From assembly GCF_021028975.2 (NCBI RefSeq), contig NC_059439.1, positions 21,948,001-22,012,000 on the forward strand: DNA of 64,000 nucleotides. The letters are read 5' to 3'. Under the pieces are notes generated by a model. It was not told where the DNA came from. It searched no databases and worked only from the letters and a program-made list of their open reading frames with translations. The stretch comes from Sphaerodactylus townsendi. Lineage: Eukaryota. A program made the translations under genes and the position numbers. Below are positions 1 to 64,000 of the stretch, in pieces. Within the stretch, counting starts at the first letter, position 1; each line of letters starts with the position of its first letter.

Positions 1-333
1 GCTGTGGGGACCTGGTGCCCACAATGCAGGAGTCTCTGGATCTGCCTTATGTATTTCAGACAGTGGGTTGACCTCAACCAACTTTTTTGGCTGTTGAAAA
101 AGGAAGGAGGGGTCCCCTTTAATTATGTCCATGAGACTTGCATAGATCATATCCTTCTGACACGGAAGCGTCAGTGAGCAAGAGAACTGGCTGAGATCCA
201 ATGGGCAGGCTGTCACACCGTGACTGCACTTTTCATGAAGCCTCCTCCAGCTGTTGTGACACCTGATATAAGTTGTATGTGTGGAGGCATACATGAGAGC
301 AGACTTTCCATGTAACAAGTGAGGTTAACTGTC

Positions 334-738
334 ATAAGAACATAAGAACTAGCCTGCTGGATCAGACCAGAGTCCATCTAGTCCAGCACTCTGCTACTAG
401 CAGTGGCCCACCAGGTGCCTTTGGGAGCTCACATGCAGGATGTGAAAGCAAGGGCCTTCTGCTGCTGCTTCTCCTGAGCACCTGGTCTGCTAAGGCATTT
501 GCAATCTCAGATCAAGGGGGATCAAGATTGGTAGCCATAGATCGACTTCTCCTCCATAAATCTGTCCAAGCCCCTTTTAAAGCTATCCAGGTTAGTGGCC
601 ATCACCACCTCCTGTGGCAGCATATTCCAAACACCAATCACACGTTGCGTGAAGAAGTGTTTCCTTTTATTAGTCCTAATTCTTCCCCCCAGCATTTTCA
701 ATAATGCCCCTGGTTCTAGTATTGTGAGAAAGAGAGAA
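334..738 (-). mobile_element. CR1 LINE 3' fragment
   Basis: Starts with CATAAGAACATAAGAA, the reverse complement of a CR1-type (TTCTTATG)n tail, followed by typical CR1 3'UTR/ORF2-end sequence. Confidence 0.8.
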
Positions 739-1128
739 AGAAAAAAGTGAAGTGCCTGTCAGCCAGCCCTCTGAGAAACTGTGTGAGAGAGACCATTTGC
801 GTAAATGTGAAGGCCCATAGATATTAGGGCAGTATTGTGAAAACAAACAAACGCCTTCCTTCTAGCCAGTGACTGTCCCATTCACATCCCTTTTCATGGT
901 GCAAGGATAAGTTATCATAGGATCCTGCTGTTTTATGAGTTGCTATCAGTAGATTTAGGTCTAGATTTTAGTACTGTTATTAGCTTATTGCAGTGTTTTA
1001 TTGTATTATGTTTTAAATGTTTTTGAGCCGCCATGAGCCCAGCTCCGGTTGGGAGTGGGTGGGAAATAAATTCAATAAAATAAAATAAAAATAGATAGCT
1101 GATTAGCTATTTAATGTAACTATTTACA

Positions 1129-1380
1129 NNNNNNNNNNNNNNNNNNNNNNNNNNNNNNNNNNNNNNNNNNNNNNNNNNNNNNNNNNNNNNNNNNNNNNNN
1201 NNNNNNNNNNNNNNNNNNNNNNNNNNNNNNNNNNNNNNNNNNNNNNNNNNNNNNNNNNNNNNNNNNNNNNNNNNNNNNNNNNNNNNNNNNNNNNNNNNNN
1301 NNNNNNNNNNNNNNNNNNNNNNNNNNNNNNNNNNNNNNNNNNNNNNNNNNNNNNNNNNNNNNNNNNNNNNNNNNNNNNNN
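1129..1380. other. Assembly gap (252 N)
   Basis: Run of N. Confidence 1.
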
Positions 1381-1680
1381 GGCTCAGGGCAGTGAACAAC
1401 AGAACAGAAATAGAGCACATAAACCAAAGACTAAAATCCGTTAAATATTAATTAATTTGGCTCCATATAAAATAAACCCCACCCCATTAAAACGCAGCAT
1501 ACTAAACCCCACCCCACTAAAACGCAGCCTTTTGTGAGTGTTCTACTGTCACATGTTTCAGTAGCCACAGTCATATCACTGTAAAGCCATTATCAAATGC
1601 CTTGATTTGTATAGGTGTGTATGTATATTCATTCAGATATTTCCCTATTCAGTTTTTTCTCCTCTGCTGTACTTTTTCAG

Positions 1681-1791
1681 CTTCCAGCAGCTCCACAGCA
1701 CCACAAGCCAGCGCTTCTCTTTCCTGTGACTCAGCTCCACCTGCCAGGAAATCTGAAACTGTAAAGCAAAATGTGCCGGGAAAGAAACCTG
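1681..1791 (+). CDS. Internal coding exon A of LOTUS-domain/CaaX gene (Ser/Ala/Pro linker)
   Basis: Polypyrimidine tract and TTTTTCAG acceptor at 1680; G|GTAAGA donor at 1792; 111 nt, phase 1-1, open frame (ASSSSTAPQ...PGKKP) that joins exon B in frame. Confidence 0.7.
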
Positions 1792-1942
1792 GTAAGAATG
1801 TGTTGTAACTGGGAAAGATTCTAGTCCAGTACGTCCACACACAGGAGGGGGGAGCAGGTGTATGGGCCAACTGGCATCATTTTTGGCAAAATCCATCCTC
1901 AATAAGGTAAGCCTCAGCACTCAGTTGAGGAGTGTCCATGCA

Positions 1943-2545
1943 ATTATTATTATTATTATTATTATTATTATTTATTATATTTATAAGCCGCCCTCCCCCA
2001 AAGGGCTCAGGGCGGCAAACAACAACAATAGAGCACAATAAGATCAATAGCATCAAAATATAAAATCATTAGGAATAGCTCTATATATTAAAACCCAACC
2101 CCATTAAAAGCAGCGTTCTGACATTAAATATATTGATGGCGTCTCTCTAATCAATCCCCTAAAAGGAAAAAAAGCGGGGGGGGGAAAGGGGCGGTAGGTC
2201 TATAGATGTTATAGAGAGAAGCGGGGGGGGGGGGACCATCAGCGGCCGGACCCCTCAAAGGCCCGGTGGAAAAGCTCTGTCTTGCAGGCCCTGCAGAAGT
2301 CATTTAGAGATCCCGCAGGGCCCGCGTAGCTGCAGACAGAGCATTCCACCAGGCAGGGGCCAGAGCTGTAAAAGCTCTGGCCCGGGTGGAGGCCAGCCGC
2401 GTCATTGAGGGACCAGGGATCACCAGTAAATTGGCCTCTGCTGAACGTAGAGGCCTAGTTGGGACATATGGGGCAAGACGGTCTCGCAGGTACGGAGGTC
2501 CCAGGCCGCGCAAGGCCTTAAAGGTCAATACCAACACCTTGAAAT
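1943..2545 (-). mobile_element. L2 LINE 3' fragment
   Basis: Minus-strand ORF 2304-2561 FKVLVLTFKALRGLGPPYLRDRL...TRARAF..APAWWNAL is the L2 ORF2 C-terminus; 3'UTR and (AAT)n tail at 1943-1975. Confidence 0.85.
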
Positions 2546-3627
2546 AATGATTTGTCTGCATTGTGCAGGCTGCTAGGTTTTATGTGTGAACTGTCAGGAA
2601 ACCGAGTGTTTGAAGGACTGCTTGTTCATCTGCAAGCCTTCACCCCTACTAAGATCCTGAGGTCCTGCTTTTGGGCTTTCCATCTTCAGAAGAAAGGTGG
2701 TTGGCCATCAGGGGGAGGGCTTCTTCTGTGTTGGTTGTTGGACTATGGAAGTCTCTTCCTAAATATGTTCATGTACCACTAATGTCATTATCCTGTAGGT
2801 GCCAAATGAAAGCCATTTTGTTTTACCAAGCTTGCCTTTTCTACTGCCTTCTAGAACAGTTCTTAGTTCTGCTACAACTTAGTAGAGGGCTCATGAGGAA
2901 CTGTGGAGAAATAAGCACATGACGTTCTTTTCCCCCTGCCCCCGTGGCAGGGATGCTGACATGGAAAGCCATCTTGCCTCCCAGTTTATTTTTTTCCACA
3001 AGGCCCTCCTGATGACTAATGTGTCCATCGAGCCTCTGTGTGACCCAGCCTATTCTAGCTGACAGCTCTGTGAAAACGAGGACACAAAATGGAGTTTATT
3101 GTAAACCGTTGGGCCCCCCCCAAACTGATTAGTTCACTGTGATTCTGTAGTTTGTATAGAACGTTGGGGTTACACTTTCTGTTAGGAGGCCAGATGGGAC
3201 TGTCTAGAAGGTGTTTCTCTCTTCTCCATGATATCTCCATAACAACCCTGCATGATGGGAAGTAGAGAGAGAGTACCTTCACAGCTTCGCAGAATGGAGA
3301 GCTGAAGTTGAGTCTGATATTATAGGCTTTTGCTAGTCTCGTATGTTCATGTGGCTACCTTCACAAGGTAAGATTAAGACTTTTTCCAGTTCTTACCGGC
3401 TTAATTTCCCCAGGCAACTTCTTGCTTTACCTCTCACTGCAGGAGTTCTGGCCACTACATGCTTACATAATCTGCTGGTGGTTTTCCTGATTGATGAAGG
3501 CTTTCGCTGAAATGTCTAAAGAAAACACATTTGGGTCTGCATTGGCTTGTTGAATATTTGTCCTGGAAAATGTTTCAGATTTTTTAAATTGATATGCTTT
3601 TTGGTTATTTTGTTTTTGCTCCGACAG

Positions 3628-3852
3628 CCGTTTCGGAAGTCTTGGCAGCACTCACCGACCTCCTAAAAACCTATGCGACAGGACTGAGGGTTGAGAAAGT
3701 GCAGGAGTTTCTTCTGGCCTCGAAGGGACTCGATCTGGCCAAGTTCAGCATTGCCCAAGGCTATAAGGATACACTGGAATTTTTGGAGCACAAAATGCCT
3801 AAGCTAAAGATCAAGTACAAAGCGAACAGACTCAAATGTGTTGTTATGCAAG
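3628..3852 (+). CDS. Coding exon B: LOTUS/OST-HTH-like domain 1
   Basis: TTTTTGCTCCGACAG acceptor (AG 3626-3627); CAAG|GTGAAA donor; 225 nt, phase 1-1. Encodes VSEVLAALTDLLKTYATGLRVEKVQEFLLASKGLDLAKFSIAQGYKDTLEFLEHKMPKLKIKY..CVVM, with the LOTUS-type helix-GL-helix and GYxxxxEFL pattern. Confidence 0.75.
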
Positions 3853-4053
3853 GTGAAACAAGGGGGGGGGGGGGCATGGCAATTTGGTTCCCTTCTGTTT
3901 CTTAGGGCAGGCAACCCAATTTAATTGACCTGAGTTCCCAGTCTTGCTTAATGCCCTACATTCAAAATACCTCTAAAGCTGACTCCATATCCTGTTGCCT
4001 CTGAGCTGCTAGCATTAGTTGTCATAGTCATGATAACCAGAAGCTCTTGATTG

Positions 4054-4356
4054 AATAATAATAATAAGAGTTTGGATTTATATCCCCCCTTTCTCTCCTG
4101 TAGGAGACTCAAAGGGGCTTACAATCTCCTTGCCCTTCCCCCCTCACAACAAACACCCTGTGAGGTAGGTGGGGCTGAGAGAGCTCCGAGAAGCTGTGAC
4201 TAGCCCAAGGTCACCCAGCTGGCATGTGTTGGAGTGTACAGGCTAATCTGAATTCCCCAGATAAGCCTCCACAGCTCAGGCGGCAGAGCAGAGAATCAAA
4301 CCCGGTTCCTCCAGATTAGATACACAAGCTCTTAACCTCCTACGCCACTGCTGCTC
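4054..4356 (-). mobile_element. tRNA-derived CORE/MIR-like squamate SINE (Squam3-like), full length
   Basis: Reverse complement begins GAGCAGCAGTGGCGTAGGAGGTTAAGAG (A-box-like) and has a B-box-like GGGTTTGATTC, CORE-like GCTGGGTGACCTTGGGCTAGTCAC and a simple-repeat tail; about 10 related copies in the window. Confidence 0.85.
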
Positions 4357-4962
4357 ATGCCATAAGGATGGCATGCTATGCCTTCTGATTTGTGTGACTG
4401 CTGTTTCCCTAAAATTGTTCAAAGCCATGCAGCAGACTGATGATATTGGCCAAATCTAGGCTTTCTGACAGCTGGAATAATCTTAGAAGCCTTTCCTGAA
4501 AGCCCTCAGCACAATTAGCGTCTCGCTTTTGCTTGTGTATTCATTTTGGCAATGTATATTACAGGGCTGCTCTAAACAGGGTTGCAGTTATCTAGGGGCC
4601 CAGTTAGATGTCCTACCTGTGGATGCTGGTGCAATTTTAGTGCTGAATTTTGGCCACTTAGAACTGCCTCAGTGGGCCTGTCACATGGGACAATCAGGTG
4701 ATCTTGTTTCCACCACGTCCCTTTTCAAGTACCAAAATGGCCCTCAGTCTGTTGAGGTCAGTGGGGTTGGTAACACTGCCCTGGATTTCACTCTTATCAA
4801 ATGGATCTTGGATTCACTAACTCACTCTTGAGCATTTTGCTCGATAAATAATAACTTGTGAGTCTGAGTGAGGTCATGCTTCACTGAGAATAACCCCATG
4901 TTGTAGGCAATTGAATCCACTTTAAGTTTTTTTTAACAAAGAAATTCTTCTCTTCGTCTTAG

Positions 4963-5400
4963 GAAATGGCAAAAAGAAGAGTCAAGACTCTCAAAAGGAA
5001 ATGAAAAAGGGCAAGGAGGAGAGTCCGTCGCTGCCTCACTCTGATATTCCAGCCCAGCAATCAAGAGCATGCCAGTTGGGTAGACAGTCTGAAGTCAGAG
5101 AGTTGCCTTGTCCTACCGATTCCCAGCTGCTAAGCACATCCAGCACATCCCCTTGTTCTGAGCACCTGGATGAACTAAAACAGCAGGTGGCCCACATCCT
5201 TTCTAGGCACCCTGAGGGCATGTCGCTGTTCCAGTTCCGTGCTGCCTACAGCGCCACCTATCAGCATCACCTGCCCCTGGGAAATGCTTCCTCTGCAAAG
5301 CAGCGTCTGCTGGAAATGTCAGACATTGTTTGCATGAAGGGCTGTGGCGTTCAAACGTTACTACTGCCTGTGTCTCCTGCAGAGCCACCTACAAAATCTG
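4963..5400 (+). CDS. Coding exon C: basic/low-complexity linker plus LOTUS/OST-HTH domain 2 (5166-5369)
   Basis: TTCTTCTCTTCGTCTTAG acceptor; TCTG|GTAAGT donor; 438 nt, phase 1-1. LDELKQQVAHILSRHPEGMSLFQFRAAYSATYQHHLPLGNASSAKQRLLEMSDIV..TLLLP fits the LOTUS consensus (lk..v..iL..hp.G..l..f...Y...y...Lp...s....L..m.div). Confidence 0.8.
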
Positions 5401-6683
5401 GTAAGTTCTGTCACGTACAATCTGGTTTAACAGTGTTTATCTGTGCACATGTGTGCATAATCTGATCTTCAACCTGGCCTTCAGCGTACAGAACTGGAAA
5501 CCCGTACAATAGTGGCGGTATGAACTATTTATGCCAAGCTTGGGTGAGTTTTCGGGTTTATTGAAGTATCTTTGATGTAACAAACAAGTGGGTGCTTTTG
5601 TACCTTAGTCTCACAAGATCTCAGCAGCCATTTTGGGAGACTGATGTTTTCTGAGGTTGCCTAAAATGGATGCCAACATTTCCTGAGGTAGTTTTGTCGT
5701 GATTTGGGGGATCTTTTATTCCATTGTGAAAATGAAACACGAGTGGTGGGAGAGGGTAGCACTGAAAATTGTGGGGAAACAGAACCTTGGGTTGTGGAAG
5801 AAAATTAGTCTAAAGTGCGAGGGATGGGGGAAAGGGGAATCTGCTCCCTCCATGGACTTTTCAAGTCCATTCAAGTCCATTCAAGTCCTTTCAAGTCCAC
5901 TTCTAGTGTATTTAGATGGATTGTTTTAAAGCAAATCAACACATCCTCCATAAATAGGAGCTAGGATCCCCCAATTGCCTCTCTGAATTCTCCCAGTGCT
6001 ACAACTTTACACACAATTCAATCTGAAGAATTAGAACTGGAGAGGCAGTATGTAGAGCAACAAAATGTATGGGTGGGAGAAACACTGAAGAAAGAAATAC
6101 ATCCCCCAGTTATCAAGAAAGAACTTCTCTAACTTGATGATGGGAAGGGCCATGACAGAAAAGGTCAATATATTGTGTACTTCTGGTTGAGTAGAGTCCA
6201 ACAAGCTTTACCTGCGTAGCTGAGGTAAATCCTTGAGTAAAGCACTGAAACGTGACTGTCTCTATGGGCAGTGTGAGAGGCCCAAGAGTGGCCAGCAGAA
6301 ATAAGGCATACTTATTTTACTAGCACCTGACATTTATTCTGACTGAGGGGATGTGGTAGCAAATAGAATTTTTAAAACGAATGGCCAAATCAGAAACCTG
6401 CCTGTCTTTACCCAGTCATCACTACCATTTTTTTTAAAGAGCCAGAGATGGCATTGCTTGTTGCGATTCAGCACTAAAGTTCCAGGCTTTGGCCTAAGCA
6501 GCGAACTCTGCTAATAACCTCCTCTGTGGACCTAAAACTTCCTTCAGGTTTCAGTTTTCTTTGTATTGGGCTTTGAGGAGACACGTGTGCCCTGAAGATT
6601 ATTTGTTCTCGCATCTCGCAGGTGCTGCTGATTTATTATCTGCATTGTGGTCTGTCAGTAATTTTTTTCCCTGTGTCTTTCAG

Positions 6684-8398
6684 GCCCACGTATTTCTTCC
6701 AAGGTGGAGAATGGTGCAATACATCCGGCTGACTCTTTGCCCAAAGCTTCGGTGAGTCCTGTACCTGCAGTGGTCCTCAAGCCTTCTGTCCTGGAGACTT
6801 GGATGGAGCCTCCGCCCTGCTCCATTCGCCCCCTGGCTTCAGATCAACTTCGTACGCCTAATGTTAAGGAGAACTGTATTCTGCCTAAGGAGCAATGCCA
6901 AACAGCACCAAAGAGGGCAGCTCTTTTACAGGAGTCGGTGAGGCCCAAATCAAGCTCGGGAGGCCATCTTGCTTCGTCGAAAGCAGAAGAACCTGCAGTG
7001 AACCTTGGCAATTCTTTGCCCAGAACTGCAGTGATTCCACCACAGGCTTACCCTTCCCAGACTGCAGCAGCTCCTGTGCCTCAGCTCCATGCTTCTGTTC
7101 CCTCTACTTCTTCACCAGGTAACCAGGAGAGTTCCTTCCTCCCAGAATCTCATCTCCCAAAACCACCTAAACCATTAGTTCTTGTGGAAAAGGATGCAAG
7201 GGCCAGAGCCTTACCAGGAGATAATGTTTGGAGTCACCACTCCCCTGTAGTCTTCTCTGGATGGGCCAGAGCCGTACCAGGAGATAATGTTCGGAGACAC
7301 CACTCCCCTGTAGTCTTCTCTGCTGAGCCCCAAGTTGGAAATGTGCATGGGAATTGTATATCAGGTGGCTTTGCCTCCAGGGACACACATCTGGTTCATC
7401 CTTCCTTTTCCGTCAACATCCCAGTTCCTTCCCTCTTTCAGCCTGTCCTCACTAATATCATAGCCAGGCCACAGCCGGTTGTGTATTCTTCTCCCATACA
7501 TCTTCCAAACACGCCGGCAAACCCCTCTCACAGATTAGCGTCTGTGCAGTTGGTTTCTCGACCCCAGGTGCAGCCGGTGTCCCAGAACAGACCTGCTCGG
7601 ATGGCACCTCCTAGCCGCCAGCTGACAAGTCCCAGTCAAAGTGTAGAATGGGCTCGCGCTGCCGACGGGCTCGATCAATTGCAGAGTGCTTCCAGAGCAC
7701 AAAGCAGACTTGCTCGGGTGACGCCTTCCAGCCACCAGTTGACAAGTCCCAGTCAGACTGTAGAACGGACAACCTGTGCTCGAGCTGCCGATGGGCTCGA
7801 TCAATTGCAGAGTGCTTCCGGAACACAGGCCCAAAGCCATAGCCCAGCTCCTGCTTTCTGTGCAGGCGGGCGTCCTGTTTCTTTGCCTTCTGTAAAGCCA
7901 CCAGGCCTTCAGTCCCAGAAATCCCCTTCTCTCCAGGAACTGGAAAACGTTCACCATGCATGGCCGAACACTATGGCTTCCACCTTAGTTCCTGTAGCTG
8001 GTAATGGCCAGCAGCCAGCCTGTTCAGCTAGGGCTAAATCTGATGCTCTGCCTTTGAAGCCTCTCGCCTCGACGCCTCAGTCACATCACCTCCCTGTGAA
8101 TTCCGCCAGGACCTCTTCGGCCACACAGCCTGCCGCCTTGTCACTTTCCCCTTCATGTTCTCCCTCCAGCGAAACAAACCAGCCTGCCTATGATTCTTTT
8201 AGGTCTGGTACAGGTAATGATGCTTCCTGTCAAAGCATGACCTTTCCAGGAATGTCCAGCCAAGGTGGAGATGAGCACAGCCACAGTTTCACTTTGCCAA
8301 ATAACCAGAGGAACCACTTCAGGGAGGAACCAACACAGCCTTCTGCTCTGCAGAACAGCCCGGCCGCCAAAAGCTCTAATAATTGTGTCCTCCTCTAA
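6684..8398 (+). CDS. Terminal coding exon D: long Pro/Ser/Gln-rich predicted-disordered tail ending in CaaX (CVLL*)
   Basis: TTTTTTTCCCTGTGTCTTTCAG acceptor at 6683, phase 1 compatible with exon C; 1.7-kb uninterrupted ORF ending AAT TGT GTC CTC CTC TAA. Confidence 0.8.
7200..7322 (+). repeat. Coding tandem duplication, 63 nt (21 aa) x2
   Basis: ARALPGDNVWSHHSPVVFSGW / ARAVPGDNVRRHHSPVVFSAE. Confidence 0.95.
7583..7828 (+). repeat. Coding tandem duplication, ~117-126 nt (39-42 aa) x2
   Basis: QNRPARMAPPSRQLTSPSQSVEWARAADGLDQLQSASRA / QSRLARVTPSSHQLTSPSQTVERTTCARAADGLDQLQSASGT. Confidence 0.95.
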
Positions 8399-9438
8399 AA
8401 TCAAGCAGTTGGGAGATTGCACAATTATTTCTTTTTGTCTTTGAAAGGATGGCAACTAAGATACGCTGGAATAAGAGCATTGAAAACAGTAGTATGTAAC
8501 TAGAAGGTTTATGTGGTTATAATGTATGATATGTGTCTACGAAGAGAGTTCTCAGGTATTTTATATTAATTTTGTATTACTTGTTTCGTGCTTGTCTTGT
8601 TTGTCCTAACTTTGTGTTAAATGAAGTAGTTTTAAAAAGAAACAAAAGGACTCACAATCCACATAACTTTGTATACCCTTTCAACCCTGATCACCCATGT
8701 GCGAGGGGTGTGTGTGGGTATTGTGGTTTGTGTGTGGGTTTGGGAGAAGCAACATCAGCCTCAGACACATCCTATGGGCAGTTTGCGAGTTCTTCTGTTA
8801 CTGAGGCATAAAACAGGAAGGTCCCATGCTGATAGGGAACATCCAAGCTGCTGACAAAACAGAAACAGCCTCAATTTTCCTGTAGGCTGGCATGATATCT
8901 GTGCTAAATGACAGTCAAATATTAATTCTGCACCAAGAGAACTCAGTTTTGTGACCTATGTCCAAAAGCTAATCACAACAAATTTTACCTCACCTAGCCA
9001 TCAATGACAAGGGCCACTGAGAAGGAAAGCCCCCTTTGGCTCTGAAAATCCTATCCAGTCCTGCACCTCTAGGATTTTACCAAGAGAAGAAGCTCTATGC
9101 TCTTTTGACAGGTCTGTGTCCCTGGCAGCCATGAGGGCTAGAATCTTTTTTTCTTCTTCATGCACAATTGCATGTTTTTTTAGAATTTTTTAGAAAACAT
9201 AGTTTTGATGAAAAATCTAGTTCTTCCAGTGCCTTTGATTATTGAATCTAATTGGAGCCATGGGGTAGTCATGTCCATTTAGTGCTTATTGTGGGGAAGG
9301 AAGTGATGTAAATAAAATTGCACAAAGGATTTATATCCATTGGTATGCTTAGTGCAGTGATTGTCCCAAAAAGATGACCTCCACCCCTTTGTGTTTGTTT
9401 GTTTTTCCTTTGAGTACATCCTTTTTGTTCTTGTGATC

Positions 9439-9444
9439 AATAAA
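9439..9444 (+). terminator. Candidate polyadenylation signal of the LOTUS/CaaX gene (alternative at 9311-9316)
   Basis: AATAAA about 1 kb after the stop codon, in AT/U-rich 3'UTR-like sequence and before the next repeat. Confidence 0.4.
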
Positions 9445-9729
9445 GTCTATTTTCTCATGTCACTGAAAACCGTTCTTTTAAAGTCATTACTTGCTGAAGT
9501 CAAAAGGCTAAGTGGTGATGCCTCTTTCTGAAACCATCTTCTTGGAAAACAAGAGCTTATTTAGAATCGGTTCACTGAAGGCATTCAGACCTTTGTTTAA
9601 ACGTACTTGTTTGTTCTTTGGAATTTGATATCCCCACACATACTGCAGTCAGTTTTACAGTTGTGTTCACAATGCTGTCTGTGCCACAGCACACCTCTAT
9701 ATTGGAACCGAGCAAGCCTAGAAGATCAG

Positions 9730-10575
9730 ATAAACTTTAATGTCATTGTGCACACACAATGAAAATACAAACATCCCCTGATGCACGTTTCTGCAGTCCT
9801 CATACCCCATTTTCCACAATCCCCCTTCCAACCATCCCGCCACAGCCACGTCAATGCAACACCATGGAGGTCAGCATAGCCACATCTCTAGAATAGAAGC
9901 TGTCTCTGAGCCTAGTTGTCCTTGTTTTTATGATCCTGTACCATCTGCCAGATGGTAATATTTCAAAAAAAGAGTATGCAGGGTGAGACGGGTCTTTCAG
10001 AATATTCTGAGCTTTCTTTAAGAAGCGGAAATTATAGGGTGTTTCCCCACTTATCTGCTGCTGCGTGCTACTCTCCCCAAGTTCCCCGGCACTCCCCACT
10101 ACAGGGACAGCGACAACACAGCCGCCCCGATGCTGCCGCTGTCACGCCCCCTCAGCATGTGTCATTCCTGGCCCTAAAGAAAACGGCACCTTTTGATGAC
10201 GTGGGGAAGCCTGGGAGCGTGCCAGAAATGATGCGCACTGGAAGAGTAGTGGGGCACTCTATCAGCAACGGACACTCCTGGGTAAGTCTGGTGGAAACTT
10301 GACCCATCTTCATACAGGCTCCCTGCGTGGAACTCACTCAAGATCCTCGCGAGGGTCTGACAGCTGGAGGAAGAGTGTTCCATTTCATAGAGGGGAGAGG
10401 CTGTAAAGGCCCTGGCCTGCAGAGGCCAGCCACGACTACGCTGAGCTCTGAGCTTTAAACAGCATCTTCCGCCAATAATTCTCTGGACAGTAATTATCAC
10501 CCTGTGGAGCGCCTTCCTATCTGCCACTGTGCAACTGGCAAACCATACACAGATAGAGTATGTCAGGACTCACGT
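9730..10575 (-). mobile_element. Rex1/Babar LINE 3' fragment, interrupted at 10037
   Basis: FLKKAQNILKDPSHPAYSFFEILPSGRWYRIIKTRTTRLRDSFY and ADRKALHRVIITVQRII are Rex1 RT C-terminal motifs; homologous to the copy at 26.5-27.8 kb. Confidence 0.8.
10037..10305. mobile_element. Probable PIF/Harbinger-type MITE inserted in Rex1
   Basis: Left end GGGTGTTTCCCCACTTATC after ATA; degenerate inverted end GGTAAGT..GGAAAC..ACCC; GC-rich interior. Confidence 0.45.
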
Positions 10576-10949
10576 CCAGCCAATTGCCACACACACGGCT
10601 TGGGATGGGGCTTAACGCAACCGGTAAAAAACAACACAAAACATTGTAATTCAGTGGTTACTTTTTGTATACACAGCAGACTGTTTTGCTTCTGAGATCT
10701 ACTGAGACTGGGTTAGCTTGGACCATCCAGGTCAGAGTACCCCCCAAGTTATAACTAGAGAGGGGGGGGGGGATTTTGAGCTGCAGGGAGGGGAAAACGT
10801 GCCCTTCTACAATACTTGTAAAGAACATTGGGGCTGAAATGAAAAGGGGTTGTCCACTAGACTACATTTAAACTCAAAGATCTCACTAAAATAAACTAAG
10901 AAGTCAATTGCCAGAGTTGCACACGGGGATAGAAAAAGAAGGCCAACTG

Positions 10950-11104
10950 TAGCTAGCCCAAGGTCACCCAGCAGACTTCATGTGGAGGAGTGGTGAAACA
11001 AATTCAGTTCAGATAAGAGTCTGTCACTCATGTGGAGGAGTGGGGAATCAAACCCGGTTCTCCGGATTAGAGGCCACCACTCTTAACCAGTACACCATGC
11101 TGGC
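10950..11104 (-). mobile_element. Squam3-like SINE, partial
   Basis: CTAGCCCAAGGTCACCCAGC...GGGAATCAAACCCGGTTCTCC...CTCTTAACC matches the SINE at 4054. Confidence 0.7.
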
Positions 11105-11775
11105 TGATCACTAGTTTGCGGATACATGGCCCATCAGCAGTCGCTGGTTGCTATGGCTAGGTGAGTGCAGTGGTGTTAGATCTTACACTGAACTACCAGT
11201 CATCAGGTGTTGTCCCGTATTTATGGTTGGTGCCAAGAGCACCTGGAAGGCTGAAGACCATCGGTCTCTCAGGGTCACTCTTGTCTACTTTAAACATCCA
11301 GGGTCTCAGTCAAGAGGTCTGTCTTACCCATTTAGATACCAGGAACTGAATCTTGGATTTTGTATTTGCAAAACACCACTGAAATGAAGTCCAACCCATA
11401 AACCAGGACATGGAGTCAGAGTCGCTTCGCACGCTACTTATGGGTCAGCCGCATTACGACTACCGCATAGTTCACACGGGTAGCAGTTGGAAGCCGCTAG
11501 CCTAAAACCTCGCCAGTGCTGCAGGTGGGAAACGGCTACTTCATCGCTGCTTGGGAGGCGAGGGTGGCGCTGACTGCTGCAGTTGCGCTTGCGCTTAACA
11601 GCTCCCGATTTTATTAACCCTGTGGGCTGTTTATGGTCTGCAAGGAAAGGGCCTGAGTCTGTCAAAGCACCATCCCTAGACCTGCATTCATTTAAAATAT
11701 GTATGCCTTGCCTTATCTCCTTAGACTTGAGACAGCTAACAGTATGGCAACAAACTGCAAACACCTAAAATCAAT

Positions 11776-12470
11776 GTAACAGCCCATCAACAAAGAGAAG
11801 AAGCGCGCCCAGACTTACCTGGGGCGCCGTTTGCGGCAGGGGAGGTTTGAGCGGACAGCTCGCCTTCCCCTGTGCCGGAGGGACGGGTCACGTGACGGGG
11901 GAAGAACAAGCCAATGCCCGGCTCGGCTCAGCCTCTCCACGAGGCTGTATTCAAGCAGACCCACCCTCCCTCCCTAAGTTTGGGCAGTTGAATTCTTGAA
12001 CATTGTTTATTGTTATACTTTTGTCAGTCTGGGCGGTTTTTAGGGCATAGGGGCACATCCTTTGTGAGTAGGCAGGCTTGCATGCCAGACCTTCCACAGC
12101 GGAATAATAATCAATAAGAGGTCTGGGGGTTGTGGAGGGCTTTGAGGGCACAGGCCTGGAAGTCCTGTCTCGAGCTCTCCATCCCCGGCAGGAGGGGGTG
12201 TCACAAATGGGTAGGCCCCAAGTGGCATCTAGAAACCTCCTGTCCCGGTGCCAGGTCAGCGGTTCGCTGCCCGAAGGGCCGGGGGTCAGCAGTGGTCTGA
12301 CAAGGACCAGGGTCAGCGGTTCGCTGCCTGGTTGGCCAGGATGTGCCCCGTTATGCTTGCCCAGCTTCCAAAAAGTTATATGTTATTTGTTAATAAACCG
12401 GGCTGCGGCCATTTCCATTCCAACAAGTAAGGATTATGTGTGATTTATTGGGTTAGTGAAATCCACACAT
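11776..12470 (+). mobile_element. LTR-like / DIRS-Ngaro-like terminal repeat remnant
   Basis: GC/CpG-rich block with TG..CA-like ends, internal direct repeat CCAGG(G)TCAGCGGTTCGCTGCC and AATAAA..GGGCTGCGGCCATTT, a motif shared with the inverted blocks at 31.0 and 44.0 kb. Confidence 0.4.
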
Positions 12471-13752
12471 CTGCCTGCAAAGTTCATACCAAAAGCAGAC
12501 AGATTTGCCTGAACATTTTATTCTTCACCAAATGCCCTATGGAATAAAAGCATTTTCCACGTCTTCCTGAACTCAGAATCTGAAGGCACTGTGTGCATCC
12601 ACTAAGATGAACTTGGAATAAATCTATTTATACATCCTTGGTTACTCTTGGTTGTTGTTTTTGTATTTGGGAAGCATTATTCTTGCTGGACTATACAAAA
12701 CATTTTAAAAATACTACCAATATAATTCATTTCCCCCCTCTAACAAGTTAGAATGGCCATGAGTGAAATTTCATAAGTGAACTGGAGAGTCTTTTGAGAA
12801 GGGGATGGGGGGGGGGGGGGACATCCCAGTCATTCTCCACTATATTAACGTTTTTCTGCTCAGGTTCACTTTCATTATATCAAAATTTTGACTGATGGGG
12901 AACTATTTACAGAAATGGCCTCCCTGTCTGACTATAGACTTTGCCTGGGTATCATTACAGTCCATTTGAGCTTGTTATTTGATTAGCATCTTTAGATCTA
13001 TAAAAACAATAATACTCTTTTGTTGTCCTTGTTCTATAATTGAGCTGGATAAATGATCAAGGGAAATAATGTCCCAGTAGCCAAATCGAGCATGAGGATG
13101 ACAGGTCTCCCAGCAGCAAAGCTTATATTTGTTTCTCCGAATAAGTGAGAAACAGAGGCCATGTGCAGAGTGTAATATGTGTGCCATGTAGTTGTTCCAG
13201 TGTCCTGCACATGGACAGAGCAGATATCAGAGCTAATTAGTTAGAACTAATTATAAAGGGATACATTGAAAGGCAATTAAGGGAAATGTTTTTCAGAGCA
13301 AGGGTTCTTTTTTACGCTGACTGTCACGTAAGCAGGACAGCAATGAATTCAAGCACAACTCAGCAATAGGTAACAAACTGACACAAGATGAAAAATCATC
13401 ATCTTTAGAGGTGTCTCGTGTTGGAAGGTGAGTAGGAAAGAGAGAAAGAAACTGGGAATACCCAAATGTACTTGCATGTTCATAGGTATAATATGAATGT
13501 GAAAAGAGAATTTTCCAGCGCAACCCTATGCAGAATTACACCTTTCGACAGCCTTTGACTTTAATGGACTTAAAAGTGTAACTACTTAAGACTGCAGTGT
13601 TCATCAGCCATTGAAAACTCTTCAAGGAAAGAAGTGATTTGACATATTAAGTAAGATGAAAGAATATAGAACGTAAATACTTGTTATTTTATGAGAAATA
13701 TTTTTAATCAACATTCTTCTTCCTCCAACTGTCACAACTAAATGAAAAAAAA

Positions 13753-14688
13753 ATGTCTAATATAAGCACCACAAATGATTTCCTGCTTCTGGGATTTTCA
13801 GATGTCCGAGAGTTTCAGATCTTATATTTTGTGTTGTTTTTAGGACTATACCTGGTTATCTTTATGAGCAATCTTCTCATCATTGTCCTGATAACTCTCA
13901 ATTCATACCTCCATACTCCGATGTATTTCCTTCTTCTCAATTTATCCATTATTGATCTTGGATCCGTAACCATTACCTTTCCCAGAGCCATGGCCAATGA
14001 CCTCACGAACAGAACACAGATTTCCTATTCCGAATGTGTTGCGCAGGTATATTTTTTCACCTCTCTCATCTCAACAGATGTTTCCCTGCTCACAGTTATG
14101 GCTTATGATCGATATGCTGCCATCTGCCAGCCTCTACGTTATCCTTCTCTCATGGGCAAGAGAGCGTGCTTGATAAAGGCAGGTGGAGCATGGGTTGCGG
14201 GCTTTCTGAACGCAGCCTTACACACTTGTGCGACTTTTTCAGAGCCCTTCTGCTCCAACACTGTCAACCAGTTCTTCTGTGAAATCCCGCAGCTCCTGAC
14301 ATTGTCTTGCTCTGGATTTAACTTCACTGAATATGCAGCTCTTACCTTTTCCTCATTATTTGCCACCAGCTGCTTTGTTTTTGTTATTGCTTCTTATGTA
14401 CAAATCTTTTCCACGGTATTGAAGATGCCTTCTCTGGAGGGAAAGCGAAAAGCCTTCTCTACATGCCTCCCTCACCTCATGGTGGTATCCTTGTTTTATG
14501 GCACTGCCTTCTTTGCCTATATGTTGCCAACTGCCAGTTCAGATCAAAGGTTTACCATGCTATATACCATATTACCACCAATGCTGAATCCAATCATTTA
14601 TAGCATGAGGAACAAAGACGTGAAAACTGCTCTGTGGAAGCTGTTCAATGGGAATGTCCTAGCTCAGAGTCAGAAATTCCACTTTTGA
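13753..14688 (+). CDS. Olfactory receptor, OR14-like (class II), intact, 311 aa
   Basis: LHTPMYF, MAYDRYAAIC, FFCEIP, KAFSTC..H and PMLNPIIYSMRN motifs; N-terminal NIS glycosylation site; single-exon CDS. Confidence 0.95.
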   Translation: MSNISTTNDFLLLGFSDVREFQILYFVLFLGLYLVIFMSNLLIIVLITLNSYLHTPMYFLLLNLSIIDLGSVTITFPRAMANDLTNRTQISYSECVAQVYFFTSLISTDVSLLTVMAYDRYAAICQPLRYPSLMGKRACLIKAGGAWVAGFLNAALHTCATFSEPFCSNTVNQFFCEIPQLLTLSCSGFNFTEYAALTFSSLFATSCFVFVIASYVQIFSTVLKMPSLEGKRKAFSTCLPHLMVVSLFYGTAFFAYMLPTASSDQRFTMLYTILPPMLNPIIYSMRNKDVKTALWKLFNGNVLAQSQKFHF

Positions 14689-15019
14689 GTCTGATTGTAG
14701 TTTAGATTAATTTAAAAAATAGTTCATGGATATCACTGGTCTCCTACAGACTACTGAACTAAGGGATACTGTTCTAAAGACTACTGAACTAAAGGATTCT
14801 GTTCCATGATGGGGAAGAAGACGGTTTTTCGTTTACAACCACCAACTTCGCCCAGTGGTAACATTTGAAATGTGGCTATGTTGTAAGTCGTTTACTATTT
14901 TCACTTTGTATTGTTGTTCTTTCTTAGACAATTTGTCAGTCTGGGACACTTTACAAGAAATACAATAAAATATTCTATTCAGATGCTATTCTATTCAGAT
15001 AAATAATTCTATTCAGATG

Positions 15020-15225
15020 CCCTCAACTATTGACCTGGTTGCCTTCTTTGTTACTCACAGATAATGTTTCTCCACCCACCCTGGACACTCCAACAGATAT
15101 ATATACTCCACTTGCTTTCCCAACATCAGATCCTCTGAAGATGCCAGCCACAGATGCAGGCGAAACGTCAGGAGAGAATGCTGCTAGAACACGGCCATAC
15201 AGCCCGGAAACCACACAGCACCCAA
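15020..15225 (+). mobile_element. Penelope-like element (PLE) terminal-repeat fragment
   Basis: CTCTGAAGATGCCAGCCACAGATGCAGGCGAAACGTCAGGAGAGAATGCTGCTAGAACACGGCCATACAGCCCGGAAAC is the characteristic squamate Penelope terminus. Confidence 0.75.
15131..15173 (+). ncRNA. Minimal type I hammerhead ribozyme motif (Penelope-associated)
   Basis: Stem I TCCT/AGGA; core CTGAAGA; stem II GCC/GGC; GAAA; palindromic ACGT mini stem III; GTC cleavage triplet (cut after C15169). Confidence 0.65.
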
Positions 15226-16697
15226 ATACAATAAAATAGTTGACCATTCTGCACCTTGCTTTGAATTTGGCAGTAGGGGTGGGGAAATTGATACATTGCT
15301 GAACTTTTCAGCTGAAATGGCTGAACTGAAACCAAACAGGCAGAACTACTCAGTATTGTACACAATGTTCCCTGTAAGGTGTGCAGGTGAGCATCTGCAC
15401 ACTCTTGATTTCCATGCAGTTAAAAAGTTTGTTCCCTATTGAGTGGGTGTGAGGGGCCATCCAGGACGGAGATCTCTTCCAGGAGGAGACAGGTGATCTG
15501 CCTCAATCCTGGACAGGGCAGGGAAGGTGCACTGCACTCAGTCAGGGGAGAAATGTGAGGGTCAATGCAGAGGCACAAAATGTGGTTTGACGTGGCTGGG
15601 AGGAGGTGCTGTCCAGTGTGGAGGCAAGAGCAAGGACTCCAAAAAGAGAGGTACGGTGGGTTGGGGCAGTGCCTGCTGCTGGTCTTTAGGGAGTCAGTCA
15701 GCCTCCTGTTCTGTGTGGAAGCAGTGCTAGTGAGTGGGGGCTGGGGGATATGGGGAGGGGAGGTTACAGTTCTCCTCTGTGTGAAGGTAGGGGAAGGGGC
15801 TGGTCCACCTCTGCCTGGCTCTTTCTTTCTCTCGTTCCCCTGTTTCTTTCTTTTCCCTCCCTCTCTCTTTTTCTTTCACATCTCTCCCCCCATGTGTTCT
15901 TGCAGGTCCCAGTTATTCATAGTATGGGCCAGTGTGAGGTATTCTGTAGATTCTTTGCCAAAGGCATTTCCATTGCCTTTTTTATTTTTAAAAATTTCTA
16001 GAATAATATTACTGCCTTTATCACATTCCTGTGGTTGAGAACTGGACACTCATCCCTTATCTTGTTGTTATGAAGTTCCATGAAAATGTGAGCAGAAAAT
16101 ATTTTATACCAAGATTCACAATCAAAGAAAACGTTTTCATGACAAGGGCATAGAAAATATGAAAACATTGGTTCTGGTGGGTTTTCTGGGCTGTTGATTG
16201 ACAATGATGGATCATTGAGGCAATGCCAAACAAAACAAAAAAAGTCTTCGTCCTGTGGTAGGAAATGGCAATAGAAGTAGACAGATGAATCTCCCTGGAG
16301 AGAGAATTCCAGAGCTTTGGTGTCATGATGACCAAGACAGCCAAATTGGGGGTGGGGAGCAGGGAGGTTGCCCAGAAAGCATCTGATTTGATGCTCAAGT
16401 TTTGATTGGCTGTGCAGATGATGATGACGATGATTAGAAAAGGTTGCTTTTACAGCAGCTGCCACTATAACATAAGGATCTTTCCTATGTGACTGATGGT
16501 AAGCTGCAGCATATCCATTTTTGCAACTGGGTCCATCTCCTGCAACTGCCATTTACGTGATTGTACCAGCCATCCTGTGACAGAACTCTGAAGGTGCCTA
16601 CAATCTCAAAAATGTTGGGAACCCCACTATGAAGCAGCTAATACTACACAATGCCAACTTTCCTATGCAGAGTAACAACCAATAAAATAGACAGATA

Positions 16698-16838
16698 GGC
16701 TCATTCCACACATGCAGAATAATGCACTTTCAAACTGCTTTCAGTGCTCTTTGAAGCTGTGCGGAATGGCAAAATCCACTTGCAAACAGTTGTGAAAGTG
16801 GTTTAAAAACGCATTATTTTGCGTGTGCGGAAGGGGCC
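16698..16838. mobile_element. PIF/Harbinger-type MITE (~140 bp)
   Basis: TIRs GGCTCATTCCACACATGCAGAATAATGC / GCATTATTTTGCGTGTGCGGAAGGGGCC; 3-bp TSD ATA. Confidence 0.8.
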
Positions 16839-17078
16839 ATACTTAGGTTTCACCATTTTGTCCCCACAGTATACAGAAGATCTACATGCCTGCTCTCTAG
16901 GTACAGGGGCTGCATAGACAAAAGGATGTATTGGATTTTACTCCTGTACCTACGTTGTCCTTCATCTGGGGCATGACAATATTTGCATAAGAACCAAGTT
17001 GCACACCTCATTCATCTGGTTCTAAGGTCTAACAGTTTCAACCATCATAATGTACCTTTGGTAACATCAATCTTTATT

Positions 17079-17335
17079 GGTTGTGGTGGGTTTGGCGAGC
17101 TGTGTGGCTGCGGTCTGGTGGATCTTGTTCCTAACGTTTTGCCTGCATCTGTGGCTGGCATCTTCAGAGGTGTATCATAGAGGGAAATCAGACTTCCCTC
17201 TGTGATACACCTCTGAAGATGCCAGCCACAGATGCAGGCGAAACATTAGGAACAAGATCCCCCAGACTGCGGCCACAGGACCTGGAAAACCAACCACAAC
17301 CAGTTGAATCCGGCCGTGAAAGCCTTGGACAATAC
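17079..17335. mobile_element. Penelope-like inverted terminal repeat pair (palindrome) with two decayed hammerhead motifs
   Basis: Arms 17079-17186 and 17194-17301 are reverse complements; each has CCTCTGAAGATGCCAGCCACAGATGCAGGC-(G/A)AAAC(G/A)TTAGG. Confidence 0.8.
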
Positions 17336-17705
17336 GATAGATCTTTATGTTGCAAACACTTGGATGGCTATAAAGTAATGGTTTCTGCAGAACACATAGG
17401 CACCAATCCTTATGTACCTGTACATACTCAGCTTTACAAGGCATGCTCCGTAAGGATTGGCTCCTTTCCTCTTTTTGCTGGTTATTTGAAGGTGGGAGCT
17501 GGAATGTGGATAGGCTCTTCTCCCTGCTTCTGCTTGCAGAGATGATGGAAGGGCCAGATCTATTCAATGACCTCTTGACCCATTCTTGTGGGGGGGGGCA
17601 GGAGGTAGATGAATGGTGGCCTCCAAAAAAGACTGCAAAAGTGCAGGGAGCAAAAAGAGAAAAATCATGGAGCACAGTAAAATGTCCTATGCCAGTGGGC
17701 TCCAC

Positions 17706-17807
17706 CAGTGGTGAGATTTAGCAAGTTTGCACCACTTCGGCAGAACCGGTTGTTAAAATGGTGCTTGTTAAACAACCAGTTGTTAAATTAATTGAATCTC
17801 ACCACTG
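17706..17807. mobile_element. Tiny hAT MITE (102 bp)
   Basis: TIR CAGTGGTGAGATT / AATCTCACCACTG; 8-bp TSD GGCTCCAC/GGCTGCAC. Confidence 0.75.
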
Positions 17808-18213
17808 GGCTGCACCACCTTTTTTTGCAGGTGAAACTCCATGTCAGCAAAAGGGGGCATTCCTGGGCTGAAAAGTCACAGGAAGCTGACTAAAGTCGGC
17901 TCCCTCCCTGGGAATGCCTCTATTGGTTCTGGCATTGGTTCTTGCATAGGAGAAGTGCCAGCGCAGCTGTACCACTCCCTGGAATAACATAAGTGACCCT
18001 GCACCTATGTGGATGCCACTTGCAATTCATGGGGTGGCATCTATGCGTCCTGGGCCCCTTCGTCCCCCCACTCAGGATTGCACTGTTAGTTTCCTTTACT
18101 GCCCCACTTCGTTCTCTCTGTGAAAAGCCAAGTGTAAATGGCAAATTTACATGGCAATGAATCCTTGTTTTTGCATGTACAACCCATTTATAGAATGCAT
18201 GAGATGAAACCTT

Positions 18214-18364
18214 GGCCCTTTTCACACATGCAGAATAATGCACTTTAAATCTACTTTCAATGCACTTTGCAGATGGAGTTTACTGTGTGGAATAGCAAAA
18301 CCCGCTTTCAAACAATTGTGAAAGTGGATTGAAGGTGCATTATTCTGCAGGTGCAGACGGGGCC
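18214..18364. mobile_element. PIF/Harbinger-type MITE
   Basis: GGCCCTTTTCACACATGCAGAATAATGCAC...GTGCATTATTCTGCAGGTGCAGACGGGGCC; TSD CTT. Confidence 0.75.
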
Positions 18365-18842
18365 CTTATTTCGCAAAAAATCTGGGAAACAGATGTTGGA
18401 ACCATCCTGCTCTTTTACTCAGTATCACCCCATCCACCTCGTTAGTCCATTCCTAGCCTACAAGAATTTTGACCATCAGTCTCAGTGTGGTGGAAGCCAT
18501 CCATCTTCTTTTCACCTAGGGGAAATCTGTTTGGATTGAGCCCAGAGTTTTGCCTCCAATTCGTTGCTGCTGAGCTGGGAAAGACAACAGGGAGTAAATT
18601 TGTAGATGCTAATTAGTCCCACCCGCAGTTACAAATAAGAAGAGGTTTAGTGCTGATAGGAATCAGCCAAGAAGATATTTTTGACCCACAAAGGAAGATG
18701 TGAAATATTTGGCATGGGAGCTAATAAAAAGAAGTTTCTGCCTTGCCATACTGGAGTCAGGAGGAGAACCTGTAAGGTCAAATGGAGAAAATTTATAGAC
18801 AGTAGTAAAATTTGTTTTATATATATATATAAACAACAGATA

Positions 18843-20015
18843 TATATACCTTTGTTCCTTTATACTTCCTCTATGGTTTTTCAATCTCTTTTTTTGGCAA
18901 ATGATTTAAATATTCAATATCTATTTGATAACCAGATGGGATGATAGCTGCATCAGCAAGAGAAAAAATAGAGAGATTTTTGACAGGGAATGTGGATGTT
19001 ACTTTGGCTGTTGCAATGCTGTTGTTTTTTCATATGTTACAGAAAGTAGAAAATGATTTTAAGATGATATTTAAGCCTGGTTATGCAGATTCTAATGTGG
19101 CATTACTCAAAACTTATAGGTGAAATGAGTAGTATAATTTAAGTTCTTGAGTTTAAAATATATATTTTATTTTAAAATACATGCCTTTGTTCCTTTACAC
19201 TTCCTCTTTGGTTTTTCAATCTCTTTTTCCCAAATGATTTAAATATTCAATATCTATTTGCCTTTGGCCAATGGGTGCCCCCCCCCCCACGGCATCTGCC
19301 TCGCTGTCCGTGCTGTCGTCTATCCCGTCCAGCTGGTGGATATTTGATAACCAGGTGGGAAGATAGCTGCATCTGCAGCAGAAAAAGTAGAGAGATTTTT
19401 TGGCTGGGAATGTGCATGTTGTGTTTTTTCACACATCATGTTGTTGCTATGTTTTTTCATACACCATAGTAAGTAGAAAATGATTTTAAGCCTGGTTATG
19501 CTGACTCTAATGTGGCATAATTTTGATTTCAGTATATATGTATCTGTGTAACTTTAATTTCAGATATACCCATCAGAAGCCTCAAAGAACTGTTGGAAGT
19601 TGATTGAACATACTGGCATACTGAGGAAGAGGCACGAAAAACGTTCTATACGCGTGAGACGTTTTTATGTAGAACCTACAGAATTGGAATATGGACTATA
19701 TGGAACTGAAGCTTTGTTTCTGAACAAAGAATTGAATGGACTAAGTGATTATTTATGTTTAGTTATAAGAGTTGGAAGACTTATGCTGTATCTTTAAGAA
19801 CTTTGTCAGAGAAATAAGGAAATGTAAATACAAATAGAAGTGTTAAGTTGTTTAATTATATGTAAGATCAATATATAAGATTGGACACAGCCAGAGTGCA
19901 ACGTGTGTATTTTTGAGTTTATTTGGGCTAACGTTGACATTGCACTCTTAAAGATAGTGGTGATTACTCACAACATATACATTAAAATGAGTAGTATATT
20001 TTAAGTACTTAAGTA
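18843..20015. repeat. Tandem duplication of a ~330-bp unique segment; second copy interrupted by two insertions
   Basis: 18843-19155 matches 19180-19260 + 19348-19518 + 19963-20015. Confidence 0.7.
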
Positions 20016-20601
20016 CTAATAATTAAATAATAGTATCATTCCACAGGAAGTATGCTATTTTAAAAATAAAAAATTGGCGCTACTGTAGCAGATTTTTATT
20101 TGTGCCTAGTTCTGTGGATTTTTATTTGTGCTCAGTTCTGTGGAAACCAGAACTATTATGTTATCCACACTTACTTGTGAGTATGGTTTATTGAATTCTG
20201 CAAGATTTACTTCTAAGTAAATGTTCTCAGTAGAGTACCCAGACCTGATATGGAGGAACATACCCGTTCAAATATATTATTGAAGTAATGAAATAATCTT
20301 GAATAGCTTCAACATATTCATTGGTTGCAAAATTTAAAAAAAGTAATTTGAGTAAACTGATATTCAGATTCTGAGAGAGGGAAGAGAGAAAAAGGCAAAG
20401 CGTCACAAATATTAGAATTAGGGCATCAAGTTCAGCATTCTGAGGTGAAAGTGAACATCACTAACAGAGACCATATTCCCCGTCTGGCAGGCAAGAGTAT
20501 ACACCCTCCAATCTGGTGGCTCAAGTCTTACTTTAAAGGAAAAGAAAGGAATTCCTGCACAGGACAGAAGGGGAGGTAGAAAGAAAGGGGACAATTACAA
20601 A

Positions 20602-20731
20602 GGCTGATTCCGCACACGCAAAATAAAGCACTTTCAAGCTGCTTTCACAACTGTTTTTGCCATTCCGCACAGCTTCAAAGAGCCCTGAAAGCAGCTTGAA
20701 AGTGCATTATTCTGCGTGTGCGGAATCAGCC
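20602..20731. mobile_element. PIF/Harbinger-type MITE
   Basis: TIR GGCTGATTCCGCACACGCA / TGCGTGTGCGGAATCAGCC; TSD AAA. Confidence 0.8.
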
Positions 20732-21188
20732 AAAGCAACTTAAGAAATATAAGGGAGCTGAAAAAGACAAAGGTGAAAGACACAAGGTACATGGTGAGTT
20801 ACAGTCCAAGAACTGTATTTTTCAGCTAAGGGAATCTTGTAAATAATGTTTGGGATCTATTTATTGATTTTTTTTTCTTTAAGAATTTATGATCTTTTCA
20901 AGGATTTCTAAATTATGCTTTTCAGCAGCATGTGCTAGCTCTGTGCTTTACTGACATATAAATGAATATCAGGTTTGTCTGAGTCCTTTTAAATATTTTC
21001 CACCAGTTTTGAATTAGTATTAAACATGAAAGAATGTCTGATTCCAGTCTCAAATCTCCTCCCAGCATTTGTACCCCTTCATCGTATTTTAGGATGTGAC
21101 TAAGCAAAATGGAGAAATGATTTAAGTCATTTGATTTCTCAGCATATTCTGTTTAATTTATTGTTAATGTTATTATATACAGCCCTCT

Positions 21189-21323
21189 CAGGGTGGTGTA
21201 CAACAAACAACAGATAGAGCCCAGGGTGGTGTACAACAAACAACAGATAGAGCACAGGGTGGTGTACAACAAACAACAGTTAGAGCACAGGGTGGTGTAC
21301 AACAAACAACAGATAGAGCACAG
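21189..21323. repeat. 33-bp minisatellite x4 inside an L2 3'UTR remnant
   Basis: Unit CAGGGTGGTGTACAACAAACAACAGATAGAGC(C/A) starting at 21189, 21222, 21255 and 21288; resembles the L2 3'UTR at ~2008-2036. Confidence 0.9.
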
Positions 21324-21626
21324 TTAAAAATCAACAACCATAAATAGATACTATAGGCCCTATTCACATTAAATATTAACCCTATTTAAAAACAGCACAT
21401 CAAAATCAGTACATAGCAGATGGCATTTATATGTGTTCCCCCAATTTTTTTTTGTGCTGCCCTGGGGGATTTTAGAGGTTTTCACTTTTTTCACATATGT
21501 CCAAGGACTTTTCAATTAAAATAGCAGCATGAAACTTAGAGGGAACAATTTTACTTCTTTGAAGAAGAATCATATGCTTGTTTATTAACCAAAAGTTATA
21601 TTTACATCTCCTTCTTCCAGCCTGCT

Positions 21627-22580
21627 ATGTCCAATGTTACCATCGTAACGGGTTTCCTGCTGCTGGAATTTTCTGAGGAAAGAATGCTTCAGATTCTACA
21701 CTTTGTCGTCTTCTTAGCAATGTACTTGATGGTCATGATAGGGAACCTCCTCATCATCATCTTGGTAACCCTCAACACCCACCTGCACACCCCAATGTAC
21801 TTCTTTCTCATCAACTTGTCAGTGGTTGACCTTGGATCTACCTCTGTTACGATTCCTAAAGCCATGTTCAATGCACTCATGAACACAAGGTGGATTTCAT
21901 TTTATGAGTGTGCTGCACAAATGTTTTTCTTTGTCCACTTCCTGTCATCAGATATATTCCTCCTCACCATTATGGCCTATGATCGATATGTTGCCATCTG
22001 TTACCCACTGCACTATGTATCTGTCATGAACTGGGGACGCTGCATCCAGATGGCAAGTGGGGCATGGATTGGAGGGTTCCTAAATGCTCTTCTTCACACA
22101 GGGACAATTTTTTCAATGCCCTTCTGCTCTAACATTGTCCGGCAGTTCTTCTGTGAAATTCCATATTTAATGAAGCTTGCCTGTTTTAATTCCTACCTCA
22201 ATGAAATTTGGGCACTTGTTTTTAGTGCATCCATAGGCTTTGGCTGTTGTGTCTTTATATTCATGTCCTATGTGCAGATCTTCACTGCAGTGTTAAGAAT
22301 GCCCTCAATGGAAAGTAGACAAAAAGCCTTCTCAACTTGTATCCCCCACCTTATTGTTGTCTTCCTGCTAACTGGTACTGGTATCATTACCTACTTCCTG
22401 CCAACCTCCAGCTTTCCATCCAGTGTAAATCAAATGTTTGCTGTACTCTACTCTGTGGTCCCACCGATGATGAATCCAATAATCTACAGTATGAGGAATA
22501 AGGATGTCAGGGATGCTCTGCGGAAGTTGGTTGGCAGGAAGCGTCCAGTAGAGAGTAAGATGTCTTATGCTGACCTATGA
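21627..22580 (+). CDS. Olfactory receptor, OR14-like, intact, 317 aa
   Basis: LHTPMYFFL, MAYDRYVAIC, KAFSTCIPH and PMMNPIIYSMRN motifs; NVT glycosylation site; splice acceptor CTTCTTCCAG 6 nt before the ATG. Confidence 0.95.
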   Translation: MSNVTIVTGFLLLEFSEERMLQILHFVVFLAMYLMVMIGNLLIIILVTLNTHLHTPMYFFLINLSVVDLGSTSVTIPKAMFNALMNTRWISFYECAAQMFFFVHFLSSDIFLLTIMAYDRYVAICYPLHYVSVMNWGRCIQMASGAWIGGFLNALLHTGTIFSMPFCSNIVRQFFCEIPYLMKLACFNSYLNEIWALVFSASIGFGCCVFIFMSYVQIFTAVLRMPSMESRQKAFSTCIPHLIVVFLLTGTGIITYFLPTSSFPSSVNQMFAVLYSVVPPMMNPIIYSMRNKDVRDALRKLVGRKRPVESKMSYADL

Positions 22581-23349
22581 TCCTGCTGTTTTCTTGTTGT
22601 TTTGAATCAGCTTAATTTAATAGTAAAATGTGTTTTATCATTTTGCATTTCTGGGTTTTGTTTTCATGAAAATGATAAAGGTTCTAATAAAGGTTTTGAA
22701 TCTGTGTATGTTCAATTCATATTAATTAAAAAAACCCCACAGACACATAAAGGAATACACAATGTTTAGCCAATCAAGAAATGGACTTTTTAGACTCACA
22801 AATCACTGAAAACATCTGGAAAATGTTTTTAATCGCCCTACTTTTTACCACGATGTATTCCTGCACTCACCCCCTTGGAAAAATTATTGACTGCCATTAC
22901 GTGATTTCCACCTTTTATTGTGAGTTTTGTGTTGGATAAGTGCTTCAGTGGCTCAAAGCTTCTTGTAGAAATTTTCTGTTCCTAGTATAATTAAAGCATC
23001 AAAGGTTAGCTCTCCAGAAAGTAAACAAAACAAACAGGAAATGATTGAAATAAACAGGTGGAGTAGAATAAAGTAAGTTCAGAAAGTAGTGCCATGGTGG
23101 ATGTTCAGGGAAGCAGAGAAGCATGCAGAACGTAATCAATAGATTACACAGCAACTGAGAACGTTTTCAAAACATTTCAACCAGAGAATCATTTTAAAAG
23201 GGAATTCTTATAACATGTTTTGAGGCTGCTAATAAAATGTTTGGGGGTAAAACAGTGAGGAACCTGATGGAGGAAATGTTTCTGTTCCTGCCTCAAAAAG
23301 GCTGTGTGGAAAGGACCACTGTCTTGCATGATGGATCTACTAACAAACA

Positions 23350-23785
23350 CTGTGTCCTGTAAAGAAAGACTTAGGCAGCTGGGGGATGTTTTGTCTCGGG
23401 AAGTGGAGGTTAAGGGTGGACATGATAGCTATGTTTTAATATTTGAATGGATGCTATGTCAAAGAGGAAGCAAGCTTTTTATCTGCTGCTTCAGAGACTA
23501 ATATACGGAGTAATGGGTTCCTCGCACAATACAGAACTAGTGAAATGTAAGTAACCAGCTTTTCTTGCTGGAAACGAGATTCCACCTAAACATTAGGAAG
23601 AACTTTCTGACTGTCAGGGCTGTTGGACAGTGGAACTCACTGCCTTGGAGAGTGGTGGAGTCTCCTTCTTTGGAGGTTTTTAAACAAAGGCTGGATGAAC
23701 ATATATCAGGAGTGATTTGATTGCATGGCAGAGAGTTGGACCTGATAGCCCTTGTGGTCTCTTCCAACTCTATGATTCTTTCTGA
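23350..23785 (+). mobile_element. CR1 LINE 3' fragment
   Basis: GAGATTCCACCTAAACATTAGGAAGAAC...GGTCTCTTCCAACTCTATGATTCT, a CR1 3' end. Confidence 0.8.
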
Positions 23786-26532
23786 TATCAAGCACTGAAC
23801 ACTTGATTGAAACTGATATCAAGCACTGAACACTTGATTGAAACTTTTGACACCAGCTGAGGAATAAAAACCAAAGGGTTCTTGCCTCTTAGACCTGTGT
23901 CCATTGTGTGAACAGAGAAGTTATACCCTTGTGATATAAAGCAAATGGAATCAATGGAACATGTCTTCTTCCACAGCAATTACAAAATCCCAGTTGGCCT
24001 TGATTTGATGGAAAAGTTTTGTAAGCTCACTTCCCTGTGCCCCAACTGGCTAATCTTCCAAATGGTATGATGTGTGTTAGATCAGTCTCTGGACACACTT
24101 TTTAAGAAAGAAAGATATCAAGGACAACTGGGATTTCATAATTGCCGTGCAATTATTTTTTCAGAATGTTGAATGTTGTGCAACTGTCTTCAGCTCTTGG
24201 GGAAACTGAGAACCATTCTTGCCTGTGACTGGGTAGGAAAAGTTGGGTTGAATCCAATCTGCTTTTCTACTGGTCAAGAAGAAACTCACTATATAAAATT
24301 GCATATGCATTTGAAAAGGTCAAGCAAGCTCGAGATCTTTGTTGCCCATGTATACAAAAGCCAGCTTTTGCAAGAAATCTGCAGAGGAGCAAGGTAAAGT
24401 TTACACATTTCATTACGGGGGAAAAATAATAAACAAGCATACAATAATCAAAGCAGCAGAACATGCATACAGTCCTAGGATAGAAGCAGTGTTGAGGAGA
24501 TAGGTTGGGAATAGTGGAGGAATTGGGGGAGTTCTTAGGGATAATACTGTACCAGATCCTGAATTGACTTTGGGTCCATGAAGCAGAGTACATAAACTTG
24601 CACTGGGTTACAAGGAAGTGAGGTAGAAAACAAATGGCATGTAGCAGCAACTGAACCCAAAGGTAGACTGAGAAGTACTGTGGGCTGGTAGAAGGGTTAT
24701 TTTATAGAGAGAAATGGGCCCTCTGGTAATGCTAAGGCCATTTCCACACAACACAAATTAAACATTTTCAGGATGGTAAAAAAGCATTTTAGGGTAGAAT
24801 TCTGCAGTTCCCCCCCCCCTAAAACACTTTATTTCCAGCCTCAAATTTTTTTGAATGAATCCCCTTTTCTAGCAATGCTTTTGGCTGAAATGCTTTTTAA
24901 AAGGCTTTGTTTGTGTGCTGTGACTGTCATTTTGTGAGATCTTTGCCTGCAGAAACTGCTTGCCTTGTTTCAGAACATTTTTGATGTTTTTTTTTGGGGG
25001 GGGTTCATCTTTACAGCATCGACTACAGAAAGGAACTGCAGCATGAGGCTGTGAAGCATGAAGCACTGATTTTTTCCCCTTTTCTAGCAATGCTTTTGGC
25101 TGAAATGCTTTTTAAAAGGCTTTGTTTGTCTGCTGTGAGGAGGGGATTGACTCCACCTCACTTCTCCTTTGATAAGTGCAAATGCTTTCATGTGTGGAGA
25201 AATACATTTTTATTTTAAAATATTGATAGACCATCCTTCCACAAACGGTCCAAAGTAGTTTACAATGACTAAACACATAAACCTAAAAAAACACAATGCA
25301 ATATAAAACTAGACAACAAATAGGTAGAAACCAGCACCAATAAAACAAATAGATAAAATGATCAATAAAGCAGGACAACTATTGAGGAAATAGGGACAGG
25401 TGACAAAGAGAAGACTGTAGAGAAAAGCAGGCTGACCTATGGAAGGGATGTCAAATTTAAAGAATCTGTGGACAAGTTAGCGCACAAGTGGGCAATAGGC
25501 AGGGGCCATAGCATTGGTGAATGCAATGATTAGACAGCCAGCACTGTGTTGTTCTTTATTGCATCCTTGATCCTGAACAGGCAATGTTTCTGTGGGGACT
25601 GTTAGCGCTGAATCTCCTGGAAATTGTCTAACTGTCCACCACTGTAGAGGCTCAGGAAGCAGGTGCACCTCTTGGTATTGCTGCCCATCCGGGTGCTGCT
25701 GAATGAAGTATCAGTGGCTTATCTATTCTGGAAACATGGATCCTGGTGCTGGCAGTACCCTTTATGTAATTGAAATTCTTCCAGTTGCAAATAAAGATTT
25801 TCACTTCAGTTTACTGTTGCAGATCTTTGTTTTCAGCTATGTAGTTGGTTTCATCCTCCCAGTGCCAAACTTCTAAGGGTTCATACTTCAATTGTAATGC
25901 GGAAAGTTTAGCTAAGAGTATGCAGAGTGTTAATTTTTTTCAACTGATTACAATGTCAAAGATTTTAGCTTATTCTCCTCCAATTCTTTCCATTTTTTCT
26001 TGCCAGTACCAAGAAGTATTTGAAATATCCTCTAGCATAGCCCAGCATCCTATTCTTGATTTAGCTACTCTCTGTTTCAGTGCATTTTAGGTTGATTAGT
26101 TGCTTCTCTAAAATTATTGTTTCTGAGCTTTCTCCTGAGATTATTTATTCTGTTTTTTTTCAATTAATATTTTAAGGTTTATTTTTTATTAGTTACATTA
26201 GTTACATTTAGTTACATTTATTATAAAATTAGTTTTTTATATATTCCTTTGACAAAGCTCATAAAGTGAAATGTGTGTGGACTTTACAAGACAATAAAGC
26301 TGACCCTTTCCCCCACTTTTTCTTTTTTGGTTTGCCGGACACTGTGTGAGACAGGATGCTGGACAAGAGAGACCAGAGGTCTGATTTAGCAGGGCTTATG
26401 TTGGGTTCTTACTAACAATAATAAATGTATTCTTGTTCCCCAGATATATCTACTGTCAGATATTTTTGAGAAGCTAAACCCTATAAGTCCAAAAACTGAT
26501 CTTTTCAAGGCATTCCAACTGTACTCCATTCA

Positions 26533-27770
26533 AAACTAAGCATAAGCCTAAGCATAAGTTTTTTATTGTCATTGTGCACGCACAACGAAATTTACAGCAG
26601 CATTCTTTGATGCACACAATTTCAGACTCATACCCCATCCTCACTACACAGCCCCAAACACATCAACACGAAGCCGCGGAGTTTAGCATAGCCACAGCTC
26701 TAGAGTAGAAGCTGTCTCTAAGCCTCTTTGTCCTGGTTTTGATAGACCTGTATCGTCTGCCGGATGGTAACAGTTCAAAAAGAGAGTGTGCTGGATGAGA
26801 CGGGTCTCAGAATATTTTGGGCTTTTTTTAGGCTTTGGGAATTATAGGCTGATTCCGCATGGGCCAAAAACAGCAGTGTGAAAACAGTGTAAAAATGGTG
26901 TAAAAGGGTTTAAAATGGTGTAAAAGGGTTTATACTGTTTTCATACTGTTTTCACACTGCTGTTTTTGGCCCATGTGGAATCAGCCATAGAGTTCTTCCA
27001 ATGAGGGGAGAGGGCAGCTGATAATCCTCTGTGCAGTAGTGATCACCCTTTGGAGTGCCTTCCTATCTGCCACTGTGCAACTGGAGAACCATACACAGAT
27101 GCAGTAGGTTAAGGCACTCTCTATAGCACAGCAGTAAAAGGACACCAGGAGTTTTCCATTCAGTTGTTGTTTCCTTAAAAGTCTCAGATAATACAGTCTT
27201 TGCTGGCCCTTCTTAACCACCACGGCAGTCTGTACGCCCCAGGTCAAGTCCTCTTTAATCATGATGCCCAGAAATTTAAAACTAGCCACCTGCTCTACTT
27301 GATCTCCATTTATAGTCAAGGGCTGAATTTCTGAGCTATTCCTTCTATAGTGTACTATGGGCTCCTTTGTCTTACATTGAGTGTTAATGGGAGCAAGTTT
27401 ATTTTTTCCCTGCACCGCGCCCAGAGCGAATTGATTACCTCACTCCGATAAGGCAGACTCATCCCCTCCAGAGATGAGCCCCACCACCCGTTATGTAATC
27501 GGCAAATTTGATAATGGTGTTACTATGATGAACAGGAATTTTTGCAATCATATGTATAAAGGGTGAACAATAGGGACTCAACACACAACCCTGTGAAGCG
27601 TTCCCATGTTTAGAAGCCGAACTGAGGAAACCCGATTTCCCAGTCTAACCCTCTGGGAACGTCCAGACAAGAAGTCCCTAATCCACAAACAGATTGAATG
27701 TGAGAGTCCAAGATCCACAAGTTTTGTCACCAGTCTTTGTGGTAAGATTGTATTAAATGCGGAACTAAAG
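26533..27770 (-). mobile_element. Rex1/Babar LINE, 5'-truncated RT remnant
   Basis: Minus-strand ORF with VEQVASFKFLGIMIKEDLTW..KKGQQRLYYLRLL..AIESALTYCICVWF; upstream degenerate QGCVLSPLLF and KFAD motifs; short tandem 3' tail. Confidence 0.85.
26847..26986. mobile_element. PIF/Harbinger-type palindromic MITE nested in Rex1
   Basis: ~40-bp TIR GGCTGATTCCGCATGGGCCAAAAACAGCAGTGTGAAAACAGT; TSD ATA. Confidence 0.85.
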
Positions 27771-28630
27771 TAAACTGAAAAGGTACTTTCTGGGGGGAGG
27801 GGGTTTGTATAACAAATACATTTGTTACTTATTTCTTGTGGATGAATTAGATTTTTTTTTCTAGATAGTTACTGGTGTGCTTTCCCCAAAAGATACCACA
27901 ATATTTTGTCAATGGGAAGAGGCAAATTTCCTGTTGGTTGTGTTGGAGATTATATGTAAAAAGTTATTGTGTACCTGTTTTACCTACTGTCCTGGCTAGT
28001 TGATTTTGAAAGCTTGGTTCAGGTCATATTGTAACTGAGAGCATAAGCTGAAAAAAATAAAATGCCAAATAACCTCATCACAGCTCTAAACCTCTGGGCT
28101 CATGATGGAAGCAATGAGAACAGCAAGATTGGGTAGAGTTTGCTCAGCACCTGCATAGAGTCTCTTCACTTTTGATGTCAGTTTTAAAGAAATGCATCGA
28201 ATTGTTCATGAGAAGTGAAGAAAATGGACCAAACTTTATTTTCAGCTCTCTACAACTCCATATTGTTTTATGTGCATGTTATTTTTTTTTAAAAAAAGGA
28301 AACCTCTTGTACAACCCTATTACTTCACAACTCGAATTTTTTGTTGTATGTTATCTACCTTATGCTGGTCTAGGACCACCATAAAGATTAACTGATTGGT
28401 TGACTGACTTCGTGACTCTTTTATCTTCTGCACCCTGTTTAAATATAGGTGGTTGGGCACAACAAGGAGATGGACGCTTCCCAAATCTAAAATGGGTACA
28501 CTGCTGTGGAAAATTTTGGTTTTGCATACATTTCTAAGCTAATTATATTTGAGGCTATGAACCAACAAGAATAAAACATACAACCCTCTGCCTGCCTGTA
28601 ACACATATCCCACCTGTTATTCTCTCACAG

Positions 28631-29596
28631 ATGGATACAGTACATGAAGTGCGGCAGAATGCCACAGTTGTCACTGAATTTATACTCCTGGGACTCTCCA
28701 GCAATCCTGAAGCCCAGCTCATTCTTTTTGGTCTCTTTCTGCTCATCTACTTGGTGGTCCTGATTGGGAACACCCTTCTTTTCCTCCTCATCAGTTTCAA
28801 CAAAAGTCTCCATAGCCCCATGTACTTCTTCCTGGGTAATCTTTCTCTAGTAGACATTGGGTATACCACTTCCACAGTGCCCAAGATGCTGACAAATTTT
28901 CTCTTCCAGGACAGGACTATTTCCATAGCTGGTTGCTTCTCCCAGATGTACTTCTTTATCTCCTTTGGTGGCATCGAATGCCTCCTGCTAGGTGTGATGG
29001 CGTATGACCGATATGCTGCCATTTGCCACCCCCTGCATTACAGTGTGCTCATGAGGCCCCAAGTTTGTATCATTTTAGCAGCTACTGCTTGGATTCTAGG
29101 CTTGGCTAACTCAGGCGTGCACTCCGGCATGCTTTCTCGTTTGTCCTTCTGTCAGGACAATGTCATCCATCACTTTTTCTGTGACATCCCACCCCTTTTC
29201 CAGCTGTCTTGTTCTGACACCCAAGCTAATCAAATTGCTACCTTTGTAGTGGGTGGAGGTGTGGTAATGAGTTCCTTTCTGGTTACTCTCGTGTCTTACG
29301 TATACATAGCAATGGCCATCCTCAGGATCCGCACCAAAGAAGGGCGTCTCAAGGCTTTCTCGACCTGTACCTCTCACCTCACTGTAGTAAATATTTACTT
29401 TGGCACCATAATTTTCACATACCTGAAGCCCAACTCCACATATTCTCAGGAGCAGGACCGAGCCTTGCCTGTTCTGTATGGGATCATTGTACCTATGCTT
29501 AATCCAATTATATACAGTTTACGGAATAAGGATGTGAAAAGGACACTTTGGAATGCCGTGGGTAGTTCTAAACAAGATAAAGTGATCAATTTGTAA
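28631..29596 (+). CDS. Olfactory receptor, OR5V1-like, intact, 321 aa
   Basis: [37 protein letters not shown] and PMLNPIIYSLRN motifs; NAT glycosylation site; TCTCTCACAG acceptor directly before the ATG. Confidence 0.95.
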   Translation: MDTVHEVRQNATVVTEFILLGLSSNPEAQLILFGLFLLIYLVVLIGNTLLFLLISFNKSLHSPMYFFLGNLSLVDIGYTTSTVPKMLTNFLFQDRTISIAGCFSQMYFFISFGGIECLLLGVMAYDRYAAICHPLHYSVLMRPQVCIILAATAWILGLANSGVHSGMLSRLSFCQDNVIHHFFCDIPPLFQLSCSDTQANQIATFVVGGGVVMSSFLVTLVSYVYIAMAILRIRTKEGRLKAFSTCTSHLTVVNIYFGTIIFTYLKPNSTYSQEQDRALPVLYGIIVPMLNPIIYSLRNKDVKRTLWNAVGSSKQDKVINL

Positions 29597-29879
29597 AACA
29601 CAAATAGTTGGGGGTAACCTGCTTTACCACTGGAATTGAAGAATCAAGACTGAATGTGGGTACTGAATATATTTTTTTAAAAGTCTTATGAGATCTTAAA
29701 ATTTTACATATTGTGATAAAATGTTTCATTAGTCTCTGTTTGAAGAAGCAGGAAGAGTGAAATCCAGTAGAGTAATTTATGCAGAGATCTACACATGAGA
29801 GCGGGAGGGGTAAAATACAAATTCTCCACACTCAACCCCACATATGACATTGTTAATTGCTATGTCTGTTTGGCTAGAA

Positions 29880-30281
29880 CAGGGGTCAGCAACCTTTAAC
29901 GCCCAAAGAGCCATTTGGACCCGTTTTCCACGGAAAAGAAAACACCTGGAGCTGCAAATACTTTTTGACATTTCAAATGAAGATAACACTGTATATATTG
30001 TTTTTTTACCTTTACGCTTTGTATAAACAATTATAGTGTGTTATGAAATCCATGAAGTGTTACATCACTGTCATCAGCCAACCAGGCAGCTGGTACAGGA
30101 AAGCCAGAAGTGGCTTGGGATAGCTGTCTCGGACTGTGCCTCTCTAGGAACAGGGACTCTTTCCTATTAACCCTTAGGGTGACTCTCCAAAGGAGGCTGA
30201 GAGGACCCAAGCCACGCGGAACCGCAGTACAAGGACGAAAGAGCCGCATGCGGCTCCAGAGCCGCGGGTTGCAGACCTCTG
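29880..30281. mobile_element. hAT (Charlie-like) non-autonomous element
   Basis: Ends CAGGGGTCAGCAACC / GGTTGCAGACCTCTG; 8-bp TSD GGCTAGAA; absent from the paralogous site at ~50793. Confidence 0.85.
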
Positions 30282-30289
30282 GGCTAGAA

Positions 30290-30437
30290 CAAGGGTAGGG
30301 AACCTGCGGCTCTCCAGATGTTTAGGAACTACAATTCCCATCAACCCCTACCAGCATGGCCAATTGGCCATGCTGAAAGAGGCTGATGGGAATTGTAGTT
30401 CTTGAACATCTGGAGAGCCGCAGGTTCCCTACCCCTG
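30290..30437. mobile_element. URR1-like hAT-Charlie palindromic MITE
   Basis: Near-perfect palindrome CAAGGGTAGGGAACCTGCGGCTCTCCAGATG...CATCTGGAGAGCCGCAGGTTCCCTACCCCTG; TSD GGCTAGAA. Confidence 0.85.
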
Positions 30438-31002
30438 GGCTAGAATAATGTAGAACTGGGGCTCAGAATTTGTAGGCTCTGTCCACAGCATTGAAAGAAG
30501 AACATTGAGTCAATATTTTTGTGGTTTCATCCCCAGCTGAAGGGCATGAATAGTCTTTTTGGAATAGATAATAAAAATAAAGGGAAGTAGAATAAGAATC
30601 CTTAATATTTCCCATTGCTGAGCTTTGGATAGACCAGAAGAAAATGAAGTCCAGGGCAAAATCTGAGTTTTGTGCCCCCCCACCGGTATGGTCAGCCACC
30701 CTCCCCCACCATGACCAATGGCCACCCTCCCCCACTACAATCAAAGAATGATTTTTTGCACCTGGTCATCTCAAAGCCACCCTCACATTATAGAATATGT
30801 CTCAACTCACAAATCACAAATGGCACACAGCAGAGATTTTAAAAATTGACATTTTCAAAATGTTTTCAAAATGTTTAACAACTGTTATAACTTTTAAGTG
30901 TCATACGACTTTCAAATTTTTGTATTACTGCTGTGAATAATGTGTTATTACCCTCCATTCATTCCTTTGCATTTCTCCCAAGCATTTCCAGAAATAATGC
31001 CC

Positions 31003-31560
31003 AATTGCAGCCAGATGTGCAGATGCTTTACAAAGTAAATAACTACAGGACACGCTCTGGATTGAATTGGGCCGCAGCCCTTTACTGAATGCTGAAACTG
31101 AACGAACAAGAGGAGCGCATCTTAACTGCCGGACAGCATCACAACTAACCTGGCACCAACCCCAATCCTTATTGGGGGAACAGATCGTTCCCAGGCCGCC
31201 GGGCGTTCGCCCCTTGCACCCCCTAACTGCTGGGTTGTCGTGTTATGGAAGTTTTTACCCATAAAAAACTCCACACAAGGATGGCTAATAGAAGCTAGGT
31301 TTATTATCATGTCTGCAGACATGGAGAGAGCAATACCGTGGTACCAACTCTCTGAAGGCTAAATCGCAGTACTGCTCATTTTAAGACATTTCTGAACAGA
31401 CCCTTCTGACCTCTTCTGGCCAATCCTGGCCGGCTGTCCACGCAGGCTCACAATCCTGACTTGTTGCAAATCAGCACATTCCAAGATATATTTTTTAAAG
31501 AGTACATTCAGCATTAAAAGCATACATTCAGCATCATCTGACTTGGTTACGCGTGGGGCC
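31003..31560 (-). mobile_element. DIRS/Ngaro- or LTR-like remnant, related to 44037-44683
   Basis: Shares the end ATTGC..CCAGAT.TGCAGATGCTTTA...AATAAC.ACAG and GGGC.GCAGCCCTTT with the 44-kb insertion. Confidence 0.4.
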
Positions 31561-32003
31561 TTTTTGTTGAACCTCAGGGAGTTTACTATGGGGAATTTCC
31601 TCCAAGCATTCCAACACATCATTCTCTACAATCAAAATTCAAAAGATAAAATGGTATGGTTACACCTCACATTTCTTTGTATTTCTTCATTTATACCATT
31701 CTTGAAGAATGGTATAAAGCAGAAGTCAGTAAGTTGTGTTGGGACAAGGGATCACTGAGTGTAATAAAGGGTCACTGCACACTTCTTATATACATTGCTC
31801 AGATGTGTTAGGAAGAGACATGGAGCAGCAGCATCCATGTATTTGAAAGGATGTCTGGTTAATGATTTATCCTGTCCCCAGTTCACAGCAGCTCCAAGGA
31901 ACAATTGCTGCAACCCCAAACATCACAAACATACATGACTTAGAAAAGGTCTTATTTCTGTTACTTTACACTCACCTTCCCTCATTTCACCAAAGCAACT
32001 GTG

Positions 32004-32020
32004 CTAATGACCCTAGGGAG
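32004..32020 (+). promoter_or_regulatory. Candidate homeodomain + O/E (Lhx2/Ebf-type) composite site; paralogues at 46017-46033 and 52632-52648
   Basis: CTAATGA directly followed by CCCTAGGGAG, upstream of each MKMDF-type OR copy. Confidence 0.35.
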
Positions 32021-33164
32021 TTCTTTCTTCATGTTAGTAACTTCCTTCACCTCCAGAGAATAGTGTCTGCACACAAAAGATGACTGCAAATATTTGTTGC
32101 TTTCTATTTAGAGGTTCAGTAGCAACAGAGTTGATTTGAAAGTTCTTAGGTGAAAGACCACCCTGAAAAAGCCTAACTGAGACACATAGTACTTGGACTT
32201 CTTAACGGATGGAGATATGAATGCAGCTCCAAGAGAGATGATCTCGTTGCCAGTGACAGCATTCTCAGATCTTGAATCAATCAACACGGCTAGCAGTAGC
32301 AGATCACAAACTAGTCATTGCTGGATTTTGATTCCAGAACAATTTTAATGTTTTTTTGGATTGTGGAAGCACTTCAGAGGATAAATTGAAGAAGCCTGCC
32401 TTCTCTTGGTTCAACTCTCAGGTGAAGCAACAGATGTCTTGAGTTGTTATGTAACATAGATGAAGGCTGGATGATGGCTAACAAATTAACACTCTGTTCT
32501 GGTAAAATTGGCATGCCAATCAGGATTTAGGGAATCTTCCTGTTTGGGTGGAGGGTGCTTTCGGAACCAGGGGTACAGATGGAGACACAGCTCTGTGTAG
32601 CATGGTGTGCCTTTTGTTAGCGTTGCTCAGCTTGCCAGATTCAGCATTTCATTGATAGAGGCCATGAGGCCAGAAATCCATCTCCTTGTATACACTGCTG
32701 CAATATACTCTACTTGGTGCTGCTATTGAGCCCTCCGGCGGAGGGCGGGATATAAACTGAATAAATAAATAAATAAAAATAAATATTTGGAAACATCCAC
32801 TAGGCCAAAATGCAGCAGCTAGAATGACAGTAGCTAGAATAAATATAAATATAAATAAATGCAGCAGCTAGAATGACAGCAGGCACCTGTTATAACTTTG
32901 CAGTTATAAAAAAAAGCTATGCTGGCTACCATTTTGCTTCTGGGTATAATTCAGTGTGCTGCTTATTGCTTGTAGAGCTGTTCACATTATGAGTCCTGAA
33001 TGCCTGAAGGAATGTGGCATCCTGTATGTACTTGCCTGCCAACTGAAATTATCATCTTCAAAGACCCTGCTCTGTTTGCCTGCTTTTTCAGAAGCTAGTG
33101 TGTGAGCATTACAGTCTTCTCAGTAGTGATGCCCAGGGTTTTGACCTCTGCCAAGCAATCCTGA

Positions 33165-33500
33165 GACTTAGGGAGCTGGATAAGTTTAGTTTGGTGAAGA
33201 GAAGGTTAAAAACATGATAGCCATGTTTAGATATTTGAAGGGATGTCATGTTGATGAGGGAGCAAGCTTTTTTCTGCTGTTGCAAAGACTAGGACCTGGA
33301 GTAATGGGTCCAAGGTGAATGGAGCATCTAAACATCAGGAAAAACTTCCTGACAGTGTGTGTGGTGGAGTCTTCTTCTTTGGAGGTTTTCAAAGAAAGGC
33401 TGGATGGCCATCTGTCAGGAGTGCTTTGATTATATGATCCTGCATTGCCCGGGGCTTGACTTGATGGCCCTTGGGGTCTCTTCCAATTCTATGATTCTAC
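33165..33500 (+). mobile_element. CR1 3' fragment (paralogous to 46725-47105 and 54008-54397)
   Basis: GAGACTTAGGGAGCTGG...GGGGTCTCTTCCAATTCTATGATTCTA. Confidence 0.8.
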
Positions 33501-33778
33501 ATTTTAAAATCTAGTCAAGGTCAATTTGGTTCTTGAATTCTACCATCAGGAGGACTAAATGTTCCTCTGGAAATGAGGCATTGGCCCACAAATAGTTTTC
33601 CTACCCCTTTGGTCTATGTGATGCACTTATGCTGTCTGAACTGAAAAAGTGTGCTGACCATGGACAGTGAATAATAAAAGCTGACTGCTGTCTCTTATTT
33701 GTTGTCTTTATGAAACTGCTGACATGCATAGATCAAACTGCCACATGCACATCCGCCAAAGAAGCTCCACTGATCTGC

Positions 33779-33863
33779 ATGAAGATGGACTTCATCAAGC
33801 TTCTGGGAAGACCGAACAAGACCTGGATCACAGAGTTTGTCCTCTTGGGATTCTCTCTTGACA
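33779..33863 (+). pseudogene. 5' stump of an MKMDF-type OR
   Basis: MKMDFIKLLGRPNKTWITEFVLLGFSLD is nearly identical to the starts of the ORs at 47383 and 55265, then homology stops abruptly. Confidence 0.9.
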
Positions 33864-33988
33864 GCAGTTCGTGAATATATCAACATCTGTGCAGTTATTG
33901 GAGCTTTGGAGGTGACTTCTCAAAGCAAAGCAGAATGGGGGAACTCAACTTGCTTGTGTTCAAAACCTCAAAAACATTCAAAACATCA

Positions 33989-34129
33989 GGCCCCTTCCGC
34001 ACACGCAAAATAATGTGTTTTCAAAACACTTTCACAACTGTTTGCAAGTGGATTTTGCTATTCCGCACAGCTTCAAATAGCACTGAAAGCAGTTTGAAAG
34101 TGCATTATTCTGCATGTGCGGAATGAGCC
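33989..34129. mobile_element. PIF/Harbinger-type MITE
   Basis: Same family as 16698 and 57135; TSD not preserved. Confidence 0.75.
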
Positions 34130-35542
34130 TTGGATTAAAATAAATGCTTGCTAGAGAGCCAGGGTGAAGCTTATCCTGGGAGACCCCACTCAGCAGTCGT
34201 CTCTCTCAGCATAACCTATCTCAAAAGCTGTTGTAAGGGTAAAATGGATAAAGTGGAAGGGAAGACCCAGGTACATTGCTCTGAGCTCCTTAGTGGAAAG
34301 CAACTAATACATATATAGATGTGCTAGTCTATCTATCTAACAATTATGGAGGAGGAGACTCACTGATCCTTTGAACTTCCTCCTCAGCAACCCAACTGAT
34401 CAAACTGGAAAATGTTTCATAAAACGACTTCTAATTGTGTAAGTTTGGGGTGTTATGGAAATTAGTGGACATATTAATTCCAGAAGGGAACTCTGCAGGC
34501 AATCATTTTTTCCCCCCTATTCATTCTGGAACCATTTCATCATGTCACTGAAATCTAGTCCATTATCTCACCGCCCTCACACCACCCATTGCCTTACAAA
34601 GTCAGAGTTTCCTCGGTATAAGCCGGGTCTTCAGGAACCAAGATTGCCCCTTTATGCAGTAACGCCTCAGAGTTCAACGTTTGCACAACTTGATGGAAAT
34701 GTCAGAGCTTGGGCTTCAAGTTGGTTCACAGATCTTGAAGCAATCCAGTTCTCTGGGTAAGATTACATAATTGACTGTAAGAAATATAATGCAACCTATT
34801 ATTATTATATATATCCATAAGTGGAGCTCTGCTGTAATACAGAAGATTGTGGCCAGGTTATTAGCAGATGCTGGTTCAAGTTTGACTGTGGCAATTGCAA
34901 AAATTTCTGTCTATGACATTTAGTGACATTATTTCTTAAATTTTTATTGTATAGTTCCATATATTTATAATTTTATGTAATTTGCGTGTTGTGGGTTTTC
35001 CTGGTTGTGTGACTGTGGTCCAGTAATTTGGGCTCCTAACATTTCATCTGAATCTGTGGCTGGCACAGTATGGAGTGGTCAGTCACTCCAAGATGCTTTT
35101 GTATTTTTGAGGATTCAAAAAAAGATGTCTTAGGGAGGAACTCCTCACAGCCCCCCCCCCCGGGCATTCTCAGGACATTTTATTTCAGCCCAAACAGTCA
35201 TATTTTGAAATGACAAAACAAGATGTGTTTCTACACTCCTGCATTCCTGCTGGGTGGCCTTGGGCTAGTCACAGTTCTCCAGAACTCTCTCAGCCCCACC
35301 TACACCACCTACTCTCTATATTGGAGAGAGGAAGGGAAAGGAGCTTGTAAGCCACCTTGAGACTCTTTACAAGAGAAAGACAGGGTATAAGTCCAAACTC
35401 TTCTTCTTTTTCTAGAGTTCAGTGCATGGTTAAATTAACTGGGGAAAGAACATTTATCAAGGCATTTTAACTCTGAACCGTCCGTTCAAAACATGGTTTA
35501 TAATCAAATCAAGAATTACAAAATGTAACCATTCCTTCACAG

Positions 35543-36509
35543 ATGGAGTCTCCATGCCAAACGTTGCAGAATGTCACAACTGTCACTGAATTTATACTTC
35601 TGGGACTCTCCAGCGACCCTGTAACCCAGGTCATTCTCTTTGGTGTCTTCCTGCTTATCTACTTGGTGGCCCTGATGGGGAACATTCTTATCCTTCTTAC
35701 CATCAGCTTGGATGACAAACTTCACAGCCCCATGTACTTCTTTCTGGGCAACCTCTCTATGGTAGATATTGGGTATACAACAGCCATTGTCCCCAAGATG
35801 CTGATGAATTACCTCTCCCAGGAAAAATCTATCTCTCTATCTGGTTGCTTATCCCAACTGTTCTTCTTTATCTCTTTTTTGGTGTGGCATTGAATGCCTC
35901 CCTGCTAGGAGTGTCATGGCATATGACCGAGTATGTTGCCATTTGCCCATCCCTTTGCATTACAGAGTGTTCATGAGAGCTTTCGCAAAGTCTGTGCCTC
36001 TTTAGCAGCCACTGCTTGGATTCTGGGCTTGGCTGAATTCAGGTGTACACACTGTAGCCTGATGTCCCGCTTTGTCTTTTTTTGTCCAGGACAATGTCAT
36101 CCATCACTTTTTCTGTGATGTCCCACCTCTCTTGCAGCTTTCTTGCTCCAACACTCAAATCAATCAAATTGCTGTCTTTGTGGTAAGTGGAAATGTGATC
36201 ATTGGTTCCTTTGTGTTGACACTAGTGTCCTATGTCTATATAGTGGCATCCATCCTCAGGATCCGTACAAAGGATGGGCGTCTCAAAGCCTTCTCCACCT
36301 GTGCTTCTCACCTGACTGTAGTCAACATATTTTATGTCGCTGGAATCTTTACCTACTTTCTCCCCAGCTCTCCTTCCTCTCCTGAAAAGAATCAGGTGCT
36401 TTCTGTTATGTATGGGATTATTGCACCTATGCTTAATCCTATAGTATACAGCCTGAGGAACAAGGATGTGCAAAATGCCCTTCAAAAAGTAATAGGTAAG
36501 GTGAAATAG
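35543..36509 (+). pseudogene. OR5V1-like OR with clustered frameshifts (pseudogene or assembly error)
   Basis: Intact N-terminal (35543-~35875) and C-terminal (~36085-36509) halves with all OR motifs; several 1-2 nt insertions between them. Confidence 0.85.
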
Positions 36510-36675
36510 AAGAAACTGATGTGTTTTCAGAGCTCAAATGACCATGTTTTCAAGAAACTTTGACATTCTGAAACTGATTGACACTGATTGACACTAAAGA
36601 TCAGTATTGAAGATGAATCATGGCTTTCATGGGTCCCCTCTGAAGAAAGAAAATCTTGAACTTAGTGTGAGCCAG

Positions 36676-36816
36676 GCCAGTGAAGAGAACCTCTGGCTCT
36701 CCAGATGTTCAGGAACTACAATTCCCATCAGCCCTCTGTCAGCATGGCCAGTTGGCCATGCTGGTAGGAGAGCTGATGGGAGGTAACCAGATTCCTGAAC
36801 TATCTGGAAAACACTG
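36676..36816. mobile_element. URR1-like hAT MITE, degenerate
   Basis: GGCTCTCCAGATGTTCAGGAACTACAATTCCCATCAGC...GGCCATGCTG; absent from the paralogous segment near 62610. Confidence 0.7.
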
Positions 36817-37506
36817 GAATACAATTAATAGCTAATAAAGAGCTGATTACCTCACCTTTTGCTAATTTCCCCCCTCTAAAAGAGACAGACTTCCATCATT
36901 TTGGGTAACAATATATGCATATATAGAGATGGCTATAGGGATTGATAAAAATACCCCTTCAGGACAGATGAGTGGAAAGACATTTTTTGATCATATGCCA
37001 TTGTATGACTTTAGTCTATAGTAAAATAAACAATTGATATTGGATGCCCTTTAGTGATATTAAGAATGTTCTTCCTAAAGCCTCCTATTTTCATTGGCCT
37101 GGCCATACTCCAAGGAGCTTGGGATGAGGTACATGGCTGTTCCTTCCTCTCTTGGCAATCCTGTCAATTAAGGTTGGCTGAAAGATAGATGATTGCTCAA
37201 AGATTACACAATGCATATTATGGCAGATTGGGGAATGAAGCTAGGTCTGTGCAGCAAAACACTGTTTTTTTTCTAGCAGTCTTTATAGTAGTCTGGTCAT
37301 GGATCTGTGGGAAACCCTGCTGCAGTTTTTTATTGCTATATCTCAAAAAAACAGCTCCCCATCAATGAACCCTGAAAAAGACTTTCCATAGGCTTCAATG
37401 GAGGCATTTTTCCTCAGCTGAAACCTTTGGGAAATCCTGGAAACCCAGAAGAAAAGCCAAAATTATTCAGCTTTTTCACATTTGGCTTGTTCGGATCCAG
37501 TCAAAT

Positions 37507-37806
37507 GCAGTGGCGTATGAGGTTAAGAGCTTGTGTATCTAATCTGGAGGAACCGGGTTTGATTCTCCGCTGTGCCGCCTGAGCTGTGGAGGCTTATCTG
37601 GGGAATTCAGATGAGCCTGTACACTCCCACACATACCAGCTGGGTGACCTTGGGCTAGTCACAGCTTCTCGGAGCTCTCTCAGCCCCACTTACCTCACAG
37701 GGTATTTGTTGTGAGGGGGGAAGGGCAAGGAGACTGTTAGCCCCTTTAAGTCTCCTGCAGGAGAGAAAGGGGGGATATAAATCCAAACTCTTCTTTTTCT
37801 TCTTCT
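37507..37806 (+). mobile_element. Squam3-like SINE, full length
   Basis: Close match to the reverse complement of 4054-4356. Confidence 0.85.
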
Positions 37807-40039
37807 GTTAGGCATATCCAAATGCACACCCCTACTGACGTCTGTGACTACCATGTGGTTTTTGTTCAAATCCATAGCTAGACAACTGCTACAGAATGAG
37901 GACAATCCTTTTTTATTCAGTAAATGTTGGGTTCAGTTTTTTTAAAAAACTGGAAATTTCAGCTAAAGCCAAATAATGCTTGTTTGGTTGTATTTAGCTT
38001 TTTACTGAAATTTGCGGGGTTGTCTTTTTTGAAAAATCTAGATCTGAATATTACCAAATTTAAAAAGATTATTCTCTCCCTCACTGCCATTTCCCTAATC
38101 CATATAGATCTGGTAGCATAGGGGGAAAGCTTCAACAATGCTGGACTCACACAAATACAGCCCCTGTGAGATATAGCTTTTGAAACCCCCCCCCCCACAG
38201 GCCATATGATTTCATGCATATTTGCTTGCTCAAAAGAGACCCGCTCCTTTTTTTTCCAATATCATAAAACCTAGTTGTATACAACTCCAAGTTATGACTT
38301 ACCCTGGCTGTAGAGTTCCTTGTTCAGCCATGTACGTTCCTTACTCAGATGTGTAAGGGCAACAACAAGGTCATGTTACCATCAGTAGGTTTCATAAGGT
38401 AAAAATGTTAATCTGTGTCTGTTCACTAAGAGGCAATTACTTTTTCGAATATTTGATGTTAGGCACATGACATGATAGTAAACATACCATGAAATGCCAT
38501 TCATAGATCATATGTGTTTCTGATATTTTTTCCCCCTGTAATTGTGACATGTTTTTAAATGAGAGATGTGGATGGTAGAGTAAAAATAGCATACCATCAT
38601 TTTATCATATTGAAGTTTGGTGATGGAAGGAAGAAATGGGTTCTAGATCAAGTCATGCCAGTTCAACTATTCCATGAGGGAGCTATAGAAAGGGCAACTA
38701 CAAGGTCATTTTACCATCAGTAGGTTTCATAAGGTAAAAATGCTAATGAGATGGACTGACTTTATAAAGGGAACGATGGCCCTAGGTTTGCAAGACCTGA
38801 GCAAGGCTGTTAGCAATAGGATATTTTGGAGGATTTTGATTCCTAGGGTCACTAGGGTCATTATCATTTTATTATTTTATTGAACTTACTTTCCCCAGCG
38901 GAAGGCTGGGTTCAGGGCGGCTAACACACATAATTAAGCCACAAACACATCAATATCAACTTCAAATTCAGCAATCATAAACAATAATAAACATTAAAAC
39001 GCTAGCACCCATTTGTATCAATGATGGTGACTGACAAATTGAAATGGTTGCTAGGATACCCACAAAGGGCCCCGATAAAGCTCAAAAAGTGTTTCAATCC
39101 CCACCCTATTGAAATATAATGTATTACTATTAGTGCAGGAGGAGGGGGGTCGTATTGGGAGGCCAGCAAGTTGGAAAGGGAGCCATCGGAGCCTCAATCA
39201 AAGTCCCCAGGGAACATCTCCATATTATAGGCCCTGTGGAGCCAAATCTCGTTGCAGTGGTTCCCTCAACTGTTTTTGCTTCTCCCACAAGAGACTTTGT
39301 TTATGATTTGAGTGCATTTGTAACATTTCTCAAAGGGACTCATTCTAACTATCCCCCTGAGAAATAATGTAAACTACACAAAGCTACATCATTTCAGCAG
39401 CAGCTTGCTATAGAGTAAGGCATAAGACATAAAAGGGGTCTGCAGATGAAAGGAAATTTCATTCTTGACTCTAGAATTGCAGCTTGCAAATGTCCATGGG
39501 ATAAACAAGGTTGGTTTTTGTGTCTTGCAAACAACTAGGGGAAAATGCGTCTGTTAGATTTCCCAACATGAGGGCAAAGTTACAAGGATAGTAGCAGACC
39601 CATTCTTTAAATGTGGGTTCACTGTGAAGAGATCCATTTTCAAAACAAGAGAACATTCTTTATGGGTTGTGTGCTAACTTCTCCCTATATCGCCAAGGTA
39701 ACATTTTGCTCACCAAGGTTCCTATCACTTAAGAGAGGAAGGGGCTAGTTGCAAAGAAGAAAGTGGATACTACTCATCTGAAATAAAAAGTACGGAAGAA
39801 AACAACCAACATGATAAGGGTTGAATAATTTTTTCATATGAGGAAAGGCTGAAGGATTTTGGACTGAAGGATTCTGGAATTTTCAGTCTAGAAAAAAACA
39901 CAGCTAAGGGGAGATATGTTAGAAATTTATAAAAAATTATGCTTAGGACTGAGAGTAAGATGTATTATAGAACTGACTTATGGTAATCCTGAGGGGTTTT
40001 CAAGGCTAGGGAAGTTTGCCATTGCCTGACTGTGTATGG

Positions 40040-40170
40040 ACTGAGAGAGTTCTGAGAGGACTGTGACTGGCCCAAGGTTACCCAGAAGACTTCTTGGAGA
40101 GGGGTGGGCATATGAACGTAGTTTGCCAAATCAGAGTCCACCACTCTTCACCACTACACCATGCTGGCTC
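40040..40170 (-). mobile_element. Old Squam3/MIR-like SINE fragment
   Basis: CTGTGACTGGCCCAAGGTTACCCAG...CCACTCTTCACCACTACACCATGCTGGCTC. Confidence 0.6.
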
Positions 40171-40591
40171 CCAGAGAAAGTAGACAGAGTGTGCTTTTTC
40201 TTACTCTGATATAATAATAGAATTTGGAGGAACTCAGTAAAGTTGTGTAGTTTGGTACCATTATGAGAAGAAAAGAATCACTGGAAAAAGCAATTATGCT
40301 AGGACCATGGTGGCGAACCTTTGGCACTCCAGATGTTATGGAAAACAATTCCCATCACCCCCTGCCAGCATGGACAATTGGCCATGCTGGCAGGGGAGCT
40401 GATAACATCTGGAGTCTGGGATTCCTACTATTAACTGAAAGGTTGAAGGCAGCAGGAAAAGATGAAGTCCCAAATGGGGACATATTTATTAAGGAATCCA
40501 CTGCCCTAAATCTGCAAGGCTGTTCATTATAAGATGCTTCCCCCTAAGTCATCCTGGTCTTTCTTTTACAGAGATATAATTCACTGGCAAA

Positions 40592-41527
40592 ATGGAAAGA
40601 AAGAACCAAACACATCTGAAAGAGTTTATTCTCCTGGGTCTGTCTGATGATCCTAATACCGAACCATTCCTTTTTGCGACAGGGCTGTTGATATACATGT
40701 TCACATTAGCAGGGAATCTGGCCATTATTATTTTAATACAGATTGACCAGCATCTCCACACCCCAATGTATTTCTTGCTGAGCCATTTGTCCTTTACTGA
40801 GATCTGCTACATCACCTCCACCATGCCAAAGATGTTATGGGTTCTTCTGTCGGGGGACAAGACCATCTCACTCCCTGGCTGTGCAGTCCAAATGTATTGC
40901 TTTCTAACCACAGTGGGTACGGAAGACGTTCTACTTACAGTCATGGCATATGATCGTTATGCTGCCATCTGCCACCCATTGCATTACATGCTACTCATGA
41001 ATCAGTCCGTGCTCAGATGGCTCATAGCAGCTTCGTGGGCCGTTGGAAATATTAATGGTGTTGTCAACACAGCCTTTATTTTCTCCCTGAATTTTTGTGG
41101 TCCCAATAAGATTGTGCACTTTTTCTGTGATATCCCACCTGTCTTGCATCTCTCTTGCTCTGACACTTCATTTGCTGAACTAGTGACTTTTATTGTCTCT
41201 GGAAGCATCATAACAGCAACTGTCTCCTTAATTGTCCTCTCCTATGCACTTATTGTCTTATCTGTGCTCAAAATCAGTACGGCTCGGGGCAGGATCAAGA
41301 CATTCTCCACTTGTGCCTCCCACCTTACTGTGGTGACTATCTACTACAGCACAGGCATCTTTACTTACCTGAGGCCTTCCTCCCGTCACTCCATGGAAAA
41401 TGGCCGTGTGATCTCTGTGTTATATACCATCGTCACTCCTTTGTTAAACCCTCTGATCTACAGCCTCAGGAACAAAGAAATGCAGGTAGCACTTCAGAAT
41501 GTTCTCGGAAAGAAACAAAATTGTTAG
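40592..41527 (+). CDS. Olfactory receptor (class II, OR5V1/OR10-like), intact, 311 aa
   Basis: LHTPMYFLL, MAYDRYAAIC, HFFCDIPP, TFSTCASHL and PLLNPLIYSLRN motifs; NQT glycosylation site. Confidence 0.95.
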   Translation: MERKNQTHLKEFILLGLSDDPNTEPFLFATGLLIYMFTLAGNLAIIILIQIDQHLHTPMYFLLSHLSFTEICYITSTMPKMLWVLLSGDKTISLPGCAVQMYCFLTTVGTEDVLLTVMAYDRYAAICHPLHYMLLMNQSVLRWLIAASWAVGNINGVVNTAFIFSLNFCGPNKIVHFFCDIPPVLHLSCSDTSFAELVTFIVSGSIITATVSLIVLSYALIVLSVLKISTARGRIKTFSTCASHLTVVTIYYSTGIFTYLRPSSRHSMENGRVISVLYTIVTPLLNPLIYSLRNKEMQVALQNVLGKKQNC

Positions 41528-41749
41528 TTATGAATGCTCAGAATTTATTGGTTTAGGCAAGCTTGACATTGCTTTATATTATGGCATGTGAAAAGAATCC
41601 ATTCATAATGAAGACTTGCCATTTATTATTCAGTTTATGCACCCCAGCTATAGTGCTGAATTGACCAGAGCAACTACAGAAGTTAATATCCTTCTCCTTC
41701 TGCCCCACCCTCATTTCCTTGGCTGAAAACTAAGGATATTGTTATTATT

Positions 41750-42320
41750 TAATAAAAAATTGCATTGTAATAAAATCAAACACAGCATAATCCTTTAAAA
41801 CTTGGATATATCTGCTATTCGTCCAGTTTTCCAGCTTTGTTACATTCTAGTTCAATTTTGTTAACATCTGATAGTTACTATAAAATTCAAAATTTCTTGT
41901 CTATATTGTCCTTTATGTCTTCAGTTGCCTAGATAAGATTATTCCACTTATTGTTGAAGGATTTATACAATCCAAGAAAACTTTCCATCTTCTCTCTGAC
42001 TCCATGGAGTGTCTGCTATGTACCAAAGATGTTTGTTTTATCATTGTTAAATATTCGGTGAGCTTACTCATTTCTTCCATGAGATCCGGGTAATGTTCAG
42101 CTTTTCATCTTATTGTAAATACAATTTTTGTTTCTGTTACCATATGTTGAAACAATTTGTTATATACTTTTGGTATATTGTTGGCACAATACTTAATAAC
42201 ATGCATTTAAGATCTAGCCCAAAGTTTATTTTCAATGTCTTCTGCAGCTCACCATGGATGATAGTCCAATATTTTATTGCCTCTTGCCATGATAAAAAGG
42301 CATCAGTGTTTTGGCATGAT
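41750..42320 (-). mobile_element. Degenerate L1-clade ORF2 3' remnant
   Basis: Minus-strand translation gives ..AIKYWTIIHGELQKTLKINF.., resembling the L1 ORF2 C-terminal region; A-rich on the minus strand. Confidence 0.4.
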
Positions 42321-42333
42321 AAAAAGGCATCAG

Positions 42334-42620
42334 GGAGCAGCAGTGGTGTAGTGGCTAAGAGCAGTGGCTAAGAGCAGGTGCACTCTGATCTGGAGGAACC
42401 GGGTTTGATTCCCAGCTTTGCCGCTTGAGTTGTGGAGGCTTATCTGAGGAATTCAGATTAGCCTGTACACTCCCACACACGCCAGCTGGGTGACCTTGGG
42501 CGAGTCACAGCTTTTCGGAGCTCTCTCAGCCCCACCCACCTCACAGGGTGTTTGTTGTGAGGGGGAAAGGGCAAGGAAGATATGTAAGGCCCTTGAGGTC
42601 TCCTGCAGGAGAGAAAGGGG
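42334..42620 (+). mobile_element. Squam3-like SINE running into the gap
   Basis: GAGCAGCAGTGGTGTAGTGGCTAAGAGC...GGAGAGAAAGGGG then N. Confidence 0.85.
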
Positions 42621-42810
42621 NNNNNNNNNNNNNNNNNNNNNNNNNNNNNNNNNNNNNNNNNNNNNNNNNNNNNNNNNNNNNNNNNNNNNNNNNNNNNNNN
42701 NNNNNNNNNNNNNNNNNNNNNNNNNNNNNNNNNNNNNNNNNNNNNNNNNNNNNNNNNNNNNNNNNNNNNNNNNNNNNNNNNNNNNNNNNNNNNNNNNNNN
42801 NNNNNNNNNN
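42621..42810. other. Assembly gap (190 N)
   Basis: Run of N. Confidence 1.
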
Positions 42811-43765
42811 GAGGATATGATTGAACATTTAAATGGGGAGGGAAAGAAAAGGAGAGGAACACCTGAATCATTCTGATGCCGAAGAACTGTTACTCTTAAC
42901 CATCTTTCATAATTGTCAAGCAGATCAGTTACTGAAACCCTGTTCACAGATTATACTTTCTGTATGCACAATCCATGCCCATGGGATACTTGATTGTTCT
43001 TTGTATGTGCACTGAGTAATTCTCATGTTGCAGTCAGCATGCATGTAGCTGAAAATTCAGGCATCGGCCCCCATTTTCATTCATGCTACACATGGCAGCT
43101 CTTTCCTACAAACAAATATAACCAAGATGTACATGCATGTAGCACGTGAGACAAATACTGATTTACAATAATTACACCCCCAGCAGAGCACTTTGCTCAA
43201 TGGATAACAACTCGTTGGTGGTTCCTGGCCCAAAAGATTAGGAGCCAGAGTGGTGGGCAAAAAAGAATGGGAAGGAACACTTTTTACAGTGTACAGGAGG
43301 GGACTGCACAGCTGGGGATGGAACAGGGCTACCAAACTCCAGGTGGGATCTGGACATCTTCCAGAATTATAACTGGTTTCCAGGTTGCATTGATCAGTTC
43401 CCTGGAGAAAATGGCAGATTCAGCGGGCAGAGTTTATAGCATTAAAGCTTCTCCTCTCCCAAACTTCTCACAACTCACCCCACAAAATTTCCCAAGCTGG
43501 AACTAGAAGAAAAGAAGAGGAGGAGGAGGAGGAGGAGGAGGAAGAGTTTGGATATATACCCCATCTTTCTCTCTTGAAAAGTGACTCAAGGTGGCTTGCA
43601 AGCTCCTTTCCCTTCCTCTCCCCACAACAGACACCTTGTGAGGTAGGTGGGGCTAAGCAGAGGTGTAGCTGCAATGGGGACGTCTGGGGCAGCTCGCCCT
43701 GGGCACCACCATTTCAGTCACATGGGAAGGTGGGGCTGGGGGCATTTCGGGGCAGAGCATGTTGA

Positions 43766-44036
43766 ATACATAGCAATGGCCATCCTCAGGATGGTGTGTC
43801 TCAAGGCTTTCTCGACCTGTACTTCTCACCTCACTGTAGTAAGTATCTACTTTGGCACCATAATTTTCACATACCTGAAGCCCAACTCCACATACTTCCA
43901 GGAGCAGGACCGAGCCTTACCTGATCTGTATGGGATTGTTGTACCTATGCTTAATCCAATTAAATACAGTTTATGGAATAGGGATGTGAAAAGGACACTT
44001 TGGAAAGCTATGAGTAGTTCTTAATAAGATAACGTG
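43766..44036 (+). pseudogene. 3' fragment of the 28631-type OR
   Basis: YIAMAILR..KAFSTCTSHLTVVSIYFGTIIFTYLKPNSTY..PMLNPIKYS; 5' two-thirds missing. Confidence 0.9.
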
Positions 44037-44683
44037 ACGAATTGCGCCCAGATATGCAGATGCTTTATCTAGTGAATAACCACAGTATTATTCCTTGGAA
44101 TTAAAATGGGCTGCAGCCCTTTTTATTATTAACATCATTAAGGCAGAAGCTGGGACAGCAAGAGGAGCACATCCATTCAGCAGCCGGTCAGCACCCCTGG
44201 CTGACCCCAGCAACAACCCTAAATTGGGGAGCACAGAGAGGTCGGGTTCACTGGGAGACCTGCTCTTTGTACCCCTAACTGCTGGGGTGTCAGGCTCAAA
44301 TTGCAGAGGCTTCCATGGCATGCGCCATGAGCCTGCCCCACCCCAAGCCTATTAAGGAGACCCCAAACGCAAGGAGGTCCATCGATGAGGTCCTCTTTAA
44401 AAACCGCCAGGGCTGCAACAAATAGAGCAGCCAACCCAACCCTGAAAACAGGGAGGGTGGGTGGGTCAGTTTGTTCCAGGCATTGAAGAAGGCCAGAGCA
44501 ACCGCATGCTGGCTAATATATAGGGAGCGTGATCCACTTTTCAAACTCGTGCGCACCATGCGATCAGGCGGGTGTGGCTCAGCTGTTCAGCCAGTCCAGG
44601 GCACGCATGCTCACTGCTCCAAAGCTCACCATGTGACCTGCCCCCTGTCGTAATTAAGGCCTAGTTGAATCTAGTGCCGGTAT
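44037..44683 (-). mobile_element. DIRS/Ngaro- or LTR-like insertion specific to this duplicate
   Basis: Interrupts GATAACGTGA|..|TTTGTAAACCAC, which is contiguous at 50522-50546. Confidence 0.55.
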
Positions 44684-46724
44684 TTTGTAAACCACAAATA
44701 GTTTTGGGCAAACTGATTTACCACTGGAGTAGAAGAATCAAGACTGAATGTGTGTACTGAATATATATATATATATTTAAAAGTCTTATGATATCTTAAC
44801 ATTTGACATATTGTGATCAAATGTTTCATTAGTCTCTGTTTGAAGAAGCAGAGTGACATTCAGTAGGCCCGGAACAGATAGGATATGCCACAGGTAAATC
44901 CACCCTTGACCATTGTCTGGTTTTAAATCATTTGGCGGAGAAATATTGCCACCCCAAGGGTGGGAAACTCCTTGCGGCTTTCCTAGATCTGAAATGCGCA
45001 TTTGACTCTATCCCCAGGAATCAGCTGTGGGAAAAATTGACAGTGTTGGGAATAGACCAGTAGAGTCATTTACGGGAGAGGGATGAAATACAAATTCTCT
45101 ACCCTATACTGTTAATTGCTAGGTCTGTTTTTCTAGAGTCATGTAGAACTGGGGCTCAGAATTCCTTGGTTCTGAAATAAGAACACTGAGTCAATATTTT
45201 TGTGGTTTCATCCCCAGCTATAGGGCATGAATCGTCTTTTTGGAGCAGATAATAAAAATAAAGAGTAGTAGAATGAGAATTCTTAATATTTCCCAATGCT
45301 GGGCTTTGGATAGACTGTAAGCATTTCTGAAAAGCAGAATTTTTCTGTGTTGAATTACAAATCTGTGTAACTGTACAACAACCTCCCCACCCAATACTGT
45401 ATTTAGTAACATAGCTTCCTTGGCTTTAGTGCTATTTTCATCCTTGGTTGTTGATTCCTTCTCCTTTCTGAATTAATCATATAGATTCCCAACCTTTCAC
45501 ACGTACCCTTGGTCACCCATTTTCCAAATAGTGCACCCCCACCCATATTAGCAAAATGCTTGTAATTAATTGAGTTGTTGTTATTTCAAATTTATAAGCT
45601 GTAACTGCAAATAAATAGTGCAATTATGAGATAAAAAACAAAGGAACAATAAAATGAACAAACAATGCCTATATGTTTACACTCCAAATTTTTCTGTATT
45701 TATTTATACCATCCTTGGAGAGTGGTATAAAGCAGAAGTCAGTAAGTTGAGTTGGGGCAAGGAATTGCTGAGTGTAATAAAGGGTCACTGCACACTTCAT
45801 GTATATATTGCTCAGACGTGTGAGGAAGAATCATGGAGCAGCAGCATCCATGTATTTGAAAGGATGTCTGGTTAATGATTCGTCCAGTCCCCAGTTCACA
45901 GCAGCTCCAAGGAACAATTGCTGCAACACCTTGTATCACAAACATATCTGGCTAAAAAAAGGTCTTGTTTCTGTTATTTTACACTCTCCTGCCCTTATTT
46001 CATCGAAGAGAGTGTGCTAATGACCCTAGGGAGTTCTTTCTTCATGTTAGTAACTTCCTTCACCTCCAGAGAATAGTGTCTGCACATAAAAGATGACGGC
46101 AAATATTTGTTCCTTTCTATTTAAAGGTTCAGTACCAACAGAGTTGATTTGAAAGTTCTTAGGTGAAAGACCACCCTGAAAAAGCCCTAACTGAGAAACA
46201 CAGAACTTGGACTTCTTATTGCAATGGAGATATGAATGCAGCTCCAAGAGAGATGATGTGATTGCCAGCCACAGCATTCTTAGATCTTGAATCAATCAAC
46301 ACGGCTTGCAGTAGCAAATAACAAACTAGTCCTTGCTGGGTTTTGATCCCAGAATCATTGTAATGGCTTTCTGGATCTTGGAGGCACTTCAGAGGATAAC
46401 TTGAAGGAGCCTGTCTACTCTTGATTCAACTCTCAGGTGAAGCAACAGATGTCTTGAACTGTTATGTAACATAGATGAAGGCTGGATGATGGCTTATAAA
46501 TTAACACTCTGTTCTGGTAACATTGGTATGCCAATCAAGATTTGAGGAATCTTCCTGTTTGGGTGGAGGGTGCTTTAAGAACCAGGGGCACAGATGAAGG
46601 CACAGCTCTGTGTAACATGGTGTTCCTTTAGTTAGCATTACCCAGCTTGCCCAGACGTGTGAGCATTATAGTCTTCTCAGTAGTGATGCCCAGGGTTGAC
46701 TTCTGCCTCCAGAGAAGCTCACAT

Positions 46725-47105
46725 GAGACTTAGGGAGCTGGGTATGTTTAGTTTGGTGACGAGAAAGTTAAGAGGTGACATGATAGCCATGTTTAGATAT
46801 TTGAAGGGATGTCATGTTGCCAAGGGAGCAGGCTTGTTTTCTGCTGCTCCAGAGACTAGGACCAGGAGTAATGGATTCAAAGTGCTGGAATAGAGATTCT
46901 CCACAAACATTAGGGAGAACTTCCTGATGGTAAGGGCTGTTCAACAGTGGAATGCACTACCTCAGAGTGTGGTGGAGTCTTCTTCTTTGGGGGTTTTCAA
47001 AGAGAGGCTGGTTGACCATCTGTCAGGAGTTCTTTTATATGATCCTGCATCGCCCGGGGTTTGACTTGATGGCCCTTGGGATCTCTTCCAATTCTATAAT
47101 TCTAC
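46725..47105 (+). mobile_element. CR1 3' fragment
   Basis: RLRELGMFSLVTRKLRGDMIAMFRYLKGCH..LFSAAPETRTRSNGFK is the CR1 ORF2 C-terminus. Confidence 0.85.
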
Positions 47106-47382
47106 ATTTTACAATCTAGTCAAGGTAAATTTGGTTCTCGAATTCTACCATCCGGAGGACTAAATGTTCCCCTGGAAATGAGACATTGGCCCACAAATAG
47201 TTTACCTACCCCTTTGGTACATGTGATACATTTATGCTGTCTGAACTGAAAAAGTGTGGTGACCATGGACAGTGAATAATAAAAGCTGACTACTGTCTTT
47301 TATTTGTTGTCTTTATGAAACTGCTGGCATGCATTGATCAAACTGCCTCACACACATCTGCCCAAAAGGTCCACTGTCCTGC

Positions 47383-48336
47383 ATGAAGATGGACTTCACC
47401 AAGCTTCCGGGAAGACAGAACAAGACCTGGATCACAGAGTTTGTCCTCTTGGGATTCTCTCTTGACTCAAAGAAACAGATTCTTCTCTTTGCTCTTGGCT
47501 TATTAGCTTATCTTGTAACTTTGGCAGGGAATGTAGCCATCATTACATTGATCCGGATAGATCAGTGCCTCCAAACTCCCATGTACTTCCTCCTGGGCTA
47601 TCTGTCTTGTATTGAAATCTGCTGGATTTCCACCACTGTCCCAAAGATGTTATGGGACCTCTTGCTGGGAGACAAGACCATCTCTTTCATAGGCTGTTCA
47701 CTCCAAATGTATTTCTTTGTCACATTTGGGAGTATGGAGTGTGTGATTCTCTCAGCTATGGCATATGACCGCTATGCAGCTATCTGCCACCCACTACGCT
47801 ACACCATTCTTATGAGCCAGAAAATATGCCAGGGATTCCTGGCATGTTCCTGGGCTATTGGAAACATCAATTCCATTGTCAACACAGCCTTGGTATTTTC
47901 CCTTGATTTCTGCCATTCCAATGAAATTGACCACTTCTTCTGTGACATTCCTCCCCTCCTGCAACTCTCTTGCTCGGATATCTTGGATAGCCAGTTGGTG
48001 ACCTTCACAATCTCTGTTGGTATCATGATTGTGGCTTTCTGCCTGATCCTTTTTTCCTATATCCTCATTGTCTCCTCAGTGTTAAAAATCCATACAGCTC
48101 AGGGTAGGATGAAGGCGTTTTCCACATGTGCATCCCATCTCACTGTGGTGAGCATCTTCTATGGTGCCCTCATGTACATGTACATACGCCCTTCCTCTAG
48201 TCATTCCATGGAACAGGACCGCCTGGTAGCTATGCTATATGTCATCATTACTCCAATGCTCAATCCTGTAATCTACAGTTTCAGGAACAAGGAAGTGCAT
48301 GGGGCTGTTCGACGAGTGCTTCGTAAGAACAAGTGA
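47383..48336 (+). CDS. Olfactory receptor (class II), intact, 317 aa
   Basis: LQTPMYFLL, MAYDRYAAIC, HFFCDIPP, KAFSTCASHL and PMLNPVIYSFRN motifs; NKT glycosylation site. Confidence 0.95.
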   Translation: MKMDFTKLPGRQNKTWITEFVLLGFSLDSKKQILLFALGLLAYLVTLAGNVAIITLIRIDQCLQTPMYFLLGYLSCIEICWISTTVPKMLWDLLLGDKTISFIGCSLQMYFFVTFGSMECVILSAMAYDRYAAICHPLRYTILMSQKICQGFLACSWAIGNINSIVNTALVFSLDFCHSNEIDHFFCDIPPLLQLSCSDILDSQLVTFTISVGIMIVAFCLILFSYILIVSSVLKIHTAQGRMKAFSTCASHLTVVSIFYGALMYMYIRPSSSHSMEQDRLVAMLYVIITPMLNPVIYSFRNKEVHGAVRRVLRKNK

Positions 48337-48706
48337 TGGTATGCAGTTGATGGCTTGACAAGGTCCTCCCAAAGATAAAATAATTTTTCTGTGTTTCAAC
48401 CTGAAAGTGGTTTGCAAAAGATGTAACAAAATGTCTACCAGCTATTTATAAAAATCAGTTGTTAAATCATCTAACACTGGTGTTTTGTGTGGTTTAAAAA
48501 TAGCAATGATTTTTTTTCCAATGTTGCCTCTATGTTAAAATTTCCGAACTTTGCTTACAATGTAAGATTTCAGGGGGTTTCACCTGCTTCAAAAAACCTT
48601 TAGTCTTAACAATAGTAGGGTGTTGTATTTGACATAGAAGTATTTTAAATGAACTAATAAAATTATTGACACCATCGAACAAATGTTTAGTATAATTGTG
48701 TTCAAT

Positions 48707-49113
48707 CAGTGGCATACTGGGCCTAAATGGCACCTAGGGGCATGACTGCCTCCCTGTGCCCCCCCCACACACACCTACCCGGCTCCCTGTGCCCCCCATG
48801 CCCCACTTATGGCTTTTGCTGGGGAGGGCAGGAGCTGGCCTGCAGAGAAGAAAGGAGGATGCAGCGAATGGTTCGGGCGCATACCATTTCATCATGAGGG
48901 GAGCAGCTGGCACACCCAAGTGACGAAACAGTGTGCCCCCCATGCCCCACTTATGGCTTCTGTGGGGGAGGGCAGGAGCTGGCCTCCAGGGAAGCCAGGA
49001 GGAAGCAGGGCTTGGTAGTGGATTGCTCAAGCGCGTACCATTTCATCATGTGGGGAGCAGCTGGTGCCCCCCAAGTGACAAAACAGTGTGTGCCCATTAG
49101 TGGTACTCTACTG
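48707..49113. mobile_element. hAT non-autonomous element with internal ~150-bp tandem duplication
   Basis: Ends CAGTGGCATAC / GTACTCTACTG; TSD TGTTCAAT/TGTTCCAT; GTGCCCCCCATGCCCCACTTATGGC unit present twice. Confidence 0.6.
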
Positions 49114-50249
49114 TGTTCCATTGTTGTCAGTGTGGGAATTTAGCTGCTCCTTGTCAGTATGATCCTGAACAAATGTAGAGCCTTCGAAACCCAGGTAACT
49201 TCAGCAGACTTAGAAAAATGCAACTGTGCTTGAAATTGACTTTAATGGCATTATTTAATGCTAAACAATGAACAATCCACTTTCAATGCACTTTAACAAT
49301 TGTTTGCATGTGCATTTTGCCATTTCACACAGTAAAAACTAGTTGCCAAATGTATTGAATTTGCATTGAAAGTGCATTATATGGCATGTCTTGAAGCATC
49401 CTAAATATCTGATACTTATATCGCTGGGATTCCATATAAGTTTGTAAATGACCACATAGGTTTGTCTGGATCATATCTACTATTTTACAACACAACCTTG
49501 AAATCTCTAGGCATTTTTTCCTTGTGTCATTTTGAATACTTCACCATTGTTTAAAAAACAATATCAGCCACTCAATAACATTCTAGTTTAACTCACAATT
49601 GCCTGTGTACTGTATCTTTATTTTGGGAGGTGTGCTGGTATTAATGGGAAATTCCACATTTGGACTATGTCGTATTGAGCCCAGCCCGCTGCTAAGGATC
49701 GTGGGCCAAAAGGAATGGAAAGGGATACTGTTTATAGTGTACAGGATGGGACTGCACAGCTGAGGATAGAACAGGGTTACCAATCTCCAGGTGGAATCTG
49801 TACATCTTCCAGAATCATACCTGATTTCCAGGTTGCATAGATCAGTTCCCTGGAGAAAAATGGCAGATTCAGAGGGAGAGTCTATGGCATTAAAGCTTCT
49901 CCTCTCCCACACTCCTAGCCACTCACCACACAAAATTTCCCAAGCTGGAACTAGAAGAAAAGAAGAGGAGAAGATGGCAGAGAAGGAGGAGGAGAAGAAT
50001 AGGAGGAGGAGTCTGCATTTATACGCCACCATTCTTTCCTGTAAAGTGACTCAAGGTGGCTTACAAGCTCCTTTCCCTTCCTCTCCCCACAACAGACACC
50101 TTGTGAGGTAGGTGGGGCTAAGCAGAGGTGTAGCTGTAATGCAGACTTTTGGGGCAGCTCACCCTGGGCGCCACCATTGCAGTTGCATGGGAAGGTGGGG
50201 CTGGGGGCGTTTTGGGGATGTTTCGTGTTGGGGGCAGGGTGTGTTGAAC

Positions 50250-50542
50250 ACATAGCAATGGCCATCCTCAGGGTCCGCACTGAAGAATGGTGTCTCAAGG
50301 CTTTCTCGACCTGTACTTCTCACCTCACTGTAGTAAATATCTACTTCGACACCATAATTTTCACCTCACTGAAGCCCAACTCCATGTATTCCCCGGTGCA
50401 GCACCAAGCCTTGCCTGTTCTGTATAGGATTGTTGTACCTATGCTTAATCCAATTAAATACAGTTAACAGAATAGGGATGTGAAAAGGACGCTTTGGAAA
50501 GCTATGGGTAGTTTCAAACAAGATAACGTGATCAATTTGTAA
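50250..50542 (+). pseudogene. 3' fragment of the 28631-type OR (second copy)
   Basis: IAMAILRVRTEEWCLKAFSTCTSHL..PMLNPIKYS*; same 5' breakpoint as 43766. Confidence 0.9.
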
Positions 50543-50910
50543 ACCACAAATAGTTTTGGGCAAACCGATTTACCACTAGAATTGAACAATCAAGACTGAA
50601 TGTGTGTACTGAATATATATATTTAAAAGTCTTATGATATCTTAAAATTTGATATATTGTGATCAAATGTTTAATTAGTCTCTGTTTGAAGAAGCAGAGT
50701 GACATTCAGTAGAGTCATTTACGGGAGAGGAGTGAAATACAAATTCTCCACACTAAACCCTGCATATGACATTGTTACTTGCTATGTCTGTTTGGCTAGA
50801 GTAATGTAGAACTGGGGCTCAGAATTTCTTGGCTCTGTCCACAGCATTGAAATAAGAACATTTTTGTGATTTCATCCTGAGTTACAAGGCATGAATCGTC
50901 TTTTTTGGAA

Positions 50911-51856
50911 TCTATATAAATAAAAAAACAAAGCATCCGTTTGTTACTTATCGTTAATCTCCGAAACTACTGGACCGAATGCTGTGAAATTTTCACACAG
51001 CGTGCCTTCCTGATCTGACCATGTTTTTAGCTGTTCAGATACCTGAAAAGTCACACCTGGGCCAGGTAAACCATTCTTTTCCTTGAACACAGTGCCATCA
51101 TGTGAACACTTGGCCAACTCACGCTGCAGATATTACAGGAGGCAGGCCCTGCAGGTGCCAGGTCATGCTGAGCACACAGGAGGCCCAGCACCTCTCCCAG
51201 CATGCCTGCGCAGCTTCCTGCCACAGCAACACACACTGCTCACTCTCCCTCTTCCACAGCGCACGCCCGACATTGCCAAGGGACTCGCACACCGGGAGCA
51301 GCCTCTCCTTGCATGCACAACCTATCCCTGTTGCTCATTCCTTTTGCTCATGAAACAGCAGGCCCTCTGCCTCTCCAGGTCCTCTGCCTCTCCCAGGACA
51401 CCAGCTCACCCTAACTCACCCACCTCGCTTCTTTTCCTGTATGCAACCAATTACGAATTCGCCTCCCCCCCCCACACAAGAAAGGTCTTTTGCTCTCAGA
51501 CAAGACAAGGTGAGAGACATCCAACAAATGAGGTCACTGCTTACTTTCCCAGCCTATGTAATTGTGCAGGGTGAGGGGCCTTTCTGTCACACCATCCATG
51601 GCACAGATCATTGTGCCCTTACTCCATTTCCATTGAGAAGGGGAAAACACCGGAATATCAACACTATTGATACACAGAAAGCCACAACTATACCACATGA
51701 TCTGGGGTACACTGTTTCTCCAAGTTAAATGAATTACCCCATATAAGGTTATGATACAATCAAAGGCACAACATTTGTAGTCAGTCTACTTCCTCTTCTC
51801 TTCCTTTCCCATTTCATCACACTGAGCCACAGCAACACGTGGCCGGATAACGCTAG
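50911..51856 (+). mobile_element. Non-autonomous Helitron (946 bp)
   Basis: 5' TC(TATATAAATAAAA), 3' CTAG, subterminal hairpin GCCAC-AGCAACAC-GTGGC (51826-51843). Inserted between A and T with no TSD; empty site TTTGGAA|TAGATAATA at ~30558-30573. Confidence 0.9.
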
Positions 51857-53703
51857 TAGATAATAAAAATAAAGTGTGGTAGAATGAGAATTCTTAATTT
51901 CCCATTGCTGACCTTTGGATAGCTTCTGGAAAGCAGAATTTTTCCATCTTGAATTACAAATCTGTGTAACTGTACAATTCCCTTCTCTGCCCAATATTGT
52001 GTTTAGTATCATAGCTTCCTTGGCTCTAATGCCATTTTCATCCTTGGTGGTTGATTCCTTCTCCTTTCTGAATTAATCATGTAGATCAGTGATTCTCAAC
52101 CTTTCACACATACCCTTGGTCACCCATTTTCCAAATAGTGCACCGCCACCCACATTAACAAAATGCTTGTAATTAATTCAGTTGTTATTTCAAATGTATA
52201 AGCTATAATTGCAAATAAATAGTCCAATAATGAGATTAAAAACAATGGAACAATAAAATGAACAAACAATGCCTATATTTTTACACTCTAAACACAAAAG
52301 ATAAAATGGTGTTGTTACACCCCACATTTTTGGTATTTATTTATACCATCCTTGAAGAATGGTATAAAGCAGAGGTCAGTAAATTGAGTTGGGGCAAGGA
52401 ATTGCTGCACACTTCATGTATATATTGCTTGGATGTGTGAGGAAAAATCATGGAGCAGCAGCATCCATGTATTTGAAAGGATGTCTGGTTAATGATTCAT
52501 CCAGTCCCCAGTTCACAGCAGCTCCAAGGAACGATTGCTTCACCACCTAGCATCACAAATATATGGCTTAGAAAAGGTCTTATTTCTGTTATTTTACACT
52601 CTCCTTCCCTCATTTCATCGAAGAGAGTGTGCTAATGACCCTAGGGTGTTCTTTCTTCATGTTAGTAACTTTCTTCACCTCCAGAGAAAAGGGTCTGCAC
52701 ATAAAAGATGACTGCAAATATTTGTTCCTTTCTATTTAAAGGTTCAGTAGCAACAGAGTTGATGTGAAAGTTCTTAGGTGAAAGACCACCCTGAAAAAGC
52801 CCTAAGACACACAGAACTTGGACTTCTTATTGGATGGAGATATGAATGCAGTTCCAAGAGAGATGATTTCGTTGCCAGTGACCGCATTCTTAGGTCTTGA
52901 ATCAATCAACAGGGCTAGCAGTAGCAGATCACAAACTACTGGTAGTCCTTGCTGGGTTTTGATCCCATAACCATTGTAATGGTTTTCTGGATTTTGGAGG
53001 CACTTCAGAGGATAACTTGAAGAAACCTGTCGTCTCTTGGTTCAACTCTCAGGTGAAGCAACAGGTGTCTTGAGCGGTTATGCAACATAGATGAAGGCTG
53101 GGTGATGGCTTATAAATTAACACTCTGTTCTGGTAACATTGGCATGGCAATTGAGATTTGAGGGATCTCCCTGTTTGGGTGGAGGGTGCTTTCAGGGGTA
53201 CATATGGAGGCACAGCTTTGTGTAGCATAGTGTGCCTTTAGTCAGCATTACGCAGCTTGCCAGATGCAGCATTTCATTGACAGAGACCATGAGGCCTGAA
53301 ATCCATCTCCTATTATACCCTGTTGCGATACATTCTACTTACTGCTTCTAATGAAGGATATTTTGAAACATCCACTAAGTCAGAATGCAGCCGCTAGAAT
53401 GACAGCAGGCACCAGTTACAGGGGTCATAACTTTGTAGTTATAAAGAAAGCTATGCTGGCTACCATTTTGCTTCTGGGTATAATTCAGTGTGCTGCTTAT
53501 TCCTTGTAGAGTTTTTCACATTATGAGTCCTGAATGCCTGAAGGAATGTGGCATCCTGTATGAACTTGCCTGCCAACTGAGATTATCATCTTCAAAGACC
53601 CTGCTCTGTTTGCCTGCTTTTTCAGAAGCTAGACGTGTGAGCATTACAGTCTTCTCAGTAGTGATGCTCAGGGTTTCACTTCTGCCTCCAGATAAGCTCT
53701 CCT

Positions 53704-54001
53704 GAAGAAGAGAAGAGTTTGGATTTATATCCCCCCTTTCTCTCCTGTAAGGAGACTTAAAGGGGCTGACAATCTCCTTGCCCTTCCCCCCTCACAACAA
53801 ACACCCTGTGAGGTAGGTGGGGCTGAGAGAGTTCCGAGAAGCTGTGACTAGCCCAAGGTCACCCAGCTGGCATGTGTGGGAGTGTACAGGCTAATCTGAA
53901 TTCCCCAGATAAGCCTCCACAGCTCAGGCAGCAGAGCGGAGAATCAAACCCGGTTCCTCCAGATTAGATACACAAGCTCTTAACCTCCTACACCACTGCT
54001 G
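53704..54001 (-). mobile_element. Squam3-like SINE, copy-specific insertion
   Basis: Full-length SINE absent at the paralogous position ~46720. Confidence 0.85.
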
Positions 54002-54007
54002 CACCAC

Positions 54008-54397
54008 TGAGACTTAGGGAGCTGGGTAGGCTTAGTTTGGTGAGGAGAAGGTTAAGAGGTGACATGATAGCCATGTTTAGATATTTGAAGGGATGTCATG
54101 TTGCCGAGGGAGCAAGCTTGTTTTCTCCTGCTCCAGAAACTAGGACCAGGAGCAAGGGATCAAGGTGAAGGAAAAGAGATTCCACCTAAACATCAGGAAA
54201 AACATGAGGCAAAGACAGTTAGGGCTGTTTGACAGTGGAATGCACTACCTCAAAGTGTGGTGGAGTCTCCTTCTTTGGAGGTTTTCAAAAAGAGGCTGGT
54301 TGGCCATCTGTCAGGAGTGCTTTGATTATATGATCCTGCATTGCCCGAGGTTTGACTTGATGGGCCTTGGGGTCTCTTCCAATTCTATGATTCTACA
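54008..54397 (+). mobile_element. CR1 3' fragment
   Basis: Paralogue of 46725-47105. Confidence 0.8.
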
Positions 54398-54507
54398 TTT
54401 TAAAATCTAGTCAAGGTAAATTTGGTTCTTGAATTCTACTCTCAGGAGGACTAAATGTTCCTCTGGAAATGAGGCATTGGCCCACAAGTAGTTTACCTAC
54501 CCCTTTG

Positions 54508-55097
54508 CAGAGGTGGGATCCAGCAGGTTCTCACCAGTTCCCGAGAGGGGGTTACTAATTATTTGTGTGTGCCGAGAGGGGGTTACTAATTGGGTCTGCT
54601 TTTCCGTTAGAAATTCCATTAGGTCCAAAAATCATAAAGTCCTGTTGTTTCCCAAGTGGCTGGTTAGCGAAGGTAGAAAACGGGATAATTCTCCCTGTTG
54701 GGCTGTTTTAAAAACATGTTTTAGTAATATGGTAAAGTTCCTTGTTTAAGGAAAGTATCCTTTTTTTGATTTCTAGAACAAAATTAAGTATTTGAAAGTA
54801 TTAAGTTTTTGACAGGCAGTCCATTAGAGGAGAAATAGTTGTTTCTGTTGGCAGTAGACAATAGGACTTGCTATAATGAGTTTAAATTATGGACAGAAAG
54901 ATACCAGCTGGAAAATAGGAACTTTTTTTTTACAGTAAGAGTTTTTTAAAGGTTAACAGAGAAATTATTAATGCCCCGCCCCCGGAATGCCCGGCCACGC
55001 CCCCGTCGTGCCCTGCCCAGCCCCATTGGCGCTACGCCACTGTTTGAATCCCACCACCATGGGAACCTGTTACTAAAATTTTTGGATCCCACCACTG
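54508..55097. mobile_element. hAT non-autonomous element (590 bp)
   Basis: TIR CAGAGGTGGGATCC / GGATCCCACCACTG; perfect 8-bp TSD CCCCTTTG; single copy of the target at ~47209-47216. Confidence 0.9.
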
Positions 55098-55264
55098 CCC
55101 CTTTGTGATACATTTATGCTGTCTGTACTGAAAAAGTATGCTGATCATGGACAGTGAATAATAAAAGCTGACTGCTGTCTTTTATTGTTGTCTTTATGAA
55201 ACTGCTGGCATGCATAGATCAAACTGCCATACGCACATCCGCCAAAAAGGCTCCACTGTCCTGC

Positions 55265-56218
55265 ATGAAGATGGACTTCACCAAGTTTCTAGGAAGACAG
55301 AACAAGACCTGGATCACAGAGTTTGTCCTCTTGGGATTCTCTCTTGACACAAAGAAACAGATTCTTCTCTTTGCTCTTGGCTTATTAGTTTATCTTGTGA
55401 CTTTGGCAGGGAATGTAGCCATCATTACATTGATCCAGATAGATCAGTGCCTCCAAACTCCCATGTACTTCCTCCTGGGCTATCTGTCTTGTATTGAAAT
55501 CTGTTATATTTCTACCACTGTCCCAAAGATGTTATGGGACCTCTTGCTGGGAGACAAGACCATCTCTTTCATAGGCTGTTCACTCCAAATGTATTTCTTT
55601 GTCACATTTGGGAGTATGGAGTGTGTGATTCTCTCAGCTATGGCATATGACCGCTATGCAGCAATCTGCCACCCACTGCGCTACACCATTCTTATGAGTC
55701 AGAAAATATGCCGGGGATTCCTGGCTTCTTCCTGGGCTATTGGAAACATCAATTCCATTGTCAACACAGCCTTGGTCTTCTCCCTTGATTTCTGCCACTC
55801 CAATGAAATTGACCACTTCTTCTGTGACATTCCTCCCCTCCTGCAACTCTCTTGCTCGGATATCTTGGATAGCCAGTTGGTGACCTTTACCCTCTCTGGC
55901 GGTATCATGATTGTGGCTTTCTGCCTGATCCTTTTTTCCTATATCCTCATTGTCTCCTCAGTGTTAAAAATCCATACAGCTCAGGGTAGGATGAAGGCGT
56001 TTTCCACATGTGCATCCCATCTCACTGTGGTAAGCATCTTCTATGGTGCCCTTATGTACATGTACATACGCCCTTCCTCTAGTCGTTCCATGGAACAGGA
56101 CCGCCTGGTTGCTATGCTATATGTCATCATTACTCCAGTGCTCAATCCTCTAATCTACAGTTTCAGGAACAAGGAAGTGCATGGGGCAGTTCGACGAGTG
56201 CTTCGTAAGAAGAAGTGA
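55265..56218 (+). CDS. Olfactory receptor (class II), intact, 317 aa; recent paralogue of 47383-48336
   Basis: Same motifs as the 47383 gene; 14 amino-acid differences by manual alignment. An in-frame upstream ATG exists at 55196. Confidence 0.95.
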   Translation: MKMDFTKFLGRQNKTWITEFVLLGFSLDTKKQILLFALGLLVYLVTLAGNVAIITLIQIDQCLQTPMYFLLGYLSCIEICYISTTVPKMLWDLLLGDKTISFIGCSLQMYFFVTFGSMECVILSAMAYDRYAAICHPLRYTILMSQKICRGFLASSWAIGNINSIVNTALVFSLDFCHSNEIDHFFCDIPPLLQLSCSDILDSQLVTFTLSGGIMIVAFCLILFSYILIVSSVLKIHTAQGRMKAFSTCASHLTVVSIFYGALMYMYIRPSSSRSMEQDRLVAMLYVIITPVLNPLIYSFRNKEVHGAVRRVLRKKK

Positions 56219-57134
56219 TGGTATGCGATTGTGAAGCGAGTGCTCCAAAGGAAATATTTTTTTCTATTTTTCAATCTGAAAATGGTTTGCAAAAGATATA
56301 ACAAAACGTCCGCCAGCAATTTATAAAAAAATCAGTTGTTAAATAATCTAAAACTGGTATTTTGTGTGGTTTAACATTAGCAAATATTTCTTTCCAATTA
56401 TTGCCTTGAGGTATTTAAAATATCAAACTTGCTTTGATGTACAACATTTATTTGGGGTTTTCGCCTGCTTGCTTAAAAGGAAGCAGCTTTGAAAGTCTTG
56501 AAAATAATGGGAAGGAGATTGTTTGCGTTTGGCATGAAGTTTTCAAAGGTAAGACTGAAATAAGGTGTTGAAGGAAGAATGTTTGAGTATGAATTTTGTT
56601 TCATCAGTGTAGCAAGGTCGCAAATGAAACACTGAGGGGCGCTGACCGCCTTCAGCCGCCCTGCTCCACTATCCAGCTCCTGTGCCCCCCACGCTAGCGC
56701 TGCCAGCGAGCGCAAGGGCAGGAACTTTAGCCTGCAGGACTTTGGCAACAGATGAAAACCGAAGCATGCCATTTCTGCATCATGAGGGGAGCAGCTGGCA
56801 CACCCCAAGTGATGCAACAGTGTGCGCCAATTAGTGGTACTCTACTGTGTTCCATTGTTTTCAGTGTGGGAATTTAGCTGCTGCTTGTACAATCCTGAAC
56901 AGCCTTCAAAACCCAGGTAGCTTCTGCAGACTTAGAAAAATGCAACTCTGCTTAAAATTGACTTTAATGGCCTTATTTAATGCTAAATAATGAGCAATCC
57001 ACTTTCAATGCACTTTAATAATTGTTTGCAAGTGCATCTTGCCATTTCACACAGTAAAAACCAGTTGCCAAATGCATTGAATGTGAATTGAAAGTGCATT
57101 ATATGGCATGTCTTGAAGCACCCTAAATATCTGA

Positions 57135-57275
57135 GGCCTCTTCCGCACACACAAAATAATGCATTTTCAAACCACTTTCACAACTGTTTGCAAGTGGATT
57201 TTGCCATTCCGCACAGCTTCAAAGAGCATTGAAAGCAGTTTGAAAGTGCATTATTCTGCATGTGCGGAATGAGCC
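57135..57275. mobile_element. PIF/Harbinger-type MITE, copy-specific
   Basis: TSD TGA on both sides; empty site AAATATCTGA|TA at ~49403-49414. Confidence 0.9.
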
Positions 57276-60200
57276 TGATATTTATATCTCTGGGATTCCA
57301 TATAAGTTTGTAAATGGCCACATAGGTTTGTCTGGATCATATTTGCTATTTTACAACACAACCTTGAAATCTCTAGGCATTTTTTCCTTGTGTCATTTTT
57401 TCCTTGTGTCAATTTTTAATACTTCACCACTGTTTAGAAAAGGAAGTAGAACACATACCATTTTATAAGAAGAGCTGACAAGAAAACTGGTGAGAAATAA
57501 AGACAATAAATAAAGAAAATATGGAGTAATGATTAACAAAAATTTTTAAAAAACCATGTAGCAACTATTAGACATGCTAGTGATTGAAAATTCACTGCAT
57601 CGCAGCAGCGGCCTCACAACCCCCGAGCGGCATGAAGACGCTGCTTCTGAACCTCGCTCCCTGAGCATGCAAATGGCAGTGCAAACGGCAGTGGCTGGAA
57701 GGCGCCATTTCCCCTGCATCGTCCCTAAATGCTTTCATCATCTCCTGGCTTCCAGCTCATCGCAGAGGCCAGGGGACACCTCTATTTTGCGACTCCGACC
57801 GTCACTCCAGCCTGCAGGGTTATTGTCCCCTGACCTCTGCGACTATGCGAGGAAGCCAGTGGACAGAGTAGCATTCAGCGACGGTGCAGCCTGTGCAAAG
57901 GCTTCACCGCCACCTGCTGCCATCCCGGGACCATCCATGCGAATGGTCCCGGTGGGGTGCGTCGGCATTATTTATGCCGACTCACCCCTGCACCGCTGCC
58001 ATGCAGAAAGGGCCAAAGTTTACAAGACCTGAGCAAGGCAATAAAAATATTTTAGAGGATTTTCATTCCCAGGGTCACTAGTTATTTCTTCATTATTTTA
58101 TTAAATTTACTTTTCCCAGCTAAAGGCTGGACTCAGGGCAGCTAACACATTATTAAACCACAAACAAATCAATATCAATTTCTAATTCAGCAATCAAACA
58201 ATAATAAACATTAAAACACTAACACCAATTTGTATCAATGATGGCGACTGACAAATTGAAATGGTTGCTAGGATACCATAAAGGGCCCTAATAATGCTTA
58301 AAAAGCATTTGAATCCTCACCCTCTTGTAATATAACTGAGGGATAAATGTAACAGATAAATAAAATATGTAATGGTCAAAACTTAGTGAATGGATGAGTT
58401 CAGATAACAATAAAACTTGAGAAACAATAAAACCAATAAAACTTGAGAAAAAAAATTCCTATCTGCCCTTGTTTTCTCCACAACCCACTTCCATTAAAAT
58501 GGGGAGTCAGACATAATGTTATTCTGTGTTCTTCTAGAATTCACATTCTGTCTCTGTCTCTTAAGATCCATTTTGAAATTTTCACTTGAAATCTCACGAG
58601 TATGTAATGAGATCAAGAAATGATGTAACACAAGCGTCTTCTGGGAATATTTAGCATGTCTTGTAAAAATATGGTTAGAAGTAGCATATTTGTTAAAAGC
58701 ACAGGCTGAACTGATGTTGTTGGGTTTAGGTGCACAAAGTCAAAAGCGTCAACTTTATTAAAAGTCTTTTTTTCCTCAATGGGCTATAAAGGAATGACTT
58801 TTGGTAAATGGAAACAGGTAAAACTATACTGCGAAGTGTAATATCATAACTTTTAATTAGTTTACTCTTTAAATTTGTAAAATACTGTAATTTTCTTGCG
58901 TCATCACTTACCCTGACCTTCATATAGTAGTTCTGCAAGTGAAAAATATAAAAGTCTTTGTGGGTTTTCTATGTTATAGAAGTAATATGACCATTAATAG
59001 AGGACAGAATGTGAAAAAGAAGCTCACAGAAACAATCCACACTCATATATGAAATTAGCACAGGTGACTGAACATAGTTTTATATGTTGAAATCTAATTG
59101 AAGTTATTATTAAGAGCAAAAAGTTCATGAATATATCAACATCAGTGTAGTTAATGAGCTCCTCGGTGGAAGGCAAATAATACATATAAGATGTACTAGT
59201 CTATCTATCTAACAATTATGGAGGAAGGAAGTCCACTGATCCTTTGAACTTCCCCCTCAGCAACCCAACTGATCAAACTGGAAAATGTTTCTACAAAATA
59301 GTATGTGTAATTTATTGTAAGTTCCTGGGGATGTAATGGACATTAGTGGGACATATTAATCTCCAGAAGGCAATCATTTTTTTTCCTTTTTTTCATTCAT
59401 CAGGAACCATTTCATCATGTCACTGAGATCAAGTCCATTATCTCACCAGTCCCAGATGATCAGTTGATATTTCTTTGCAGTTTTGTTTCCTTGAGAAGCT
59501 GGCTTTCAGAACCACAAGATTACCCCCCCTTTATGCGTCAGAATCTCAGAGTTCAACATCCCACACGACTTGATGTCTTGATGGAAATGTCAGAGCTTGG
59601 GTTTCAAGTTGGTTCACCGATCTTGAAGTAATCCATTTCTCTGGGTAAGATTACATTGTTGACTGTAAGAAGTATAATGCAATCCCTATTGTTATATATA
59701 TCTGTAAGTGGAGCTCTGCTGTAATACAAGGACATTGTGGCCAAGTTATCAGCAGATGCTGGTCCAAGGTTGACTTCTGGCAATTGCAAAATTTATATGA
59801 CATTTTTTGTGACATTATTTCCCTAAATTTTCATCGTGCATAATTCCATATATTTATAATGTTATGTAATTTGCAAGAGTTGTGGGATTTTCCTCGACTG
59901 TGTGACTGTGGTCCAGTAATTTGGGCTCCTAACATTTCCACCTTGCATATGTGACTGGCACCAGTGTGTGGAGTGTAATCAGTCACTCCAAAATGCTTTT
60001 GTATTGTTGAGGGATGCAAAAAGGTGTCTTGAGAGAGGAACTCATCACAGCTCCCCGCCCAATCCACAAGACATTCTCAGGACATTTTATTTCAGCCCAA
60101 GCTAGTCTTATTTTGAAGATGCTAGAAGGTGAACATTTTGGCTTCAAGTTGTTTGCAAGATGTCTCCTGCCTGGCTTTGCAGAGTTTCGAGCTCAGGAGG

Positions 60201-61497
60201 GCTTCATGTTTCCCACCCAATTAAGTTGTCTTGGTCAGTTACCTTCTCAACATGTGTGCTCAACATTGTATGCTGCTTGGCTTAAGGAGATCCTTCCTTC
60301 TGCCATTTTCTCTGAATGTTGCCCCAGGAAGTTGCTGGGTATCCTTTTTTCAGCTCCTAAGAGTATATAGTTGTACTCAACTTATTCTGGCTAAATTCTG
60401 GAAATATACAGTTTTTTTCCTATTTTTTTTAAAAAAATTCAATGAAGTGTTTGGTAAAGAGAACACAAGCACAAATCTTGACGAACCTTTGGCTACTTAG
60501 GAGAGAATAGGTCTACCCAATGCTTCTCAATGGGTGAGTAGAAACAGTTCTCCTGAAAGTGTCTAAGTTTCACACATTTGTGAGAATTCAGCATTTTCTT
60601 CACAGAGACCTCATAAAACAATTTAAATATTAGAAAAAAATTATATATTGCTGGAATCAGTAGGGATGGAACAGAGAACATGGGATGGAAAGTTGAGCTG
60701 TAGTATAAAATGGACGCTTTTGAATCCTTTTTTTTTTGCCTCTTTCCCTGGAATTTATCAATGTTAAAGTAGTGAGAGAATAGTAAATGATGAATTCTTA
60801 TCTTGGAATCACTGTTGAACATACTGGGATTCTGCTTCTTGAGCTCGATTATTATCTCATATGCATCCACCGTTAGTAATTCAGCTAAATGTCTGCTGTA
60901 AATAATATGATTTAAACCAAGAAGAAGTGGGTATAGTGGAGGGGATTGTAATTGAGGGAATTTAAGTTTTACTCATCTATTCAGCTTGTTTTATGCATAG
61001 AACCAAGTCATTTTATTTTACAGTCAGCGACCAGTAGTACAAGATCAGGGTACATCAGTTTCACAAGGCACCGTTACTCATAGTGTATATATAGACAAAA
61101 GAGTTACTAGAAAGCACTATTCAAAAAAATGTTACACATAATCTATAATCTATAATAAGAGTACTAGAAGCACTTCATACGAAATATTACATAGTCTATG
61201 GTGCATTTACAAGAAGAGGAATATTTGCGACACTAATATAATTATTATTGTACTTATGCACAGTCATTTGACTGCTTACTTCTAAAAGCAGTCAGTTTCT
61301 TATGCAATGTGTTAATTTAACACCTCAAAGGCAGGGTATAAATCAAAACACTTTTTTTCTTTGAGCTCACTGAATAACTAAAATTAACTGGGGAAAGAGA
61401 CATTTAACAGGGCGTCTTTACTCTGAACCATCTGTCTGAAAATGGTTTATAATCAAATCCAAGAATTACAAAATATAAATCCATCTCCTCTTCACAG

Positions 61498-62463
61498 ATG
61501 GAGCCTCCATGCCAAACATTGCAGAAGAATGTCACCACTCGGTCACTGCCGAATTTATACTCCTGGGATTCTCTCCGAGTGACCCTGAAACCCAACTCAT
61601 TCTATTTGGCGCCTTCCCTGCTTTATCTACGTAGTGGCCTGATGGGAAACATTCTTATCCCTTTCTTACTCATCAGCTTGGAGGACAAACTTCACACAGC
61701 CCCATGTACTTCTTCCTGGCCAACCTCTCTATGGTAGACATTGGGTATACAACAGCCATTGTCCCCAAGATGCTGATGAATTACCTCTCCCAGGAAAAAT
61801 CTATCTCTCTATCTGGTTGCTTATCCCAACTGTTCTTCTTTATCTCTTTTGGTGGCATTTGAATGTCTCCTGCTGGGAGTGTCATAGCTGTGATGACCGA
61901 TATGTTGCCATTTGCCATCCTTTGCATTACAGCGTGTTCATGAGCTGCAAAGTCTGTGCCTCTTTAGCAGCCACTGCTTGGATTCTGGGCTTGGCTAATT
62001 CAGGTGTACACACTGGCCTGATGTCCCGTTTGTCTTTTTGTCAGGACAATGTCATCCATCACTCTTTCTGTGACGTTCCACCTCTCTTGCAGCTTTCTTG
62101 CTCCAACACTCAAATCAATCAGATTGTTGTCTTTGCGGTGGGTGGAAATGTGGTCATTGGTTCCTTTGTATTGTTGACGCTAGTGTCTTATGTCTATATA
62201 GTGGCATCCATCCTCAGGATCATTACACAGGATGCGCCTCAAAGCCTTCTCCACCTGTGCTTCTCACCTGACTGTTGTCAACATATTTTATGTCCTGCCA
62301 TCTTTACCTACTTTCTCCAGCTCTCCTTCCTCTTCTAAAAGAGAATCAGGCCCTTTCTGTATGTATGGGATCATTGCACCTATGTTTAATCCAATAGTAT
62401 ACAGCTTGAGGAACAGGATGTTGCTAAATGCCCTTCAAAAAAGTAATAGGTAAGGTGAGATAG
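61498..62463 (+). pseudogene. OR5V1-like OR with many frameshifts (paralogue of 35543-36509)
   Basis: MEPPCQTLQ start after a TTCACAG acceptor; DRYVAICHPLHY, KAFSTCASHL and NPIVYSLRN lie in different frames. Confidence 0.85.
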
Positions 62464-62936
62464 AACTGATGTGTTTTCAGAGCTCAAATGACCATGTTTT
62501 CAAGAAACTTTGACATTCTGAAACTGATTGACACTGATTGACACTAAAGATCAGTATTGAAGATGAATCATGGCTTTCATGGGTCCCCTCTGAGGAAAAT
62601 CTGAACTTAGTATAGGCAATGAAGAGCTCAAGCTTGCCCAACCTTTTGCTAAGCCAAGAGTATTTTCTTGCTAATTTCCCTTTCTGAAAGGGACAGACTC
62701 CCACCATTTTGGGTAACAATATATGCATATATAGAGATGGCTATAGGGATTGATCAAAATACCCCTTCAGGACAGATGAGTGGAAAGACATCTTTTGATC
62801 ATATGCCATTGTACAGCTCTAATCTATAGTAAAATAAACAGTTTATATTGGGTGTCCTTTAGTGTTATTAAGAATGTTCTTCCTAAAGCCTCCTATTTTC
62901 ATTGGCCTGGCCATATTCCAAGGAGCTTGGGATGAG

Positions 62937-63517
62937 AAACTGAAACTTCGTGCAAAATGCAGCAGCCAGGCTCCTTTCGAGGGAGCCAACATCTAGGGAC
63001 GGATGCGCCCGGTCCTATACCAACTACACTGGCTGCCAATTCAGTACGGGTCATGTTTAAAGTTTTGGTACTGACAGCAAAAGCCATTTGAGGCCTTGGC
63101 CCTGTATCTGAGGACTATCTCCCTATATAGCCCCTCTAGGCCTCTCTGCTCATGAGAGCAGACCTACTGGTGATCCCTGGCCCCAGATCCGGCTGGCCTC
63201 TACAAGGCCAGGGCTTTTCTGACTCTGGCCTCTACCTGGTGGAACAGGCCAGTGAGATCAAGGCCCTCTTGGGACACAGAGTTTCCGAGGGCCTGTAAAA
63301 TGGACCTGTTCCGCCAGGCATTTGGCCAGCGGGATTATTTCAACCATATAAGAACAGCTGGCAGCCTCCTTGGGTACACAAAGGTTGAAGCCATCTGCAA
63401 GTTTGAGTATTTTATGTATTATTATTATATGTTTTAAATTGCTTTATGACTGATGGACACCGCCCTGAGCCTTTATTGCAGGGCGGTGGTATATAAATAA
63501 ATAAATAAAATAAATAA
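62937..63517 (+). mobile_element. L2 LINE 3' fragment, copy-specific
   Basis: Degenerate LHWLPIQYGSCLKFWY/FKVLVLT-type L2 C-terminus, CGCCCTGAGCC..GGGCGG stem and (AAAT)n tail; absent at ~37130. Confidence 0.75.
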
Positions 63518-63892
63518 CTAGTCCTTTCCTCCTTTCCCCATCTTGGCAATCCTGTAGAATTAGGAGTAGGGTGAAGGATATATGATTGCTTCAAGATTAC
63601 ACAGTGCATATTACGGCCAAATTGGAAGTGACGTTAGGTGTGTGCAGCAAAACACTGTTTTTTCTAGCAGATTTAATAGTAGTCTGGTCATGGATCTGTA
63701 GAAACCTGCTGCAGTTTTATTGCCATATCTCAAAAAACAGCTCCCCATCAATGAGTCTCTGCAAAGAAGACTTTCCATAGGCTTCAATGGAGGCATTTTT
63801 CCTCTACACTGAAATCTATGGGAAATCCTGGAAAGTGGGGAGCCAAAATGTTCAGCTTTTTTCACATTTGCCTTGTTCAGATCCAGTCAAAT

Positions 63893-64000
63893 GCAGTTAA
63901 GTAGAGGAGGTTAGGAGCTTCGTGTATCTAATCTGGAGGAACTGGGTTTGATTCTCCGCTCTGCCGCCTGAGCTGTGGAGGCTTATCTGGGGAATTCAGA
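63893..64000 (+). mobile_element. Squam3-like SINE 5' part (paralogue of 37507)
   Basis: Same flank (CAGTCAAATGCAG) and SINE head. Confidence 0.8.

What the first reader, a model, noticed from the sequence alone, without database searches (positions are those of the whole stretch)
1681..8398. Unrecognised tandem-LOTUS protein with a long disordered tail and a C-terminal CaaX box: candidate membrane-anchored RNA-granule scaffold
Seen: four exons (1681-1791, 3628-3852, 4963-5400, 6684-8398) with canonical splice sites, all phase 1. They splice into one ORF of at least 829 codons; the 5' end is not identified in the window. Exons B and C each encode a ~70-aa helical unit with LOTUS/OST-HTH signatures, followed by ~570 aa of Pro/Ser/Gln-rich sequence ending CVLL*. 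Established: the vertebrate LOTUS proteins I know are TDRD5 and TDRD7 (LOTUS plus Tudor) and MARF1 (NYN, RRM, LOTUS). They act in germ granules, piRNA/transposon control and mRNA decay, and none is known to me to end in a CaaX box. No Tudor, RRM or NYN domain follows the LOTUS pair here. Inference: this may be a separate LOTUS family that tethers RNA or RNP condensates to membranes through a lipid anchor, for example germ-granule/Balbiani-body anchoring or an endomembrane RNA sensor.
Basis: partly seen in the sequence, partly recalled or inferred. Interest (0 to 1): 0.85.

Follow-up and report, generated by a model that had tools for sequence, protein, structure and literature searches.

The report
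Lipid-anchored multi-LOTUS protein gene
The four exons are the real 3' two-thirds of a gecko gene for a protein with six LOTUS (RNA/helicase-binding) domains, a long floppy tail and a conserved lipid-attachment signal; it belongs to an unnamed, unstudied family found from sharks to reptiles but not known in mammals.

Summary
Observation confirmed. The four exons are open in one frame with AG/GT sites. They equal residues 399-1226 of NCBI's predicted "uncharacterized protein LOC125445258 isoform X2" of the gecko Sphaerodactylus townsendi (1226 aa); the first ~400 residues lie upstream of the window. The full protein has six LOTUS/OST-HTH units, not two (exon B = unit 5, exon C = unit 6). A ~580-aa Ser/Pro-rich tail follows, ending CVLL.

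Homologues occur in sharks, coelacanth, lungfish, amphibians, turtles, crocodilians and squamates, with a reduced copy in one bird. All are "uncharacterized" or misnamed (mucin-like, PRR36-like). None has a Tudor, NYN or RRM domain, so this is not TDRD5, TDRD7 or MARF1.

Of 70 members with a long tail, 66 end C-x-x-L. The commonest boxes (CVIL, CIIL, CVLL) are fully geranylgeranylated by human GGTase-I in a published reporter assay.

Best reading: a geranylgeranyl-anchored, multivalent minimal-LOTUS scaffold that holds RNA or RNPs at a membrane. Domains, family and motif conservation are shown. Lipidation, RNA binding, tissue and pathway (germline versus antiviral) are inferred. No RNA-seq was available and no paper on the family was found. 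It is a new architecture within a known domain class. The scan had separately noted only the CVLL stop on this window.

The parts
1681..1791 (+). Exon A: Ser/Ala/Pro-rich linker between LOTUS units 4 and 5 (P0003 residues ~399-435)
   Evidence: Open frame, AG acceptor and GT donor. Identical to P0003 399-435. No Pfam hit.
3628..3852 (+). Exon B: one complete minimal LOTUS unit ('type B', DUF7515-like), unit 5 of 6. The exon is symmetric (225 nt), so one exon equals one domain.
   Evidence: AF2 mean pLDDT 94.4, pTM 0.80. Foldseek top hits are LOTUS domains of Tejas 8wxs (TM 0.78, prob 1.00), TDRD5 3s93, TDRD7 3rco, Oskar 5cd7 and MARF1 5yad. Pfam DUF7515 E 0.0033 alone and above threshold in full-length relatives. 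No helix follows the last strand.
4963..5150 (+). First part of exon C: Lys-rich then Ser/Gln-rich disordered linker
   Evidence: pLDDT below 50 for residues 1-63 of the exon C model. Sequence composition.
5151..5363 (+). LOTUS unit 6 ('type C'), the most conserved unit of the family
   Evidence: AF2 pLDDT ~85-92 over residues 63-133. 20 invariant columns among 27 squamate sequences. phmmer hit to TDRD7 LOTUS 2ly1, E 0.009; profile hits TDRD7 0.0084 and TDRD5 0.078. The same unit in the shark orthologue passes Pfam OST-HTH gathering (28.8 vs 23.8 bits). Language-model neighbours are OST-HTH clusters, 0.92. VIA Z 6.2 to TDRD7, not separable from other winged helices.
6684..8383 (+). Exon D: ~566-aa Ser/Pro/Ala-rich tail without a domain; contains a 63-nt x2 tandem repeat at 7200-7322
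   Evidence: Pfam finds 0 families. Composition S15 P13 A11 %, net charge +12. TRF repeat. 40% identity to the Heteronotia orthologue versus ~70% in unit 6. Of the listed differences from related genomic runs, 17 of 24 in this exon change the amino acid and none creates a stop.
8384..8398 (+). CaaX box Cys-Val-Leu-Leu (P0003 Cys1223) plus stop codon
   Evidence: 66 of 70 family members with a tail of at least 150 aa end C-x-x-L. CVLL, CVIL and CIIL are completely geranylgeranylated by human GGTase-I in a yeast reporter (PMC11152559).

Best explanation
Shown: window 1681-8398 holds the last four exons of a real protein-coding gene (NCBI LOC125445258, Sphaerodactylus townsendi). Its 1226-aa product is an array of six LOTUS/OST-HTH winged-helix units, each roughly one symmetric exon, followed by a ~580-aa disordered tail and a C-terminal CVLL box. 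It belongs to an unnamed family that is inherited vertically from cartilaginous fish to sauropsids. The number of LOTUS units varies between lineages, tandem gene copies are frequent, and the C-x-x-Leu end is nearly invariant. Inferred: GGTase-I attaches a C20 geranylgeranyl group to Cys1223, followed by the usual -aaX cleavage and methylation at the ER. The lipid then fixes the protein to the cytoplasmic face of a membrane. In this gecko there is no polybasic or palmitoyl second signal, so endomembranes are the default target. The tail would act as a long flexible spacer and possible condensate driver. The LOTUS units in the window lack the extra C-terminal helix and are therefore 'minimal' LOTUS, so the array would bind RNA multivalently, G-rich or G-quadruplex RNA by analogy. 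The result would be a membrane-tethered RNA/RNP scaffold. Tissue and pathway are unresolved.
For: Gene model.
LOTUS fold and homology: unit 5; unit 6; full-length proteins pass Pfam OST-HTH and DUF7515, and the two Pfam models overlap on the same units in oyster TDRD5 and in lungfish.
Architecture across the family.
Range and lack of names. The tree of unit 6 follows the species tree (squamates 99/98, geckos 99/93, sauropsids 100/99).
CaaX: (66 of 70; the last residue is always Leu). Reporter data for CVLL, CVIL and CIIL: PMC11152559.
Minimal LOTUS binds G4 RNA but not Vasa, and tandem units are proposed to raise avidity: PMC7498356.
No helix follows the last strand of either unit.
Against: No lipidation, localisation, RNA-binding or expression data exist for any member. 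No RNA run was found, and the laid runs were genomic contigs. Unit 6 cannot be told from other winged helices by structure alone. Its profile does not match the unit-5 profile significantly (hhalign E 0.073). The exons alone are below the Pfam thresholds. Second membrane signals differ between lineages: polybasic in lungfish and some turtles, Cys-Cys in frogs, none in geckos. The target membrane may therefore differ or matter little. The N-terminal unit, outside the window, was not folded and could be an extended, helicase-binding LOTUS.
Confidence: 0.55

Rival explanations
1. Germline-specific version: the protein tethers nuage, germ granules or Balbiani-body RNPs to membranes and recruits the DEAD-box helicase DDX4/Vasa, as Oskar, Tejas, TDRD5/7 and MIP-1/2 do.
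For: Animal LOTUS proteins studied so far act mainly in the germline (PMC7498356; PMC8331183). The best structural match of unit 5 is the Vasa-binding LOTUS of Tejas. LOTUS plus disordered regions is the MIP-1/2 design.
Against: Units 5 and 6 lack the alpha-5 helix needed for Vasa binding. The family is present in animals with and without maternal germ plasm, for example frogs and salamanders. One member (P0014, Micrurus) is held only by UniRef with no genome contig. From memory, that species' UniProt entries come from venom-gland transcriptomes, which would mean somatic expression; this is unverified.
Confidence: 0.2
2. Innate-immunity version: a membrane-targeted RNA-binding restriction factor or sensor, positioned like prenylated OAS1 p46 or ZAP-L at the endomembranes where RNA viruses replicate.
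For: A CaaX box that places an RNA-binding protein on endomembranes is a proven antiviral design (OAS1 p46, PMC8357416). The family shows tandem gene copies (Anolis, Bufo, Emydura, Ambystoma and alligator). Unit number varies from 1 to 8 type-B units. A recent internal duplication in this gecko left units 2 and 3 identical at 64 of 73 residues. The tail changes fast. These traits are typical of conflict genes. The gene lies beside fast-evolving chemoreceptor clusters.
Against: No effector domain (nuclease, synthetase or PARP) is present. No induction data exist. Fast-evolving tails and tandem copies are also common in reproductive genes. Unit 6 is strongly conserved, unlike a typical arms-race surface.
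Confidence: 0.2
3. The conserved C-x-x-L end is used for something other than stable membrane anchoring, for example a prenyl-dependent protein contact or chaperone-escorted shuttling. Alternatively the LOTUS units act purely as protein-protein modules.
For: A single geranylgeranyl group gives only moderate membrane affinity (general knowledge). Extended LOTUS domains bind proteins.
Against: CVLL, CVIL and CIIL are optimal GGTase-I substrates. C20 alone suffices for endomembrane association of many CaaX reporters (general knowledge). RNA binding is the most conserved LOTUS activity.
Confidence: 0.12
4. It is merely a divergent orthologue or fragment of TDRD5, TDRD7 or MARF1, or a pseudogene or annotation artefact.
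For: The only PDB sequence hits are TDRD7 and TDRD5 LOTUS domains, and they are weak.
Against: Full-length proteins have no Tudor, NYN or RRM domain, whereas a true TDRD5 (oyster) shows OST-HTH plus Tudor in the same scan. An intact 1226-aa ORF has orthologues across ~450 My and a conserved C-terminus.
Confidence: 0.02

Closest known systems
TDRD5 / TDRD7 (vertebrate LOTUS-Tudor nuage proteins)
   Same: Several tandem LOTUS/OST-HTH units. They are the closest sequence hits in the PDB (TDRD7 2ly1, TDRD5 3s93) and close structural hits.
   Different: No Tudor domains; six units instead of three; a long disordered tail; a C-terminal geranylgeranylation box; a separate orthologue series from sharks to reptiles.
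MARF1 (NYN-RRM plus 6-8 minimal LOTUS units)
   Same: A long array of minimal LOTUS units, proposed to give avid RNA binding (PMC7498356). The MARF1 LOTUS 5yad is among the structural hits.
   Different: No NYN nuclease and no RRM, hence no catalytic part; it has a CaaX box and a tail instead.
C. elegans MIP-1 / MIP-2 and Drosophila Oskar / Tejas (LOTUS scaffolds of germ granules)
   Same: LOTUS domains combined with long disordered regions that act as organising hubs (PMC8331183). The Tejas LOTUS is the best structural match of unit 5 (TM 0.78).
   Different: Those use extended LOTUS with helix alpha-5 to bind Vasa. Units 5 and 6 here lack it. None of those proteins is reported to be prenylated. 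There is no sequence-level orthology.
Prenylated RNA-binding antiviral proteins (OAS1 p46; ZAP-L from general knowledge)
   Same: A C-terminal CaaX box places an RNA-binding protein on endomembranes (PMC8357416).
   Different: Unrelated folds and no homology; those have or recruit effector activities. The resemblance is one of design only.
GGTase-I substrates with the same boxes (CDC42 and others, PMC11152559)
   Same: CVLL, CVIL and CIIL are completely geranylgeranylated by human GGTase-I in a reporter assay.
   Different: Those are small GTPases or other folds; only the last four residues are shared.

Membership tests
LOTUS / OST-HTH domain superfamily (Pfam PF12872 and the overlapping PF24359 DUF7515) | ~70-80-aa winged helix-turn-helix fold that matches solved LOTUS domains best | tested here: met
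   Unit 5: AF2 pLDDT 94; the top 9 Foldseek hits are all LOTUS (Tejas TM 0.78, TDRD5, TDRD7, Oskar). Unit 6: a confident winged helix, but Z 6-7 to many winged helices, with TDRD7 at Z 6.2.
LOTUS / OST-HTH domain superfamily (Pfam PF12872 and the overlapping PF24359 DUF7515) | Profile match above Pfam's gathering score | tested here: inconclusive
   Window exons alone fall below threshold (18.0 vs 27 bits; 14.4 vs 23.8 bits). The full-length protein P0003 and its orthologues pass for both models. The orthologous unit 6 of the shark passes OST-HTH (28.8 bits).
Extended (Vasa-binding) LOTUS subclass | Additional C-terminal helix alpha-5 after the winged-helix core | tested here: not met
   Unit 5 ends at the last strand, and the next exon is disordered with pLDDT below 50. 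Unit 6 is followed by a Pro-rich segment with pLDDT ~50. Units 1-4, upstream of the window, were not folded.
TDRD5 / TDRD7 | Tudor domain(s) C-terminal to the LOTUS units | tested here: not met
   No Tudor hit in exon D, in P0003 or in 15 other family members. The positive control, oyster TDRD5, shows Tudor at E 9e-23.
MARF1 | NYN ribonuclease and RRM domains N-terminal to the LOTUS array | tested here: not met
   No NYN or RRM hit in P0003 or its relatives, whose N-termini begin directly with a LOTUS unit.
CaaX proteins modified by geranylgeranyltransferase I | Cys at position -4, aliphatic a1/a2, Leu at the C-terminus, directly before the stop | tested here: met
   CVLL then stop at 8384-8398. 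66 of 70 long-tailed relatives end C-x-x-L. CVLL, CVIL and CIIL are fully modified by human GGTase-I in a reporter (PMC11152559).
CaaX proteins modified by geranylgeranyltransferase I | Actual covalent geranylgeranylation and membrane association | not testable with these tools
   This needs metabolic labelling, a mobility shift, and a Cys-to-Ser mutant.
The unnamed shark-to-reptile multi-LOTUS-CaaX family (defined here) | N-terminal LOTUS array, then one conserved 'type C' unit, then a long disordered tail ending C-x-x-L | tested here: met
   P0003 has units at 2-76, 96-168, 169-241, 294-367, 436-509 and 571-647, then a tail and CVLL. Its unit 6 nests within geckos and squamates in the tree.

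The most novel reading that the evidence does not exclude
This is a fourth vertebrate LOTUS family, as old as jawed vertebrates and absent from mammals. It would be the first LOTUS protein fixed to membranes by a geranylgeranyl lipid. It would hold G-rich or G-quadruplex RNAs, or RNP condensates, on the cytoplasmic face of endomembranes, either to organise germline or oocyte RNPs or as an antiviral RNA trap.
Probability: 0.4. Interest if true: 0.8.

Novelty: new variant of a known kind. Interest (0 to 1): 0.62.

Why it matters
The field's working list of vertebrate LOTUS proteins is TDRD5, TDRD7 and MARF1; PMC7498356 says mammals have only these three. This window shows a further, ancient family that model mammals lack and nobody appears to have studied. 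Its design is unreported for this domain: a variable array of minimal LOTUS units on a long flexible tether with a conserved geranylgeranyl anchor. If the anchor and RNA binding are real, it gives a natural example of a lipid-tethered RNA/RNP scaffold. It also gives a testable link between membranes and RNA granules or RNA sensing. Anolis, Xenopus-type frogs and axolotl are tractable species for testing it. The loss in mammals and the reduction in a bird pose a clear evolutionary question.

Tried and rejected
- Exon D as a word-index query found only one relative, the Heteronotia orthologue.
- A profile of 14 full-length members (A3) was swamped by low-complexity words and returned only its own first sequence. 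That search was wasted.
- No RNA runs hold the locus. The four holders are genomic. Laying three of them gave contigs only, so there is no splice, strand or expression evidence. A cluster of insertions at 7036-7044 in run X4 could not be checked for frame.
- The look-up of encoding contigs had no record of P0003, so the upstream exons of this species were not fetched.
- hhalign of unit-6 against unit-5 profiles was not significant.
- phmmer of whole P0003 against the PDB gave nothing useful.
- VIA-align could not separate LOTUS from other winged helices for unit 6.
- Literature searches found nothing on the family: LOTUS plus prenylation, 'HTH OST-type domain-containing', DUF7515, and six LOC identifiers.
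- Rejected readings: a TDRD5/7/MARF1 orthologue (no Tudor, NYN or RRM), and the automatic names 'mucin-like', 'PRR36-like', 'SRCAP-like' and 'GSG1L2', which are low-complexity matches or a fused gene model.
No complex prediction with DDX4, for the same reason.
- The N runs at 1129-1380 and 42621-42810 were left untouched.
Full report
1. THE OBSERVATION

Each is preceded by a pyrimidine tract plus AG. Exons A-C are followed by GT. Exon D ends ...SSNNCVLL and a stop codon at 8396-8398.

An independent check came from the databases. The protein P0003 is NCBI 'uncharacterized protein LOC125445258 isoform X2 [Sphaerodactylus townsendi]', 1226 aa. By tblastn it aligns to exactly these four exons at 95-100% identity, with exon D at 100% over 572 residues. 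Its residues 399-435 are identical to the exon A translation. The residues at the three junctions (Ala, Gly, Gly) are what the split codons allow.

The first ~398 residues are encoded upstream of base 1. Each exon was searched by reference, and P0003 stood in for the whole protein.

2. WHAT THE PROTEIN IS

Pfam on the exons alone gives only sub-threshold hits: DUF7515 at E 0.0033 on exon B and OST-HTH at E 0.036 on exon C. It finds nothing on the 570-aa exon D. On full-length P0003 and its relatives both models pass their thresholds. The two models overlap on the same units in an oyster TDRD5 and in the lungfish member, so DUF7515 is an OST-HTH-like profile.

Exon B. AlphaFold2 with a family alignment gives a very confident 74-residue winged helix (pLDDT 94.4, pTM 0.80). 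Its nine best Foldseek matches are all solved LOTUS domains: Tejas 8wxs (TM 0.78, prob 1.00), TDRD5 3s93, TDRD7 3rco/2ly1 and Oskar 5cd7. MARF1 5yad ranks lower in the same list.

Exon C. Residues 1-62 are disordered, and 63-133 form a confident winged helix. Structure alone cannot separate it from other winged helices: Z is 6-7 for cullin WHB, BpuJI and others, and 6.2 for TDRD7. Sequence evidence does separate it:
- phmmer and profile hits in the PDB are TDRD7 (E 0.009 and 0.0084) and TDRD5.
- It aligns to the protein's own N-terminal OST-HTH unit.
- The orthologous unit in a shark passes Pfam OST-HTH.
- Language-model neighbours are OST-HTH clusters, score 0.92.
A profile-profile comparison of the exon C type with the exon B type was not significant.

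Profiles built here from the two unit types find six units in P0003, at 2-76, 96-168, 169-241, 294-367, 436-509 (exon B) and 571-647 (exon C). Units 2 and 3 are identical at 64 of 73 positions, which indicates a recent internal duplication. The window's coding exons A-C are 111, 225 and 438 nt, all multiples of three and in the same phase. Exon B is exactly one unit, and in the alligator and Anolis loci the units also sit in separate open segments. This structure lets units be gained and lost without breaking the frame.

Neither unit in the window is followed by a helix. Both are therefore 'minimal' LOTUS in the sense of Jeske et al. 2017, as summarised in PMC8331183 and PMC7498356.

The tail is Ser 15%, Pro 13%, Ala 11%, net charge +12. 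It contains a 63-nt tandem duplication at 7200-7322.

3. THE FAMILY

A word-index search seeded with the unit-6 region of the Heteronotia orthologue found 28 squamate proteins from geckos, iguanians, Varanus, a skink and snakes. Most are 1100-1350 aa and are named 'uncharacterized' or, wrongly, mucin-like, FLO11-like or adhesin-like.

An exhaustive phmmer run used the N-terminal-only snake fragment P0014 against 1.84 billion representatives. It gave 103 hits at E below 0.001. I looked up names for 30 of them. They come from:
- sharks (Heterodontus, Cetorhinus)
- coelacanth and lungfish
- a caecilian
- salamanders (Ambystoma, Lissotriton, Pleurodeles)
- frogs (Pyxicephalus, Bufo)
- many turtles and both alligators
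- one bird (Ammospiza, 291 aa)
- an oyster TDRD5, as a distant outlier

None carries a curated name. No mammal or teleost appeared among those looked up, but about 55 hits were not looked up, so their absence is not proven here. PMC7498356 states that mammals have only three LOTUS genes: TDRD5, TDRD7 and MARF1.

The common plan is one to eight exon-B-type units, then one exon-C-type unit, then a long tail. Salamanders have two C-type units and the lungfish has seven. A tree of the C-type unit follows the species tree: sauropsids 100/99, squamates 99/98, geckos 99/93, snakes 99/95. The window's gene lies inside the geckos. It has only 77 columns, so deep forks are unreliable.

Tandem gene copies occur in Anolis, Bufo, Emydura, Ambystoma and alligator. 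The sparrow locus keeps only a C-type unit inside a Pro-rich open frame and shows no CaaX end.

4. THE C-TERMINUS

Among 70 family proteins with at least 150 residues after the C-type unit, 66 end in C-x-x-L. The counts are CVIL 13, CCIL 13, CLIL 12, CIIL 10, CVLL 4 and others. None of the 25 truncated models does.

In a humanised-yeast reporter, CIIL, CTIL, CVIL and CVLL were completely geranylgeranylated by human GGTase-I (PMC11152559). Conservation over the whole span from sharks to squamates, in an otherwise poorly conserved tail, is strong evidence that the box is used.

The twelve residues before the Cys hold one Lys and no Cys in this gecko. The lungfish (KKKK) and some turtles are polybasic, and frogs have Cys-Cys.

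5. MECHANISM

Shown: the domains, the architecture, the family and the motif conservation.

Inferred: geranylgeranylation of Cys1223, with processing at the ER, anchors the protein on a cytoplasmic membrane face. Endomembranes are the default when there is no second signal (general knowledge). The tail acts as a spacer. The minimal LOTUS array binds RNA multivalently. PMC7498356 shows that minimal LOTUS domains from bacteria to mammals bind G-rich and G4 RNA but not Vasa, and it proposes that tandem units raise avidity.

Two narrower readings remain open.
For it: the germline bias of known LOTUS proteins and the MIP-1/2 and Oskar analogy. Against it: the missing alpha-5 helix in units 5 and 6, and a possible somatic transcript (P0014 is held only by UniRef, without a contig; its venom-gland origin is from my memory and unverified).
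- Endomembrane antiviral RNA binder, in the manner of OAS1 p46 (PMC8357416). For it: the tandem copies, the variable unit number and the fast-changing tail. Of the differences from related genomic runs that the reads tool listed, 17 of 24 in exon D change the amino acid and none creates a stop; this is only part of all differences. Against it: no effector domain and no induction data.

6. CONTEXT

Downstream, from 13.7 to 62.3 kb, the window holds an olfactory-receptor cluster on the + strand. In Anolis the next gene is a class-C (V2R-like) receptor. In alligator an older annotation fuses the family member with an upstream GSG1-like claudin-type gene, and RPL28 lies beyond it. In the sparrow NDUFA3 is adjacent. 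From memory, human RPL28 and NDUFA3 both lie in 19q13.42, a region with no LOTUS gene. This would fit a loss in mammals, but it was not tested.

7. NOVELTY AND VERDICT

The gene exists in databases only as an automatic prediction. Full-text searches found no paper on the family, on DUF7515 or on LOTUS plus prenylation. The domain class is well known. The architecture is not described: a LOTUS array with no Tudor, NYN or RRM, a long tether and a conserved geranylgeranyl box. Nor is its phyletic pattern.

I rate it a new variant of a known kind, interest 0.62. The anatomy and evolutionary evidence are solid. The function is entirely inferred.

Noticed in passing
window 13753-62338, + strand: Olfactory-receptor gene cluster (Pfam 7tm_4). 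Six intact single-exon genes lie at 13753-14688, 21627-22580, 28631-29596, 40592-41527, 47383-48336 and 55196-56218. Broken copies lie at 35543-35893 plus 36072-36509 (one receptor split in two frames), 43647-44024 and 61817-62338.
   Followed up: partly
window 47383-48336 and 55196-56218: Two olfactory-receptor genes whose products are nearly identical by eye. This suggests a recent tandem duplication of about 8 kb.
   Followed up: no
window 26981-27415 (-) and 10174-10527 (-): Retroelement-like ORF fragments that share the motif ...DRKAL.RVI.T.QRII.... The first hits Pfam ALKBH8_N (E 1.5e-11), a model that from memory often matches the tails of reverse-transcriptase ORFs.
   Followed up: partly
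window 2450-2650 and 4050-4450 (introns of the LOTUS gene): Word depth in three genomic runs jumps by four to six orders of magnitude, with hundreds of joints and loose ends (GAA/GAG-rich). These are high-copy repeats or simple sequence inside the introns.
   Followed up: no
window 1129-1380 and 42621-42810: Runs of N (252 and 190 bases).
   Followed up: no
P0003 residues 96-168 and 169-241 (upstream of the window): LOTUS units 2 and 3 of the same gene are identical at 64 of 73 positions. This is a recent internal duplication of one unit in this gecko lineage.
   Followed up: partly
L004 (Alligator mississippiensis AKHW03006198.1) 10001-30822: The GenBank model 'germ cell-specific 1-like protein 2 isoform B' (P0132) is a fusion of a GSG1/claudin-like gene with the neighbouring multi-LOTUS gene (GSG-1 domain at residues 7-82, then LOTUS units). 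It is an annotation error that gives the family a misleading name.
   Followed up: partly
L003 (Ammospiza caudacuta CM051216.1) 9020-10873: The only bird relative seen keeps one exon-C-type LOTUS unit inside a 618-codon Pro-rich open frame next to NDUFA3. It has no exon-B-type units and no CaaX end in the model, so it may be a reduced or decaying copy.
   Followed up: partly
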